Shown: positions 1-64,000, counted from the stretch's first letter. The stretch: 64,000 nucleotides of DNA from Ignavibacteriota bacterium (GCA_963849385.1 CAWKHH010000006.1:381394-445393); one strand, 5' to 3'. Numbers and translations are program-made. Notes: generated from the letters alone by a model not told the origin.

Positions 1-1324
1 TGCGGCCGAATTGTTGCGGCAGATCGGGATAGAAGCCGATATTCTTGAAGAATCCTCGCGAATCACATTCGCCGGACAGTTTCGCCAGATGGCTGACCGT
101 CGCCGGATACATTTCTTCAAGAATGCGCTTGTCCTGTGTGTCAAGATATGTTTCATACGCAAGTGATGTCAGAAGGGCGTCAAGGGAACCGTGTGGCTGT
201 GTGTCAAGAGGTTCCAGAGAGCGGGTCCATCGCATGGGGATCAGTCCGCCTTCATCCCTGTGGGCGTTCACAAAGCGGACTGTTTTCTCTGCAAGCGCTG
301 TGCCCCCCCAACGCAGAGACGCAAGAGCGGTGACGATGGCGTCCCAGGCCCAGATCCAGTAGTAGCGTCCGGGCGTCGCCCGGGGAATGCCGTAGTCTCT
401 GACCACGCTCGACTCAACGAGTGCAGGAACCGATGCCACAAAGTCCACAACGTGAGGGGCATCAGGCATATGAAGCTGCGGTGCGATCCCGGAGATCCGG
501 GTTTGCTCTGACTGCACTCTCCCGGCATTCTCCAAGGGATCCGCATCGTTCGTATCTTGCGCTCCTTCATCTGCAAACTCAATAACAAAGGGGGGATGAG
601 GATCCGGGGACTTCACAGCCGAACGAACAAATGCCAGATCCTTCCCCCGCTCTTCTCTCGTGTACCCATTGCCTCCCAGAGTCACCGTCACTGTTGCATC
701 GTAGATCGGCATCAATGAATCCGCGTACTCCGGCAGGAGATCTTCCGCCGTTGCCGATCCGGAACGACATATTCGCGCAAAGATCCTCCGGCGAAGGGGT
801 TCGGGGATCAGGAAATCGCCGGCATACCGTCCTTTCCGTTTCATCCAGTCGCCAAGAATGATCCTATCACGAAACCGGAACGCCGCATGCGAACCGGTAG
901 AGGGAGCCGATGACCAGACGCGGACTCCCTGCACCTCCGAGAACAACGAGCTCGCATGAAAGAGCACGACGACTGCGGCGGCGGGCGAGGTGATCCGGGA
1001 GAAAGTGATGATGAGACTTCGTCCGGCCGGAGTTATCTCAATATCGACACTGCCATTGGAACAATTGCCGCGCACGCGAGCATACCCCGGCATCCACTCG
1101 ACGTCCCCGAACGACAGCTGTTCTTCCTTCCCGGCGGGATGACGAATCCAGAAACTACACACTCCTGCACCTCCCGCAAGCACTCTCGAATTCCGGCTGA
1201 CGGGTTGCGCGCCGTGGTACCCGATCTCCCCAATGGTGTTGGTCTCCCACGAAAGGAACGCGTAGGTTCTGTCGTCTGAGATCCAGCAACCGCGGTCGAC
1301 GAGTGTTTCAGGATGGATCGTCAC
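1..1324 (-). CDS. glycoside hydrolase-like protein with (alpha/alpha)6-barrel region (GDE_C / GH63 / GH15-like); partial, runs off left edge
   Basis: Stop-free minus-strand frame from GTG 1324 (GTGA overlap with the upstream stop at 1321) to base 1. It is absent from the ORF track because it has no stop in the window. Translation contains RYYWIWAWDAIVTALASLRWGGTALAEKTVRFVNAHRDEGGLIPMRW, typical of amylo-alpha-1,6-glucosidase/GH63-type barrels. Confidence 0.55.
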   Translation of the reverse strand, partial: MTIHPETLVDRGCWISDDRTYAFLSWETNTIGEIGYHGAQPVSRNSRVLAGGAGVCSFWIRHPAGKEEQLSFGDVEWMPGYARVRGNCSNGSVDIEITPAGRSLIITFSRITSPAAAVVVLFHASSLFSEVQGVRVWSSAPSTGSHAAFRFRDRIILGDWMKRKGRYAGDFLIPEPLRRRIFARICRSGSATAEDLLPEYADSLMPIYDATVTVTLGGNGYTREERGKDLAFVRSAVKSPDPHPPFVIEFADEGAQDTNDADPLENAGRVQSEQTRISGIAPQLHMPDAPHVVDFVASVPALVESSVVRDYGIPRATPGRYYWIWAWDAIVTALASLRWGGTALAEKTVRFVNAHRDEGGLIPMRWTRSLEPLDTQPHGSLDALLTSLAYETYLDTQDKRILEEMYPATVSHLAKLSGECDSRGFFKNIGFYPDLPQQFGR

Positions 1325-1849
1325 GTGTGCCCTTCGCACGAAAGCCAATATCCGTCAAACGTTGCCGCAATGCTGTCTGTGAGCATCAGTCGAAACGTGC
1401 CTTCAGCCTCCGTCGGCACAATGGGGATGAATGTCAGGAGCGAGTGCATAGCACCACACAAACCGTGCTTCAGAAGAACGGACCCGGCCAACCAGGTGGT
1501 AGTCTCTTGTGCCATCGTTGGGATACGCAGGAACAAATGCCGTAAGCGCGGATGACCACGACGACGCTGTCGGAGCAAACAGTACGAGGCGAATCCCGCC
1601 GTCCACGCTGTAGCAGATCGAATCTTCCGATGGCATCCTGACAAAATCTCCCCAGGAGTGCGCATTCCATTCTATCGAGCGGGGTGCATCACAACGGATG
1701 ACGTCAACGCCCGCGACGAACATGTCGGTGGTGACGCACACCGCGCGACGGTAGCTTTGCACTCCAAGGTGCCTGAGGTACGCGGCTGTCAGATCCACAG
1801 AGATATCGACGGTAGCGCCATGGTGCCGCACATCAGGACAGTTGGGCAA
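1321..1849 (-). pseudogene. C-terminal beta-sandwich continuation of the heparinase II/III-like gene, split over two further frames
   Basis: ORF 1403..1849 reads native-like (VDISVDLTAAYLRHLGVQSYRRAVCV...FVAGVDVIRCDAPRSIEWNAHSWGDF). ORF 1321..1665 then reads GSVLLKHGLCGAMHSLLTFIPIVPTEAEGTFRLMLTD...stop. Together these imply frame changes near 1840 and near 1550. Confidence 0.5.
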
Positions 1850-3692
1850 GCATCTCCGGCGGGATGAAATCCGGCAGCCACACCGTGGAATCTCCGATCT
1901 GTCCCTGGCCGTCGACGGTAATCACATTATGGAGTCGCGTGTCTCTCCTGTATACAGGTCCGGAACCGTTTGCGACAAACGACCGCGCATTGCGAAGGAG
2001 GAACGATCCATTTGCGGGGTCGCTGTGGCCATAGGCGCCGTACTCTCCCTGCACGTATCGTTGCATCCCGATAGGGGACCCCGACCGCAGAGTAAACACC
2101 GAAGTCGCGGATTTTATGCACACCTGTCCGCCATCGGCAAAATGAGAGACACCCGACACCGGTGCCTGCGGCTCGATTGTCGGGTCGAAGAAGAGGAATT
2201 CATAGAGCCGTCGTCGCGCCGGTATACTCCGGAAATCGACGCCAGCGTGCGGGAGATCTTCCAGCAATGTACCAACCCGTTGTGCTTCACGCGACCCGGT
2301 ACGGGCAGCGATCAGGAAGTGGCACCAGCTGTCACCGCCGGTCCGGTACTGGGGGTCGCCGAATGTCACCCCGAGGAGGCCGTCCGGCGAGAGCGTGGCT
2401 GCGCGGAAACGGGATGCATGGGCAAGTCCCGGATGTGCCTGCCAGAGATCTTCACCGGTACATGCGCGCAGCATCTCAATCCAGCGAAGGAGAAATCCGA
2501 ATTCATAAATCCAGAGGTTGATGCCATGGGGATAGAACCCATCTTCCGGAACCAACTGCAGCGCAGACTCGAGGGCTCCCCGAAGCCACGCAGCCCAACT
2601 CTTTGACTGTGGATGGTTCTCCCAGGTGACAAATGAAAATGCGAGAAGTCCCAACCCGCATCCGAGGTAATGTGCCTGGCCATAGTCGTGCCGCTTGTAC
2701 CCGAGATGGGCAAAACATATATCTGCCACATCCCTCAAGCGCTGTTGCGCGGCGCGCTCTTCGTCGGGCGACAGAAATGACACAAGCCAATCGTATCCCA
2801 CGGAAAGCGTGAAGAGCACTTCACCGGCCTGGGTATCAATACGAAGCGGTTCGAAATCGGCGCGTCCGGTCTCGGCAATGTAGCTGCGGTATGCCCCGAG
2901 CGCCCTCCGGACATTCTCGTCATCCGGCGACATCAACGCAATGAATGCTGAAAGAAGCACTCTATCCTCAGAGGAGAGTCGCTCGGGCCCTTCAATGGTC
3001 TTCGATTCTGCGGTCTTTTCGAACGGCAGGTCCCATGAGCCCATCATCGCAAGTATAGTGTCCCATTTCTTTCGGTGGGACCCGCGGGCCTTCAGACGGA
3101 GTGCCGGGATATCGTTTGGTGTGAAGAGGAGTCGGGGATGAATGCCGACAAGATCTTCCCGAAGCGACACGTCCCGATCGGTCGCCGTGAGCGCCGCAGT
3201 GCGGTACAGGATAGCGCGCTTCGGGACAATGAACGGGTCGGGACTTGACAGCGCGAGTTCCCCGTTACCGTCACATGCTATCCTGCTGATGAAGCGCAGC
3301 ACCGAACATTGAATTTCATCGCCCCAGAATGATTCCCGGACTTCGGCATCCACTGATCCATACCGGATGCCCAATACCGGAATGCGTGGGATATCACGCC
3401 ATCCAGGCCATGGACCGACACGAATACCATCAGCATCAGTGGAGAACTCCATTGTAGAAAACGTGTATGGATCCGAGGGGTTTGTGTGGCGGACAAACCG
3501 GCAGAAGCGTTCAAACTGGAACCCATCGGCAGCGCATTCAACAAGCAACGTCACTTCACCCCGGAGGGACTCCGGCAGCGCAACAGTATACGGGCCGCCC
3601 ATCTGTTTGGGTGGCATCACATCGAACGTACCTAGAGGTATCGGGGCACGCGAATTGACCGGTAATCGATGGCCTGCTGGCAACGTCGGCAT
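1833..3692 (-). CDS. heparinase II/III family (polysaccharide-lyase-like) protein, main ORF
   Basis: 619-aa ORF with no signal peptide. The block YGHSDPANGSFLLRNARSF...RLHNVITVDGQGQ matches the conserved Heparinase II/III-like region. Its C-terminus appears to continue in other frames (next feature). Confidence 0.7.
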   Translation of the reverse strand: MPTLPAGHRLPVNSRAPIPLGTFDVMPPKQMGGPYTVALPESLRGEVTLLVECAADGFQFERFCRFVRHTNPSDPYTFSTMEFSTDADGIRVGPWPGWRDIPRIPVLGIRYGSVDAEVRESFWGDEIQCSVLRFISRIACDGNGELALSSPDPFIVPKRAILYRTAALTATDRDVSLREDLVGIHPRLLFTPNDIPALRLKARGSHRKKWDTILAMMGSWDLPFEKTAESKTIEGPERLSSEDRVLLSAFIALMSPDDENVRRALGAYRSYIAETGRADFEPLRIDTQAGEVLFTLSVGYDWLVSFLSPDEERAAQQRLRDVADICFAHLGYKRHDYGQAHYLGCGLGLLAFSFVTWENHPQSKSWAAWLRGALESALQLVPEDGFYPHGINLWIYEFGFLLRWIEMLRACTGEDLWQAHPGLAHASRFRAATLSPDGLLGVTFGDPQYRTGGDSWCHFLIAARTGSREAQRVGTLLEDLPHAGVDFRSIPARRRLYEFLFFDPTIEPQAPVSGVSHFADGGQVCIKSATSVFTLRSGSPIGMQRYVQGEYGAYGHSDPANGSFLLRNARSFVANGSGPVYRRDTRLHNVITVDGQGQIGDSTVWLPDFIPPEMLAQLS

Positions 3693-3896
3693 AGGTGTTT
3701 CTCGTCCGGTACGTGAGCTATCAACGTTGCATGGGGAACACGATTTCCGGCATTCCTGCAGGCGGGAAGAAAACCCTGGTCAACCCTTTGCACTCCGGAA
3801 GAATCACACCTGCCTCACGGTACTGCAGCCGACCCGAGAAGGCGTAGCCGTGCCTCGACGGACAAACGGAGACCATCGTTCCCCGGGTGAGCGGGG

Positions 3897-5795
3897 TCAC
3901 GGTTGCCCAGCTGTTGTTGTGGTGCTTCGAGTGCGCGAAGTGCTGAAAGGGTATGCAACCAAGCCACAACGGAGGCAATCGTTGCTCCCTCCAGGAATCG
4001 AGAGCCGGGTGCACATGCGTCCCGTTGTCGTGCGTCGTGGTGTCCCCTCCATACAAAACACATTCTTCCCCCCGGTCCGCATGAGAGCAAGCATTTCCGG
4101 AGTCCGTACCTGCGCGAACGGAAGGATGACGGCACGATACCGCGAACTGCCGAGATGAAACTCGCCCTTGACCCACCGACCTTCCCGGCAGATCGAAGGT
4201 GCGTGAACATCCACCTGAACATGATTGTCGAGCAGGGCAAGAATGAGCCGGAACACTTCGGCTGAAGCGGCGTCAGCGGCAGGACCGGCGAGGGCATACA
4301 GTGTTTCAACTGGAAACACCACAAGAACCCCCGATTCCGGGAGTGTGTTATCGACGGCACCGAGATGTTCGCTCAAACGAGCGTTCCATTCCGGGAAATG
4401 GGGCCACGTGTTGTGCGCAGGATACCCCGGAAGAGGCGGAGACCCGAGGAATGAACGTTCTTCCCCGATTGTGCCAACCGGACCATAGGCATGTGCGAGC
4501 CACCGCAGACCGAAGATCGCCATGGTATCAACACAGTAGTTCATAATGGTGGTCTGCCACCCCTCCCCTTCATCATCACCCACAGTCCAGAGATTGTTGT
4601 ACGCGAAGTTCCCCTTGCTCATTTTTCCGAGTGAGGCGCATATGACGTTCATCGCAGCCAGGTTGGCATACCACGGCGCGTGCGGTTCGCGCAGTTTATC
4701 GATTCCTCCGAGATCGACGAAGCCGCCGGTCTTTGTTTTCATTGCCTCCCAGAGATCGAGACTGCCATGGTTCATGTCGCACATGTCGGCCGATTCAAAA
4801 TGCCACGTATCGTGAATCCCTGACACGGTCCGTGAGCCCCACAATTTCTGAATGTGTTTAGTCGATGATGCGTTGGCAGCATTCAATGTCCGCTGGACGG
4901 ACGTGTAGTAGGCGCATCGTACGCGGATGTGGCTCTCATTGCCGGCTGGGAGCGCGAGTTTCCAGAGATCAGCCCGGAGTTCGTTTCCGGCGATGGCGTG
5001 GTATTCCTTCAGGATCGCCGGTGTAGACGGCAGTGTACCGTAGGTGCAAGTGTACCCCGCCTCATCCCACATGATGCCGTCGGCAGCGCATCCTTCTTTC
5101 TTAAGAGTATCCAGCATCGACATATACCGCTGCATCTGTGACCTGTTGGAGTAATCCACATGACTCGTATCGGCCTCAAAGAATGCGAGGATGCGCCAGT
5201 CATCACCCTTGAGTCCTTGCAAAGTACCGAAGGCCTCCACATAGCGCGCACGGGCATTATAGAAGAAACAGCTTTGCTGAGTGACATCCAGAACCTTCTC
5301 CGGAGCGCCGTCATCCCCGTGAAGCAGAACAGCATAGACGCGCGCGATTCCCCGGGGATAGTACTCAATGGCCACTTCATTCAGCGTATGCACATGACGG
5401 GGTTCGAGGTCGCAGCGAACGGAGAATTGGCCTTCGCGAATGGTGCCGAAGTTGGGAAAACGATCGGCGCGTGTTCGATTGCCGAACAGCAGCACTTCCA
5501 TTCCACCCTTCGTGCCGATAAGTTGCCGGGAGACGAAGCGCGGATCAGGGCCAAGCCAGCACGCCATGCCGAATCGCCGGCACAGTCTGCCAATCCCGCG
5601 CATCGCAACCCGCGCCGGAGGATCGTTCCATGTATAGCGGCTGCATCGCACATAGACCGCAACCCCGCCAAAACCCGATCGCCGAATGTCGTGAAATTGG
5701 CTTACACGTAACTTCTCGTTCTCAATGACTTCGTCGGTCAGGGTCCAGACCATCAAGGTTGCCGGCGTACAGTGACCCTGTGAGCGTGCGTTCAT
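3897..5795 (-). CDS. large cytoplasmic hypothetical protein in glycan cluster (family not recognised)
   Basis: 632-aa ORF with an ATGA overlap with the upstream gene at 5792-5795 and no signal peptide. The last ~60 aa look out of frame (TPRRTTTGRMCTRLS...). The frame of ORF 3721..4176 reads native-like (VLYGGDTTTHDNGTHVHPALDSW...), so a frame change near 4075 and a true stop at 3721 are likely. Confidence 0.45.
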   Translation of the reverse strand: MNARSQGHCTPATLMVWTLTDEVIENEKLRVSQFHDIRRSGFGGVAVYVRCSRYTWNDPPARVAMRGIGRLCRRFGMACWLGPDPRFVSRQLIGTKGGMEVLLFGNRTRADRFPNFGTIREGQFSVRCDLEPRHVHTLNEVAIEYYPRGIARVYAVLLHGDDGAPEKVLDVTQQSCFFYNARARYVEAFGTLQGLKGDDWRILAFFEADTSHVDYSNRSQMQRYMSMLDTLKKEGCAADGIMWDEAGYTCTYGTLPSTPAILKEYHAIAGNELRADLWKLALPAGNESHIRVRCAYYTSVQRTLNAANASSTKHIQKLWGSRTVSGIHDTWHFESADMCDMNHGSLDLWEAMKTKTGGFVDLGGIDKLREPHAPWYANLAAMNVICASLGKMSKGNFAYNNLWTVGDDEGEGWQTTIMNYCVDTMAIFGLRWLAHAYGPVGTIGEERSFLGSPPLPGYPAHNTWPHFPEWNARLSEHLGAVDNTLPESGVLVVFPVETLYALAGPAADAASAEVFRLILALLDNHVQVDVHAPSICREGRWVKGEFHLGSSRYRAVILPFAQVRTPEMLALMRTGGKNVFCMEGTPRRTTTGRMCTRLSIPGGSNDCLRCGLVAYPFSTSRTRSTTTTAGQP

Positions 5796-7159
5796 GCGTG
5801 CCTCGTAAGGTGGACATTATCAAACCAGCAGGACCCCGCTCCATCCATCTCCAGAAGGATGTGCACCCTATCAGCAGCCGGAATCACGGGCGGGGATGCC
5901 ACCTCGAGATGTGTCCAGGCCGTGGTGCCGGTCACCCGTGCGGTACAGCGATACAGTTCATACTGTGCGGTATCGTAGAGCCCATGAGTCCCGCTCCGAT
6001 GAAGCCGGATCGCCACGGTGGCCGATCCTGATGTGAGTGCAGTTCTCACATACGCACTGAGCCTGACATGCTCGCCCTCTGTGAAGTCCATCTGGCGGAA
6101 TGCAGGTCCAATCGCGGTGGCTTTCCACATGGCTTTGGCGGAAGCGGGAGAGTCTATGCGAATGGACGCGTGGTCATCCCAACCGCAGGTTCGATCCGCG
6201 ACAAAGCGCACGGAAGCGGGATCACCGGCGAGCACCTCGGTTTCCCAGGGCCAGACGTCGGCAGGATCCTGTCTCGTCGTTGCGCATGTCTCAGCAAACG
6301 TGTGCACACCGTCGACAATAATCGGTGTGAGATCCGGTTCGGGAGCGGGGATCTCTTTCGCTCTTCCGGCAAGGCGCGCCCCTTCATCCCTGTCAATGGT
6401 CGAGAGCCGATATGATGCAGTGTAGATCGATCCGCCGGACAGCACACGGTCCAGACCATCGCCGCACACTTTGTATGCAAGGTGCGCATCCCACATATAC
6501 GCGCAAATCCCGGCAGTCACGCCATCGGTCGATCGCAGCGTCAGGCAAAGATTCTCTTCTTCGAGCAGCCAGATCATGCGATCGCCACCCCGCATGGCAA
6601 TGTTGTGTTTGTCCGCAGATTCCAGATGATGATGCGGGATTTTCATCACCCGATCCCCGCGATCAAGATAACATGCGTTGTACCGAAGAGGCCTGCCCCT
6701 GTCAGCGGAAAACACCCCTTCCGGCCAGAGGTTGCAGAACTCGACCTCTCCATGATTTGGATTGGGCGTCACTAACCACTCGCGGCCTTCCGGAATGTGC
6801 AACGTCGCCTGGATGGCAATTTCGTACAGGCGCTTCCCGGCTGTGTGCGCAAACACGACATGAAAGGCGCTTTCCGCTGAACCGGAGCGGGTCATTCCTT
6901 TGCAGACAATCTCCAGTCGGTCTTCAGTTGCTTCCTGTATCTGAAGGGTACCGTTGCTCCCGGTATTTCTTTCAGGATCCTGATGGTTCGCGTATTGCTC
7001 CCAGAACAGCGGCAGGGGGACTTCCTCACCGATCAGCGGCCGTCCGCCGGGCCGGAAGCGGACATTCTGTAACTGGAGATCCCTTATTTGAGCGATAACT
7101 TCACTCCCGTCCCGGATCACCAGCGATGCATCATCTGTTTGGTCACCGGTCAGCGCCAC
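5792..7159 (-). CDS. hypothetical protein with C-terminal CBM4/9-like carbohydrate-binding module
   Basis: 455-aa ORF. The C-terminal ~140 aa (SAYVRTALTSGSATVAIRLHRSG...AWTHLEV...SCWFDNVHLTR) resemble a CBM jelly-roll. It is translationally coupled to its neighbours. Confidence 0.45.
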   Translation of the reverse strand: MALTGDQTDDASLVIRDGSEVIAQIRDLQLQNVRFRPGGRPLIGEEVPLPLFWEQYANHQDPERNTGSNGTLQIQEATEDRLEIVCKGMTRSGSAESAFHVVFAHTAGKRLYEIAIQATLHIPEGREWLVTPNPNHGEVEFCNLWPEGVFSADRGRPLRYNACYLDRGDRVMKIPHHHLESADKHNIAMRGGDRMIWLLEEENLCLTLRSTDGVTAGICAYMWDAHLAYKVCGDGLDRVLSGGSIYTASYRLSTIDRDEGARLAGRAKEIPAPEPDLTPIIVDGVHTFAETCATTRQDPADVWPWETEVLAGDPASVRFVADRTCGWDDHASIRIDSPASAKAMWKATAIGPAFRQMDFTEGEHVRLSAYVRTALTSGSATVAIRLHRSGTHGLYDTAQYELYRCTARVTGTTAWTHLEVASPPVIPAADRVHILLEMDGAGSCWFDNVHLTRHA

Positions 7160-8489
7160 TCTCGAGGCCTTTCAATGCCCGTTCAATATCCGATCGGAAG
7201 ACGGGATGCAATTCTTTCCTCATTGCCAGATCCTGGAGATCACGGCGGACGTGAGCATTCACCTCTGGCATCTGTGCCTGGAGATCGTCAACCGTGATCG
7301 CGCCTGCCCAGAGACGATCCAGCGCCGGTTGAAGTTTTTCGAGAATCGACGCAGACGTCCAACTGGAGTACCGGACGAAGAAACGGGGATCTCCGCCGTC
7401 GTGCCGGAGACTGAGATTCCATACATCGGCAAAACCGCTGCCCACGAGTTGCGGGTAGCGCCGCTCCCATCCACCCACAAAATCGATGTCGCGCAAAACC
7501 GGGTTGGGTTGGTAGAGCTGTGCACCCGCGACGATCCATTTGAGCGCCTCCCAGGCGGCCTTCGGATTCTCTGTTCTCGCACTGATCGACAGCCCGCCGC
7601 TTCCGCTCCTGAAATACCTGACCGGCTTACCCGGGATGCGCGGAAGCGGAGCGACACCCCACTTGATGCTCAGTGTCTCGATCAGCATCTGGTGGGGTAC
7701 GGCTTCCACAAGCATACCGACCCTTCCGCTTTCCAGCAGCTGCGAAGCCTGCATCCCCATTGCCTGGATGCGGCGCAGATCAGGCATGATCTTCTCATGC
7801 ATCAGCGAGAGGTACATGGCAAAGGCTTCGGCCGATTCACGGGTGATGGAGGCCGTCAGGGCACGTGGTGCGATCTCCGCGCCGTTCATCATCTCGAGCA
7901 TTTCAACAAAGTGGCTTCCGATGAAGATGCCATAGACTTCAGGCACACCATCGTTATCCCTGTCTTTTGTCAGGCGACGGGCAATATTGACCATCGTCTC
8001 CCACGTCCACGCAGTATCAGGATACGGGATGCCTTCTGCATCAAACATCGCGCGATTGTAGTAGACGCCGATCGTGGTGCTCCAGTTTCCCACACTGTAC
8101 CACCCGTCATCGACAGATTTTCCGCTTTGCACAACGGCCGGCCAGAGACGAGCCACAAAGGGATCATCGTTGCTCATCGTGCGGAGGTCGAGGAGCCTCC
8201 CCTCGGCGGCAAGATGGTCACGCATCGTGTTGTTTGTGTAGAAGATGTCGGGGGTCTGTCCGGCGACCATCATTGCATAGAGCTTGTCCTGACCCGTGAA
8301 CGGGTTGAGGCGGATCCGAATCCCTGAAGCGGCCTCGAACCCGGGGATCTCCGTCCCCAGCGCAGTGATGTCGGCCGCATTTGCGGCGCAATTGTACACG
8401 ACCTCGATACCCTTTGAGTGATCCCGGCATGACGGCATGGCCAGCACGAGGCATAGCACGGGAAACGCGAACATGCTCCTGATCATCAT
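7143..8489 (-). CDS. sugar ABC transporter substrate-binding lipoprotein (family 1 SBP)
   Basis: Lipoprotein signal MMIRSMFAFPVLCLVLAMPSC starts at ATG 8489, which overlaps the permease stop as ATGA. The SBP-like body includes FTGQDKLYAMMVAGQTPDIFY. Confidence 0.75.
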   Translation of the reverse strand: MMIRSMFAFPVLCLVLAMPSCRDHSKGIEVVYNCAANAADITALGTEIPGFEAASGIRIRLNPFTGQDKLYAMMVAGQTPDIFYTNNTMRDHLAAEGRLLDLRTMSNDDPFVARLWPAVVQSGKSVDDGWYSVGNWSTTIGVYYNRAMFDAEGIPYPDTAWTWETMVNIARRLTKDRDNDGVPEVYGIFIGSHFVEMLEMMNGAEIAPRALTASITRESAEAFAMYLSLMHEKIMPDLRRIQAMGMQASQLLESGRVGMLVEAVPHQMLIETLSIKWGVAPLPRIPGKPVRYFRSGSGGLSISARTENPKAAWEALKWIVAGAQLYQPNPVLRDIDFVGGWERRYPQLVGSGFADVWNLSLRHDGGDPRFFVRYSSWTSASILEKLQPALDRLWAGAITVDDLQAQMPEVNAHVRRDLQDLAMRKELHPVFRSDIERALKGLESGADR

Positions 8490-9352
8490 CCCCGCAACCC
8501 TCCCATGGCAATTCCTTTGATGAACTGTTTCTGAGCCAGCGCGAAGGCAATAACGTTCGGGAGCATAATCAGGACCGCACCGGCCATGAGAAGATGCCAT
8601 TGCGTGGCGCCCGTCCCCACGATCTGCGACTTCAGCATGTTCAATCCGAGTGTCAGTGTCGCCAGTTCCGGTGAATTCAGATAGACAAGCGGACCGAAGA
8701 AATCATTCCACGTACCGACGAATGTAAAGAGAGCGACCGTGGCGAGAGCCGGCCGGGCAAGAGGGAGCACAATGCTCCAATAGATTCTGAAGCGTCCCGC
8801 GCCATCCAGCATCGCTGCTTCGTCGTACTCTTTGGGAATCGTGAGGAAGAATTGGCGGAGCAGAAAGATATAGAACGGGGAACCGAAGAACGCCGGAACA
8901 ACGAGAGGCAGGTACGTGTCCACCCAACCGATCGACGAAAAGAACATGTAGAGGGGAATCATGGTCACCTGTCCGGGAAGCATCATGGTGGCAAGACAGA
9001 TGGAAAAGAGGGTGTTACGTCCCTTGAATCGCAGCCGGGAAAAGCCGAAGGCGACAAGTGAGCATGAAAGGAGTGTGCCTGTGAGCGTCAGGGCGGTAAT
9101 GATCGCGGTATTTACCGTGTAGCGCCAGAACGGAAGAAGCGACGTCACGTCTGCATAATTCCTCCACATCACACGATCAGGAATCCACCGGAATGGCTGG
9201 GCAAACACTCCCGGGAGATCATGTATCGATACGGAGAGCATCCAGGCGAATGGTGCAAAGAAAAGCGCACTGAGTGCGAGCAGGCACAGGTAGGCCGCAG
9301 AACACCAGATTGCTGTTCGCCAGAACGGCGTCTTGAGTCGCCATTGTTCCAT
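8486..9352 (-). CDS. carbohydrate ABC transporter permease (MalG/UgpE-like)
   Basis: EAA-loop region EYDEAAMLDGAGRFRIYWSIVLPLARPAL and multiple TM segments. The likely start is ATG 9352, 2 nt after the upstream stop. Confidence 0.8.
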   Translation of the reverse strand: MEQWRLKTPFWRTAIWCSAAYLCLLALSALFFAPFAWMLSVSIHDLPGVFAQPFRWIPDRVMWRNYADVTSLLPFWRYTVNTAIITALTLTGTLLSCSLVAFGFSRLRFKGRNTLFSICLATMMLPGQVTMIPLYMFFSSIGWVDTYLPLVVPAFFGSPFYIFLLRQFFLTIPKEYDEAAMLDGAGRFRIYWSIVLPLARPALATVALFTFVGTWNDFFGPLVYLNSPELATLTLGLNMLKSQIVGTGATQWHLLMAGAVLIMLPNVIAFALAQKQFIKGIAMGGLRG

Positions 9353-9354
9353 CG

Positions 9355-10269
9355 TTAGTGTTCCCCGGCTTCGTAGTAGACCCATTTCCGCGAGAGCTTC
9401 GTTTGCAGTAGGGTGAAGAGGAGGATGAGAAAGAAGATGACCCATGCAAGTGATGACGCATAGCCCATCTTGAATTCCTGGAAGGCCTTCTTATATACAT
9501 AGAGTACGACGAAGAGCGTGGCGTTATTCGGTCCTCCTTCCGTGCCCGGTTGAGCGGCACCGGTCATGACGAAGGCCTGCGTGAAAACCTGAAATCCTCC
9601 GATGATGCCGATGACCAGGCTGAAGAACACCGCCGGCGAAATCATGGGCATGGTGATGGAGAAGAATCGCCGGAGAGGACCGGCGCCGTCGAGCGCAGCG
9701 GCCTCATACAGCTCAATCGGCACTCCCTGCAGCGCTGCAAGGAATATGATCATTGATCCGCCAATTCCCCACAGCGACATCAGGACGAGTGCCGGTTTGG
9801 CCCACGTATCGCTTTGCAGCCAGAGCGGTCCTGCCACGCCAATTACCCTCAGCGCGTTGTTCAATAATCCAAATTCGGGGTTGAATACCCAGATCCAGAG
9901 AATGGAGACTGCAACGAGGTTCGTAATCGACGGGAGGAAGAAGACCGTCCGGAAGAAGCCCATCCCCGGAAGGCGCAGGTTCAGCAGGAGGGCGAGGGAA
10001 AGCGCGAGAACCGTCGCCAGAGGCACCGAGAGGAGAACGTAGTACGCCGTATTGAAAAGGGATTGCGCGAAGAGAGGATCATCATTGAACATCCGCTCGT
10101 AGTTTTCCAGGCCGATCCACGACGGGGGTGAAAGCATCGTCCATGCAGAGAAACTTGCCCCCAAAGAAACGATCATCGGACCGAGAGTAAACACCCCGAA
10201 CCCGATAAGCCAGGGGGAAATGAATCCAAGACCGGCCAACTGTTCCTGTCTGGAAGGCGACCACTTCAC
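9355..10269 (-). CDS. carbohydrate ABC transporter permease (MalF/UgpA-like)
   Basis: ELYEAAALDGAGPLRRFFSITMPMISPAV EAA loop with six hydrophobic segments. Confidence 0.8.
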   Translation of the reverse strand: MKWSPSRQEQLAGLGFISPWLIGFGVFTLGPMIVSLGASFSAWTMLSPPSWIGLENYERMFNDDPLFAQSLFNTAYYVLLSVPLATVLALSLALLLNLRLPGMGFFRTVFFLPSITNLVAVSILWIWVFNPEFGLLNNALRVIGVAGPLWLQSDTWAKPALVLMSLWGIGGSMIIFLAALQGVPIELYEAAALDGAGPLRRFFSITMPMISPAVFFSLVIGIIGGFQVFTQAFVMTGAAQPGTEGGPNNATLFVVLYVYKKAFQEFKMGYASSLAWVIFFLILLFTLLQTKLSRKWVYYEAGEH

Positions 10270-12164
10270 GGCATGACCTCACGGCCAAAGAGCGTGGGCG
10301 GGCAGAACGGTCCAGTGGTGGAGTTCCCCGCCCTCACGCTGAAATACTCTTCGCAATCAGGCATCCCATTCCACTGGCGCGCAAGAATGCTTTCCTTAAA
10401 CGGATCGTAGGTGAATTCCATGGCATCGTCACCCGAAAGGTAGCGGACAGTCCGCAACATGCCATCGTGCACGTTCTGCTTGACCGTTGCCCTTTCGGCG
10501 CCGCGAAGGAACTCCTCCCACGTCGTCTCAGCCGAAGTGGAGAGTTCCATGACAACACCCGTCCACCAGCTGTTGATTGCATGACGCGGGAAATCCCTCG
10601 CAGGTCCATCATAGTTGTACATCGACACAATCATGTAGTCACCGCACCGCCAGATCTTCACCGGGTGGGCGGAGGGCGATGGCGATGGTTGCAGCGGAAG
10701 AATAAGCCCGTAGGTATGATAGTCGCGGAAACAGATTCTTGCCGGGCCTGCACAAACGAAGGGAAACTCTGAGATAGGTGTTCCGTTCACCAGAAGCGCG
10801 TCAAAAGGCGCATGATACGTGAACAGCATGTCCATCCGAAAGCTCTCTACGCCGCAATGCCCTGCACGCTTTGGGGTATAACATGCGATGATTTTGTTCT
10901 TGTGCTGGTATGTCGCACATCGGCCTTCTTCGTAAAGATAACTCTCATCAATGGTCGTACGCGCCACATGGCAGACGTTCTTCTCTCCGACGCGACTGCC
11001 GTTGAACACACCGCGCGTATACGCAGATCGAAAATCAGAAAGAGCGTGAATCTCCGTGCCCCGCCGAATTCTGAGCATGAGGCTGTCCGCATGACCCGCA
11101 TTCACATAGGGCATGGATGCCGAACCCAGCGCATACTCTTCCGTCATGTATGTTGTAAGCTCACTCCAGCCGCCGGGATACACATCCTCGTCGAACGCAA
11201 ACTGCCCGTCACCGGGCGCGGACGCATTGATCGCGCGCCGGTTGTTCTCGTGGTAGCTTTCTCCATACGTTATTTTGCGGAATTCATAGGGAAGAGGTTT
11301 GTGCCATGTAATTGATCGCGCAAGTTCCGGCACATGAAACGGGAGAATCGCCACCAGCGCATTCTGCACAAGGGTCGAAGGATGATTGTAGCGATAACAG
11401 AGTCCGGGCTCAATGAAGAGCCGGTCGCCGTACGCAGCAGCCATGGTGAAATGGAGTGCCGAACAGCCGCCCATCGAGTCGTCGGCGTACGAGCGCGAGT
11501 GCGGACCTGCAAACTGCTGGCTCGGGAAGTGAAAATGCATGGCAACGTCTACCCAGAGCCGCTGCTCCAGAAAGAGGGCCAGCTGTCGTGCCTCCGCCGA
11601 TCGGGCATGTTCCGCAACGAGACCCAGAAACCATAGATCGAGGGCAGTATACGTGGGACTGTTATACTCTGACATTTCCGATTGCCGGAGGCGTGTCCCG
11701 CAGTGGTCCCCTGTACGATGCCGGAATGCTTCCAGGCGGCGGCAGCCAAGATCGACAGCCCATGTCTCATTGCATCGTTCCCCCCCCAGAATCAGCGTGG
11801 CATACGCAGCCAGAGGATGATTGACATTCCCATCGTGGAAATCACACGTGGCCGCCTCAACCAGTCTGTTCTGGATCGATCGCTCCAACTGCGCAGTAAG
11901 GGGGGGGTCTATCAGGCCGGGGATGCGATGGAGCAATGCCAGCAATGTCGCCGGAGTGTGGGTCGCATCCTCCGGTTCCAGTGTCGCCAGTAATCGGTTA
12001 CCGAATTGTCTCCGCTCGTCCTGTCTGTCGAACAACAGGGCGAGGGCATACCAGTATGTGTCCCGGGCGATGAGACATCGTCCGGTTGCGGGACTGTAAT
12101 AGCGATCCCCGGCCTCCCTGGCGATATCCATAAGCCAGAGGCGGTCTTTCGGAAGTGCGTTCAC
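10266..12164 (-). CDS. large cytoplasmic hypothetical protein, first gene of the glycan/ABC string (possible lyase/hydrolase toroid + beta-sandwich)
   Basis: 632-aa intact ORF overlapping the permease start by 4 nt, with no signal peptide. I did not recognise a family; the fold guess rests only on context and composition. Confidence 0.35.
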   Translation of the reverse strand: MNALPKDRLWLMDIAREAGDRYYSPATGRCLIARDTYWYALALLFDRQDERRQFGNRLLATLEPEDATHTPATLLALLHRIPGLIDPPLTAQLERSIQNRLVEAATCDFHDGNVNHPLAAYATLILGGERCNETWAVDLGCRRLEAFRHRTGDHCGTRLRQSEMSEYNSPTYTALDLWFLGLVAEHARSAEARQLALFLEQRLWVDVAMHFHFPSQQFAGPHSRSYADDSMGGCSALHFTMAAAYGDRLFIEPGLCYRYNHPSTLVQNALVAILPFHVPELARSITWHKPLPYEFRKITYGESYHENNRRAINASAPGDGQFAFDEDVYPGGWSELTTYMTEEYALGSASMPYVNAGHADSLMLRIRRGTEIHALSDFRSAYTRGVFNGSRVGEKNVCHVARTTIDESYLYEEGRCATYQHKNKIIACYTPKRAGHCGVESFRMDMLFTYHAPFDALLVNGTPISEFPFVCAGPARICFRDYHTYGLILPLQPSPSPSAHPVKIWRCGDYMIVSMYNYDGPARDFPRHAINSWWTGVVMELSTSAETTWEEFLRGAERATVKQNVHDGMLRTVRYLSGDDAMEFTYDPFKESILARQWNGMPDCEEYFSVRAGNSTTGPFCPPTLFGREVMP

Positions 12165-12352
12165 AGGTGCAGGATCCGGGGTGTTCGGGTTCGAAATGAT
12201 TCAACTACTGATTTTCAATGTGGGGAATCCCGGGGGGATTTGCAAGCGGGTTGCATTTCCGGGGGTAGAATCATAGTTTGCACCACTAACAGGGTGTTGA
12301 AAAACACTCTCACATCTCGCGGCGTCATTTTCAACAACCTGCTGAAGGTCAT

Positions 12353-14354
12353 ATGTCCAGAACATCCCAATCGAAGAACCCGGAGAATCCCGCCCGACGC
12401 CGCGTGTTCTCTGTCGTTATATTGCTTGCGCCTCTTCTGATCCTCGCCGCAGTCGAGGGTTTCTTGCGGCTGTTTTCCTACGGAGGAGAGAGAGATCTCG
12501 TTCTCACGACGACAATCCGCAACCGTGAGTTTTATACGCTCAACCGTGCAATTGGCAAACGGTACTTCGTCCAGCAGGGCGTTGCAATCCCCGAGCCGCC
12601 GGATGCGCTTTTCCCGAAATTCAAATCTCCACACACACAGAGAATCTTCTGCCTCGGGGAATCCACAATGGCCGGATTTCCGTATGAATACAACGCCACT
12701 CCGCCATCGATGCTGAAGGACCGCCTCACAACACTCTTCCCTTCAGATACGATCGAAGTGACCAACGTCGGCATGTCGGCAGTCGGAACCACCGTCGTGC
12801 GCGATCTGATCGGCGACCTTGTGCACTATGAGCCGGATCTGTTCGTCATCTACGTCGGTCACAATGAATTTTATGGCGTGTTCGGGCCGGGGTCATCGGC
12901 CCCTCTCGCGGGGAGCCCGTGGTTGACACGAGTGCATCTTTCGCTGATGCGCTTCCGGGTGTATCTCCTCCTTCGTGACGGTCTCGCCGCACTTCAGGAT
13001 GCGTTGTCGTCTGATCGGCGGGCGAATGGCACCACGCTTATGGAACAAATGGTGGGAACTGGAGAGATCGCCTTCAATAGCGAACTCTACAGGCGAGGAC
13101 TGTCGATCTATCGCGACAATATCGAAGCAATCATCGACGTCGCGCAATCGCATCACGTGCCGATTCTCTTCAGCACACTCGTAAGCAATCTTCGCGATCA
13201 GGTCCCGTTTGTCAGTGTTTTTGCCGCCGGAACCACGGAATCCATGAAAGTCGAATGGAATCGCGCAAAGACCAGCGGAGACAGCCTCGCAGAAACCGGT
13301 CAGTTCGTTGATGCCATAGAAGTTCTTCATCGCGCAGTAGCAATCGATTCGATGAATGCCTCCGGATACTATTCGTTGGGCAAAACCCTCGAGGCGGCCG
13401 GTCACTACGAGAAGGCACGGCAGGCATTCATCAAGGCGAAAGATCGCGACGCACTCCGGTTTCGAGCTTCCGAAGAATTCCAGGAGGCGCTCCTGGACAT
13501 CTGCCAACGACGCGCTGTGCCGGTTGCACGTGTTGATTCGGCGTTCGCTGCTGCATCAGCGCACGGGATCATCGGGCGGGAATTGATTCTGGAACATGTG
13601 CATCCAAACATTTGGGGATACCTTCTGATGGCCCATACCTGGGCTGACGCCATGAAGGCAAACGCTATGCTGCGACCGGCAGCATCGTGGGGTGCTGCCC
13701 CACCTGACTCAACGTTTCTCCAGATCGCCGGAGTATCACGATTTGATGAGGCTCTGGGACAGGTGAAGGTGCATCAACTCACCCAGCGATGGCCGTTCCG
13801 GCCGGAGCCGGGCCATCCCTCGTTGTTGCCTCGCGATACGGTGACAACAATCGTTGACTCGGCACTCAAAAGCGGCGTCTCGTGGACTCAGGCGAGGTAC
13901 CGGGTCGCAGACTACTACGCCCAACGTCGGGAGTTTGATCTCGCGCGACGCGAGTGCATCGCCATCGCAAAAGCATTGCCCTATTCGTTTCAGCCATGGA
14001 TCCGAAGGGCAGATCTCTTCTCTGCTGAAGGAAGGCTGGCTGAAGCCGCGGAGGAATACCGCCACTGCATTGCAGTAGAGGAAAACCCGTACGGCCATAT
14101 GAAGCTCGGCGTCCTCCTGCTGCAGAGTGAGCATCCCTCAGACGGCAGCGGCGGAGTTCGAAAAGGGGTTTTCAGTTGATGCTGGGCCGAAGGGGGGCCT
14201 CACAGTAGGTGAGCAGGCGAATGGCAGATCAGTGCTGGCATTTGCCTATGCGCGGCTTGGACGGTTTGCGCAGGCCAAAGAGAACGCCCGGCGGGCCGTT
14301 GCCCTGCAACCGGGCTTGAAAGAAGCGACCGATCTTCTCCGGAGACTACCCTGA
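12353..14354 (+). CDS. membrane-anchored SGNH/GDSL-like hydrolase fused to TPR repeats (one apparent frame change)
   Basis: N-terminal TM VFSVVILLAPLLILAAV and SGNH block-I-like FCLGESTMAG, with C-terminal TPR-like helices. ORF 12353..14179 continues sensibly in ORF 14127..14354 (AFAYARLGRFAQAKENARRAVALQPG), implying a 1-nt shift near 14130. Confidence 0.55.
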
Positions 14355-14372
14355 GGAGCCTCCGAACATCCC

Positions 14373-14576
14373 CTACATCTTGTCTTTCAGATGCTGTTTG
14401 ATTTTCTCCGCCGCATCCTGAATGACCCTGGACACACTCTCCAGATCTTCGGCGATCTGCGGACCGATCGTGCCCTTGATGTGCTCCTTTTCCAACCCCA
14501 GGATGTACAACGCCACCTTGCGCCGGTCTTCCACTGATAGACCCTTAATTGCAGCTGTGATCTCGTCGATCGTCAT
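14373..14576 (-). CDS. small helical hypothetical protein (67 aa)
   Basis: Clean ORF with charged, helical composition, co-directional with and 85 nt downstream of the isoprenoid-synthase-like gene. Confidence 0.4.
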   Translation of the reverse strand: MTIDEITAAIKGLSVEDRRKVALYILGLEKEHIKGTIGPQIAEDLESVSRVIQDAAEKIKQHLKDKM

Positions 14577-14660
14577 GGCAGTTCCTTTCGGTTTCTCTTC
14601 CTATTTTGATTGTGGAATTAGTAAAGCCTCAATTCCAGAGGTATTTTGTGCGGATTCGAC

Positions 14661-15944
14661 TCAACCGATCCCGGCAGCACTCATCCAGGCTGTCTTGGAC
14701 ATGCCAGCTTCCCGGAACACCTTGTGCTCGTTGAGCCGTTGCTCTATCACGGGTTTGAGAGCACCGAGAAAATCGACAGGAAGTGGCAGGTGCTTCTCGA
14801 TCCCGGAAAGATAACTGCAGCTGTAGAGTGCACGATGTCGCGCGATCGCTTCAAGCACAAGAAGAAGACAACTTTCCCTGATCAACAGGCAGAGAGATGC
14901 CTTGTTCGCCTGTGCGCGGTCGTTCATCTCCGCACAGCATCGGAGCACAAACCACAAAAGCCGGTTGGTGGGCACATCCAGCGGCCCTCTCTCAAGGGCA
15001 CGCGTGAACGCTGTGGAGTGCCCGGCAAAGCGATCCTCACCAACATCCTGAAGATCATCAACAAACTGCAACGCCACACCGTAGGCAAACATTGCTTCGG
15101 CCATCGGAGGCGTAAGCGAGCCGGTCACAAGCACACCGTCGGCAAGTACCGAGGTACCACCTTTTTCCATCGTAAGCGAAAGAAGGTATTCTTCATCAAA
15201 GCCGGAACAGTCCCGATGAAGCAACAGGCTTTTCCCCTGGGCTTCATGTATTGCCATCAGGCTATGGTATACGTCAGGATGGTTTGGCCGCGGGTATTGG
15301 TGTTCAACCATGCCGATCAACCGATGTATCGGAACGTTATTCGCGCCATCCGCATCGAGCTCGATGCCGCGCAACCTGGACGACAACCATCGAACAAACG
15401 ATTCCTTCTGCGAATCCGTTTGTTGGAGATCGTCAATCCTGTTGTCGGTATAGGGATAGAGCATACTGTATGCAAAGGAGGACTCCGTCATCGAGACCGG
15501 ATGGGAAAGGTAGGTCTGGATGCTGTTGAACACCCATTGATTTCGAAGCGCCTGAAGGACATCATCGTCTTCGATGCTGTGGTCAAAACTCTTTGCCTCT
15601 CTGGCGAAGGATTTCCCGACTCCCTCGCAATCATCCATGAAATGCTGCATCTCCGGATCGACTGATCCTCGCAGAATTCTTCCCAAACTTGCACGGACAT
15701 GTTTTCGCAGAATGAGCCGATCACCATCCAGCGCCATTCCGCCCCACTCGCTCTGTCCCGGGACATTTTGGATGAGCGTCTGGATTCGGGACCTGTTGCC
15801 CTCCTGTTCGCCTCGAGAATAGGTCTTCAGGCCGGAAGGAAAGGCTTCCGGGCAGGTCAGCCAGGCGGACAAAAACCTTTGTGTCAATTGCGATATCGAC
15901 GGGCTCAAGAAGTCCTTTGGCAGTTGTGAGACGAGCGGATGCAC
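14661..15944 (-). CDS. squalene/phytoene-synthase-like (class 1 isoprenoid synthase fold) protein
   Basis: GVALQFVDDLQDVGEDRFAGH resembles the second Asp-rich block (A-x-Q-x-x-N-x-L-R-D-x-x-E-D) of head-to-head prenyl synthases. YPYTDNRIDD is a possible first Asp-rich block. Confidence 0.4.
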   Translation of the reverse strand: MHPLVSQLPKDFLSPSISQLTQRFLSAWLTCPEAFPSGLKTYSRGEQEGNRSRIQTLIQNVPGQSEWGGMALDGDRLILRKHVRASLGRILRGSVDPEMQHFMDDCEGVGKSFAREAKSFDHSIEDDDVLQALRNQWVFNSIQTYLSHPVSMTESSFAYSMLYPYTDNRIDDLQQTDSQKESFVRWLSSRLRGIELDADGANNVPIHRLIGMVEHQYPRPNHPDVYHSLMAIHEAQGKSLLLHRDCSGFDEEYLLSLTMEKGGTSVLADGVLVTGSLTPPMAEAMFAYGVALQFVDDLQDVGEDRFAGHSTAFTRALERGPLDVPTNRLLWFVLRCCAEMNDRAQANKASLCLLIRESCLLLVLEAIARHRALYSCSYLSGIEKHLPLPVDFLGALKPVIEQRLNEHKVFREAGMSKTAWMSAAGIG

Positions 15945-16043
15945 CTGAGAACAATACGCTCTCTTTCACCCAAAAGATGCAGACAGAACAGCTCTACGCG
16001 TTGCACATGGCAAGGAACGTGGCAATGGAGAGTGCAACAACGG

Positions 16044-16075
16044 TTTGTTGGAAACGTAGAATAGTATTATATTTG
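16044..16075 (+). promoter_or_regulatory. Bacteroidetes-type promoter candidate (-33 TTTG, -7 TAnnTTTG)
   Basis: TTTG at 16044-16047, a 20-nt spacer, and TATATTTG at 16068-16075, 60 nt upstream of ATG 16136. Confidence 0.4.
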
Positions 16076-16135
16076 CCTCGTGGAGATTCGGAGACTAATC
16101 GGGCCGACTGTTGGACAGGTAATACCAAAAACGAA

Positions 16136-16756
16136 ATGGACTTGATCATGAAGACACTCCTCTTTCTGGCGGGATTCCTGGCGTCATTCCCGCTCCTGGC
16201 GCAAGAACAGACCCTTGTTGGATCCTCCTCCATTGACCACGGCGGCTATGGCGCTCTTGTGGTCAAATTCACCTCGGTGAATGACAGACTCGGCGTCCTT
16301 GTTGGCGGGCGCGGAGGGTGGATTATCGACCACACGTTTGCAATCGGAGGGGCAGGGTACGGACTGGTTAATGAAGTCCCCGCCAAAGGCATAGGCCCTC
16401 TCGGACAACAATTCTTGAATTTTGGGTACGGCGGACTTGACCTTGAGTATATCGCCAACTCGAACAGCCTCGTGCACTATTCGCTGCACACTCTCATCGG
16501 TGCGGGAATGGTGGGGTATCGCAGCGCCGGTTGGGAAGATGTTTCGTGGACCCATGGAGACGTGTGGGATGCCAGACACGACAGGTTTTTTGTGATTGAA
16601 CCCGGTGCAAACATTGACGTCAATGTCACAACCTGGTTCCGGGCCAGCGCAGGCGCGTCGTACCGGTTCATCGGAGGGGTGGCATCGGATGCCTCGACAG
16701 GAAAAGACCTCTCCGGGCCGTCGGGGATGCTGACATTGAGGTTTGGCTCGTTCTAG
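16136..16756 (+). CDS. secreted glycine-rich beta-rich hypothetical protein
   Basis: An in-frame ATG at 16136 gives the signal peptide MDLIMKTLLFLAGFLASFPLLAQ. Gly/aromatic-rich alternating segments follow, ending in LTLRFGSF. Confidence 0.5.
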   Translation: MDLIMKTLLFLAGFLASFPLLAQEQTLVGSSSIDHGGYGALVVKFTSVNDRLGVLVGGRGGWIIDHTFAIGGAGYGLVNEVPAKGIGPLGQQFLNFGYGGLDLEYIANSNSLVHYSLHTLIGAGMVGYRSAGWEDVSWTHGDVWDARHDRFFVIEPGANIDVNVTTWFRASAGASYRFIGGVASDASTGKDLSGPSGMLTLRFGSF

Positions 16757-16788
16757 AGGGTTTCTCACCATCAATCTGCTTCCCATGT

Positions 16789-17931
16789 CTACTGCACCCG
16801 TTCCGAATGTATCATGTACTTCATCAACCGTCGCGGATCAACGGTAATGCCAAGTCCCGGTCCGGGCGGCACATCGATGAAACCGTGACGGTCCAGCACC
16901 ACGGGCTGCTCGACGATATCCTCCGCGAAGTAGTTGAGCGTTTCAGAGGTATCTCCCGGAAGTGAAAAACCATCCGTCGTCTGAAGATGGATATTCACGG
17001 CGCGTCCGATCCCGGTCTCATCCATGCCGCCTGACCAGACTCCGATAGTATGGTCCATGGCATAGCGTGCGATGCGCATGGATTCCAGCAGTCCACCAAC
17101 CCTCCCCTGTTTGATATTGATAACCCGGCACGCATCAAGCGCGATCGCAGAGGCGACATCATCGAACGTATGCAGACATTCGTCCAGGCAGAGCGGCGTA
17201 CGCAATTGCTTTTGAAGAAGAGAATGCTGGTAGATATCGCTGTAGGAAAGTGGTTGTTCGATCATCGTCAGCCCGAACGCATCAAGTTTCTGCAAATGCA
17301 GGGTGTCATCGAGCGTGTAGTCCCCGTTTGCATCCACCATCAGCTGCAGATCCGGAAAGTGTTCGCGCACCGCCCTCACCCACTCGACGTCCTTCCCCTT
17401 CTTGATCTTCATCTTCACACGGTGGTACTTCTTCGCCACAGCAGATTCCACCGCCTCGAGGAGTTCAGTCTGCGTGTCCCTCAGGCCGATGCTGATACCT
17501 GACATGATCTTCTTGGCCGGCCGGCCAAGCAAGGAGTGGAGTGGAATCCCGCGTTCCAGAGCAACACACACGAGCAGGGCATTCTCCACCGTCGCCTTGG
17601 CCATCTCGTGCCCGCGCACATGGCGGAACTTCTGCATCACTTCGCCTATCGTGGCGCCCGGCTCGATCAAGGGGAGCAAGAAGTCTTTGATGATGTGGCG
17701 GACGGTGCTTGTTGTTTCTGAAAGATAGAACGGGTCGGGATCTGCAACGCATTCGCTCCATGCAACATGACCGCCGCTTTCCAACCGCAGCAGGAGTGCC
17801 TCCTTGTGCGTCCAGGTCTGCACGCTTGTGCCAAAAGGATGCACAAACGGAAGCTTCACCGTGACGAAGTCCAGGCGCTCAAGGAGCGGAATGCTCTGCT
17901 GTTCAAGGGGCGTCTGTGAGGGTTCGGTCAT
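16789..17931 (-). CDS. enolase-superfamily enzyme, o-succinylbenzoate synthase / N-acylamino-acid racemase subgroup
   Basis: KMKIKKGKDVEWVRAVREHFPDLQLMVDANGDYTL and MIEQPL blocks are typical of the MR/MLE family. The start is taken at the internal ATG (MTEPSQ). Confidence 0.7.
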   Translation of the reverse strand: MTEPSQTPLEQQSIPLLERLDFVTVKLPFVHPFGTSVQTWTHKEALLLRLESGGHVAWSECVADPDPFYLSETTSTVRHIIKDFLLPLIEPGATIGEVMQKFRHVRGHEMAKATVENALLVCVALERGIPLHSLLGRPAKKIMSGISIGLRDTQTELLEAVESAVAKKYHRVKMKIKKGKDVEWVRAVREHFPDLQLMVDANGDYTLDDTLHLQKLDAFGLTMIEQPLSYSDIYQHSLLQKQLRTPLCLDECLHTFDDVASAIALDACRVINIKQGRVGGLLESMRIARYAMDHTIGVWSGGMDETGIGRAVNIHLQTTDGFSLPGDTSETLNYFAEDIVEQPVVLDRHGFIDVPPGPGLGITVDPRRLMKYMIHSERVQ

Positions 17932-18177
17932 GGCAGCTGCTCCTCTGTGGGACGACGGCAAACGTGGCGTAGTGACTACACAAGATACGGACGGCAGTAC
18001 TGAGGAGCAAGGCGTCGGCTTGCACCTCGGTGTCCATCATCGTACATTATTTTCGCTCCTCCTCTTCCGGACCTTCACAGACACAGGAGGAATGCCCATG
18101 TCCTTCCCAATCTCACGACGGTGAGACTCTTACGATTCCATTAACCGCGTCATACACTATCTGCGTGAGAGGTATCA

Positions 18178-20088
18178 ATGCTTCGGACAGTATGCACGCT
18201 ATCACGCAGGGGTGAGTGCATTCGCCTCTGGTGGCTCGTACTGAGCCTCGCCGTGGCGGCCCCTGTGCTTGCCGCCCAGGACACGACAAGCTATGTCATT
18301 ACCGCAAGCGATGGAGTGCAGCTCGAGGCGACACTGGCGCTTCCCGACAGCGGTGCTCCGGCCACAGGCTTCCCTGCCGTTGTCCTGATCCACGGGTACG
18401 GCGGCAACAAAGACGAGATGGTGTATTTCAGCAACTTTCTTACCTCGCTTGGATACGGGAGCCTCACGTACAGTGTACGCGGACAGGGAAAGTCCGGCGG
18501 TCTTTCGACATTCATGGGCCCGCGTGAGACCCAGGATTTGCTTGAGGTGATTCAATTTCTTCGGCATCTGCCCGGCGTTGACTCCGCTAACCTTGCTGTG
18601 GCGGGCGGATCGCAGGGAGGCATCCATGCCTGGATCGCGGCAACACACAATATGCCCGGGGTCAAGGTGATTGTTTCTCTCGTAGGACCACCATCCTTCT
18701 CACTCGATCTTCTTCCGAATGAATGCATCAAGCAGCAGCTCTACTTTGAGTTGAACCTTGGCGCAGTCCGATACGATCCTCTCAGAGACCGTGTGCGTGA
18801 TTTCGCCGTGCGTGATCAATACGACAGCCTGCTCGCCTTCGCCGGAGTGCGTGATCTCGAAAAGCTGCTGGACAGCGTGCACACGCCGGTCATTCAGAGT
18901 CTGGGCTGGGCGGATGTTCTCTTTCCCGTCAACGGTGGAATTCGAGTAGTCGATCGGCTCACTCCGCGGGGCATTCCTGTGTGGTCCTACTTCGGGACGA
19001 ACGGGCACGGTGAACCGATAAATTTGGGCGAGTATATTTTTGAATTGGATCTCCTGTCATCATGGCTCAACAGGTGGTTAAAGGGTGTGCCGCTTGAACA
19101 TTCCGGCGCCCCCTTCATTGTCTACGCCGATGACAGGCCGGCATGGCCGCACCATGCGTCCATTGGCTGGCCGCCCGAGTCTCACGGGACCCTGCGCCTT
19201 TACTTTTCCGGATCGACGCTGCAAACCACGTATCCGTCGCAGCCGCAGGAGCTGCCCTTTACGCTTGCCTATGATTCAACGTACACTCCGGCGCAGGGCT
19301 GGACCGATGCATACCTCGGGGCGGGTTTCACGAAGGCTTTTCGCTCATCACCTGCACGCGCTTTTTCGGACCCTCTCGCGGATACGCTTGAGATCACCGG
19401 GATTCCGCGTGCGGTTCTGCAGCTTCAATCCGGCGCGGCGCGGTTTCAATCGCACCTGCGCATTTTCGACATCACGGCAGCCGACACCGGGCTTGTGTGG
19501 ACACTGATCACCCGTGGGGCACAGGGGGTGCGCAACAATATTCCGGGCACATCCTTGCAACGCGAGTTCGATTGTCAGGCGCTCTCCCACGTTATTCCGC
19601 CGGGGCACCGTCTCGGTGTCGAGGTGACGTCACTCGACATGTACGACGCGTCAAGGGCACATATCATCCCGTATTTCACTTCATCCATGTCCGCTCTGAT
19701 ATCGTCTCCGGCCAAACCGTCGTACGTGGATCTACCGTTTGTCGGCGGCGTCAGGTTCGTCTCCGTCGGCCCATCGACAGCGGCAGAGCCTTCGGAAATG
19801 ATGCTCAAGCAGAACTACCCCAACCCCTTTAATCCGAGCACAACAATAGGGTTTAGGGTCGGGGGTGCGAAGAATGGGTCCGGGTCTCGGGTCTGGGGTC
19901 TAGTTGGGTGAAGCTCAGCCGTGTATGACGTACTCGGACGCGAGGTGGCGGTGCTCGTGGACGGCTCTCTCGCACCGGGAGACTACAGAGCGGTATTCAA
20001 CGGAACCCGGTACGCAAGCGGAATGTACGTGTGCCGGCTGATCAATGGCACAGGCTCCGCCGAGAGGAAGATGGTGTTGATGAGATAA
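18178..20088 (+). CDS. alpha/beta hydrolase of the CocE/NonD (S15 X-Pro dipeptidyl-peptidase-like) type with T9SS C-terminal sorting domain; interrupted by in-frame TGA at 19909
   Basis: Signal peptide, VLIHGYGGNKDEM and nucleophile elbow GGSQGG. The CTD starts at NYPNPFNPSTTIGFRV (19813). After the TGA the same frame reads AVYDVLGREVAVLVDG...ASGMYVCRLINGTGSAERKMVLMR-stop (20088), which is the rest of a canonical CTD. Confidence 0.7.
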
Positions 20089-20193
20089 GCGCTACTTTAT
20101 GAGGACCAACCGCGCAGTCCGGAGTAAACGATAACTGTATCGATTACCTTAATATCCGGTTTCCAGGCGATTTGTCGAGAGAACTGAGAGGTT

Positions 20194-21660
20194 TTAGCGG
20201 ACATCATAGCGCAGAAATGCTGCAAATGCTCCGGCGAAGGCCAGAAGCGACGCCAGCGCCAGCACCCCCGCATCCACCACCAGGCTCCCTGCTATCCCCC
20301 GCAAAGAACCTTCAGCAGGCGCAAAAACCGGAAGATCCGTGAGATCCAGAGATCCGCTTTCCCGGGGGGCAGAGAATTTTACTCCATGCTGGGAGTCAAA
20401 GGTAATCCTGAAGCCTCCCGCGCCGCCGGTTTCTTTCTGCTTTTTATCAACGTATTGATTGAATCGCGTCCGGTAGTCGCGCATCGCGTCTTCGTATCGC
20501 GCTTTGAGAGCGATCTCGGTCCCCGCCAGCTTCATAGCCGCGAGTTGATATGTGGAGGCAGGAGAAATTCGTGAGAGCGTCATGGCCAGCGCCTCCTGCG
20601 ACTCCTTTTTGTTTCGCAACTCTTCGTTCAGCCGCACGGAGAAAGCATCAACATCCTTCTGTACTTGCTTCCGTTTGGCATCGTCCTCGTCCATCCACGC
20701 CGCCATATGATCGTCGCGATATGTCTCACGCTCACTTTCTGTCAACCCGTGCATCTTCTCTTCCCGCTCACGCCAGGAGGCCTGCATCTGTTGCATATGC
20801 TTTTCCCATTCGTCCTTGGAGAACGCGTCCCGTTGCGCCTCCACCTCGGCAACCGTGGGCACGGGCATCATCTGACCGGCGGCCATGACGCCCATGCGGG
20901 GAACGATGAGCACCATCGTCACCCACACGACGAGCGACACGAGGAATGACACCACTGACCTGCGGGTAAGGCTCGACACAAGTATCCCGAAGATCACAAA
21001 GAACGTGAAGTACAGAAGCGACATCCCCATCAGCAACGAGAGCCGAAGCCAGTGCTCCCCGGTCAGCGGGACATCGTACAACAGGACCAGGAGCACACCG
21101 AGTAGCACCGGAATCACAAGCGGAATAGCCAGACCCGCCCACGAACCGATGAGCTTCGCCAGAATGTAGTGCGCCCGCGGCACCGGGTTGGCGAATGTCA
21201 ATTGCAGGGTGCCCCCTTCCCGTTCTCCGTTGATTGCATCGTAGGTGAAGAGAATGGCAAAGAGCGAGAGGACGACGGTCACAATGAACCCGAAATCAAT
21301 CGATCGGAACAGCGCAAAGAGAGGATCATCGGAGTACGCGCTGTGCCTCAACTTCACCGTTTCGAACTGGCTGACCGGCGACATTCTGCCGATGTCATTC
21401 ATCACCCCGGTCACAAAGACCTGCATCGGATCGGGTTTACGGTACACCCCTGTCGAAAGCCCCATCCATGAGGCCTGTGTCCGGAGGTTCTGATCGGTTA
21501 ACTGCAGTGCCGCCTCGTACCCCTGAACGGCCGCCCGGTATTCCCGGATGCCGATGAACACACTCAACAGAATCAGTACCGACGCCACGGCGAACGTGGC
21601 GGCGAATTTCGGACTGAGCAGTATAGCCTTGAGCTCTTTGATGACCAGTGTTGACAGCAT
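20194..21660 (-). CDS. ABC-2 type transporter permease with large C-terminal coiled-coil/extracytoplasmic insert (DUF3526-like architecture)
   Basis: 488 aa with an N-terminal TM, a loop and a cluster of 5 TM. A charged E/K/R-rich ~170-aa segment and a final TM follow. It is a paralogue of the next gene. Confidence 0.65.
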   Translation of the reverse strand: MLSTLVIKELKAILLSPKFAATFAVASVLILLSVFIGIREYRAAVQGYEAALQLTDQNLRTQASWMGLSTGVYRKPDPMQVFVTGVMNDIGRMSPVSQFETVKLRHSAYSDDPLFALFRSIDFGFIVTVVLSLFAILFTYDAINGEREGGTLQLTFANPVPRAHYILAKLIGSWAGLAIPLVIPVLLGVLLVLLYDVPLTGEHWLRLSLLMGMSLLYFTFFVIFGILVSSLTRRSVVSFLVSLVVWVTMVLIVPRMGVMAAGQMMPVPTVAEVEAQRDAFSKDEWEKHMQQMQASWREREEKMHGLTESERETYRDDHMAAWMDEDDAKRKQVQKDVDAFSVRLNEELRNKKESQEALAMTLSRISPASTYQLAAMKLAGTEIALKARYEDAMRDYRTRFNQYVDKKQKETGGAGGFRITFDSQHGVKFSAPRESGSLDLTDLPVFAPAEGSLRGIAGSLVVDAGVLALASLLAFAGAFAAFLRYDVR

Positions 21661-21699
21661 GGACGATCTCCTTTACATCCCAAATGGTGCAGCCACGGT

Positions 21700-23133
21700 C
21701 TAGCGCAGATCATACCGCAGGAATGCCACATGCGCGACTGCAAAGAACACCAGGCAGAACAGAGCCAGAACGCCAAGATCGATCAACCCGGCAGAGGCCA
21801 CTTCCACAAGCGTTGCGGGCTGGTAGATGAACGGCGGCGTCTCCTGCGGGTCGATGGTTTTGGGTTTCTCGCCGTCTCCCACCACCACCCTCAAGACCAT
21901 CCCACTGCCCGGGTTCACGCCGGTTTTCCCGAGCACGAATTTCGCAAACGTTTCCTGGTACTCCCGCGCTGCATTCCTGTATCGCTCTTTCAGATCCAGC
22001 GATGTCCCGGCAAGCGTCGTCGCGGCGAGTGAGAACGAGGCGGCAGGTGAGATACGCGCGATGCCGAATGCGAGTGCTTCCTGCACGGCCTGCTTGTTTG
22101 CCCGTTCCTCATGGAGCCGTGAAGAGAGTTCGTCGATTTTCTTCTGACGATTCTCCGCAATGTCTCCCATGAACTTCTGAAACTGGGCTATGGCTTTTTG
22201 CGGATCGCCGGTGCTCCGGAATTGCGACATTGTCGTGCGGTCCTCGGCCCATTGTTGTTGTGTGAACCGTGCGGTCTTCGCGCCGATCTCGTCAACAGAT
22301 GGCACCTCGACGGCCCGGCCAGCCAGGAGAACCGCACCACGCGGGATGATCAACACAGCAGAAATCCAGACCACCAGCAGGATCAGGAACGCATTCGAGG
22401 AGCGAAGAGTCAATGCGGAAACCGCAATGCCCAGCGTGAGAAAGGCCCCAAAGTAGAGCAGCCCGGCGACAACGATGAGCGCAAGCCGCATCCACTCGTC
22501 ACCTGCCATCGGCACACCCATGATTGGCAACATCAGGGAACCCAGCAGGAGCGGAATGAGAAGCGGCACCCCGAGGGCGAGGAAGGAACCGAGCAGTTTT
22601 CCTGTCATATATGTGCGACGTGACAACGGACCAGCAAAGGAGAGGCGCAAGGTGCCCCGCTCCTTCTCTCCACAGATGGCATCGTACGTAAAGAGAATGG
22701 CGAACAGCGACAGGACGATGACCACGATGAACTCCAGATCCAGGAACCGGAAGACTGCATAGACCGGCTCTTCATTGTACCTGCTGTCGTCCGGCGCCAC
22801 CTCGCCGCGTCCCCGAACCGGCGTGGTACGGCCAATGTCATTGGACACTCCAGCGACCAGCGACGCCAACACCTGGGGCGGAAGGAATATCCGGTGGTCG
22901 CGCACATTCAACCAATCGGTCACCCCTTCCATCTGTTTGAGATTCTCCTTTTTGGAAGCTTCATAGCGGGCCACACTCGTGTGATATTCCGTCGCACCGA
23001 CATAGAACGCGAGAAGGATCAGCAGCGAACAGACGGCGAACGCCACGGCGAATTTTGTCGAGCCGATGATCTCGCGCAGTTCCATTTCGATAATAAGCCG
23101 CATCATGGTTTCTCTCCTGTCGCCGCTGTTCAC
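21700..23133 (-). CDS. ABC-2 type transporter permease, paralogue of 20194..21660
   Basis: 477 aa with the same architecture. The GTG start overlaps the ATPase stop (GTGA). Confidence 0.65.
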   Translation of the reverse strand: MNSGDRRETMMRLIIEMELREIIGSTKFAVAFAVCSLLILLAFYVGATEYHTSVARYEASKKENLKQMEGVTDWLNVRDHRIFLPPQVLASLVAGVSNDIGRTTPVRGRGEVAPDDSRYNEEPVYAVFRFLDLEFIVVIVLSLFAILFTYDAICGEKERGTLRLSFAGPLSRRTYMTGKLLGSFLALGVPLLIPLLLGSLMLPIMGVPMAGDEWMRLALIVVAGLLYFGAFLTLGIAVSALTLRSSNAFLILLVVWISAVLIIPRGAVLLAGRAVEVPSVDEIGAKTARFTQQQWAEDRTTMSQFRSTGDPQKAIAQFQKFMGDIAENRQKKIDELSSRLHEERANKQAVQEALAFGIARISPAASFSLAATTLAGTSLDLKERYRNAAREYQETFAKFVLGKTGVNPGSGMVLRVVVGDGEKPKTIDPQETPPFIYQPATLVEVASAGLIDLGVLALFCLVFFAVAHVAFLRYDLR

Positions 23134-23906
23134 GCCGCGTTGCCGGTGTGACCGGCGATGTACTGCATATAGAGCTGCTCCAGGCTCTGTCCAACGAGCT
23201 CGGCCGCCGGCCGCTGCATGACGAGCATGCCGCGGTTCATGATACCCACAGAATCGGCCACTTCTTTCGCACGGAAGATATCATGCGTGGACATCAGAAT
23301 GGCTTTCCCTTCCGCACGCAACGCCTTCAGCAGCCCGATGAACTCGAATCCCGCCTGCGGGTCCAGCCCGGAGGTCGGCTCATCCAGCAGAATCGCCGGC
23401 GCATTCTTGAGAATCGCAATGGCAATGCCGCACTTCTGCCGCATGCCTTTCGAGAAACCCTTGAGCCGTTTGTGATGAGCTTCCTCGTCCAGTCCAACCC
23501 GCAGGAGGACCTCCCGGCATTCGTCGCGGGTGACGTCGCGCCGTCCGCCGAGGCGAGTGAAGTACTCCAGATTCTGGAGTGCCGTGAAATTGGGGTACAA
23601 CATCACGTTCTCGGAAACAAACGCAATCTTGCTTTTTGCCCGGAGCGGTTCTTTGTGCGTCACGATCCCGTCAATTCTGGCCTCGCCTTCTGTGGGCTCG
23701 ATGAAATTCAAGAACAGGTTAATTGTTGTCGTCTTCCCTGCACCGTTTCCGCCGAGCATCGCATACACTTGTCCAGGAAAGACAGTGAACGAAACATGGT
23801 CGAGAGCGAGCACGCCGTCTTCGTAGCGTTTCGTCAATCCCACAGCTTCAAACATCGGTGTCGATGGCATTGTCGGCTCCATGTGTGTGTAGTGTTGTCC
23901 CCGCAT
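23130..23906 (-). CDS. ABC transporter ATP-binding protein
   Basis: Walker A GGNGAGKTT, signature/Walker B region ILLDEPTSGLD, and H-loop STHD. Confidence 0.9.
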   Translation of the reverse strand: MRGQHYTHMEPTMPSTPMFEAVGLTKRYEDGVLALDHVSFTVFPGQVYAMLGGNGAGKTTTINLFLNFIEPTEGEARIDGIVTHKEPLRAKSKIAFVSENVMLYPNFTALQNLEYFTRLGGRRDVTRDECREVLLRVGLDEEAHHKRLKGFSKGMRQKCGIAIAILKNAPAILLDEPTSGLDPQAGFEFIGLLKALRAEGKAILMSTHDIFRAKEVADSVGIMNRGMLVMQRPAAELVGQSLEQLYMQYIAGHTGNAA

Positions 23907-23915
23907 TACCCATAT

Positions 23916-25403
23916 CTACTTCTTTGAAAGACGTATCCCGAACACCACCAATCCGGCGACCAACCCCAGGATGAGCACGACAATCAGCACCGTGCCGACG
24001 ATGTTCGTCCCGGCAGCTATCTCGACGGTCACGGTTTTGTCTTCGGCGTTCACCGGCCGGTTGTCCGACAATGCGCTGGTACGGAGGCGGATCTCGTATC
24101 TTCCTGTGGCGACACCGAGGGGCGGTGTGAATGTGAGTTCAACCCTCCGTTCTTCGCCGATATTCAGCGTCGGGATCACAGATGGCTGCACGCTCTTTGT
24201 CCAGTTGAGGGGTGGATCGATCTTCACCTCCGCGTTGTCCAATCTCCGGGTCCCTTCGTTCACAAGTTCCACAGACATCGTCACGCTCCCATCCGCCGGA
24301 ATACTCTGAAAGAGCTGGGGCGCGCGCACAAGCAATCGGCCCTGGCCGCGCGGGACGAGCTCGAGCTTCACATACCCTACATTCAGGCGGTCGATCTCCT
24401 CCTGCGTCCATTGCTTCGTCTGGAGATCTCCAAGGCTCTTTGACTGCTCGCGCCCGATCACCACAACGAAGAATGGAATCGGCTTGTCCATTAACACCTG
24501 TTCCGTCGGGCGATCGGGAAGAGACACTTCCAGTGCGGCTTTGCGTGTGTTCGTCGACTCCGTGAATTTAAACTGGCTGAGCCGGGCCTGTCCGGCGGGA
24601 TCCTTGAAAAAGCGGTCGATCTGCGGGGGCAGATTGAGCACCTCCAGCCCGAACGTGTTGCTGACACCGCTGAAAAGCTCGAGTGTGAGATCGAACGTTG
24701 CGGATTTGCCCAGCTCGATTTCCTGCGAAAACTGCTGCGATTGAACAATCACCCTGTTGACCGAAGCATCTTTCTGAAGAAATATCTTCATCGTCCGCGA
24801 CGTGCCGTTGCCGTAGATCATGTTCACCGTCACCGCGTCCAGATCCTGCAACAATGCGAAATCCAGCATCTGCGGTTCACCATGCTTCAGTTGGCCAATC
24901 TTCGCCTCATAGGGCTGACTGATGATCGCCCCTTCGGCATTCGATATCGACAGGTAGACATTGTTCACAACATCGGGTTGAAGCGACCGGAACAACTTGT
25001 CGTCAATATTGAGCAGTTTCTGAAATTCGGCTGTGGCGCCCGACGTGTTTTCCACCGTGAGCCGGACGTGCTTGCCGCCGTCTCGGGCCTGGTACTTGAC
25101 GGCCTTCGCAACCGAAACGAATTGTTGTTCGAAGAGGACCGCCAGCAATGATTGCTGATAGTTGACCTCTGCATCGGCAAAGATGTTGCGTGAACGGTCG
25201 AGCTCAGCCTGGGAGACCAGCTTCCGCCCGTAGAGCTCCTGTTCGCGGTCGTAGTCCCGCTTCGCCATTTCGTACGCTTCCTTGGCACGCTTCAAGCCGA
25301 GAACACGGTACTTGTCGTCTCTCTGGTTGTAGTTCACCTGGGCAATGGCAGAAGCAGCCAGAATAAGTGCGCAGAGGAGTACTGCGGCCCGTTGACGGTT
25401 CAT
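23916..25403 (-). CDS. secreted coiled-coil (HlyD-adaptor-like hairpin) + tandem Ig-like NEW3/CARDB-type domains + C-terminal TM anchor
   Basis: Signal peptide, then LKRAKEAYEMAKRDYDREQELYGRKLVSQAELDRSRNIFADAEVNY. The C-terminal region reads VELVNEGTRRLDNAEVKIDPPLNW...GRYEIRLRTS, followed by the TM IVGTVLIVVLILGLVAGLVVFGI. Confidence 0.5.
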   Translation of the reverse strand: MNRQRAAVLLCALILAASAIAQVNYNQRDDKYRVLGLKRAKEAYEMAKRDYDREQELYGRKLVSQAELDRSRNIFADAEVNYQQSLLAVLFEQQFVSVAKAVKYQARDGGKHVRLTVENTSGATAEFQKLLNIDDKLFRSLQPDVVNNVYLSISNAEGAIISQPYEAKIGQLKHGEPQMLDFALLQDLDAVTVNMIYGNGTSRTMKIFLQKDASVNRVIVQSQQFSQEIELGKSATFDLTLELFSGVSNTFGLEVLNLPPQIDRFFKDPAGQARLSQFKFTESTNTRKAALEVSLPDRPTEQVLMDKPIPFFVVVIGREQSKSLGDLQTKQWTQEEIDRLNVGYVKLELVPRGQGRLLVRAPQLFQSIPADGSVTMSVELVNEGTRRLDNAEVKIDPPLNWTKSVQPSVIPTLNIGEERRVELTFTPPLGVATGRYEIRLRTSALSDNRPVNAEDKTVTVEIAAGTNIVGTVLIVVLILGLVAGLVVFGIRLSKK

Positions 25404-26161
25404 TCCGGTTTCCGCTTCATGATGACACCACCCATGGGTTTCGGCCGCACAAAGGAAATCTCCCTGCTGACTCCCTTGCGCTCGGTCTGCCAGGTCACCC
25501 GATCACCGACAGCGATGGCATCGAAGACCGCAGTGTACGAGCCGAGCGTGGAAACCCGCTTGCCGTTAATGACCCGAATGATGTCTCCCTGCCTGACGTC
25601 CAACCCTTTAATCGCTGCGTCCTCCATTTCGATCATAGACTGGATAACCACGGCATTGTCCTTTTCCTTAAGTATGACGCCCACCGCCGGGAAAACCTGA
25701 GTCCCATCATTACCATCCGTCACGATCCGGATGGTGCGCTTGGGCAGGTCTTTGGGGTCTGCTTTGGGAAAAGCGACATACATCATTTGCTGCCCCCTCT
25801 GGATCCCGAGCTTCACCTCGGATCCTACGGCCACCGCGGCATGGGCCGCCGAGAGTTCCCCGATGGTCTTGACCCGCTTTCCGTTCACCATGAGGATCAG
25901 ATCTCCGGCCCGCAGGTCCACATTCTTGTACTGCTCCCGGCGGCTCTCAGCGGGGGGCACCACACCGACGTTCAGGTCCTTTCCTGATTTCGTCACAATG
26001 GCATCGAGTTCCGGAATCGGGAAGGCCGCGCCCTCGATTCTCCGGAACACCTTCGCGGAGTCGGGCGGACCGAAGGCATATGACGTGCCCGCAGTGAGAG
26101 AGCACATCAACAGGGCTGCGGTGAGTGTGCTTCGCACGATGGATGACGCTGGTGTCTGCAT
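25400..26161 (-). CDS. secreted double-PDZ domain protein (no protease domain)
   Basis: Signal peptide and two PDZ-like cores, GDLILMVNGKRVKTIGEL and GDIIRVINGKRVSTLGSY. Confidence 0.65.
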   Translation of the reverse strand: MQTPASSIVRSTLTAALLMCSLTAGTSYAFGPPDSAKVFRRIEGAAFPIPELDAIVTKSGKDLNVGVVPPAESRREQYKNVDLRAGDLILMVNGKRVKTIGELSAAHAAVAVGSEVKLGIQRGQQMMYVAFPKADPKDLPKRTIRIVTDGNDGTQVFPAVGVILKEKDNAVVIQSMIEMEDAAIKGLDVRQGDIIRVINGKRVSTLGSYTAVFDAIAVGDRVTWQTERKGVSREISFVRPKPMGGVIMKRKPE

Positions 26162-26248
26162 GGGACCCGCTCCTCTGAACGATGTGTGGAACTATCGGGG
26201 ATGACTGCTTTCGGTACGGCAAGATAATGACGCAGTTGCAGAAAACAC

Positions 26249-26283
26249 AGTTAAAGAGTGTTAGAGTCTGTTAACACATGTTA
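26249..26283. promoter_or_regulatory. four helically phased direct repeats (A/T)GTTA at exact 10-bp spacing in the divergent ABC-operon / two-component intergenic region
   Basis: AGTTA at 26249 and TGTTA at 26259, 26269 and 26279. TATATT at 26313-26318. Confidence 0.45.
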
Positions 26284-26323
26284 TCGGGCGGGACTTTGAG
26301 CGTGCAGGGTCGTATATTGCAGC

Positions 26324-27940
26324 ATGACGTCGGGACGGCACATAATGCCCTGGGTTATCGGGCTGACAATCTTCGCACTGGTCGGACTCATTGTGCTTCA
26401 GGCATTCCTTCTCAACAGCTCGTACGAGTTGAAGGAGCAGGCCTTTGCGCGGAACGTCTGGTCTGCCTTGCTGTCCGCATCGTTCAAAATGCAGGCCGGC
26501 GAAACACTCACGCAGGTGTTCAGAGTCGGCGTCACACGGAACCAACCGGGCAGTCGTGTGATCCGCACCGAAACCCTCTACAGCTCCAACGATACTCTCC
26601 TGCGGCGCGAGAAGTATGGACACCCGCGTTCCCCCGTCGTGCGCAATAGCGTACGCTTCGACGGCAACAGTTTCGAATACCGCGTTGACAACCTCGATCG
26701 TGACAGTGTCCCTGCCAACCGGGTGCAGAAACGGGACAGCGTCGCCATGTTCGTCCAGATGGCGCAAGGGGAAGGGAATGGATTCATCCGGAAGTTGACA
26801 GCCGATTCAGCACGTGCAGTATTCGTGGCCCGGGTAGTGGACAATCTGCAGAACAGCGACAGGGAGCCGCTGACCCGCAGATTCAATCCCGCCACTCTGG
26901 ATTCCGTGTTGAAGCTCAGTATGCAGGAAGCCGGCATAACCCTGGATTTTGCCTGGGGCGTTCTCACCGCACGGAGCGACAGCGGAATGGCGGACACGGT
27001 CCAGATGGCACATCCGGCGGAGGCTGCCGCGTCGCTCATGACGTCCGAGTTCCACACGCCTCTTTCCCCGCTTAACCCGTTCGGCGCGCATGAGCGATTG
27101 GCGGTCGATTTCCCGCGACGGAATATCTATGTAGTGCGGCAAATGTGGCCGACGCTGGCGGCGTCATTTGTCTTCATCGCACTCATCGCTCTGGCGTTTG
27201 TGTACACGATACGCACCATCATCAGGCAGCAGCGTCTAGCCCTGCACATGGTCGATTTCGTCAACACGATGACGCACGAGTTCAAAACCCCGCTGTCTAC
27301 CGTGACCCTTGCCTCTGAGGCCATACATCGTCCGGATGTTGTCGGACGCAAGTCCAGGGTTCTGCGTTATAGCCGGATGATTACCGACGAAGCGGCACGC
27401 ATGAAACTGCAGGTCGATCGCATACTGCAGGTGGCCCAGCTCGAGGACGGCGATCTGGAGCTCTCGCTCGGGGAGCTTCGCATGCACGACCTCATTTGCA
27501 CGACGGCCGGCGCCTTTGCCTTGCAGGTGGAAGCACGCGGGGGCACACTTGCTCTTGACCTTGCTGCAGACGATGATCTCGTGAACGGCGATCCCGTCCA
27601 CCTCGGGAACGTTCTGCGAAGCATTCTGGACAATGCCAACAAGTATTCGCCTGCGGTGCCGGCAATTGTCGTGCGCTCCGGACGGCGGGAAGGGATGTTT
27701 ACCGTTCAGGTGTCGGATAGCGGGATCGGTATCGCCGCTGAGCACCAGAAGCGGGTCTTTGACAAATTCTACCGCGTGCCGAAGGGAAATCTCCACGACG
27801 TCAAGGGTTTCGGCATCGGGCTCAGCTACGTGAAGCTCCTTGTCGAAGCTCACGGGGGAACGGTGTCGTTGGAGAGCGCCCCCGGGGGCGGGACAACCGT
27901 CACTCTGACGCTTCCCCTGTGGCGGCGTACGCCGGCCTGA
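26324..27940 (+). CDS. sensor histidine kinase
   Basis: HisKA H-box MTHEFKTPLSTV. HATPase_c N/G boxes NANKYSP, DSGIGIAAEHQKRVFDKFYRV and GFGIGLSYVKLLVEAHGG. Two TM segments flank a periplasmic region. Confidence 0.9.
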   Translation: MTSGRHIMPWVIGLTIFALVGLIVLQAFLLNSSYELKEQAFARNVWSALLSASFKMQAGETLTQVFRVGVTRNQPGSRVIRTETLYSSNDTLLRREKYGHPRSPVVRNSVRFDGNSFEYRVDNLDRDSVPANRVQKRDSVAMFVQMAQGEGNGFIRKLTADSARAVFVARVVDNLQNSDREPLTRRFNPATLDSVLKLSMQEAGITLDFAWGVLTARSDSGMADTVQMAHPAEAAASLMTSEFHTPLSPLNPFGAHERLAVDFPRRNIYVVRQMWPTLAASFVFIALIALAFVYTIRTIIRQQRLALHMVDFVNTMTHEFKTPLSTVTLASEAIHRPDVVGRKSRVLRYSRMITDEAARMKLQVDRILQVAQLEDGDLELSLGELRMHDLICTTAGAFALQVEARGGTLALDLAADDDLVNGDPVHLGNVLRSILDNANKYSPAVPAIVVRSGRREGMFTVQVSDSGIGIAAEHQKRVFDKFYRVPKGNLHDVKGFGIGLSYVKLLVEAHGGTVSLESAPGGGTTVTLTLPLWRRTPA

Positions 27941-27987
27941 TACCGGGGGCCGCTCCGGGAATAGTGTTTTTCTCATCTGAGGATGCC

Positions 27988-28680
27988 GTGCGCAAGCAGT
28001 CGATTCTCCTTCTTGAAGATGATCCAAACCTCGGACTCATCCTCCAGGAACATCTGGCGATGAACGGATATGACACCACGCTGGCCGTCGACGGGGCGGA
28101 AGGGTTCGCGGCATACCGGAAGGGGCGGTATGATCTCTGCCTTGTCGATGTCATGATGCCTCGTATGGACGGTTTCACGTTCGCCCGCGAGGTGCGGCGC
28201 ATCGATCAGAACACCCCGCTGATATTCTTAACCGCGAAATCGCTGAGAGAGGATCGGATTGAGGGGCTGAAAATCGGGGCCGACGACTACGTCACCAAAC
28301 CCTTCAGCATGGAGGAACTCCTTCTCCGCATCCAGGCCGTACTCAAACGGACCGGAAAGGATGATCGCGGCGCGGAGACTCCGGCCGAGTTCACCATCGG
28401 ATCGTACACATTCCAGCATGGAAAACGGACCCTCCTTCGCAAGGGGCGTTCGCGTCGATTGACGGCGCGCGAAGCCGATCTCCTGAGATTACTCTGCCTT
28501 CACATGAATGCCACGCTTGACAGGAACGAAGCATTGAAAGAACTCTGGGGAGACGACAGCCATTTCAACAGCCGGAGCATGGACGTCTTTGTCTCCAAGC
28601 TCCGCCGTTATCTCCACGACGATCCCGCGGTGGAAATCCTGACCGAGCACGGGCGGGGGCTCAGACTTCTTGCCGGATGA
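27988..28680 (+). CDS. OmpR-family response regulator
   Basis: The GTG start after GAGGA gives 230 aa. Receiver motifs ILLLEDD and DLCLVDVMMPRMDG, with a winged-helix C-terminus (LTAREADLLRLL...GRGLRL). Confidence 0.85.
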   Translation: MRKQSILLLEDDPNLGLILQEHLAMNGYDTTLAVDGAEGFAAYRKGRYDLCLVDVMMPRMDGFTFAREVRRIDQNTPLIFLTAKSLREDRIEGLKIGADDYVTKPFSMEELLLRIQAVLKRTGKDDRGAETPAEFTIGSYTFQHGKRTLLRKGRSRRLTAREADLLRLLCLHMNATLDRNEALKELWGDDSHFNSRSMDVFVSKLRRYLHDDPAVEILTEHGRGLRLLAG

Positions 28681-28684
28681 GCGC

Positions 28685-28713
28685 TTGACATTGCGTCGAA
28701 CTATTTCTATATT
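28685..28713 (+). promoter_or_regulatory. sigma70-type promoter TTGACA-N17-TATATT for the ArsR-DUF2087 gene
   Basis: TTGACA at 28685-28690, an exact 17-nt spacer, and TATATT at 28708-28713. AGGAG at 28731 and ATG at 28741. Confidence 0.6.
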
Positions 28714-28726
28714 TATCGAAATAGTT
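28699..28726. promoter_or_regulatory. inverted repeat AACTATTTC-N10-GAAATAGTT straddling the -10 element (candidate ArsR-type operator)
   Basis: Perfect 9-nt arms at 28699-28707 and 28718-28726. Confidence 0.55.
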
Positions 28727-28740
28727 TTACAGGAGATGCA

Positions 28741-29349
28741 ATGCCCCATATTGAACACTTCGACCAGTACGTACGCTTCTTCAAAGTCCTCGGAGAACCC
28801 CAGCGTCTGAGAATCGTGGGATTGCTCGCGCAATCCCCCCACACCGTGGAACAGATCGCCAAGACCCTGAAGATCGGCGTCTCCACGGTGTCGCACCACC
28901 TTTCCCGATTGTCTGACGCCGGTCTCGTCTCGGCAAAAGCGGAAAGCTACTACAGCATTTACCGGCTCAACTCCGGCGTGCTGCGGGATATGGCCAGGAC
29001 GCTGCTCCATCAAGCGGAAGAACCTGCACCGGCGGGAGCCGGGAATCCCGACGCGTTCGAACGAAAGGTGCTTGCAACGTTTACGGAAGCCGATGGGCGG
29101 ATTACAGCCTTTCCGGTCCAGGAGAAGAAATATCTCGTGCTGGTCCGTCATGTGCTTACAGCCTTCGAGCCGGGTGTCCGCTATACTGAAAAGCGTCTGA
29201 ATCAGATTCTGGCAAACTTCAATGAAGACACTGCACGATTGCGCAGATCCCTCGTGGATTACCAGTATATGGCGAGGGAAGGGGGCGGAGGGAAATACTG
29301 GAGAATCGACATCCCCGCCAGTGGCAAGCTTCAGGTGCGGACCAGGTAG
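28741..29349 (+). CDS. ArsR-family HTH regulator fused to DUF2087-like C-terminal domain
   Basis: HTVEQIAKTLKIGVSTVSHHLSRLSDAGLV recognition-helix region, AGGAG RBS, and the sigma70-like promoter and operator listed below. Confidence 0.7.
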   Translation: MPHIEHFDQYVRFFKVLGEPQRLRIVGLLAQSPHTVEQIAKTLKIGVSTVSHHLSRLSDAGLVSAKAESYYSIYRLNSGVLRDMARTLLHQAEEPAPAGAGNPDAFERKVLATFTEADGRITAFPVQEKKYLVLVRHVLTAFEPGVRYTEKRLNQILANFNEDTARLRRSLVDYQYMAREGGGGKYWRIDIPASGKLQVRTR

Positions 29350-29360
29350 AGGGCGGTGAT

Positions 29361-29385
29361 ATCGTCGTGGGGTATCGTCGTGGGG
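29361..29385. repeat. tandem direct repeat ATCGTCGTGGGG (T) ATCGTCGTGGGG in the ArsR-GH2 intergenic region
   Basis: Two exact 12-mers at 29361-29372 and 29374-29385. Confidence 0.7.
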
Positions 29386-29493
29386 CAGCAGCCGCTTGCT
29401 TTTGGAACGGCGATTCCCGTATATCGAACACTTCCTTTCCAGCAAATGTTCCGGAGTGAATACTACAGTCACCTTCCGACGAAAGGGGCACAA

Positions 29494-31971
29494 ATGGCCA
29501 ATCTTCCTCCATTGCATCGCTCAACTTTCATCTTGTGCGTTCTCTTATTCGCTCTCCTCACCTCCGCCCCGGCCTATGCGGTCACGTCCGGCCAGAATCT
29601 CCGTGAGATGATTCTGCTTGACCCGTCATGGCGTTTCGCTCTGGGTGATGCCAGTTCCATGAAAGGCGATTTTGGCTATGGCAGCGGCTGGCTGTTCGCA
29701 AAAGCAGGCCAGGGGGAGGGCCCTGTCGCGGTCGAATTCAATGACAGCTCCTGGCGCTGCGTGGATCTCCCGCACGATTGGGCCGTGGAACTTGAATTCG
29801 TGAAGTCCGATGAGTGGCCCGTGGAGTCTCACGGCTACAAACCGGTCGGTCGAACCTTCCCGTTGACAACAATCGGATGGTACCGCAAGTCCTTCCCACT
29901 CCCGGAATCCGATCGCGGCAGGCGATTTGAACTGCGGTTCGATGGCGTCTTCCGCAACTGCAATGTGTGGCTCAACGGACACTACCTCGGTAATAATCTC
30001 AGCGGGTACAGTGCCTTCGGATACGATATCACCGACTATGTCCAGTACGGCAAAAAGAACGTGCTCGTTGTGCGCGCAGATGCGAGTCAGAACGAAGGAT
30101 GGTTCTACGAAGGCGCCGGCATCTACCGCCATGCCTGGTTGATCAAACACGCCCCCACCCACATCCCCGAACATGGAACCTTTGTGTGGACAGACCTCGC
30201 CGGCAAGGCTGGTACCGTTCACGTGTCAACGGTGATACGGAATGACAATGTGAGTGCTACTCGCTGCGGACTCGCTCTGTCAGTTCTCGACGCGCAAGGA
30301 ACCGTTGTGGCGTCTGCTGAGGCTACGAGCCGCTCCGTGGGTGCGTTTACCTCCGATTCACTCCTCCAGCACCTCACCATCTCACAACCGCGGCTGTGGG
30401 ACCTTGACCATCCCTATCTCTATCAGCTTGTCTCCGAAGTGAACATTGGGGGGAACGTTGTCGACCGGACGATGACTTCATTCGGCATACGGTCTATCCG
30501 GTTCGACAAAGACAAGGGGTTCTATCTCAATGGCAAGCGCGTTGAACTTCTGGGCGTCTGCTGTCATCAGGATCACGCCGGTGTCGGCGCGGCACTTCCC
30601 GACCGCCTGCAATCGTACCGCATCGAACGTCTTAAAGAGATGGGTGTGAATGCCTACCGCACCAGCCACAACCCTCCCACGCCGGAACTCCTCGATGCCT
30701 GCGATCGACTCGGTATGCTGGTGATGGATGAGAACCGGCTCCTGGGGAGTTCTCCCGAACTCATGAGCCAGTTCGAGCGTCTTGTGCTTCGCGACAGGAA
30801 CCATCCCTCGGTGATTCTCTGGTCGCTCGGCAACGAAGAATGGGTCGTTCAGGACACCGAGCCGGCAAAGAACATTGCCCTCTCCCTGATGAGGCGCATG
30901 AAAGAACTCGACCCGACGCGCACGTGTACCTATGCCGCAAACAATGGCAACCAATTTGAAGGAATCAACAGTGTGATGCCGGTCCGGGGCTTCAATTACT
31001 TTTCCGTCATGGATATTGATAAATACCGGCGAGACCATCCGGATCAGATCCTACTGGGAAGCGAGGAAGCAAGCACCGTCTGCACGCGGGGCATCTTTGC
31101 CAATGACACGGTACGTGGCTACGTAAGCGATTATGACGTCAACGCGACAAGTTGGGGCGCCACCGCGGAACGGTGGTGGAAATTCTATGCTGAACGGGAA
31201 TGGCTTGCAGGCGCGTTTGTATGGACCGGCTTTGACTATCGGGGCGAACCAACCCCCTACAAATGGCCTTGCATCAACTCACACTTCGGCATCATGGACG
31301 TCTGTGGTTTCCCCAAGAACAATTTCTACTATTATCAAGCGTGGTGGACACAGAAGGACGTGCTGCACCTGGCGCCGCACTGGAATTGGCAGGGCCAGGA
31401 AGGAAAGACAATCGACATCTGGTGTCAGAGTAACTGCGATAGCGTAGAACTCCGGTCGAATGGCAAGAGCCTTGGCCGGAAGACGATGGAGCGCAATGGT
31501 CATCTGGAGTGGAAGGTTGCATACGCCCCCGGGAAGATCGAGGCACGCGGATGGAAGGGCGGCAGAATACTCACGACGTTCATCGAAACGACCGGGAATG
31601 CCACCACCCTCCGTCTGACCCCGGATCGCAGAGCGATTACCGCCGACGGAGAAGACTTATGCATGATCACCGTCACCACAACGGATGCTCGGGGACGTGA
31701 AGTGCCGGTTTCGGACAACCTGGTTCGTTTTGCACTCACCGGAAACGGAAGAATCCTGGGCGTGGGCAATGGCGATCCGAGCAGTCATGAGCCTGACAAA
31801 TGTGCAGAAGGAGAGTGGCAGCGGAGACTCTTCAACGGCCGGTGTCAGATTATTGTGCAAGCTGGCCGCAACCCAGGCACGCTGCAACTGCGGGCCTTGT
31901 CTGACGGATTGCAGCCTGCAGAAATCGGCGTGGGAATGCTGGCAGGTGCAGTGCGGCCGTTTGTCGAGTAG
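29494..31971 (+). CDS. secreted glycoside hydrolase family 2 (beta-galactosidase/beta-glucuronidase-like)
   Basis: Signal peptide MANLPPLHRSTFILCVLLFALLTSAPAYA at the internal ATG 29494. GH2 blocks NAYRTSHNPP and RNHPSVILWSLGNEE. Confidence 0.85.
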   Translation: MANLPPLHRSTFILCVLLFALLTSAPAYAVTSGQNLREMILLDPSWRFALGDASSMKGDFGYGSGWLFAKAGQGEGPVAVEFNDSSWRCVDLPHDWAVELEFVKSDEWPVESHGYKPVGRTFPLTTIGWYRKSFPLPESDRGRRFELRFDGVFRNCNVWLNGHYLGNNLSGYSAFGYDITDYVQYGKKNVLVVRADASQNEGWFYEGAGIYRHAWLIKHAPTHIPEHGTFVWTDLAGKAGTVHVSTVIRNDNVSATRCGLALSVLDAQGTVVASAEATSRSVGAFTSDSLLQHLTISQPRLWDLDHPYLYQLVSEVNIGGNVVDRTMTSFGIRSIRFDKDKGFYLNGKRVELLGVCCHQDHAGVGAALPDRLQSYRIERLKEMGVNAYRTSHNPPTPELLDACDRLGMLVMDENRLLGSSPELMSQFERLVLRDRNHPSVILWSLGNEEWVVQDTEPAKNIALSLMRRMKELDPTRTCTYAANNGNQFEGINSVMPVRGFNYFSVMDIDKYRRDHPDQILLGSEEASTVCTRGIFANDTVRGYVSDYDVNATSWGATAERWWKFYAEREWLAGAFVWTGFDYRGEPTPYKWPCINSHFGIMDVCGFPKNNFYYYQAWWTQKDVLHLAPHWNWQGQEGKTIDIWCQSNCDSVELRSNGKSLGRKTMERNGHLEWKVAYAPGKIEARGWKGGRILTTFIETTGNATTLRLTPDRRAITADGEDLCMITVTTTDARGREVPVSDNLVRFALTGNGRILGVGNGDPSSHEPDKCAEGEWQRRLFNGRCQIIVQAGRNPGTLQLRALSDGLQPAEIGVGMLAGAVRPFVE

Positions 31972-32003
31972 CTTCTCATCGCCGGTGAAGGCAATACTTC
32001 CGT

Positions 32004-33086
32004 TCACTGTCCGGCGCGGATCGCAGCGGCACGATCCATGATTGCTTCCCGTGACTCTCCTGCTGCGGCGTACATGGCGAAGACGTTTTCCAGCGGCGTT
32101 TCCGGCGGAACGGAATGTGACGCGGCAAGAATGTAGCCGCCGCCGTCTGCCGTCATCTCCTCGATGAGTGTCCGCGTTTTCCTGAACACCTCTTCCGCCG
32201 TCCCGCGCGGGAGAAGTTCCTGGGTATCCACGCCGCCCATGAATGCCAGATCCCTTCCGAATTCCCTTTTCAGGCTCAACGGTTCCATTCCCGGACAATT
32301 GCACTGGATCGGGTTGAGGACATCAAGGCCGATCTCGATCAGATCGGGAATGATAGGACGGATCGCGCCGCAGGAATGATACGCAACGGGCAGGTGGTAT
32401 CGTTTTCCGACGCCGAAGATACCGGCAAGGTGCGGACGAATGGATTCCCGCCAGCGTTTCGGGCTCAGGATCATTGCCTCTTGCCCGCCCACATCATCGC
32501 CTGTCCACAACCAATCAAGAGCGAAGCGGTCACATGCTTCGGTCGCCAGGTGCACGGCAAATGCGGCCGCCTTGCCAAGCAGCACATCCGCAGTCTCTGG
32601 CGCAGCCGCAAGATCGAAGAGTGCATCTTCCATCCCCCGGATGCGGAACAACAACTCAAGCAGGCAGGGCGATATGTCGCACCCGATGAAGAAATCGTTG
32701 CGGTGGGCGATTACCGCATGCATATTTGACAGGAGGTCCTCCGTGCGGTCGTAGGGGAAGGCATATCGCCGGACTTCCGTCTCTTCCGCATGTGCCAGCG
32801 GTGACCGGCGGATCTGGTTGAACAAGCCCTCCTTCACCCATTCAACCCCCCAGAAGTCGGTATGGGAGTCCCCTTCGCGTTCATGAACGATCCCTTCCAT
32901 GGCGTGATTGTTGCCTACCCAGGTTTGCCGGATGTCATCGCCCAATGCATCGGCAAGGCGTTGTGGTGGGATTTCAAGACAGGACGCTAGTTGTGTAGCG
33001 AGCGAGGGGTGAAACCACATCCAGATTGGGACGCGGTCTACGGGTGTGCGATGCAGTGCAGCAAGTACGCGGTCTTTATGGCGCAT
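32004..33086 (-). CDS. uroporphyrinogen decarboxylase (URO-D) family protein, MtaA/CmuA-like
   Basis: 360 aa with the N-terminus RVLAALHRTPVDRVPIWMWFHP and overall URO-D-like TIM-barrel length. Confidence 0.55.
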   Translation of the reverse strand: MRHKDRVLAALHRTPVDRVPIWMWFHPSLATQLASCLEIPPQRLADALGDDIRQTWVGNNHAMEGIVHEREGDSHTDFWGVEWVKEGLFNQIRRSPLAHAEETEVRRYAFPYDRTEDLLSNMHAVIAHRNDFFIGCDISPCLLELLFRIRGMEDALFDLAAAPETADVLLGKAAAFAVHLATEACDRFALDWLWTGDDVGGQEAMILSPKRWRESIRPHLAGIFGVGKRYHLPVAYHSCGAIRPIIPDLIEIGLDVLNPIQCNCPGMEPLSLKREFGRDLAFMGGVDTQELLPRGTAEEVFRKTRTLIEEMTADGGGYILAASHSVPPETPLENVFAMYAAAGESREAIMDRAAAIRAGQ

Positions 33087-33230
33087 AGGGACGTAAATTG
33101 CGATACGATAAGTTCCGGATTGCCTGCAACAAATGCAACCAGCCAGCGCATCAGCGCATGTCTGTCCAGTTGCGCATGTTTTGGCTTTTTGCGAGATTTC
33201 GGCATCTCGTTCTTAACCAGCCGGAGAATC

Positions 33231-34091
33231 ATGCTCGAACTCCAGACAAATCTCAAGCGCAAGATCGAACTCCTTGGCCTCGCCCTCGATAATGCGCCGT
33301 GTTATCGCGACGTCGATTTCGCAGCCATGTTTCGACGGGATGTCCCGACAATCAAGCGTGACATGAAGGAACTCCGCGGCGAGGGGATTGACATTCACTC
33401 AGAGCGGAGCAAGGGGATTCAGGTCAGCAGTGACATTGACACAGGCCTGCTTCGGCGGCTGATTATCCAATATATGGGCCTCTGCACGGCAGAGGGGGGA
33501 GTTGACAGGGCAACCCGCCTCATGGTCAAGAAAATCAAGGCGAAATCCCTCAGCAATCTCGTGAGACTTCAACAATGCATCGAGAGATCGAAGATTATCC
33601 GGATTGACTACCAGAAAGATGGCCGTCGCAGGGAAAAGGACCGCGAGCTGCACCCCCTGCTCATCTTCAGCAGCGATGGCTACTGGCGTTTGCTGGCTCT
33701 CCATCAAGGAGAAATGAAGCAGTATCATCTGAACAAACTGCTCGATGTCCGTCCGACCGACAGAACATTCAAAAGGCCGCCTCAGGAAGACATCGAGAAA
33801 GTATTCCGTTATTCCTTCCGTAGCTGGATCGGCCCTGAAGAACATCACATCACACTGCGGCTTGATCGCATCTGGGCCGAGCGGATTCAACCCCAACAGC
33901 TGCTGGAGACACAGGCAATTACGGCGGAAGGTGATGGTTCGGTCACGTTTGAGGCGACAGTCAATTCGCTCAGCGAGGTCGCAGGTTGGGTGGTCAGCCG
34001 CGGGAAGGGTGTCACCGTGGTGGAACCCGAGGCATTGCGGAACATGGTGATCGACACGGCACGTGGAGTGCTCGACAACTACCCGGCCTGA
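33231..34091 (+). CDS. WYL-domain transcriptional regulator (HTH + WYL + WCX-like)
   Basis: Start at the internal ATG (MLELQTNLKRK). HTH region DVPTIKRDMKELRGEGIDI, WYL core IDYQKDGRRREKDRELHPLLIFSSDGYWRLLALH, and C-terminal GVTVVEPEALRNMV. Confidence 0.65.
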   Translation: MLELQTNLKRKIELLGLALDNAPCYRDVDFAAMFRRDVPTIKRDMKELRGEGIDIHSERSKGIQVSSDIDTGLLRRLIIQYMGLCTAEGGVDRATRLMVKKIKAKSLSNLVRLQQCIERSKIIRIDYQKDGRRREKDRELHPLLIFSSDGYWRLLALHQGEMKQYHLNKLLDVRPTDRTFKRPPQEDIEKVFRYSFRSWIGPEEHHITLRLDRIWAERIQPQQLLETQAITAEGDGSVTFEATVNSLSEVAGWVVSRGKGVTVVEPEALRNMVIDTARGVLDNYPA

Positions 34092-35413
34092 ACCACCTGC
34101 GGTGCGGTCGGTTCGGTGAGAAGCTGCTGGTGAAACTGAATACCCATGCTCGTGAGTTGTGCGAACGGCATTTCCCCTCCGGCGCAGACGAACACCTGTT
34201 CGTTTCTCAACTCGATTTTCCCCTCCGGCGTTGCCAGCACCACATGGTGATTCTGAATCTCCTGAACGACGGAGTTCATGACGAGCTTCAGGCGTTTGCT
34301 CCGCACCTGCTCGCGCATGTGCACGGCGTTGCGTTCTTTGATCTTCGAAAACTCCGCCTGCCGATAAGAGAGGGTCACTCGATTGGCCTTCTGGATGGCA
34401 AGAGCGATTGCTGCCTCCACGGCGGAGTCCCCACCGCCGACAACAAGCAGGTCCATGTCCGTATACGACGCGGCATCAATTAACTGGTACACCACCTTCG
34501 GGAGATCTTCTCCGGGCACTCCGAGGCGGCGCGGAATCCCGCGTCTTCCCATGGCCAGGATGATTGCCCCCGTCAGGTATTCGTCTTTGGATGAACGGAC
34601 ACGGAACATGCCATCCACCGATCGGACTTCCACCATCTTTTCATCAGTCTTTACTTCGAGCCCGGTGGTTCGGATGATTTTCTCCCAGGTCTCCAGCAGC
34701 TGTTCTTTGCTCGCTTCCGTCAACCGCAATCTCCCCCAGACCGGAAGATCCACCGGAGAGGTGAGCACGATCTTTCTCCGGGGATAGCGGAGAATAGTCC
34801 CCCCGATTCCCCCTTGTTCGAGAATGGCATAGCGCAAATTCAGACTTACCGCGGTCAATCCGGCCGATAACCCCGCGGGTCCGGCCCCCACCACGAGAAC
34901 ATCCAGCGCCCCCGGAGTTGCTTTGGTCCGTGACGCTACGGCTTCGACCGCACGACGACCCTGAAGGACTGCGTTCTTGATCAAACCCATTCCCCCCAGT
35001 TCCCCTGCGATGAAGATTCCTGGCACTGAAGTTTCATACTCCTCAGTGAGGACAGGCAGATGCGCACTGCGGCCCGGAGGCGCCATGAGAAGCGTGATCG
35101 CTCCAACGGGACATGCTTCTGCGCACAGACCGTGCCCCACGCACTTCGCTCCATGAACAAGGATGGCCTTCCCTCCAATCAGGCCAAGAACGCCGTCCTC
35201 CGGACATGCTGCGACACAACTGCCACACCCTATGCAGGCAATACCGTCAATATGCGGATGTATTGATGTCGCTGCCTGCAGACCGGTTATCTGCATTTCT
35301 TCGAACTGAGCCCTGGCCTTGCGTTCTCGCCGTTTGGCACGCAAGGCATAGGGGACCACCACGGCTGTGATAAGAATGGCGGCAATGAGAGTGGTGAGCA
35401 ACGAGTCAGACAT
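34079..35413 (-). CDS. membrane-anchored 2x[4Fe-4S] ferredoxin domain fused to thioredoxin-reductase-like FAD/NAD(P) oxidoreductase
   Basis: N-terminal TM LLTTLIAAILITAVVVPYAL. Cys clusters CIGCGSCVAACPE and CVGHGLCAEACP. Dinucleotide folds VLVVGAGPAGLSAG and LLVVGGGDSAVEAA. Confidence 0.75.
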   Translation of the reverse strand: MSDSLLTTLIAAILITAVVVPYALRAKRRERKARAQFEEMQITGLQAATSIHPHIDGIACIGCGSCVAACPEDGVLGLIGGKAILVHGAKCVGHGLCAEACPVGAITLLMAPPGRSAHLPVLTEEYETSVPGIFIAGELGGMGLIKNAVLQGRRAVEAVASRTKATPGALDVLVVGAGPAGLSAGLTAVSLNLRYAILEQGGIGGTILRYPRRKIVLTSPVDLPVWGRLRLTEASKEQLLETWEKIIRTTGLEVKTDEKMVEVRSVDGMFRVRSSKDEYLTGAIILAMGRRGIPRRLGVPGEDLPKVVYQLIDAASYTDMDLLVVGGGDSAVEAAIALAIQKANRVTLSYRQAEFSKIKERNAVHMREQVRSKRLKLVMNSVVQEIQNHHVVLATPEGKIELRNEQVFVCAGGEMPFAQLTSMGIQFHQQLLTEPTAPQVVQAG

Positions 35414-35427
35414 AGTGTCTCTGAGTG

Positions 35428-37035
35428 TTAGAAATGGAATCCGGCTTCCGCAAAAACTCTATAAAGGAGACGATCACTCTCCCGTACGCGATCGGCAAAC
35501 AGCGTGACATACCACCCGCGGGTCACATTCCAGCTTGCACTCCCGGTGAAGCGTTGATATGGTGACACGTGCGTCACCGGTCATTCAGACCGAGCGGAGT
35601 GAAGGCATACTGATTCCATCGAAGTGAAAGCACCACAGACCCCTGTCGGAGCATACTCCAGATCGCCGGTGATATCGTTCCCGTCGGTGTAGGGGCTTTT
35701 GACACGCATGTACTGTCCGCCGAGCGAAATGTCCGAACCACCGATATCCGACAGCCGGACGCCGGACCCGCCGGAATATCCCACCGGCAAGCCTCCGGCT
35801 GGTGCGCGGTATCCGCCCAGAAGCGAGAGTGCAACGTTCAGCGGGAGCCGGAAAAACACTGACCCCCGACAGCCCTGACGGAGATCCCTGTCACGCAACG
35901 AGTCTGCGAGAGATTTTTCGGTTTCCAGAAATTCAACCCGCCGGGTCGCATCATATCCCAGGTTGGCGGTGAGCCAATCAAGAGGCTGATAGTTCATTGT
36001 GATGAACGTGTTGGTCAGCCGGAAGTCCGCTTGGCGCACATCACCATCTTTGCGGTGCAGGTCTATTTCCGTACTCTGATAGCAGGAACAATGTCGACGA
36101 GAGCGCCGCAGAGTTCTGCACGTACAGGAAATCACGATCCAGAATCCCGCGATACAGCTGCTGGCCGTAGGCAATGGTGGTGCTGCTACGAAGGGAAGTT
36201 CCCTCCGCCCACGCAACGTTGAGAAATCCGGCGATCTTCTGGGTCTGGCTGTCGAACCCGAAGTCCGGTAGTCAGGTTGAAAACCACCGAGAACTCCCGT
36301 CGTCAGTGTCCCCGTTCGGACCATGACCTGAGCACCATCCACAAGCCCCAGCCCTCCGACATATGCGGATGAAATACGCCCCACACTGAACCCGTACCAT
36401 TGACGCGGGTCATCCATTCCGAGAGCCAAATCATACAGACGCAGTGTAGTCCCTTCGGTCGACCACGATCCGACGGTTGATCCGAGGGATCCATCGACTC
36501 TGCCGTGAACACTGAACGTGAGGCTCGTGCCTGCAATCGGATCCGAATAGAGGCGAAGGAGGAGTGAAGGCCGGGAGAGCGTCGATGCTCCCCCAAACTC
36601 GCCCCCTCCCGCGTACTGCAGGCCGATCCGGCCGTGAAGCGAGACTTCTGTGAAGCATTCACTCGAGAAGGTGGTACCAAAGCCCTTTCAACGGTATCGT
36701 GCGGGACATCCCGCGGACCGTCGTGCGGGCAAGACGCCGGCAAAGAACACCGTATCCCCGACCGAGGCGGAATCCCCAGGTGTTACGACCTGCGCAGAGC
36801 TCGAACTGTTTGAGACAGCGGTAATGACCAGCCGTCCTGCAGCGATCCGACGACGATAGATTGTTCCTGTGTCGCCCGGTGCAAGGGATCGATTCTTCCC
36901 TCCGTCCAGGTACACGGTCTGTGACGTGATGTACGATATCGTCACCACAAACGACTGTGCCGTCCTCTCCTGTGCTTGTCCGACACCGGAACAAGCCGGC
37001 AGTGTCAGCAAGAGCATTCCTCCGGGTCTCCTCAT
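35428..37035 (-). pseudogene. outer-membrane beta-barrel protein (~535 aa if repaired), ATGA-coupled to the upstream cytochrome; at least 5 frame disruptions
   Basis: ATG 37035 overlaps the repaired cytochrome stop (GGAGGATGA). Signal peptide MRRPGGMLLLTLPACSG. Native-looking strand segments switch frame: ...GGFQPDY / GFDSQTQKIAGFLNVAWAEGTSLRSSTTIAYGQQLY... / YQSTEIDLHRKDGDVRQADFRLTNTFITMNY... / VVLSLRWNQYAFTPLGLND / ...WYVTLFADRVRESDRLLYRVFAEAGFHF-TAA (35428). The terminal aromatic F is OMP-like. Confidence 0.6.
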
Positions 37036-38282
37036 CCTCCGGTCCCTCTTGGGTGACAGTTGTAGCATGCCTGGCTGTCGTACGTGTAGCCGTTTCTTCC
37101 CGGAGTGCTTCGAGTCCATGCTTGCCTGGTTATGCTCATGACAGGTCAAACATGAAAAGACCGCAAAGTTTGTTGCACTGGTGTGACAATCGGAACAGGC
37201 ATTCCACCTTCCCGGTGCATGGCTGGATCCTGCAGAAATCGGGAAGAATCCTGAGTGGTTAAAGGTTGAGGGACGCCACGCGGATGTCGAATGACATGTG
37301 ACACAGGTGGTTGGAAACGAGCCCGACGAATGTACCGGATTCAAGGCGCCGGTATAGTCCGGTTGATGGCATGCATAGCAATCTGTCGGCGTTCCCTTGA
37401 AACGATTCCCAACATGGCATGACGCACAGGTCGCTGTCGTGTGCGCGCCAGCCAGGGCGAATCCCGTTTGTGCATGCGCAAAGGAGCTGCTCCATGACGC
37501 GGCGTTCGCAGAATGGCAGTCTATACACGTTGTCGGAAATCCCGCCGCCGCATGCGCAGGATTCTTGGTGGCCGTATAGTCGTTCTGATGGCAGCTGTTA
37601 CAATCGGTCGGAGTGCCTTTGAAACGGTTCCCGGCATGGCATGACGCGCAGGTCGCCGCCGCGTGCGCTCCGGCGAGTATGAACCCGGTCTGCGCATGGT
37701 TAAAAGAGCCGCCCCATGTGGTTGCCTGGACCGAATGACAGGACGCGCACTCGGTGCTGATACCCGATGCCGCGTGGGGAGGCGCGACCGCGGCCTGATA
37801 GTCCTTTGCGTGACAGCTGTAGCATTCGATGGACAACCCCACATATTGATGCTTCTGCTCTTGAATGTGGCACTGCTCGCACGAAGCGTTCAGATGCCCA
37901 CCGGTGAGAGGGAAACGAGTTTGTGCGTGCCGGCGGGGCATGTCAGCTACGAGCCACGACTGCGGGGTATGACATCGATCGCAGGCGAGTCCCAGCTCCC
38001 CCCGATGGATATCCGCATGACAGGAGGCACATCGCACAGGAGCTTCGGAGAACGTCAGCGTCGTGTGACATTGACGGCATGGAACGGTGAGATGTTGTCC
38101 GGTCAGGCAAACGACGTTTTTGCATGGTCAAACTTGATAGCCGCGAGTTCTATTTCCCAGGATTCAGTCGAGTGGCACGTGGTACACGGCACCGAGATTT
38201 TTCCGTGCGGACTGTCCTGGCACACAAGCACCCCGGCATTTCCCAGAAGAACCGCAACGACGATCCGGAAGCGGTGGTTCAT
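37032..38282 (-). CDS. multihaem c-type cytochrome, 16 CXXCH sites (two apparent frame changes)
   Basis: ATG 38282 has GGAGG 8 nt upstream and begins MNHRFRIVVAVLLGNAGVLVC. CTTCH lies in ORF 38103..38624 and CRQCH plus 13 CXXCH in the frame of ORF 36688..38037. A shift near 37090 gives the C-terminus GYTYDSQACYNCHPRGTGG-TGA. Confidence 0.8.
37261..37704 (-). repeat. tandem 222-nt (74-aa) duplication encoding a tri-haem module inside the 16-haem cytochrome
   Basis: FNHAQTGFILAGAHAAATCASCHAGNRFKGTPTDCNSCHQNDYTATKNPAHAAAGFPTTCIDCHS... is followed directly by FAHAQTGFALAGAHTTATCASCHVGNRFKGTPTDCYACHQPDYTGALNPVHSSGSFPTTCVTCHS... Confidence 0.8.
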
Positions 38283-38298
38283 CGGTGTGGTCCTCCGT

Positions 38299-39967
38299 TC
38301 ATTTGCAGCAGCGCTGTCCGACGGTGTGGCGGCACCATGACACCCCTCGCACGTCAACGGAATTCCCTGGAATTGCCACGCGTCGACACCACGGGTGCTG
38401 TGCGAGGACGTTGTGGCATGCAGCGCATGCAAGGCGCACATGTTTTCCATCAAGGGGGAACCGGGTTTGCTCGTGACGAAACCGGACATCCGTCCAGCCG
38501 ACAGTGGTGTGGCAAGCCACGCACGCCGGTATCCAGCGGTCAAAGCGGCCCTGGTGCGGATCCTTGTGACAATCCACACACTGCGGGGGAGCTGTCCGTG
38601 TGAACTGTTGGACCTGTTTTCCATTTACAGTGTTGCGCGCATGGCACTTGTCACATGGTACGGCCTCGTGCCCTCCGTCGAGCGCCATTCGGGTCGTGTT
38701 GTGCATTACAGCGGTATACGTCGCGGGGACAAACCCGGTCTCCAGGTGGCAAGCAGCACAATCGCGCGGGTTGGTCCCGCCTGCGAACTGCCCCGCATGG
38801 GGATCCGCATGGCAACTCGCGCATCGTTCGTAGCCGGCGAGATTCACCGGCACTGTTGGTGCGCCACTTCGTTTCCCGTGACACTCCATACATTTCAAAG
38901 AAAGGTGCTTTCCCCGCAACGCAAAGTGCGTCGTCCCATGGTCGTAATTCTTCATTGGTCCTTCGCGCCAGCCTGCCTCAACGTGACATCGTTCGCACCC
39001 TGTCTGAGGTTGGCGTGCAGTGAACTGGCCATTGTGCGGGTCAGTGTGGCAGTCTGCGCACTTCTGGAATTTCTCAAATCGGAGCGCGTGGCCACCGGCC
39101 TTTGCGCCGCCGCCTAAGTGGCATGCAACACATTCCTGGCGGGCATGGAGCCCCCGCAGGGGAAATCTTGTCGTCGCATGGTTGAATTTCGACTCCGCCT
39201 GTTTCCATCCCGCCGTGGAGTGGCAAGACTCACAGGTTCCTTGAAGTTTTCCCCGGTGCGGGTCCGTATGACAGTCAATGCACCGCTCGAAGGCAATCCC
39301 CCTGAAGCGTACGACTGCAGGATCTGAGGTAGACGGCTTATGACAGCGCGTACATGGCACATCACCATGCCGCCCGGTAAGGCGAAATCGTGCGTTATCG
39401 TGCGAGAAGCCGGTGACGGGCTTCCACCGTTCTGTGGTGTGGCACGTTCGACACTCCGAAGTGAACTGTCCGTGATGGGCATCGTTATGACAGGCCACGC
39501 ACGACGTACTGAGCCCGAGGTATGTGCCGTGACGCAGCAGCGCCTGATTTGCGCGGACATCCGCTGCTTGTACAAACTGGGCCTTGTGGCACGATGTGCA
39601 CTCCTGGTTCGCGTGTTTTCCGTCAAGGGCAAACCCGGTCGCCTTCTGATGATCGTACCCGGCCTGGTTGAATCGTGTGATGCTGAACGAACGACCATGG
39701 TGTTCTTTATGACATTCCACACACTCATGACCGGCCAGTTTCGCATGGTACCCCTTGTTGGCGGTGATTCGCGATTTGAGTTCCTGATGACAGTCGAGGC
39801 ATTTGTCATTGGATATCGCCTTGCCGATCGCATGGCAGCGGGTACAATGTGACATGCCCTCCAGCTCCGCATGAGCTGCAGAAAGCTCTCCGGGGGAGAT
39901 CTGTGCCAAACGCCGCCCCGCACAGTGCTGCGCCAGTGAAAAGAATCCCTGCAATGACCTTGCGCAT
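38299..39967 (-). CDS. multihaem c-type cytochrome, 19-20 CXXCH sites (frame changes at both ends)
   Basis: 19 CXXCH in ORF 38299..39954. Signal peptide MRKVIAGILFTGAALCG starts at ATG 39967 in another frame, 2 nt after the upstream stop. The last ~35 aa of the ORF look non-native, while the adjoining frame carries ...GIPLTCEGCHGAATPSD (a 20th site). Confidence 0.8.
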
Positions 39968-39969
39968 TG

Positions 39970-40848
39970 TCAGAAGGCCCACCGGTATCCGAATGCGATT
40001 GCTACGCCAACATGCACAAACAGAATGACAAACATGATGATGCTGAACGGAACATGAATGACATGCCAGTAATGAAAGAACCGGCGAATCTGCTCGAGGA
40101 GGAGGATACGGCGGTGGAGAACGTGCCGCGCATGAAATGCCGAGGCGAGGCCGTGCTCGGCGTCATGACGCAAGCCGAGGGCACGCACACTCGAGCTGAT
40201 CGCCCTCGAGCGGAACAGGTCATCGACGATGAGGAACCAGAGAACCTTGACGAGACCCGCTCCCCGCATGCCCGCGCGCGCATCCGAGAGGTTGTCGATG
40301 CGCTCAATCGTTTCCGCGCTCAAGGCGAAATCGAACATCAGTCGCGCAGTCATGCGACCGAGCTCTTTTTCAAGCTCGGCAACCGTCAACTCGTGGCCCT
40401 GGATCCCCCGCGGAATCTGTACGTACAAATAGCGTCCAACGATTCCGCTCAAGACAATGGCCGTCATGCTCCAGAAGCTCACTGCAACCAAACCGCCGAA
40501 TTTGAATGTCGTATGGTACAGAACGAGTATGGGTCCGGTAAGGCAGAGGAAGATATGAAACTCGAGAAATGCCGGAAGCTTGCCGAGGCCCGAAAGGATG
40601 CGAAGTCGCTTACGGGAAGAATACATCGTCACTCCCGTAATGATCATGAGCGACCCCACAATACCATATCCGTGGCTGGTTAAGCCGGAGGGTTTCAGTT
40701 CGTCATATTGCAGGTGAAAAGGTCGTTCGGAAAGGGGGGTTGTGTAGTAATCGGCGCCATGAAGTCCGAGCACAATGGTCATCGAAGCTGCAACACACGT
40801 CAATATGATGATATAGAGTTTGTGGCCCTGCCATTTCACGTTGCTCAC
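39970..40848 (-). CDS. polytopic membrane protein with two His-x13-His helices (candidate di-haem b-type cytochrome)
   Basis: 292 aa with about 5-6 TM. One helix reads EFHIFLCLTGPILVLYHT and another HVIHVPFSIIMFVILFVHVG, each with His at i and i+14. It lies immediately upstream of the multihaem genes. Confidence 0.5.
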   Translation of the reverse strand: MSNVKWQGHKLYIIILTCVAASMTIVLGLHGADYYTTPLSERPFHLQYDELKPSGLTSHGYGIVGSLMIITGVTMYSSRKRLRILSGLGKLPAFLEFHIFLCLTGPILVLYHTTFKFGGLVAVSFWSMTAIVLSGIVGRYLYVQIPRGIQGHELTVAELEKELGRMTARLMFDFALSAETIERIDNLSDARAGMRGAGLVKVLWFLIVDDLFRSRAISSSVRALGLRHDAEHGLASAFHARHVLHRRILLLEQIRRFFHYWHVIHVPFSIIMFVILFVHVGVAIAFGYRWAF

Positions 40849-40862
40849 TCCTGTGTGGCCTG

Positions 40863-41333
40863 TTACCCTTCCCGCCTATAATGAATAGGCAAAAGGTCCA
40901 GAAGGTAGTTGATGGTCACTGTATCGCCGGGATGAAGCAGAGGACGCGGGTCGCTGAGGATTTCCCTGGACCCGTCAACCGCATTGCGGGCCGATACGAT
41001 GACCTGTCGCGTGAGCGGGTAGTCGCCGTGCGACACCTGCCGGAGAATCTCCGCCGCAACATACATCTTGTACACCGAAGCCGGATAGATGAAATTCTCC
41101 GGATGAACGCCTCCGATCCGCGGTTTCTGACGGGCAAGATCTATCACCGCCAGAGATATCTGTTCACTCCCATCCTCCCCCACATCGAATGTACGGTCGA
41201 GGTCTACCGAACGAACGATGCTCAGGAGACTGTCGGAAAGGTCCGTGTCAACCTCATAGTAGTCCGGGATCTGTACTGACTGGGCCATGCCGGGCATGGG
41301 GCAGACGAGCAGAAGCATGAGCAGATATTTCAT
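40863..41333 (-). CDS. N-terminal fragment of a class-A beta-lactamase-like serine hydrolase (truncated)
   Basis: Signal peptide and S-x-x-K motif PASVYKMYVAAEIL. At 156 aa it ends before the SDN/KTG regions would be expected, and the next gene starts 14 nt later. Confidence 0.45.
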   Translation of the reverse strand: MKYLLMLLLVCPMPGMAQSVQIPDYYEVDTDLSDSLLSIVRSVDLDRTFDVGEDGSEQISLAVIDLARQKPRIGGVHPENFIYPASVYKMYVAAEILRQVSHGDYPLTRQVIVSARNAVDGSREILSDPRPLLHPGDTVTINYLLDLLPIHYRREG

Positions 41334-42154
41334 TGTCTGTTCTCTGCGGCGGCCGAAGCGGAATGGATAAGGAGTGATCTCATGGAAAGCGAACCCATGG
41401 CGACCTCTTCCGTAAAGAAGCTCACGTCATCGTCACTCCCCTGCAATGCAAGGCAATACACCAGCGGGAGGAAGTGTTCGGAAGTGGGGATAGCCAGCCG
41501 TATTTCCTCCCGTCGGTTCATGAGATCAAGAATGCCTTCATGATCCCGTTGCAGAATCATCCCGGCAATGCGTTTGTCGAACTCGACCGCCCAATCGTAC
41601 GCACCCCCATCCCAGTTCAGCAAACGGAGGTTATGAACGATATTGCCGCTGCCGAGGATCAGGATCCCTTCACTGCGCAGCGCGGCGAGTTCCTTTGCCA
41701 GGGCATAGTGTCCGGCCGGAGTCTTCGCGCGATCCAGGCTCAGTTGTACGACCGGAATGTCCGCCGCAGGAAACATCCTGCACAGCACAGACCAGGTGCC
41801 ATGGTCCAATCCCCAGCCATCATCAAGTTTCACGGGGGTTGAACGGCACAGGGTGCGAATGCGCTCTGCAAGTGCGGGTGACCCGGAGGCCTTGTACTCC
41901 ACGGCGAACAGCTCGGGGGGAAATCCGGAGAAATCGTGAATTGTCTCGGGCGACTGCATCGCAGTCACGTATGTACCGCCGGTCTCCCAATGCGCCGACA
42001 CACAGACGATTGCCTCAGGTCTTGGCAATTTTCTGCCCATTTCTTCCCAGGCCCGACTGAACGCGTTGGTCTCAATGGCATTCATCGGATTCCCATGCCC
42101 CACAAACACCACCGGCATGCGCCTGCGACTATCTGGAATCATTGGCGGGGTCAT
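41330..42154 (-). CDS. LigB-family class III extradiol dioxygenase (4,5-DOPA dioxygenase/YgiD-like)
   Basis: MPVVFVGHGNPMNA...AIVCVSAHWET...ILILGSGNIVHNL are typical YgiD/DODA blocks. The start may be the internal ATG at 42118. Confidence 0.75.
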   Translation of the reverse strand: MTPPMIPDSRRRMPVVFVGHGNPMNAIETNAFSRAWEEMGRKLPRPEAIVCVSAHWETGGTYVTAMQSPETIHDFSGFPPELFAVEYKASGSPALAERIRTLCRSTPVKLDDGWGLDHGTWSVLCRMFPAADIPVVQLSLDRAKTPAGHYALAKELAALRSEGILILGSGNIVHNLRLLNWDGGAYDWAVEFDKRIAGMILQRDHEGILDLMNRREEIRLAIPTSEHFLPLVYCLALQGSDDDVSFFTEEVAMGSLSMRSLLIHSASAAAENRQ

Positions 42155-42842
42155 TGGTCTCCTTTACAAATCTGTACCCGATCCCCGACTCGGTCTGTAT
42201 GAAGTGAGGATTCGCAGGATCATCCTCAATTTTCTTGCGGAGGTTTCCAACGTGCACGCGAGTGTATTGTGTTTCCTCGCTGTATGCCGGACCCCAGACC
42301 GACTCCAGAATGAATTTGTGTGTAAGCACCTTGCCTGCATGGCGGATGAAGAGGAGCAGCAGATCATATTCCGTTGCGGTGAGTTTCACCTGCACGCCCG
42401 ATTTGGTCACGAGACGGGCGGACGTATCAATCACCAGAGAGCCGATGGTCACCTGCGGTGTTTCTTCCGGCAGCTGCACCTTACGGAGGCATACACGCAC
42501 ACGGGCAAGAAGCTCTCCGGTACGAAACGGCTTCGTGAGATAATCATCTGCCCCGTTGTCCAGCGCGTCAATGATTTCGGTTTCACCGCTGCGCACAGAC
42601 AGAATGATCACCGGCACCCGTGAGACGCGCCGGATTTGCTTCAGGACTTCCATACCGTCCATATCCGGCAACCCCAGGTCGAGGATTACGAGCGACGGCA
42701 CGCCCGTACGAAAGCGAAGGACTCCCTCTTCGCCTGTTGCAGCCGACATGACCCGGTGGCCATCCTTCCCGAGCGTTAACTGCAGGAGGCGGAGAATTTG
42801 GGGTTCATCATCGATGGTAAGAATGTACGGATCACCGGACAT
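42129..42842 (-). CDS. kdpE: OmpR-family response regulator KdpE
   Basis: Receiver motifs ILTIDDEPQI and LVILDLGLPDMDG, with a winged helix ending GIGYRF. It overlaps the kdpD stop. Confidence 0.8.
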   Translation of the reverse strand: MSGDPYILTIDDEPQILRLLQLTLGKDGHRVMSAATGEEGVLRFRTGVPSLVILDLGLPDMDGMEVLKQIRRVSRVPVIILSVRSGETEIIDALDNGADDYLTKPFRTGELLARVRVCLRKVQLPEETPQVTIGSLVIDTSARLVTKSGVQVKLTATEYDLLLLFIRHAGKVLTHKFILESVWGPAYSEETQYTRVHVGNLRKKIEDDPANPHFIQTESGIGYRFVKETNDPANDSR

Positions 42843-45516
42843 GTTTGTGCTCGGCTACTGAGGTTGAAGGATCGAGTGGAAGATGCATGGTGAATTCCGC
42901 ACCGCCTCCGGGGGCATTGACTGCGGTCACGGTACCGTTGTGTGCGCTAACGAACCCGCGCACAATAGAGAGTCCAAGACCGGTTCCACCTGCGGGTGTA
43001 CCGGGAACGCGATAGAATTTCTCGAATACCCGGTCTTCGTTGCCGGCCGGGAGCCCGCGACCCTGGTCTCTCACGGAGATGACACATTGCTGCTCGGAGG
43101 TAAAGGCACGCATGGTGATCGTGGTGCCCGCGCCGCTGTACAGAACCGCATTCTGGAGAATATTGGCCACCGCCTGCTCAATCAATCCATAGTCCAATCG
43201 CACAAGCGGCATATCATTTTGTACTTCGAGGGTGACGGTATGTCCATGGGCTGTGGCATCCACTCTCCGGGCGGCGTCCCGGAGAACGTCTCTGACATCA
43301 CACCAATCAAAGCGGGGCCGGATCAACCCCGATTCCAGGCGTGTCATATCCAGCAGGTTCTCTACGAGCCGGGTCAGCCGATGAGCTGCTCCCAGGACGT
43401 CGCGTGCCAATTGGGTGCGTACTTCCGGTTGTGCGCACAGTGCTTCGTCAATCAAACCCTCCGCAGAGCCCACAATCGCCGCGAGCGGGGTTTTCATCTC
43501 GTGTGAGATAGAGTCAAAGAGCGCTTTGTAGAGACGCTCGGATTCTGCAAGAACCATGGCCTTTGCAGAAAGCTCACTGAGATTCTCACGTTCAAGGGCA
43601 GACGCAATCTGGTCCATAAAATTCTGGAGCAGTGTCTCCTGTTCAATGGTCGCAGCTCTTTTCGACGATACGCGGACGCCGATAACACCGAGCGAGTATC
43701 GTGGACCGGAAAGCGGGTAGTATGTGGCTTGAGCTGACGGGAGCGTGTCGGTAAATCTCCCTGCACGTTGCTCATTCCAATAGGTCCAGGCGGCCACGCT
43801 GAATTCCTTGGCATCCATCGGAAACTTCGATACGGCGTGAGGGGTATTGGTAAGGTCACCGTCAGGAGTACTCAGCAGCACTACAGCGTCCGCGTCGAAG
43901 TGGCGTTTGAGGTTAGCCACGGCAGCACCCACAACCCCGTCGACGTTCCGCGCCTGGGAGAGATCCTTGGTGAGACTGAACAGGGCACTCGCGCGTTCTT
44001 CCCGGTACCGGAGGGCCTCTTCACTTGCCCGGCTGCGCGCCGACAACACCCCTGTGACAATCGCAATCATGAAATAGGTGACCAGCATCAGCATGTCGAC
44101 CGGCTGATCGACATGGATCGTGAACAACGGCGGAATGAAGAAGAAGTCCCAGATTGCAGCGCTCAGTGTCGCGGCGAGCAACACCGGACCCGCATGCAAC
44201 CGCAGCGAAAGAAGAGTTATTGTCAGCAGAAGGATCAACGAGACCGTTTGATATCCCAGCACTCCGGTGACCGGATAGCAGACAGCAGCCACAAGACACA
44301 CGATGGCACTGGCGGAGGCGTATTGTTTCCACGTTGAAGAACGCCGGAGAAGCCAGTGTGACGGCGCAGACCGGACTTCATCCTCTGCCGCCACAACATA
44401 GAGATCAAGGCCGCTGCTCTCTTCCAGCAGGCGATCGAACAGACTCTTCCGCCAGAACGGTGTCCGCACTGAACTGCGCCCGATCAGGATATGCGTCGCG
44501 TTTTCCTGCCGTGCAACCCGCAGAAGCCCGCGATCGATCCGTGTATCTGCGGTGGTGACGACTTCGGCACCCAATTCCCGGGCCAGTCTGATATTGACGT
44601 CGAGTTGCGCCCGGGCCTTATCAGTCAGCTGCGAAGGAAGTTCGACATACACGGCGACCCAGGTTGCATTGAGCGTGTATGCAGTCCGCCTGGCCCAACG
44701 CACCACCCGGGCACTGTGCGGGCTCGGTCCGATTGCCACCACGAGTCGTTGTCCGGATTTCCACGGGCCGGCAATCTGATTCCCCCGCATGTACTCGCGG
44801 AGTTGGTGGTCGACACGCTCGGCGGTCAGCCGCAACGCCATCTCACGGAGGGCGGTCAGGTTCCCTTTGCGGAAGAAATGCTCCCGTGCCTGAACGGAAC
44901 GCTCGGCGGTGTAGACCTTTCCTTCCGCGAGACGTTGCAGAAGCTCATCGGGTGGAATGTCAATCACTTCCACCTCATCGGCGCTGGCAAAGATTGAATC
45001 CGGTACCGTTTCGCGCACCGGGATGCCGGTGATCTGTGCAACGGTGTCGGCGCGACTCTCCAGGTGCTGGACGTTCACGGTCGTGAAGACGTGGATCCCC
45101 TGCTCGAGGATCTCCATCACGTCCTGATATCTCTTCAGGTGACGGCTTCCCGGAGCATTGGTGTGTGCCAGTTCGTCGATCAGCACGAGGGCCGGTTTTC
45201 GCCGGAGTATGGCGTCGATGTCCATCTCCTCAAGCAGTGTACCCCGGTATTCCGTATGTTGCCGGGGAATCACTTCAAGACCAATCACCAGGGCACGCGT
45301 TTCCTCGCGACCATGCGTCTCGACGTATCCAACGACAACATCGACGCCTTTGTGCTGTTCTTCGTGCGCGGCCTTGAGCATTTCATAGGTCTTGCCGACG
45401 CCAGCACACATGCCGAAAAACACCTTCAACCGACCGGTCGATTGCGAGCGCTCTTCACGGCGCATCGCTTTCAACAGTTCGTCCGGATCGGGGCGGATTT
45501 CATCGCTGGAAGTCAT
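42832..45516 (-). CDS. kdpD: osmosensitive K+ channel sensor histidine kinase KdpD
   Basis: N-terminal KdpD domain with GMCAGVGKTYEML, a Usp-like region and a 4-TM block. H-box SHEMKTPLAAI and HATPase_c GTGLGLSIVRGFVSAHNG. The start is taken at the internal ATG (MTSSDEIRPD). Confidence 0.9.
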   Translation of the reverse strand: MTSSDEIRPDPDELLKAMRREERSQSTGRLKVFFGMCAGVGKTYEMLKAAHEEQHKGVDVVVGYVETHGREETRALVIGLEVIPRQHTEYRGTLLEEMDIDAILRRKPALVLIDELAHTNAPGSRHLKRYQDVMEILEQGIHVFTTVNVQHLESRADTVAQITGIPVRETVPDSIFASADEVEVIDIPPDELLQRLAEGKVYTAERSVQAREHFFRKGNLTALREMALRLTAERVDHQLREYMRGNQIAGPWKSGQRLVVAIGPSPHSARVVRWARRTAYTLNATWVAVYVELPSQLTDKARAQLDVNIRLARELGAEVVTTADTRIDRGLLRVARQENATHILIGRSSVRTPFWRKSLFDRLLEESSGLDLYVVAAEDEVRSAPSHWLLRRSSTWKQYASASAIVCLVAAVCYPVTGVLGYQTVSLILLLTITLLSLRLHAGPVLLAATLSAAIWDFFFIPPLFTIHVDQPVDMLMLVTYFMIAIVTGVLSARSRASEEALRYREERASALFSLTKDLSQARNVDGVVGAAVANLKRHFDADAVVLLSTPDGDLTNTPHAVSKFPMDAKEFSVAAWTYWNEQRAGRFTDTLPSAQATYYPLSGPRYSLGVIGVRVSSKRAATIEQETLLQNFMDQIASALERENLSELSAKAMVLAESERLYKALFDSISHEMKTPLAAIVGSAEGLIDEALCAQPEVRTQLARDVLGAAHRLTRLVENLLDMTRLESGLIRPRFDWCDVRDVLRDAARRVDATAHGHTVTLEVQNDMPLVRLDYGLIEQAVANILQNAVLYSGAGTTITMRAFTSEQQCVISVRDQGRGLPAGNEDRVFEKFYRVPGTPAGGTGLGLSIVRGFVSAHNGTVTAVNAPGGGAEFTMHLPLDPSTSVAEHKHVR

Positions 45517-45679
45517 GTCAGAAAGATCCTGCTTTTTCTTCCCCTTTGCAAGCCGCCATGTCGATAAACGGAGCAATCATGTGGGTCCTATGACTGCAGA
45601 GGAAAAGTTACAGATGTCAGGATGCAGGCGCTATATAGGGCAAGTAAAGAGTGGGGAGAGACGTGTAAAGAAGCTGCTG

Positions 45680-46318
45680 TTACGGTAATCCCAGTATCTT
45701 GTGCAGCTGAAGACTCAGCCTCCAGCGAGGATGGCTGAGGCAATACTCTTTGGCAAGGCGGGTGTTTTCATCACGCGCGGGCCCGTCCATCGGCTGCAGC
45801 AGGAAGTGCTCAAAATCGAGTGCGTCGAAACGATCAGGATCTGCGCCTGCCTGAGGATAGATGAGTTTGAGTTCGTCGCCTGACGTCAACACCAACAGCG
45901 CGTCCGCTTTCGGGCTCACACAAATCCAATCGATGCCTTCGGGCGCCTGGAGCGTGCCATTCGTTTCGATTGCCACTTCCAGTCCGGCGGCATGGAAGGC
46001 GTCAATGAGAGGTCCGTCGAGTTGAAGAAGGGGCTCCCCCCCGGTGCAAACAACAAACGGGGAGACACCTCCGGTAGCCGGAGGCCACCGTGCAGCCACG
46101 GCGCGGACCACTTCAACGGCCGAGTCATATGTTCCACCCCCGGGGCCGTTCGTGCCCACGAAGTCCGTGTCACAAAAACGGCAGACGGCAGTGGACCGGT
46201 CCTCTTCTCTCCCGCTCCAGAGATTGCACCCCGCAAAGCGGCAAAACACCGCGGGTCTCCCCGCGTGCACCCCTTCTCCCTGAAGGGTGTAGAAGATTTC
46301 TTTGATCTGATAGGGCAT
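45680..46318 (-). CDS. queE: 7-carboxy-7-deazaguanine synthase (radical SAM)
   Basis: MPYQIKEIFYTLQGEGVHAGRPAVFCRFAGCNLWSG....CRFCDT is the QueE N-terminus with the extended Cys motif. Confidence 0.85.
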   Translation of the reverse strand: MPYQIKEIFYTLQGEGVHAGRPAVFCRFAGCNLWSGREEDRSTAVCRFCDTDFVGTNGPGGGTYDSAVEVVRAVAARWPPATGGVSPFVVCTGGEPLLQLDGPLIDAFHAAGLEVAIETNGTLQAPEGIDWICVSPKADALLVLTSGDELKLIYPQAGADPDRFDALDFEHFLLQPMDGPARDENTRLAKEYCLSHPRWRLSLQLHKILGLP

Positions 46319-46372
46319 TGGCGCACCAGGCTCAAGTGGGCCAATTAAATGAGAAGGCACGGAAAAAGCAAG

Positions 46373-48193
46373 TTACGGCGTCACCGTCAGTCCCAGCCAG
46401 ATCTGCAGCTGGTCAAGCTCCTGACCATCAATCCCCTCACGAAAATTCGGCACCATGAGCAGCCGGAGATTGAGCTTCTCAGACGGCGACAAGCCAATCC
46501 CGGCGAGCAGTGTCGTCCGCACATCGCTGTCGTTTTCATTCGGCGCCGTGTACCGTTCTCCGAAATTGTTCTTCGTGGTCGTGACACCATTCTGCGTTGA
46601 CGACCGGTACCGGAAGAGCGCCAGCGTCACGTCGTCGATGTTCCAGGAGCTCATTTCCCGGTTGACACCGATCATGAACTGCACGAATTTCGATGTCTGT
46701 ATTGTGAGAAACACAGGTATCTTCAAACTCGTGCGTTTCGATGTGAATGTCCAGAGAAGATCTTTCGATTCATCCTGGGAACTCTGCGATGCGTTGTTGT
46801 TATAGGTGGAGGTATAGGTATAGCTGTTGGCAAGAAGGACCGATTCGCTGGTTTTGATCTCCATCCTGTACCATTCCAGCTGGGCGCCGGCGGAGAGCTC
46901 AACACGGTCATTGATCTGCCACCGTACCGATGCCATCACACGGTCAGTGGTGATATTTTGAACGCCACTCCCCGACCGCATGTCCATCAGGAGAGATCGT
47001 GAGAGGTTGGTATACGTTTGATTGGTGTCTCCATAGGAATATATGCTGAAGCTGGTGTCGAGAATACCCGACGCAAGCCCGATGTCGACGTTTGAGTATT
47101 GATGCCGGTAATAGCAGTTCAGCGTGGCCGTCGGCGATGTGTGCGCGAGAATGTCCGCTCCGTAGTACGATGTGGTCCCATGGTGATTCCATTGATACAA
47201 TCCGTTGTCGGAGCGGTTGTAATAATCGGTTGACGGTGAATTAGCGTTCGCATAGTATGACGAGTCAACGTTTCGCAGAGCCTGCGCGGCGTCGCCCCAG
47301 AGATTACCCGCCGTCACCCCGAAGGAGACATTCGGGGTGAAGTGATACGTGAAGCCGCCGCCCAGGTCCCACGCCCCGTAACTCTGCGAGCGCATTTCCA
47401 TGTTTGCCCAGAGCGACGACGATGTGATTGCATTGTCCCAGTAGTTCGATGACCCGTAGCTGCCGCCGCGCGTAAACGATGCGCGGCTCAGTTTCACGGC
47501 AAGGTCCAATCCGCCCGGAGGCGAATAGCGGACGAACGTTGATACAAAATGCCCGACCTGATGCATATCGTCTTTTCCGCTGTACTTATCCACGATCGGC
47601 ATGGCCTCCGATGCGGCAACAGTCCGGCCGTTGAAGTCATAGCCCGCAGCGGTTTTGTAGATATTCTGGGGAACGCTGTAGTATTTCGCGTCCTGGAGGA
47701 TGTATTGATAGGTCGCGCCGATGTAGAAGCTTGGTACAGCTTCCGGCAGCGGACGCACAATGACTGCTCCCGAGTATACCGGCTCCAGTTCCCGGCGGGT
47801 TTCGAGAAACAGCCGGGGATAGGGCATGTACACCGAGCTCGCAGCATAGCGCATATCATACATGTTCATGTAGGCCGGCACTATCCAGCTGTTCTGTTCC
47901 TTCACATTCTTCGCACCCCGGAAATCAGTGTACAACCAGACATCGTGTGTTGAATCCAACCCGAGGCGCGAAGGGTTCACAATGATATTCTGTAAAGGAT
48001 CATTCAGCAAGCCCGCAGTTGTACCTTTGAAGCTTCCTATGCCGTACGGCATCAGGTAATTCGGTTCGAAAAAGAAATCCGTCTGTTCAAATCCCTTTTC
48101 CAGAACACGCTCGCCCCAGTACTGCGCATACGACAAGGAAGTTGAAACAAGTACGGCGAGCAACAACACCGTGATGAAACGCATCGTCTTCAT
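46373..48193 (-). CDS. 606-aa outer-membrane beta-barrel-like protein, family not recognised (no plug domain)
   Basis: Signal peptide MKTMRFITVLLLAVLVSTSLSYAQ at the internal ATG 48193. Y/G/S/N-rich alternating strands run throughout. It is the last gene of a lipoprotein string. Confidence 0.55.
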   Translation of the reverse strand: MKTMRFITVLLLAVLVSTSLSYAQYWGERVLEKGFEQTDFFFEPNYLMPYGIGSFKGTTAGLLNDPLQNIIVNPSRLGLDSTHDVWLYTDFRGAKNVKEQNSWIVPAYMNMYDMRYAASSVYMPYPRLFLETRRELEPVYSGAVIVRPLPEAVPSFYIGATYQYILQDAKYYSVPQNIYKTAAGYDFNGRTVAASEAMPIVDKYSGKDDMHQVGHFVSTFVRYSPPGGLDLAVKLSRASFTRGGSYGSSNYWDNAITSSSLWANMEMRSQSYGAWDLGGGFTYHFTPNVSFGVTAGNLWGDAAQALRNVDSSYYANANSPSTDYYNRSDNGLYQWNHHGTTSYYGADILAHTSPTATLNCYYRHQYSNVDIGLASGILDTSFSIYSYGDTNQTYTNLSRSLLMDMRSGSGVQNITTDRVMASVRWQINDRVELSAGAQLEWYRMEIKTSESVLLANSYTYTSTYNNNASQSSQDESKDLLWTFTSKRTSLKIPVFLTIQTSKFVQFMIGVNREMSSWNIDDVTLALFRYRSSTQNGVTTTKNNFGERYTAPNENDSDVRTTLLAGIGLSPSEKLNLRLLMVPNFREGIDGQELDQLQIWLGLTVTP

Positions 48194-48204
48194 GGTTTCT
48201 CCGT

Positions 48205-48621
48205 CTAATGCTTTATTGCTTCGAACGGTCCCTGATTTGTCACTCCCACAAAACTGATCCATTGCCATGTACCGGAAAACCGGTTACCCTTGAGGGTTCC
48301 GATCAAACCCAGATTGTTGTCCCGGTACTGTGGATTGAGTTCGATCCACAACGTCGTCCCCTGAACGCCACCGACGAGTTTACCGTCGCCGGTCTGTGGA
48401 CCGATGTTCTTCGGAGTGTCGACGGCGGCAAAATGCCATTCTCCCGTTATCGTGTTGGAGTCGGAGATGTCCATCGTGAACCAACCGCGGACCAACACTG
48501 TGCCGGTCGTATCATAGCTCGTGTAATGATATGCACCGTCAGACGTCGGATCGGTGAGCCCGGTGCAGCCGGTCAGTATCGCCGTGAGGGCCAGAAGGGC
48601 GAAACAGCATAGAAGCTTCAT
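48205..48621 (-). CDS. small lipoprotein, unknown function
   Basis: MKLLCCFALLALTAILTGC lipobox with a beta-rich body. Confidence 0.6.
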   Translation of the reverse strand: MKLLCCFALLALTAILTGCTGLTDPTSDGAYHYTSYDTTGTVLVRGWFTMDISDSNTITGEWHFAAVDTPKNIGPQTGDGKLVGGVQGTTLWIELNPQYRDNNLGLIGTLKGNRFSGTWQWISFVGVTNQGPFEAIKH

Positions 48622-48714
48622 CTCATGCTCCTCCAAAAGAAATCCCTTGTTACGTGATCGTCGCTTCTACCCGACGAAATATTCGTGTGCGAGCTTGAGG
48701 ATTTCACAAAATCC

Positions 48715-49218
48715 CTAGTACGCCGCCTTGTACGTGATATCTACCTGAACTTTTGTTACAGCATTTGCCGTCACCAGGCCGGGCAGAATATGGCCGGCGG
48801 AGTCGTGGCCGTTTGCATAGTACAGAGAGTCCTCCGTGACAAACACACTGTACTTCCCGGGCGGGAGCGCGACCTGATAGAACCCCGTTGCGTTGGACCT
48901 TGTCGTGGCTATCAGACCTGTCAGAATGCGTTTGTAGAATCCGCCGCCTATTCCGACTACGGAATCATTCCCCGTTGCCTCAAAGATCCAGACATCACGT
49001 TCCACGTGTGTGATTTTGCCCGATGGATTGTCCGACGTGGAAGGCATGAAATCCCCATCCCAGAACCAGACATTTCCCCAGATCCCTTGCGTAATGGTGA
49101 TTTGATCGCTCGTGTCCTTCGGTCTACCCGGACCAATTCCCAGATCCGAACACGAAGCAAGCATGAGGATACACATCACGAAGAGCCTGCCTGAAGGAGC
49201 GAATGGGATGGGCTTCAT
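48715..49218 (-). CDS. small lipoprotein with carboxypeptidase-regulatory-like beta-sandwich
   Basis: LMLASC lipobox. TGFYQVALPPGKYSVFV is a typical CarboxypepD_reg strand pair. Confidence 0.55.
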   Translation of the reverse strand: MKPIPFAPSGRLFVMCILMLASCSDLGIGPGRPKDTSDQITITQGIWGNVWFWDGDFMPSTSDNPSGKITHVERDVWIFEATGNDSVVGIGGGFYKRILTGLIATTRSNATGFYQVALPPGKYSVFVTEDSLYYANGHDSAGHILPGLVTANAVTKVQVDITYKAAY

Positions 49219-49220
49219 AG

Positions 49221-49670
49221 TTATAGTCTGCTCCGGACTATCTCTTCGAAGTCCAGCAGGTGATTGCGCAAGTCGACGTTTGTGACCTCATCTTTGCCGT
49301 TACTCCGGACCAAATACACCCTGACCCAGGTTCCTGTTGGGAGCGAACTCTGCTTGAAGTCTCCTTTGATCTGGAACTCTCCGCCCAGGGCTCTCGTGAG
49401 AGCATCAACGGAAGGCGCACCGGCAGTGCTTTTTACAAGCGATATCACGATCAACGTGTCCCTGAAATCCTTGTGGGTTACAGAAACCTCGAGTGTGCCT
49501 GGAACAAATGTCGGTGTCACAGTGAACGCAAGGTCGCCGGCGCCGCTACGCTCAAAAGACATGCAATCGTATGGCCCGCCCGGCCCTGTCGACTGATCTC
49601 CGCAGGACGCCAACAGGGTTAAGGCAAACAGCAGAGGGATGGGGCTAAGGTACCAGAGGATTCTCTTCAT
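49221..49670 (-). CDS. small lipoprotein, unknown function
   Basis: LFALTLLASC lipobox; 149 aa. Confidence 0.55.
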   Translation of the reverse strand: MKRILWYLSPIPLLFALTLLASCGDQSTGPGGPYDCMSFERSGAGDLAFTVTPTFVPGTLEVSVTHKDFRDTLIVISLVKSTAGAPSVDALTRALGGEFQIKGDFKQSSLPTGTWVRVYLVRSNGKDEVTNVDLRNHLLDFEEIVRSRL

Positions 49671-49696
49671 GGATGAGATCTCAACCGGTTGGTGAG

Positions 49697-50513
49697 CTAT
49701 TTTGTTAACACCATCATTGTCGCCAGAACCCTCTGACCTCCCTGTTCACGGACCAGGCCTGACACACCCTCTCCAGCCGGTTCCGTCTGAAACCGGCAAA
49801 AATACACGACCGCTCGCCAGTCCCGACCCGTCGAACTGCACAGTATACATGCCCGGCCGCTTCCATTCATTCACAAGCACTCCCACCTCGCGGCCGAGCA
49901 TGTCATACACGGCGAGCCTTACAAGCAGGGTTGCGGGTTGCGGATTCAGGGTTGGTGATTCTGCGCCCCAGAACCCGCCACCCGGCACCCGGAACCCAAT
50001 CGTTGTAACCGGATTGAACGGGTTCGGATAGTTGCAGAGACTCATCCCGGCAGGCACCAACGCCACATCCTCTTCAGTGACAGACGTCGGATTGCACTCA
50101 CTCTGGTAGAATGCCCGCGCAAGAAAAGACCCGATGGAGGTATTGACCGCAAATGAGATCGAGCCAATGTACATCAAGGTGTCGTTGGCGTAGTGATATT
50201 CTTTGCGCCTGTCCCGGTACACCCGGGCAATGTAGGATCCCGGCGCAAGGCCTGCCATTGACACCTCCATATCGAAATGACAGATGCACCGCGCGAGCGG
50301 ACCAACGGTATCGGTTTGCACCCAGGTGATGGTGTCGTGAGAAATGGTCAGCGCTGATATGAAGTGCGACGCGCAGTTCTCCACGGCACGGATGTCCCAG
50401 ATGCTTATGCTGTCTCCGGTCACCCGGATATACAATGAATCATCCCTGGTGGCTGCGGCTGTTGTGCCGGCTCCCAACAAGGTGAGCAGAATGATTCGTT
50501 GAAGTGCTATCAT
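49697..50513 (-). CDS. secreted protein with T9SS C-terminal sorting domain (one frame change in the CTD)
   Basis: Signal peptide MIALQRIILLTLLGAGTTAAA at ATG 50513. CTD NYPNPFNPVTTIGFRV...LAVYDMLGREVGVLVNE...LASG, then the next frame reads VYFCRFQTE...RVLATMMVLTK-TAG (49697). There is an extra C near 49795. Confidence 0.65.
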
Positions 50514-50533
50514 GGTCGTTCTACCTCCGAAGA

Positions 50534-53031
50534 TCAGAATCGCACGTTTAATCCCACAGCCGGATACAACGGAAGGAGTTTGAGGTCCCTCATGGTGACG
50601 GTCCATTTGCGCCGCAGATCCGAGCCCGGGTTCACCGTCCATTCATACGGGTCCAGCAACCCGTAGGCATTCATCATGCGGAGGGTAAGCTGGCAGTGCA
50701 CACCCCAGAGCGCGATTCGCCTCCGTATGTTGATTTCCATGCGCTGGAATCCGGGACTTCTGCTTCCATTCGGGTCAATGGCGTTGGCGGCGTAGGAGGC
50801 GCGGACATCCACTCCCTTAGAACCGTTGAAACTGAATGTCAGTGGTGATGCTGTCGGCGTCGACGGCGGCTCGGAAGTAAGGACACACACGCCACCCACG
50901 GCCCATTCTTCTCCGGGTGAGTACGTGACCCAGAGTTCCACTTCATGCCTGCGATCAAAGGCCGGAGCGAAAGGCTCGCCGTTGTTTACGCCCGCAAAGG
51001 TATCGGAGAGCCAACCGAGCGTGTACCGGAGCGAGCCGGTAAGCACTCCGAATCGTTTGCGGACTGAAATACTCCCCCCGTAGGCGCGTTCAGCGCCATA
51101 CAGTATGCTGTTCATAAGAGAAGATGATCTACTGTCTCTGTGAAACCACTTCGAATCCATGATAGTCACGGGTGGTACGATGGTACGCTTCTATGGAAGC
51201 GACGTAGGCTTCTGCGGCCCAGGCCCTTTCAACCCCAGCAGTGATCTGCAGTGATGACGTGGGTTTCACTTCGGAGCCGGAGGGATACCAAAACGCCGTA
51301 GGATAGAAGTAGAAGACTCCCGTAGTCCGGTACGGATGAATGAATTGATTGATCGCGGTCAATGAGGCGTACACCCGGGTATTGTCGTCCACAGCGGCAA
51401 GGATGGAAAACCGTGGATCGACCGCAGAGAGTGAACCATTGCTTCCCATGAATGAAGTCAATCGGGCCCCCAGTTCGGCAGTTACGCTGGCTGCAAGCCG
51501 CCATTGGTCCTGCAGATACACAGCCAGCTCCCACGATGAGAATCCCCTGAAGCAAGAATGGGGCGTTGGAGAGCGAGAATTCGCTGATGGCCGCGCTGAT
51601 CCCGTGTCCGGTCAGTTCCACACCCCCACGGATAGTATGGTCTCTGTCAAGAAAGTGCTCCGCGTGAGCACGAACACTGAGATCCTCAACCCTGTAGTCC
51701 GACGAGAGCATTCCGGGCGACGGTGGAGTCACCTGACCGGTCAGGATGTGATCCATCGTAAGATCATATCGGGAATACGCAATAGAACCATACAGGAACA
51801 ACGATGACGAGCCAATGCCAAACCACCGGGCTTGAAGATTCTTGTTCGCCCAGGAGAACGAATTGTCGAGGCTTCCCCCGCCTCCCTCCGCGCTGTTCTC
51901 ATAGGTATCACGCCCCAGATATCCACTCAGGAACAGCCGGCTGCTTGATCGCCAGCCGGTAGTTCGCTTTGCCGATTACCTCGTAGGATCCCGACCGGCT
52001 CATTGACGGCATCCGGCTCAAGCAAAGGCACCGCCGGGTCCACATACGCCCGCCGGCCGGAAATAAGAAACGTCGATTCCTCGCTCAAGGGTCCCTCAAT
52101 GAACAGCCGGGCCCCAAGCGAACCGACTCCCGCCATTCCTGTGACTCGTTCCTTCGTCCCTTCGCGAATGGACAGATCCAGGAGTCCGCCGATCCGTCCT
52201 CCATAGTACGGAGAGAGTCCGTTGACGGCCGGCTCAACATCGTTCAGCACATCCGGCTGAAATGTCGCAAGGATGCCGCCGAAGTGGGATGGGTTGTAGA
52301 TGCGGGCGCCGTCGAGCAGATACTGTGTCTGGTCCGACGGAACAGAGCGAATGTACATCCCCCGCACGAGTCCCCCCGCCGGCGTCGATTCGGTCCGATG
52401 TCCTTCCACGGTGAATTCCTGCATGGCAATATCTTCCTGACGGAGGGAGATATCCACACGCACGGTCCCCTGTCCCGAAATGTGCAACGGACAACGATTG
52501 ACGGCATATCCAATTGCCCGAACCACCAGCAGATACTCTCCGCTCTCAACATCCGGGAGGGAAAAGAATCCGAAGGAATTCGTTGGACACCACCGCACCA
52601 TTTCGAGTATTGAGTCCTTCGCGTACTTCTGCAACAGCACCGTCGCCCCGGCAACCCACCCGCCGGTCAATGAATCCGAGAGAACTCCACTTACCGTGGC
52701 GACTGCATGCATCTTCTCGTCCGGACGCTGGCGAAGAATGTACTGGTTCCCCATCCGTATCCACATAAGCCCGGTTCCGCTCAGAAGCTGTTCCAACGCA
52801 TCCACGGCAGAGCAGGAATTGCACCGGGATGTCACTTTCACACCGCTGACATCGCTGTCAAAGTACACTATCGAAATGCCGTACCAACGCATGAGGGAAT
52901 CAAGCGCAACACGCAGGTCTCCGTTCTCGAAACGGAAGGACCGTTGTCGGTCCGGACTCCTGCGCGTCGCCGGATGAGGGAAGCACGGCGAGGAGCAGGA
53001 GACTAATATAGAGTATAGCTGCTATTCTCAT
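50534..53031 (-). pseudogene. TonB-dependent receptor with N-terminal STN signalling domain and CarboxypepD_reg domain; at least 6 frame disruptions
   Basis: ATG 53031 gives the signal peptide MRIAAILYISLLLLAVLPSSG. In the next frame comes the STN block SFRFENGDLRVALDSLMRWYGISIVYFDSDV..., followed by the plug (ORF 51927..52892). Barrel pieces follow in ORFs 51229..51801, 51129..51521 and 50534..51169, ending ...LYPAVGLNVRF. Confidence 0.7.
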
Positions 53032-53926
53032 GTCGGTACGAGGCACCCGAAAGGACGCAAAGGGTCTTCAGTGCTGCTTCGACACTCCGGCCGTCCACAA
53101 CACCAGTAATCGTTTCGTCGGTCAGCCGTGCATTGCCGACGACAACCGGCACGCCGAACTCTTCGGCGATTTGACGGCATGCGGCCGCGAGATTCGTCCG
53201 GTGGAAGAGGAATTTGCCGTTCATCCATCCGGGGTAGTCCGCTGCGAAGGGAAGTTCCTCCGGAGCCCCGGGAAGTCCGCCTTTCGGAAAGGTGGTGAAT
53301 TGGCCGGCCTGGAGTACTACAGTGCTGTCTCCGCCCTGTCGTGACGCTGTTACCCTGACCTTGCCGCTCACCACAGCCACTTCCATTTCATCATGACGTA
53401 CCCGGACGTTGAATTCGGTCCCGAGCACCTGCACTGACCCGACGGCCGTCTCAACGATGAATGGTGTGCCGGTTTTTCGCACCTTGAAAAAGGCCTCACC
53501 TATCAGCGCCGTTCGCCGGCCACTCTTCACATCCCGGTGAAGCACTGCGATTTCGGAGTTGTGATTGAGAGTCACTTCACTACTGTCGGCAAGGAAAATT
53601 GTGCTGCGCTCTCCAACTCCCGTTTGGTACAGAAGCGGGGGTGCAGGCTGGAACCAGAAGAGGCCGACGAGAACCACAACAACCGTTGCACCGAGGGCGA
53701 ACGCGATCGCGGGTTTGAACCGGTACCCGTGCCCGGCGGACCGGGGTGCGGACACCTCGCGGGACGGCTGTTCGATTCGTGCTCTCAGCAGATTCCATTG
53801 ACCCGCCGTGTCGGGATTCTGAGCGGAAATCCCGGCGATGTCGCCGGAGAGAGCCCTTTTCATTGAAACGTCAGATGGCGGAGCAGGCCGGCGACCGTTC
53901 CGATCATTCCGATCATTCCGATCCAT
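53003..53926 (-). CDS. FecR-family anti-sigma factor / transmembrane sensor
   Basis: TM AIAFALGATVVVVLVGLFWF and FecR core GERSTIFLADSSEVTLNHNSEIAVL...GEAFFKV...VQVLGTEFNV. Its 3' end overlaps the receptor start by 29 nt. Confidence 0.8.
   Translation of the reverse strand: MDRNDRNDRNGRRPAPPSDVSMKRALSGDIAGISAQNPDTAGQWNLLRARIEQPSREVSAPRSAGHGYRFKPAIAFALGATVVVVLVGLFWFQPAPPLLYQTGVGERSTIFLADSSEVTLNHNSEIAVLHRDVKSGRRTALIGEAFFKVRKTGTPFIVETAVGSVQVLGTEFNVRVRHDEMEVAVVSGKVRVTASRQGGDSTVVLQAGQFTTFPKGGLPGAPEELPFAADYPGWMNGKFLFHRTNLAAACRQIAEEFGVPVVVGNARLTDETITGVVDGRSVEAALKTLCVLSGASYRHENSSYTLY
53897..53923 (-). repeat. three tandem 9-nt units (GATCGGAAY) encoding (DRN)3 at the N-terminus of the FecR-like protein
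   Basis: Minus strand reads ATG GAT CGG AAT GAT CGG AAT GAT CGG AAC. Confidence 0.8.
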
Positions 53927-54031
53927 TCCGTGTAAACCAACGGGTTATGTGCACCATGGCGATCCTCCTACTGACATAACGCACCAGCCTGCCGCATCCC
54001 CCAACGGCATTCCCAAAAACAATCGGGGGGG

Positions 54032-54619
54032 TTGCTTCATTTCTTTTCTCATGATAGATTCTTGAAAGGCCTCGTGGAAGAAACCAGCCAGGATATTGCA
54101 TTGCTGACCCGGGTGAAGGGCTCTGATCCTGACGCCTTCGGTGAACTGTTCCGCAAGTACCAGCCTCTTGTGTACCGCCAGGTATTTTTCCGCGTACGGG
54201 ATGCAGACACTTCCCACGAGATCGTTCAGGAGACGTTTGTCCGGATCTGGGAGCATCGCACGTCTCTCAAGCCTCACCTTCCCTTCCTGGCACTCACGCT
54301 GCGGGTGAGCCAGAACCTCGTGCGCGATATGGCCAGACGGCACTCGACGCGCGAGCGTCTTGCGAAAGAGATCCCCGCCCCGTTTCCGTCAGAGGGGGAT
54401 GATCCGGCAGAGGCTCTGCATCTGCGCATACTGGAGCAGCGCATCGTGGAGATTATCAATAGCCGCCTGGGGGACCGGTGCAGAACGGTCTTTCTTATGA
54501 GCAGGTACGAAGGGAAATCACATCAGGAAATTGCGGAGCTGCTGGGGATCACCGGGAAAACAGTGGAAAATCAGATTGCGCGGGCTTTGAAAGTGTTGAA
54601 AAAGGGGCTTGAGAGATGA
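54032..54619 (+). CDS. ECF (sigma-70 group IV) RNA polymerase sigma factor
   Basis: Region 2 FGELFRKYQPLVYRQVFFRV...EIVQETFVRIWE and region 4 SHQEIAELLGITGKTVENQIARA. The true start may be TTG 54062 or GTG 54074. Confidence 0.85.
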   Translation: MLHFFSHDRFLKGLVEETSQDIALLTRVKGSDPDAFGELFRKYQPLVYRQVFFRVRDADTSHEIVQETFVRIWEHRTSLKPHLPFLALTLRVSQNLVRDMARRHSTRERLAKEIPAPFPSEGDDPAEALHLRILEQRIVEIINSRLGDRCRTVFLMSRYEGKSHQEIAELLGITGKTVENQIARALKVLKKGLER

Positions 54620-54660
54620 CTCTGCCCTTGCGCCGGTACTCAGGAAGCACAAGGGCAGAG
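54620..54660. terminator. hairpin between convergent ECF sigma gene and T9SS cargo gene
   Basis: CTCTGCCCTTG...CAAGGGCAGAG, an 11-bp perfect stem with a 19-nt loop. There is no clear U-tract. Confidence 0.4.
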
Positions 54661-54707
54661 CTCATAGAAGAGAACATCATACGCTGCATTGTCCGGGGTT
54701 GCTGCAA

Positions 54708-55878
54708 TCATTTCACGAGCATCATTCTTCTGGTGTCGACAAAGGATCCCGTCGTAAGACGGTACAGATAGACGCCGCTCGCCAGGTGGGCCGCATTAAA
54801 CTGCACCGTGTATGTCCCGGCGGATTTCTGCTCGTTCACCAGCACCGCAACCTCTCGTCCGAGCATGTCGGACACGCTGAGCCTGATCCAGTTCGAACCC
54901 AGACCCGCGACCCTGTACCCTATTGTCGTACTCGGGTTGAACGGGTTCGGATAGTTCTGCTCCAATCCGAATGTCGAAGGAACCTCCGCGGCGGTCTGTA
55001 CATCTGTGGGCAGCGGATTGCTCCATTTTACGTATCGCACTTTTGTGGTGCCGCCGGTGACGGTTGTATCGCTTATACCGACTTCCACCGACGCACCGTT
55101 CTTCGCCAGGAATATGTACTGGAGCGGGATATTGATGTTGTTGACCGTGTCTGATGTAGCTGTATTTTCCGATTTTCCGGATGCGCAGCGCCTCCTGCGA
55201 GTGCCCGCCGGGAACCATAAGTGTTCCGTACGCATCGACAATGTAGGTGACGGAGTCCGTGTTGCCGACTTTTACGTCAAAATTTCCCAAGAAACTGATG
55301 GAACCAAGAAGCGAGTCAGCGAAGTTGCTGGTCCAGCTCTTCGATAACTCGAGCGGGAAACGGTATTCGACTGAAGGCGGTCTGTTGACCCACCGGGGGT
55401 TTGTGATGGTAATAGGAAACGTAGGTGCACTATCGAGAAATCCGGACGCGACTGCGCCGATACCGTAGTACCGCAGTGCATCACCCATACTGTAGTAGAG
55501 GTACGCCGCTGTCGACTTGACTGTTCCCCATCCAAGCCCGAGCGTACCTGTATTCAGCCTGTAGGCGAATGCCGTATCGAGAACCGCGACCGTGGCCTGT
55601 GAAAACTCGGCAGCGTACGGAGAGGTTTGCACCGGCACGCTTGTCCGAATCACCAACTTGGTCGTGTTGAGACCGGAGAAATTCCAGATCGTGGGACCAC
55701 CCGGTGAGCCAATGTCCACAGAGGTGGTCAGACTGTCATAGTGAGATGTGGTCCTGACGCCGACAGCAAACATCGACTTCACATCATTGCTGTCGATGGT
55801 GATGGGTTGGGACTTGCTGCTGATCGCGCCGACCGTGAGCATTCCGGCGCACATGAGAAATCGTATCGTTCTCGACAT
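54708..55878 (-). CDS. secreted protein with canonical T9SS C-terminal sorting domain (one frame change near 55190)
   Basis: GGAGGAG RBS and ATG 55878 (MSRTIRFLMCAGMLTVGAISS). The N-terminal part lies in ORF 54796..55971 and the C-terminal part in ORF 54708..55241, ending NYPNPFNPSTTIGYRVAGLGSNWIRLSVSDMLGREVAVLVNE...ASGVYLYRLTTGSFVDTRRMMLVK. Confidence 0.7.
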
Positions 55879-55956
55879 ATCTCCTCCTTCTGGATTCACT
55901 TCACATTTTCTGACGCAGGCAGTACGTGCAACTACAGCAATGCGCGCTCCACATGC

Positions 55957-55991
55957 TGTGATGCCCGTCACACATTGTGATTGCCGTCACA
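55957..55991. promoter_or_regulatory. two tandem perfect TGTGA-N6-TCACA palindromes (CRP/FNR-family-type boxes)
   Basis: TGTGATGCCCGTCACA at 55957-55972 and TGTGATTGCCGTCACA at 55976-55991, centres 19 bp apart. They lie 79-113 nt upstream of ATG 55878 and overlap the stop of the receptor gene. Confidence 0.55.
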
Positions 55992-58191
55992 TCCTCGCCT
56001 CGAGCACAAGCATATACGTGCGGGGAGGCATCATATTCCCGATCAATTCCACGTAGTTATACTGGAATGCATTGTTCACCGTACCTGTTACGGTGAAGGG
56101 TGCGTTTCCAAGATTGAAATCAACACCCAGGCGGAAGTCTGTCACGAAAATCTCCGTACGCGCGTCACCGTCCGGTATGATGCCAAAATTTCCGAGGATG
56201 TCGTCAACCCGGTCGACACGGCTGATATAGCGGAAGTCCGTGGACGCATGCAACCACCCGACCCGGCCGGAGAGTGACGTGTAGAAAAGATGGCGGGGAC
56301 GATATTTGAGGAGATCGTGTTGCGTAATATCTTCAGGATACACGTACGTATAGCCGAGACTATATTGGAGCATGCCCTCGAAGAACCCCAGCTTCAACGA
56401 AGTCTCGACGCCCTGGATACGTGCCTTTGCCACATTGCGCCATTGAAAGCGGAGAGCGGTTCCTTCGACATCCGGCACAACTTCAATCAGGTTGTCAAAG
56501 TCCGAACGAAATCCGGCAATGTCGAAAGTCCCGAATCCTCCGAGCCGTTGGGAAACTCCGAGTTCAAACGACCAGCTGCGTTCCGGCTTGAGATCTTCAT
56601 TGGGTCGCGCTATGATATTACTGAACCCCGCCATCAGAAAGGCCTCGGCAACGGAGGGCACGCGGAATCCACGCCCGATCGAGCCGCGTGCTGTCGTTCC
56701 CTCAAACGGGGTATAGGCAAGCGCAACCTTCGGGTTCAGCGAACCGCCCGGCGCGGTGACTCCCACGGAAGTGAAGTCATAGCGGCCGCCGACCGTCATC
56801 GTGAGCGGTTTTGTCAGGCGTATTTCATCCTGTCCGTACAGGGCAAACCCGCCTATCACTCTATCGCTGATGACGTCTCCGCCGATGATGTCAGCGTTCC
56901 CATCGATACCGAACGTCAACGTATGTCTGTCATTGGGTATGAGTGTGGCCTGTGTTTCCAGCCTGAAGTCATCTGCGATGGATTCGGCGCGTCCGATGCC
57001 GCTCCGGGTCTCAAAGCCCCAGTCGTTGTGGAACCACATGGCACGCGTGGTAATGGCAAAACCTTCGTGAATCACCATTGAGTACTGGCCTGTGGTGAAG
57101 AACCGGATGGATTTGATATTGTCGTCCTGCTGTGCGATGGGGGGAATATAGGCAGAGTCAAGACTCCGCCAGTACAGGTACTGACCGCCGTACTGATACA
57201 GCAGTCCGAAGGTCAGCGTCAGAGCGCTATTCTGGGCGTAGTCCTCTTTCACTTTGACATAGAAGTTGTACCGGCGACGGTAGTCGTTCTGCCGGTAACC
57301 GTCATCAAATTGCCGCGACAGGAAGAGTGCGATTCCGAGGTCGCCTACCCGATAGGAGTGGCTCACCGACTGGCCGTTAAGGAACCGGTTTTTCGAGCTC
57401 CATTTCCATTGCTCGAAGGTTGGCTGGTTATACATGCCGCCAAAGAGCCGGATATTCGTGTTGGGTGTCTCCGGGATTTCTTTCGTGATCACATTGATTA
57501 CGCCCCCGAGGGCATTGGAGCCGTACAGGGCGGAACTCGCTCCCTTCACCACTTCGATCCGATCCACCTGTCCGATAGGAATCGTCTCAAAGTTCAACTC
57601 GCCGGTGTCACCCGTGATGAACGGGATTCCATCCAGAAGCATCAGTACGCGGCTTCCGGCACCCCTGCTGTAGCCGCTGGACCCGCGGATGTTGACCTGG
57701 AAACCGGTCATGTTCACGCCGGGGATATAGCGGAGAGCATCATCAAGAACCAGCGCATTGCGCTGACGGATATCCGCCGCATCGAGCACGGAAATACTGA
57801 TGGGGACCTCCTCAAGGGATTGTGCTCTCCTGCTGGCAGTCACAACAACCTGATCAAACTGCACAGGTGTGCCCGTCAGCGAGATATTCACCACCGCCTC
57901 GCGTCCCTCTTCCACGTTCACGTCCGGACGCACACTCCGTTGGTATCCGACCATCGACACCATGAGAGAATAGCGGCCCGGGGAGAGATCAGTGATCTTG
58001 AATTCTCCCTTGAGGTTTGTCGTTGTGCCACGCACGGAGCCCTGGACAAGGACAATGGCACCGATGAGCGGTTCGGCCTGGCCTTCTGTGAGGGAGGTTA
58101 CGCGGCCGGAAATGCTCCCACCCACGGCCAATGCTTGCGCAGCAACAGAGGCAAGCAACAGGATCGTCAGAATTGTTCGAGTCATCGCCAT
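55987..58191 (-). CDS. TonB-dependent receptor (CarboxypepD_reg + plug + barrel), intact
   Basis: Signal peptide, ISGRVTS...LIGAIVLVQGS...GEFKITDLSPGRYSLMVSMVGYQ, and plug IEVVKGASSALYGSNALGGVINVITK. 734 aa. Confidence 0.85.
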   Translation of the reverse strand: MAMTRTILTILLLASVAAQALAVGGSISGRVTSLTEGQAEPLIGAIVLVQGSVRGTTTNLKGEFKITDLSPGRYSLMVSMVGYQRSVRPDVNVEEGREAVVNISLTGTPVQFDQVVVTASRRAQSLEEVPISISVLDAADIRQRNALVLDDALRYIPGVNMTGFQVNIRGSSGYSRGAGSRVLMLLDGIPFITGDTGELNFETIPIGQVDRIEVVKGASSALYGSNALGGVINVITKEIPETPNTNIRLFGGMYNQPTFEQWKWSSKNRFLNGQSVSHSYRVGDLGIALFLSRQFDDGYRQNDYRRRYNFYVKVKEDYAQNSALTLTFGLLYQYGGQYLYWRSLDSAYIPPIAQQDDNIKSIRFFTTGQYSMVIHEGFAITTRAMWFHNDWGFETRSGIGRAESIADDFRLETQATLIPNDRHTLTFGIDGNADIIGGDVISDRVIGGFALYGQDEIRLTKPLTMTVGGRYDFTSVGVTAPGGSLNPKVALAYTPFEGTTARGSIGRGFRVPSVAEAFLMAGFSNIIARPNEDLKPERSWSFELGVSQRLGGFGTFDIAGFRSDFDNLIEVVPDVEGTALRFQWRNVAKARIQGVETSLKLGFFEGMLQYSLGYTYVYPEDITQHDLLKYRPRHLFYTSLSGRVGWLHASTDFRYISRVDRVDDILGNFGIIPDGDARTEIFVTDFRLGVDFNLGNAPFTVTGTVNNAFQYNYVELIGNMMPPRTYMLVLEARM

Positions 58192-58719
58192 GGCTTTGGA
58201 GGAAGGTTATTGAAGTCGACGGAGATGTCAACATCCTTTCGCATCCGATTGTTGCGCACAAAAACCGATGCCGGCACAAACGTGCCTGGCGTGAGCGTAT
58301 AGACACCGGCAGGACTCCAATCGGCGAAATAGTCCGGTCCGTACCGCCACGCAACTACGATATAATTGTAGGTTGTCTCCTTCAGCAACGTCCCCTTTAC
58401 GGGAAACACGTAGTTCACCGTATCGGCAGATTTGTTGCCGAGAATCTGCAGTGCTCCTGCAACGCCGGTGGTAATGTGAGGGTAGATGGCCGCTTTCATA
58501 TCCAGCAGGGTTTGAAAGATGCTACCGCTGTCTGCCGGGAATTCCTCAAATGCAACCAGGCGGAGTTCGAGAACCTTTTCCGGAGGCGGCCAGTTTTTGA
58601 AGGTTATCACACCGCTGAAGCCGGTTTCTTCCGTGATGGGGCCCAGTCCCTTGTCACATCCCGGGATGAGTCCTGCCAGAGCCACCAGCATTCCAAGTCA
58701 AAACACGACCATTTCTCAT
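58182..58719 (-). CDS. lipoprotein upstream of and overlapping the TonB-dependent receptor (frame change in signal peptide)
   Basis: ORF 58182..58691 begins mid-signal (MLVALAGLIPGC). ATG 58719 gives MRNGRVLT, which joins it if one T near 58695 is removed. Confidence 0.5.
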
Positions 58720-58818
58720 AGGGAACCTCTAGAACATGAACAACGGCATGGGAAGAAAAGTTCGCATCAATGTGCCGTCTGAATCAACTTGCTAATGACC
58801 CACCAACACCATAGATTT

Positions 58819-58834
58819 GTAATGGAAAGATTAC
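58819..58834. promoter_or_regulatory. perfect palindrome GTAAT-N6-ATTAC in the divergent intergenic region between the lipoprotein/receptor operon and the small OMP gene
   Basis: GTAATGGAAAGATTAC, 62 nt upstream of ATG 58896 and 100 nt upstream of ATG 58719. Confidence 0.3.
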
Positions 58835-58895
58835 CGGAAACAGGTTCACCAGGACTCACTGCGCACTCGAATAAACAACACCTTACGGAGGTACT

Positions 58896-59552
58896 ATGAA
58901 ACGTTGCCTACTTTTTTGCGTCCTCGTTGCGGCGTATTCGGCCTCGGCGCAGACAATCGGGTTTGGCGTCCATGGTAATATGATTAATTCCAACATAAAT
59001 GCAAAGGTACAGGAGCTGGTGAATTACCAGTCTACGTCCGGCCTGACGCAAGTGGCCCTGGATCAGGTGTACGGCCTCGGCTACGGAGGCGGCGCGCATT
59101 TCGACCTGGGCTTTGGTATCGCCAGCATTCGGATTTCCGCGGATTATATCACGCTTTCGCCGGACAAAGCAAAGTTCACCCAGTACGTCCAGGCGGTCAT
59201 GCCCGGACTGCCTTTGCAGTTCGTTGACGGCGGAAAGATAGACATGATTTCGGGGAACGCCAACGCGAAACTCGTCGTGCTTCCGCTGCCCGTAGTGAAG
59301 CCGTATGTCACGGGAGGTGCCGGGCTTTGCAACGTGAAAGCCACCGACGTGACTCTCTCAATTGCCGGTTTCAACCTTAAGCCGATTACGCTGCTGAAGA
59401 CGCAGACTGTCGGCACATTCAATGCCGGCGCGGGGGTCGATCTCCAGTTTGGTCCCGTTACAGTCTTCGCAGAGCTGAAGGTGAACTGGTTGATGCTCGA
59501 CGAAGGCACCAGCACGATGGTCCCCATCGCGACTGCAGGCGTGACGTTCTGA
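58896..59552 (+). CDS. small outer-membrane beta-barrel protein (OmpA-beta-barrel/OmpW-like porin family)
   Basis: GGAGG RBS and signal peptide MKRCLLFCVLVAAYSASAQ. Eight or so amphipathic strands end in ...IATAGVTF. Confidence 0.7.
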   Translation: MKRCLLFCVLVAAYSASAQTIGFGVHGNMINSNINAKVQELVNYQSTSGLTQVALDQVYGLGYGGGAHFDLGFGIASIRISADYITLSPDKAKFTQYVQAVMPGLPLQFVDGGKIDMISGNANAKLVVLPLPVVKPYVTGGAGLCNVKATDVTLSIAGFNLKPITLLKTQTVGTFNAGAGVDLQFGPVTVFAELKVNWLMLDEGTSTMVPIATAGVTF

Positions 59553-59577
59553 CACCACTGTATGCATTGACGTCAAA

Positions 59578-59603
59578 CAGCCCGGCTCTGATGAGCCGGG
59601 CTG
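59578..59603. terminator. bidirectional intrinsic terminator between the OMP gene and typA
   Basis: CAGCCCGGCTC-TGAT-GAGCCGGGCTG is a perfect 11-bp GC-rich stem, followed by TTGTGTTTCT and preceded by AAA. Confidence 0.75.
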
Positions 59604-59631
59604 TTGTGTTTCTACCCGTTGCCGGTCTCCA

Positions 59632-61470
59632 TCATCCCTCGGCTTCGTCTGCCTCAACAGCTTTCTTCATTATCCGCCTCCGTACATCTGCGTTGAGATG
59701 CTTCTTGCGGATCCTGATGGACTTCGGTGTCACTTCCACAAGTTCATCGTCGCCGATCCACTCAATGGCCTGTTCGAGCGTATGAATGTGCGGCGGTTCG
59801 AGGCGGACCGCCTCATCGGAGCCGGAGGCGCGCATGTTCGTGAGCTGTTTCGTCTTGCAGACGTTGACGGTCATGTCGTGCTCGCGGGCGTTCTCTCCCA
59901 CTACCATCCCTCCGTACACCTTCGTTCCGGGTGCGATAAAGAACACCGATCGTTCCTGAAGCTTCCACATCCCGTAGGCAACGGCCTCGCCGGCTTCCAT
60001 GGCCACCAGGGCGCCTTTGGTACGGTGGGTGAGATCGCCTTTGTACGGTTCGTATCCGTGAAAGTTGTGATGGAGTATGCCGGTACCCTTGGTTTGTGTC
60101 ATGAACTCCCCGCGGAAGCCGATCAGCCCGCGGGCAGGAACGACGAACTCAAGGCGGGTGTTCGCGTTGCTGCTCAGCATGTTCCTCATCTCGCCGCGGC
60201 GGCGGCCGAGGTTTTCGATCGTGACGCCCACAAATTCGTCCGGCACATCGATGATGACATGCTCCATTGGCTCGGAGAGCACATCGGCGATACGTTTGTA
60301 GATCACCTCCGGACGCGAGACCTGAAACTCGTATCCCTCGCGACGCATGGTCTCGATCAGGATTGCCAGATGCAGTTCACCGCGGCCGCTGACCTTGAAC
60401 GTATCCGGTGAATCGGTCAGCTCGATTCGCAAGCTCACATTCGAACGGAGTTCTTTCGTCAGCCGCTCGCTCAGATGCCGTGTCGTGACGTACTTCCCGT
60501 CGAGCCCGGCGAATGGAGAATTGTTCACGACAAAGTTCATGGAGAGCGTCGGCTCTTCGATGGCCACAAAGGGAAGAGCCGTGGGGTCCAACGCATCGGC
60601 AATGGTCTCGCCGATGTCGACGTCTTCCATCCCGGCCAGGGCAATGATGTCTCCCGCACCGGCCTCCTGCGCCTCCACGCGCTTCAACCCCTCAAACGTG
60701 TAGATCTTCGTGACGCGTGCATCTTCAACACTGCCGTCACGATGAATGATATTCATGGGCGCGCCGAGGCGAATCGTCCCGCGGTGTACCCGGCCGATCC
60801 CCAGACGCCCGAGATAGTCACTGTAGTCAATCGTGGTCACCAGCATCTGAAACGGGGAGGTCGCATCCCCCGGGGGCGGCGGAACATGGGTAACGATTGC
60901 ATCCAGCAGCGGCTTGAGGTTGACACTCTCCTGGTCCAGTTCGTTCTTCGCGATACCCTGTTTGGCAATGCAGTAGATGGTCGGGAAGTCAATTTGCTCG
61001 TCGGTGGCCCCGAGAGAGAGGAAGAGCTCGAATACATTGTCGAGCACTTCATGTGCCCGTGCGTCTTTCCTGTCGATCTTGTTGATGACGACAATCGGCT
61101 TGAGGTGAAGATCCAGCGATTTCTTCAGAACGAATTTGGTCCCGGGGAGCGGACCTTCCGCCGCATCGACAAGCAGGAGAACACCGTCGACCATGGTAAG
61201 CGTGCGTTCCACTTCTCCGCCGAAGTCGGCGTGCCCGGGAGTGTCAACGATGTTGATCTTCACGCCGTTGTAGTGTACGGAAGTGTTCTTGGCCAGAATA
61301 GTGATGCCGCGTTCCCGTTCCAGATCGTTGGAGTCCATCACCCGGGTGATGAGCTGCTGATTCGACCGGAAGGTCCCGGTCTGGCGGAGCATGTGATCCA
61401 CAAGCGTCGTCTTCCCGTGGTCGACGTGCGCGATAATGGCAATGTTCCGGATATCGTTCCTGAGCTGCAT
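59632..61470 (-). CDS. typA: translational GTPase TypA/BipA
   Basis: [31 protein letters not shown] and NKIDR G-motifs. 612 aa with EF-G-like domains. Confidence 0.92.
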
Positions 61471-61701
61471 GGGTGTTACTCCTCACCACCGTACGTATGC
61501 AAAAAAAAGAGACCTCAGACTTGGGCAGCGTATCCGAGGTCGGGACTGGAGTGGCACTCGCCCGTTGTGAGGGTCACACGCACTCCGCGGTATATAAGAT
61601 GCGGAAAAAATGGGTGAATTTCAAATGCCCGCACCCCGGCCTTTTGCTTTTGACCGACCACGGCAGTATTTTGAGGGAAGCTCCTGGAAACCCGTCCAAT
61701 C

Positions 61702-62991
61702 ATGCCCACCACATCAAACACCAGAATACTCATCCCCGCTGTCATTTTCACCGGCATGGTGCTTGCTCTCCATACTGTGGTTACCTGCGGCATTGAGCTC
61801 TATGCCGCAGTGTTTGTGCTTTCCTCCGCCGTGTACATCTGGCTGGCAAAAGAAGTCCTGAACGCGGAGCTGGCCGAGAAGACTGTTCTCGCCCTCCTGG
61901 GTGTGGCCCTCCTGGTCCGTGCGACATTTCTCTTCGTCACCCCGGCGGGTTCGGATGATGTCTTCCGGTATCTCTGGGACGGCAAGGTGCAGGCGGCAGG
62001 TGTGAATCCCTACCTCTACGCTCCCAACGCTCCTGAACTTGCGTTTCTCAAATCGGACCTCCTTCCCGCTTTCGTGAATCACCCGGAGATGAAGACCGTC
62101 TACTTCCCGATCAGTCAGTGGATCTTCTACCTGAGCTTCACGCTGAGTGGAGAGGCCATATGGGGTTTCAAGCTTTTCCTGTTACTGGCAGAGGCCCTCA
62201 CATTCGCGGGGATCTGGCGGCTCACTCACACCCTGAGCGTGCCACGCGCGAGCGCGCTTTTGTACGCATTCTGTCCGCTCCCGATCGTGCAATTTGCCTA
62301 TGACGCGCATCTTGACGGACTTGGCCTCCCGCTTCTCGCGTTCGCTGTGGTGTATCATCTTGCGCACAGGCGAACCCTGTCGTTGCTTCTGCTCGGTGTG
62401 AGCATGGCAATCAAGCCCGTAGGACTTGTGCTGCTGCCGTTGTTCGTGCTCCGCGAAAGGAAGAGTGCGGCGAGGCTGTTGACTCTGGTCCTGCCGTTCT
62501 TGCCGTTTCTCCTGCAGTTTCTGCCGTATGTCGCGTCGTCAAACCCGTTTGACGGATTACTGACATTCAGCAGGCATTGGACATTCAATGGCATTGCCTT
62601 CGAAGCGACGAATGCCATCCTCTCCAACAACCTCCCTTCGCGACTCGTCTGCGGAGGGTGTCTTGTCGTTGGTCTTCTGACGCTCTACCGGGTATCGATG
62701 GAGTATATCTCCAAGATGTATCTCGCGGTGCTGTTGTTGCTGCTGTTCTCACCGGTGGTCCATCCGTGGTACATATGCTGGGTGTTGCTCTTCGTGCCCC
62801 TGGTGCGTCCGGTGTCGGGCATCATCTACGCATCAACAGCAAGTCTGACGGTGTTCACCGTGGTGCAGTACAAATTTTCCGGACTCTGGGAACAGCATCC
62901 GCTCGTATTGATCGCTGAGTACCTGCCTGTACTGCTGGCCCTGGGCGTGGAGCTGTGGAAGGCGAAACGCGGAAAAGCGGCGGGCGGTTAA
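61702..62991 (+). CDS. polytopic membrane glycosyltransferase-like protein (GT87 / DUF2029 / PIG-M-type mannosyltransferase-like)
   Basis: 429 aa with about 10 TM. The loop after TM1 reads SDDVFRYLWDGKVQAAGVNPY, typical of this family. Confidence 0.55.
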   Translation: MPTTSNTRILIPAVIFTGMVLALHTVVTCGIELYAAVFVLSSAVYIWLAKEVLNAELAEKTVLALLGVALLVRATFLFVTPAGSDDVFRYLWDGKVQAAGVNPYLYAPNAPELAFLKSDLLPAFVNHPEMKTVYFPISQWIFYLSFTLSGEAIWGFKLFLLLAEALTFAGIWRLTHTLSVPRASALLYAFCPLPIVQFAYDAHLDGLGLPLLAFAVVYHLAHRRTLSLLLLGVSMAIKPVGLVLLPLFVLRERKSAARLLTLVLPFLPFLLQFLPYVASSNPFDGLLTFSRHWTFNGIAFEATNAILSNNLPSRLVCGGCLVVGLLTLYRVSMEYISKMYLAVLLLLLFSPVVHPWYICWVLLFVPLVRPVSGIIYASTASLTVFTVVQYKFSGLWEQHPLVLIAEYLPVLLALGVELWKAKRGKAAGG

Positions 62992-64000
62992 TCGTGCATT
63001 GCCGTTGCAGGAACGATCATTTCTTTCATCGCTGCCGCCAGACGCCGGACGCCTTCGACAATTCTCTGTTCCGGCATATTGGAGAAGTTCAGGCGCATGG
63101 TGTTCTTCCGCTGGGTCGTCGGGAAGAATGAGTCGCCGGGAACAAATGCCACTCCCCTATCGAGTGAAACACGCAGGAGCTGACGCGCATCGACCTCCTC
63201 CGGCAATTCCAGCCAGAGGAAGAGTCCTCCTTGCGGATGGGTGACCTTGACACCCGGAGGCATCTCCGTCTCCAGGGCCAGCACCATTGCATCTCTGCGT
63301 TCACGGTACACTTCGCGCTTCCGCATGAGGTCCTGTTCCAGGTCGTGGGTGTCCATATACACTGAAGCAATCATTTGATCAAGCGTTGACGAATGCAGGT
63401 CGGCGGCCTGTTTGAGGATCACGAGTCTGTCGAGAAATGGTCTGCGTGCGGCAATCCACCCGATGCGCAGCCCCGGGCAGAAGATCTTGGAAAACGTTCC
63501 GAGTGAAATCACCAATCCGTCGTCCTTCATCGCCTGGATTGCATGCGGGGTCTCGCCCTCAAAGGTCAGTTCGCCATAGGGGTTGTCTTCGATGATCGGC
63601 ACATTGAAGCGTTGTGCCAGAGCCAGCAATCCCCTGCGGCGGGGGGTCGACCATGTCCGCCCCGTCGGATTCTGGTAGTTCGGCACGACATAGATCATCT
63701 GTACCCGGGTTTCCGTGCGCAGTGCATGTTCCAGCGCAGTGAGGTCCATGCCGTCGTCGTCGGTCGCGACTTCGACCCACCGGGGCTTGAACACATTGAA
63801 CGCCATGACCGCGCCGAGATAGGTGGGGCTTTCACAGATCACTGCATCCCCTTCGTCGATAAACAGCTTGGCGATCAGGTCGAGTCCCTGTTGCGAACCG
63901 GTGGTCACGAGTATCTCCTCCGCGTCCAGGCGTGTTGACCAGAGGGCGTTCATGCGTGTTGCGATCTGGTGGCGCAGCGGCTGATATCCTTCAGTGGGAG
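62988..64000 (-). CDS. PLP-dependent aminotransferase (class I/II fold, LysN/MocR-catalytic-domain-like); partial, N-terminus beyond right edge
   Basis: The frame stays open upstream of the Met at 63953 to the window edge (PTEGYQPLRHQIATR). Motifs LVTTGSQQGLDL, ESPTYLGA, NPTG and the PLP lysine block GTFSKIFCPGLRIGW. Confidence 0.8.
   Translation of the reverse strand, partial: PTEGYQPLRHQIATRMNALWSTRLDAEEILVTTGSQQGLDLIAKLFIDEGDAVICESPTYLGAVMAFNVFKPRWVEVATDDDGMDLTALEHALRTETRVQMIYVVPNYQNPTGRTWSTPRRRGLLALAQRFNVPIIEDNPYGELTFEGETPHAIQAMKDDGLVISLGTFSKIFCPGLRIGWIAARRPFLDRLVILKQAADLHSSTLDQMIASVYMDTHDLEQDLMRKREVYRERRDAMVLALETEMPPGVKVTHPQGGLFLWLELPEEVDARQLLRVSLDRGVAFVPGDSFFPTTQRKNTMRLNFSNMPEQRIVEGVRRLAAAMKEMIVPATAMHD

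Follow-up and report, generated by a model that had tools for sequence, protein, structure and literature searches.

Five consecutive genes on the minus strand of a 64-kb stretch of DNA from an Ignavibacteriota bacterium (hereafter, the window) raise the question of whether a single operon could lead electrons from the cytoplasm to the cell surface, and whether such a conduit, whose exported components are all broken in frame here, is still functional. The initial annotation had proposed a porin-cytochrome electron conduit; the conserved architecture of the locus, the barrel model of an intact orthologue and the relation of its membrane protein to di-haem cytochromes b speak for this reading, while the broken state of the window copy and the lack of a recognised surface signal on its cytochromes weigh against it. 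On this evidence the locus is probably one member of a five-component operon specifying an apparently full electron path.

Organisation of the locus

The string starts with an intact open reading frame for a 292-aa inner-membrane protein (MEM, 39970..40848, minus strand, as for all five genes). The ATG of the first cytochrome gene (cyt1, 38279..39967) lies at 39967, 2 nt past the MEM stop; its product, once the broken frame is repaired, is an exported c-type cytochrome of 561 aa with 20 haems, 19 CXXCH motifs being in the frame of the open reading frame 38299-39954 and a CEGCH in the next one. The second cytochrome gene (cyt2, 37032..38282), also broken in frame, codes for an exported 16-haem c-type cytochrome of 416 aa after repair; its ATG at 38282, preceded by a GGAGG 9 nt upstream, overlaps the cyt1 stop (ATGA), and the protein ends in ...CYNCHPRGTGG before the stop at 37032-37034. 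The same ATGA overlap joins cyt2 to the third broken gene, for an outer-membrane protein of about 535 aa (OMP, 35428..37035), which begins with the ATG at 37035 and ends in ...AGFHF at 35431. Finally, 14 nt beyond the OMP stop, the ATG at 35413 opens the intact gene of a 444-aa Fe-S flavoprotein (FP, 34079..35413). The two adjacent cytochrome genes are thus flanked by MEM upstream and by OMP and FP downstream, and gene order and spacing match the tightly coupled string described in the initial annotation. Its count of 36 CXXCH motifs in two cytochromes is also reproduced: six-frame translation of all 64 kb gives exactly 36, all of them within 37032-39967 of the minus strand, a number far beyond chance.

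Conservation of the gene set

The five-gene set is a conserved unit and not a chance neighbourhood. Of the related loci, 51 extend at least 9 kb downstream, and multihaem cytochromes and an OMP homologue are found together in 49 of them; FP is also present in 48 of these 49. The order cytochromes-OMP-FP is the one seen in 35 loci; FP precedes cytochromes and OMP in 6 loci, from Bacteroidales, a cytochrome lies on both sides of OMP (COFC or COCF) in 7, and one locus has cytochromes and OMP only (CO). The only deviating lineages are the two closest to the window. This uncharacterised operon is carried by Ignavibacteriota, Kryptoniota and Bacteroidales, and the genomes closest to the window are Ignavibacteriae MAGs, in agreement with the FCB-like host that had been suggested. 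The accompanying remark that conduits are poorly characterised in the FCB group is fair, but porin-cytochrome clusters have already been published for Ignavibacterium album, Melioribacter and Ignavibacteriales MAGs (PMC4245776, PMC7399161, PMC6137239).

Two variations on the common plan bear on the roles of MEM and FP. In two genomes where all cytochromes and OMP are absent (L001 and L010), MEM and FP are still adjacent and intact; since the pair survives there without the conduit, it must have a function independent of it. In another locus (L007), the FP gene is followed by one for a cytochrome joined to a cytochrome b domain of the Ni_hydr_CYTB family, hinting that MEM and FP are not the quinol entry point; four other loci have a further multihaem cytochrome in this position.

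The membrane protein and the flavoprotein

MEM has five predicted transmembrane (TM) helices and a cytoplasmic helical insert of about 115 aa. The window protein itself has no significant match in Pfam or NCBIfam (DUF4405, E = 6), and its AF2 model is poor (pLDDT 62), with no fold match. Its family is large, with more than 4754 matches and 3418 50%-identity representatives at E<=1e-3, and is carried by 431 species genomes. H112, H265 and H279 never vary across 42 close and 91 diverse sequences, and H98 and H262 hardly do; these residues make two H-x13-H pairs, H98/H112 in TM3 and H265 (with H262)/H279 in TM5. MEM thereby has the histidine feature of the di-haem cytochrome b superfamily, namely four conserved histidines on two TM helices, suitably placed to ligate a putative haem near each membrane face. 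The 91 diverse members also give weak but recurrent profile matches, to DUF4405 in 62 cases (best 1.5e-6), to Ferric_reduct in 36 (best 1.5e-4) and to Ni_hydr_CYTB in 23 (best 1.1e-4). The membrane protein first noticed for its paired histidines is therefore a candidate divergent di-haem cytochrome b, with putative haem binding. DUF4405 proteins have been shown to bind haem b, a pyridine haemochrome assay having been done on one of them, and have been proposed to be transmembrane electron carriers (PMC11334425). Against the L004 orthologues, dN/dS is 0.105 for MEM and 0.14 for FP.

FP consists of an N-terminal TM anchor, a basic stretch (RAKRRERKAR), motifs for two Fe-S clusters and a domain for FAD and NAD(P)H with the two-Rossmann fold of YpdA and thioredoxin reductase. 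It matches Pyr_redox_3 (4e-43) and Fer4_10 (1e-10) in Pfam, and the nearest solved structures are those of YpdA/Bdr (7a76 and 7a7b, 1e-25 to 1e-28). Both Rossmann motifs, of the GxGxxG/A type, are found in 62 of 63 FP orthologues, and the second cluster motif, CxxHxxCxxxCP, in 48. FP is not a YpdA (bacillithiol disulfide reductase) equivalog, as it scores 169 bits on TIGR04018 against a cut-off of 339.9; moreover, YpdA is devoid of the TM anchor and of the ferredoxin domain. Domains and motifs fit a NAD(P)H-oxidising Fe-S flavoprotein, whose catalytic part is probably cytoplasmic, because the basic stretch follows the TM anchor in the sequence.

The pair resembles NADPH oxidases (NOX), ferric reductases and the bacterial two-component MsrQ-Fre system, where a membrane protein with two histidine pairs on two helices (H-x13-H twice; in MEM these would hold two b haems) likewise has an NAD(P)H flavoprotein as its partner on the cytoplasmic side; Ferric_reduct and DUF4405 are among the recurrent profile matches of the MEM family. 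However, NOX, ferric reductases and MsrQ have six helices, whereas five and the large cytoplasmic insert are predicted in MEM; the flavin domain of NOX and MsrQ-Fre is of the FNR type, while that of FP is of the YpdA/thioredoxin-reductase type and is joined to two Fe-S clusters; and the acceptor proposed for MEM and FP is a multihaem cytochrome, instead of O2, Fe(III) chelates or MsrP.

The cytochromes

The frames of cyt1 and cyt2 were repaired against intact orthologues. Repaired cyt1 (561 aa, 20 CXXCH, 49 His) shares 86% identity with its intact orthologue of L004, also 561 aa long, and matches Cytochrome_C7, Cytochrom_c3_2 and Cytochrom_CIII in Pfam; a first cytochrome with exactly 20 CXXCH is present in 59 of 71 related loci. 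Repaired cyt2 (416 aa, 16 CXXCH, 35 His) has 62-67% identity with its L090 orthologue and is missing one internal repeat that is present in L009 and L090. It occupies the variable slot of the family, where relatives have one to three cytochromes with 10-58 haems. Both proteins have Sec signal peptides and enough histidines for bis-His ligation. As for surface exposure, neither a conserved lipobox nor a T9SS tail was found, and a cysteine in the signal peptide is not conserved among orthologues. Close kinship with characterised soluble reductases, which the initial annotation had named as an objection to a conduit, was not observed: at E <= 0.01 no solved structure is related to the cytochromes in sequence.

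The outer-membrane protein

In OMP a signal peptide precedes a small beta domain at the N-terminus, which a linker joins to a predicted 22-strand barrel, and the last residue is aromatic. Identity of the repaired protein to its intact counterpart in L090 (527 aa) is 68%. For the intact orthologue P0121, AF2 modelling gives 22 strands over residues 132-529 (pLDDT 72.7), supporting the outer-membrane barrel that had been predicted. The family has no match in Pfam, NCBIfam or PDB sequences, and P0121 has none even at lax E-values; Foldseek searches with its model gave generic barrels only (FimD, Occ porins, AlgE, Cir). In the loci examined the OMP gene always comes directly 3' of a cytochrome gene, whose stop its start often overlaps, and the family occurs only beside multihaem cytochromes (49 of 51 loci), with no other recognisable context. 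Two further objections named in the initial annotation, a protein that would not model as a barrel or would never be syntenic with cytochromes, are thus not borne out.

Comparison with known systems

The general plan recalls MtrCAB and MtoAB/PioAB, in which a cytochrome gene also directly precedes the gene of a dedicated barrel; many relatives of the window operon have a 10-haem cytochrome of 270-310 aa in this position, and the overall logic, electron transfer from periplasm to surface through a barrel, would be shared. By sequence and structure the proteins are different, as the initial annotation had judged by eye: profile and structure searches gave no Mtr family member, and profile searches against multihaem families and MtrB/PioB returned c7/c3 matches for cyt1 and nothing from Mtr families above cut-off. 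A MtrB/PioB barrel was rejected, since P0121 has no family match, the OMP profile none in PDB, MtrB is not in the Foldseek top 50 and the orthologue model has 22 strands versus 26-28 in MtrB. A decahaem MtrA/DmsE cytochrome (TIGR03508) was rejected too: the score of the cyt1 orthologue, 44.5 bits, is below the cut-off of 192.2, the window cytochromes have 20 and 16 haems, and the 10-haem cytochromes that precede OMP in four relatives reach at most 19 bits. An MtrC/OmcA-type decahaem lipoprotein at the surface was likewise rejected: TIGR03507 gave 18.9 bits against a cut-off of 209, besides the unconserved cysteine; Mtrc-MtrF_II-IV_dom came to 29.9 against a cut-off of 30, with no stretch passing alone. 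Furthermore, the window operon has no CymA-type quinol dehydrogenase, unlike MtrCAB.

The Pcc class is defined more broadly, by a porin-like OMP with 18-22 TM strands beside multihaem cytochromes, with a periplasmic cytochrome of 5-14 haems and an outer-membrane one (Shi et al. 2014, PMC4245776); the 22 strands of the orthologue model and the position next to cytochromes in 49 of 51 loci agree with its description of the OMP. As in the window, a porin-like OMP and multihaem cytochromes share one cluster in Geobacter (OmbB-OmaB-OmcB) and in I. album (IALB_1837-1840), the OMPs being likened by description and not by sequence. The I. album cluster (cytochrome, 14-haem 400-aa cytochrome, porin, cytochrome) has the same order as one of the related loci, L017 (20-haem, 14-haem, OMP, 23-haem), and its proteins had already been seen as distant from other Pcc proteins (PMC4245776). 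Differences are found in the haem number (20 and 16-58 in the operon family versus 5-14 in Pcc periplasmic cytochromes), in the outer-membrane lipoprotein cytochrome of Pcc clusters, for which no counterpart is recognisable in the window operon, and in the inner-membrane module of the latter (di-haem b and NAD(P)H Fe-S flavoprotein), unmentioned in the cited Pcc accounts.

A third comparison is with Hmc and Tmc of Desulfovibrio, which also combine in one operon a multihaem c3-type cytochrome in the periplasm, a cytochrome b in the membrane and an Fe-S protein in the cytoplasm. However, matches to HmcA are weak and partial (44 bits versus a cut-off of 400), no homologues of HmcB-F are present in the window operon, an outer-membrane barrel is added and the cytoplasmic partner is a flavoprotein.

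Frame breaks in the exported components

The frameshifts suspected at first are real features of the sequence: 12 single-base breaks were mapped, all in genes for exported components. In cyt1 there are three single-base insertions, at 39904, 38406/7 and 38312; cyt2 has a -1 at about 38107 and a +1 at about 37101; the seven breaks of OMP are at about 36696, 36643, 36260, 36082, 35643, 35582 and 35548. Given these breaks and the deletions in the closest relatives, this lineage may have lost its conduit or be in the course of losing it; alternatively, the breaks may be errors of the assembly.

On balance we favour uncorrected consensus errors confined to assembly patches. Genuine death, with cyt1, cyt2 and OMP as recent pseudogenes in a clade that sheds the outer part and keeps MEM and FP for another job, is a serious competitor, of somewhat less than even probability. 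It would account for the confinement of 12 breaks to 4.5 kb, MEM and FP on either side and eight further flanking genes being free of them, and for the state of the relatives: a 2.7-kb deletion has removed cyt2 and OMP in the L004 lineage (95% MEM identity) and all three exported genes are cleanly lost in L001/L010 (87% MEM identity), the outgroups L090 and L009 being complete. An adjacent beta-lactamase-like gene is also truncated, by a true deletion. Against death, the 4.5 kb of supposed pseudogene contain no nonsense codons after frame repair, dN/dS of cyt1 is 0.18, inside the range of intact neighbour genes, and OMP shows no rate acceleration, its identity to L009 being 61.5% versus 61.3% for the intact L090 copy. 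Moreover, the same type of lesion occurs 11 kb away as a second patch of four +1 insertions in an unrelated TonB-dependent receptor gene. Taking both patches, 13 of 16 events are +1 insertions, whereas bacterial indels are usually deletion-biased and driven by slippage; the seven insertions placed by DNA alignment are outside homopolymer runs, and no long runs were seen near the other nine events.

Proposed electron path and alternatives

The best reading of the intact operon is a NAD(P)H-fed conduit of the porin-cytochrome type, similar in working to MtrCAB and Geobacter Pcc and external to the Mtr family. Membrane-anchored FP would draw electrons from NAD(P)H on the cytoplasmic side, by means of FAD and two Fe-S clusters, and, assuming direct contact, would pass them to MEM, where two bis-His b haems, one per membrane face, would carry them across. 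The periplasmic 20-haem cytochrome, made of c7/c3-type repeats, would accept them and hand them to the variable cytochrome (16 haems in the window), which, threaded into the dedicated 22-strand barrel or docked at it, could deliver them to an acceptor outside the cell, for example Fe(III) or humic material. We infer the outward direction, as well as the donor. A direct export of electrons from NAD(P)H costs the cell membrane potential; for respiration this is odd, and it would better suit a fermentative electron sink. In its strict form, a quinone-independent line from NAD(P)H to the surface, with a NOX-like entry by FP and di-haem b, a 20-haem wire and a cytochrome in a private barrel, the proposal is tentative.

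An equally tentative alternative would make MEM a menaquinol dehydrogenase of the kind represented by the cytochrome b parts of CbcL, HydC and FdnI, feeding periplasmic cytochromes from the quinone pool; FP would then be a MEM-anchored NAD(P)H:quinone reductase, on the model of succinate:quinone reductase, or an accessory enzyme. Di-haem succinate:quinone reductases do combine a flavoprotein, Fe-S clusters and di-haem b; the Ni_hydr_CYTB matches of the MEM family point the same way, and a quinone-linked enzyme could well persist as MEM and FP alone in L001-type genomes. On the other hand, those matches are less common than the ones to DUF4405 and Ferric_reduct, no quinone site is recognisable in the MEM sequence, and the b/c fusion of L007, a candidate quinol oxidase, would make such a MEM redundant.

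Inward flow, in which a donor outside the cell or in the periplasm, such as Fe(II), reduced humics or a partner cell, would supply the cytoplasmic Fe-S flavoprotein, as in Hmc/Tmc of sulfate reducers, is improbable. The three Hmc-like layers and the partial HmcA matches agree with it, and porin-cytochrome systems running in either direction are described (PMC5566968); but Fe(II) and humics could reduce NAD(P)+ only uphill, electrons would have to enter against the membrane potential, the carriers appear to be mostly organotrophs of soils, fens and groundwater, and the operon has no linked module for carbon fixation or energy input. Least probable of all is that OMP is a common porin or export channel with no more than the operon in shared use, while the cytochromes reduce a soluble substrate in the periplasm or store electrons for it: the generic Foldseek matches and the want of a surface signal are in favour of this, but the constant and exclusive association of OMP with cytochrome genes in the loci examined speaks against it, as do the 36 to more than 70 haems per operon, far above the needs of known periplasmic reductases.

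Should the quinone-independent export line from NAD(P)H be confirmed, it would represent a new class of extracellular electron transfer system, used as a fermentative electron sink and not as a respiratory chain, and this class would have a wide distribution among the Ignavibacteriota, Kryptoniota and Bacteroidales that live in soils, peat and groundwater.

Operon Organization

Five tightly coupled genes lie on the minus strand of the window between 40848 and 34079. The first, MEM (39970-40848), is intact and codes for a polytopic membrane protein of 292 aa; it is followed by two multihaem cytochrome genes, cyt1, which begins at ATG 39967, 2 nt past the MEM stop (561 aa and 20 haems after repair of the frame), and cyt2, which begins at ATG 38282 and overlaps the cyt1 stop (416 aa and 16 haems after repair). 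The gene for the outer-membrane protein, OMP, begins at ATG 37035, overlapping the cyt2 stop, and gives a product of about 535 aa after repair; 14 nt past its stop begins FP (34079-35413), an intact gene for a 444-aa Fe-S flavoprotein. Six-frame translation of the whole 64 kb revealed exactly 36 CXXCH motifs, all located at 37032-39967 on the minus strand. Gene calls and this motif count agree in full with the coordinates, motif numbers and junctions of the initial annotation, which had read the region from the sequence as a candidate porin-cytochrome electron conduit.

A scan for promoters and terminators gave nothing exceeding the shuffled background. Directly upstream, a Beta-lactamase2-family gene (40863-41333, minus strand) is cut to 156 aa, while its orthologue in L004, a closely related locus, has 312 aa; about 725 bp are missing from the window at this point, including the region upstream of MEM, and the gene is wholly absent from three other related loci (L001, L090 and L009). 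Since the MEM start is now found 14 nt after the beta-lactamase remnant and the upstream DNA is missing, MEM's own promoter region may be gone. Farther away, an S9 peptidase with a T9SS tail and an enolase-family gene occupy 16792-20103 in the window and 16755-20027 in L001; in the latter they are placed just past URO-D and a SpoIIE-domain gene, whereas in the window they are about 12 kb from URO-D. Judged from the sequence, the region between URO-D and these two genes is rearranged or has gained DNA, including a GH2 glycosidase gene (29356-31971).

The Inner-Membrane Components

MEM has no Pfam or NCBIfam family, and its profile found nothing among PDB sequences. Hydrophobicity and the positive-inside rule predict four helices, a cytoplasmic helical insert of about 115 aa and a fifth helix; an AF2 model agrees on the helices, with low confidence (pLDDT 62), and it was set aside as too poor, its fold search having returned only noise. 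Among 91 sequences, with identities to the window MEM down to 26%, H112, H265 and H279 are fully conserved and H98 and H262 almost fully; the histidines form two H-x13-H pairs, an arrangement that would allow a haem close to either face of the membrane. Weak matches to DUF4405 (62/91), Ferric_reduct (36/91) and Ni_hydr_CYTB (23/91) were found in the same set, and these three families are presumably members of a single clan of two-haem membrane cytochromes. A DUF4405 protein binds haem b and has been proposed to move electrons across the membrane (PMC11334425).

FP starts with a TM helix followed by RAKRRERKAR, a basic stretch that indicates a cytoplasmic location for the remainder of the protein. 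It carries one canonical CxxCxxCxxxCP motif, a conserved CxxHxxCxxxCP and a YpdA/thioredoxin-reductase-like FAD and NAD(P)H domain. In the second Fe-S motif (residues 91-102) a His replaces the expected second Cys and is kept in 48 of 63 orthologues; this motif suggests either a [4Fe-4S] cluster with a His ligand or a [3Fe-4S] cluster.

Cytochromes and Outer-Membrane Protein

Both cytochromes are composed of c7/c3-type units, with histidines sufficient for bis-His ligation; no sequence relative was found among solved structures, and by curated cut-offs they fall outside MtrA/DmsE, MtrC/OmcA and HmcA. The first cytochrome is the constant one, with exactly 20 CXXCH in 59 of 71 loci, and the slot after it holds one to three cytochromes with 10-58 haems. 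In L007, a locus whose MEM is 55% identical to that of the window, FP is followed by a fusion of a multihaem cytochrome with a cytochrome b domain of the Ni_hydr_CYTB type (19444-20876), an arrangement that we take to resemble Geobacter CbcL; a further cytochrome follows FP in four other loci (among them L029, L034, L046 and L047). The L007 fusion is a candidate quinol oxidase and may give quinol-derived electrons a second way into the same conduit.

OMP has a signal peptide and ends in ...AGFHF; it has no Pfam or NCBIfam assignment, and its profile did not match any PDB sequence. The intact orthologue from L009 (P0121) was modelled with AF2 (overall pLDDT 72.7, about 80 for the barrel). In this prediction residues 27-100 form a small beta domain at the N-terminus, a disordered linker follows, and residues 132 to 529 make up 22 strands, in line with the beta-barrel proposed by the initial annotation. 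The small domain, periplasmic and preceding the barrel, could serve as a plug or as the place where a cytochrome docks. Foldseek returned for this model only generic barrels (FimD, Occ porins, AlgE and Cir; TM-scores about 0.4), and MtrB was not in the top 50. A distant relative, P0151, matches FlgT_C with 27.1 bits against a threshold of 27.

Conservation and Loss among Relatives

The MEM family is very large: more than 4754 matches were found in a 90%-clustered database, and a search of 1.84 billion 50%-clusters gave 3418 representatives at E <= 1e-3. In a scan of one genome per GTDB species a MEM relative is present in 431 genomes, and the best 80 of these are MAGs labelled Ignavibacteriae/Ignavibacteriota, Kryptoniota or Bacteroidales, the last with Prolixibacteraceae, Draconibacterium and Marinilabiliaceae; nearest to the window is Ignavibacteriae bacterium fen_1255, a MAG from a fen. 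Protein searches of the Logan and JGI collections found no assembly nearer than 95% and 87%, respectively, and look-ups by exact sequence gave no entry for the window's MEM or FP. A homologue search with the OMP alignment added almost nothing to the first search, owing to the word prefilter.

Loci were annotated by MEM and OMP profiles, FP sequence search and CXXCH counts. Cytochromes and OMP are present in 49 of the 51 loci with at least 9 kb downstream; the gene set read as a candidate conduit is conserved, and the concern that the barrel might never be syntenic with cytochromes is removed. Among these 51, the order is cytochromes-OMP-FP in 35 loci and FP-cytochromes-OMP in six, from Bacteroidales. 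L009 (67% MEM identity to the window) and L090 (83%) contain MEM, two cytochromes of 20 and 22 haems, a protein of 527-530 aa that belongs to no family, and FP, all intact; in L007 MEM is followed by a TPR protein, three cytochromes (20, 31 and 10 haems), an OMP of 534 aa, FP and the cytochrome-Ni_hydr_CYTB fusion.

Both exceptions are the nearest relatives of the window. In L004 (95%), which was obtained in independent assemblies of three sequencing runs, MEM and an intact cyt1 of 561 aa are followed by a remnant of 55 aa and then FP; the lost stretch corresponds to window 38192-35485, i.e., cyt2 and OMP. In L001 and L010 (87%) FP directly follows MEM, and window 39965-35424 is absent. The outgroups being complete, these represent two independent losses. 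The pattern in the window's clade is informative: the outer parts are deleted or broken while MEM and FP are kept, which suggests an independent role for the inner pair. A 418-aa protein, P0166, was considered as a true MEM-FP fusion; its sequence runs from MEM residues 1-229 into the C-terminal third of a Pyr_redox domain like that of FP and looks instead like a deletion chimera in another lineage, which may be a further sign of a locus prone to internal deletions.

Frame Breaks in the Window Copy

Frameshift-aware alignment of intact orthologues to the window DNA located three single-base insertions in cyt1 (39904, 38406/7 and 38312), a -1 break near 38107 and a +1 break near 37101 in cyt2, and seven events in OMP (near 36696, 36643, 36260, 36082, 35643, 35582 and 35548). 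MEM, FP and all comparable flanking genes, i.e., those for KdpD, KdpE, LigB, a WYL regulator, URO-D, a radical-SAM protein, a 606-aa protein, the S9 peptidase and the enolase-family protein, are intact and show only frame-preserving indels. In each broken gene (35431-39967, minus strand) the indels sum to 0 modulo 3 (cyt1 +3, cyt2 0, OMP +3), so that the ATGA start/stop overlaps retain the ancestral frame relations; the chance that all three genes do so is about 1 in 27.

These breaks are probably uncorrected assembly or consensus errors. A TonB-dependent receptor gene unrelated to the cytochrome locus (50537-52800, minus strand) shows the same type of lesion, being split over three frames by four single-base insertions relative to the L001 orthologue (52006, 51948, 51543 and 51147), none in a homopolymer. 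Taking both patches together, +1 insertions account for 13 of 16 events; the seven insertions placed by DNA alignment are all outside homopolymer runs, and no long run was seen near the other nine events. Such a pattern is atypical of spontaneous bacterial indels and more like that of consensus errors in low-coverage or strain-variable patches.

Genuine and recent inactivation of cyt1, cyt2 and OMP is somewhat less probable, though a serious alternative: within the locus the breaks are limited to the three genes that are deleted in relatives, and the beta-lactamase-like neighbour is truncated by a true deletion. However, the repaired genes do not contain a single nonsense codon, dN/dS of cyt1 versus L004 is 0.18, where intact neighbours span 0.03-0.19, and the repaired OMP is 61.5% identical to that of L009, as is the intact L090 copy (61.3%); thus no period of relaxed constraint is detectable. 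The same low dN/dS, lack of stop codons and equal divergence led to rejection of long-standing pseudogenes, and programmed frameshifting was rejected since the 12 sites have no common motif and nearly all of cyt1 would be out of frame. The window copy is either mis-assembled or freshly broken and is therefore a weaker exemplar; the intact orthologues in L090 and L009 are better starting points.

Comparison with Known Systems

The Pcc class is loosely defined by multihaem cytochromes encoded beside a porin-like OMP of 18-22 strands (Shi et al. 2014, PMC4245776), and the operon fits this definition by the strand count of the model. Conversely, it falls outside the Mtr family by every criterion tested, which bears out the first impression that none of its proteins resembles MtrA/B/C. 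In I. album, IALB_1837-1840 code for a cytochrome, a 400-aa cytochrome with 14 haems, a porin and a cytochrome, only distantly related to other Pcc proteins (PMC4245776); their order matches that of a related locus, L017, and on this basis they are probably of the same family as the operon. 'Geobacter-like Pcc' have also been reported in Ignavibacteriales MAGs (PMC7399161; PMC6137239). The published Pcc and Mtr accounts examined, including Ignavibacteriales surveys, do not mention the di-haem b protein and the Fe-S flavoprotein; the cluster is not described in the Melioribacter respiration papers (PMC5492636, PMC3534657) and a peat multihaem preprint, and a literature search for Kryptonia or Prolixibacteraceae with multihaem cytochromes found nothing. 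Thus, the conduit family appears to be partly known already and the inner-membrane module undescribed.

A Putative Electron Path

Conservation and the barrel model of the OMP orthologue support the reading of the locus as a candidate porin-cytochrome-like conduit. One component per envelope layer and translationally coupled genes point to a single electron path; we infer its direction, its donor and the physical contacts between components. NAD(P)H would reduce the FAD and Fe-S clusters of FP, which would pass electrons to the two b haems of MEM and across the inner membrane. The next carrier would be the 20-haem cytochrome of the periplasm, which would hand electrons on to the variable cytochrome, positioned at or inside the 22-strand barrel, for delivery to an external acceptor.

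In the main alternative, MEM would act as a quinol dehydrogenase, or MEM and FP together would constitute an NAD(P)H:quinone reductase with the architecture of a di-haem succinate:quinone reductase. Two observations support instead a MEM-FP partnership that bypasses quinone: the pair stays together, under purifying selection, where all else is lost (L001), and in L007 a separate candidate quinol oxidase, the cytochrome b/c fusion, is added after FP. Inward, Hmc-like electron flow is less likely and is disfavoured on energetic grounds. In the preferred quinone-free path, direct use of NAD(P)H for electron export would come at the expense of membrane potential, a design more suitable for a fermentative electron sink than for respiration.

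Anoxic soils, peat, sediments and anode biofilms all harbour abundant Ignavibacteria and Bacteroidales. The operon would be a compact five-gene unit for transplanting an electron path into other hosts, and its inner-membrane entry module has no counterpart in the Pcc and Mtr descriptions examined. Existing designs for envelope-spanning electron transfer are the quinol-fed Mtr/Pcc systems and the flavin-based transfer of Gram-positives; if the module does draw directly on NAD(P)H, it would represent a third.
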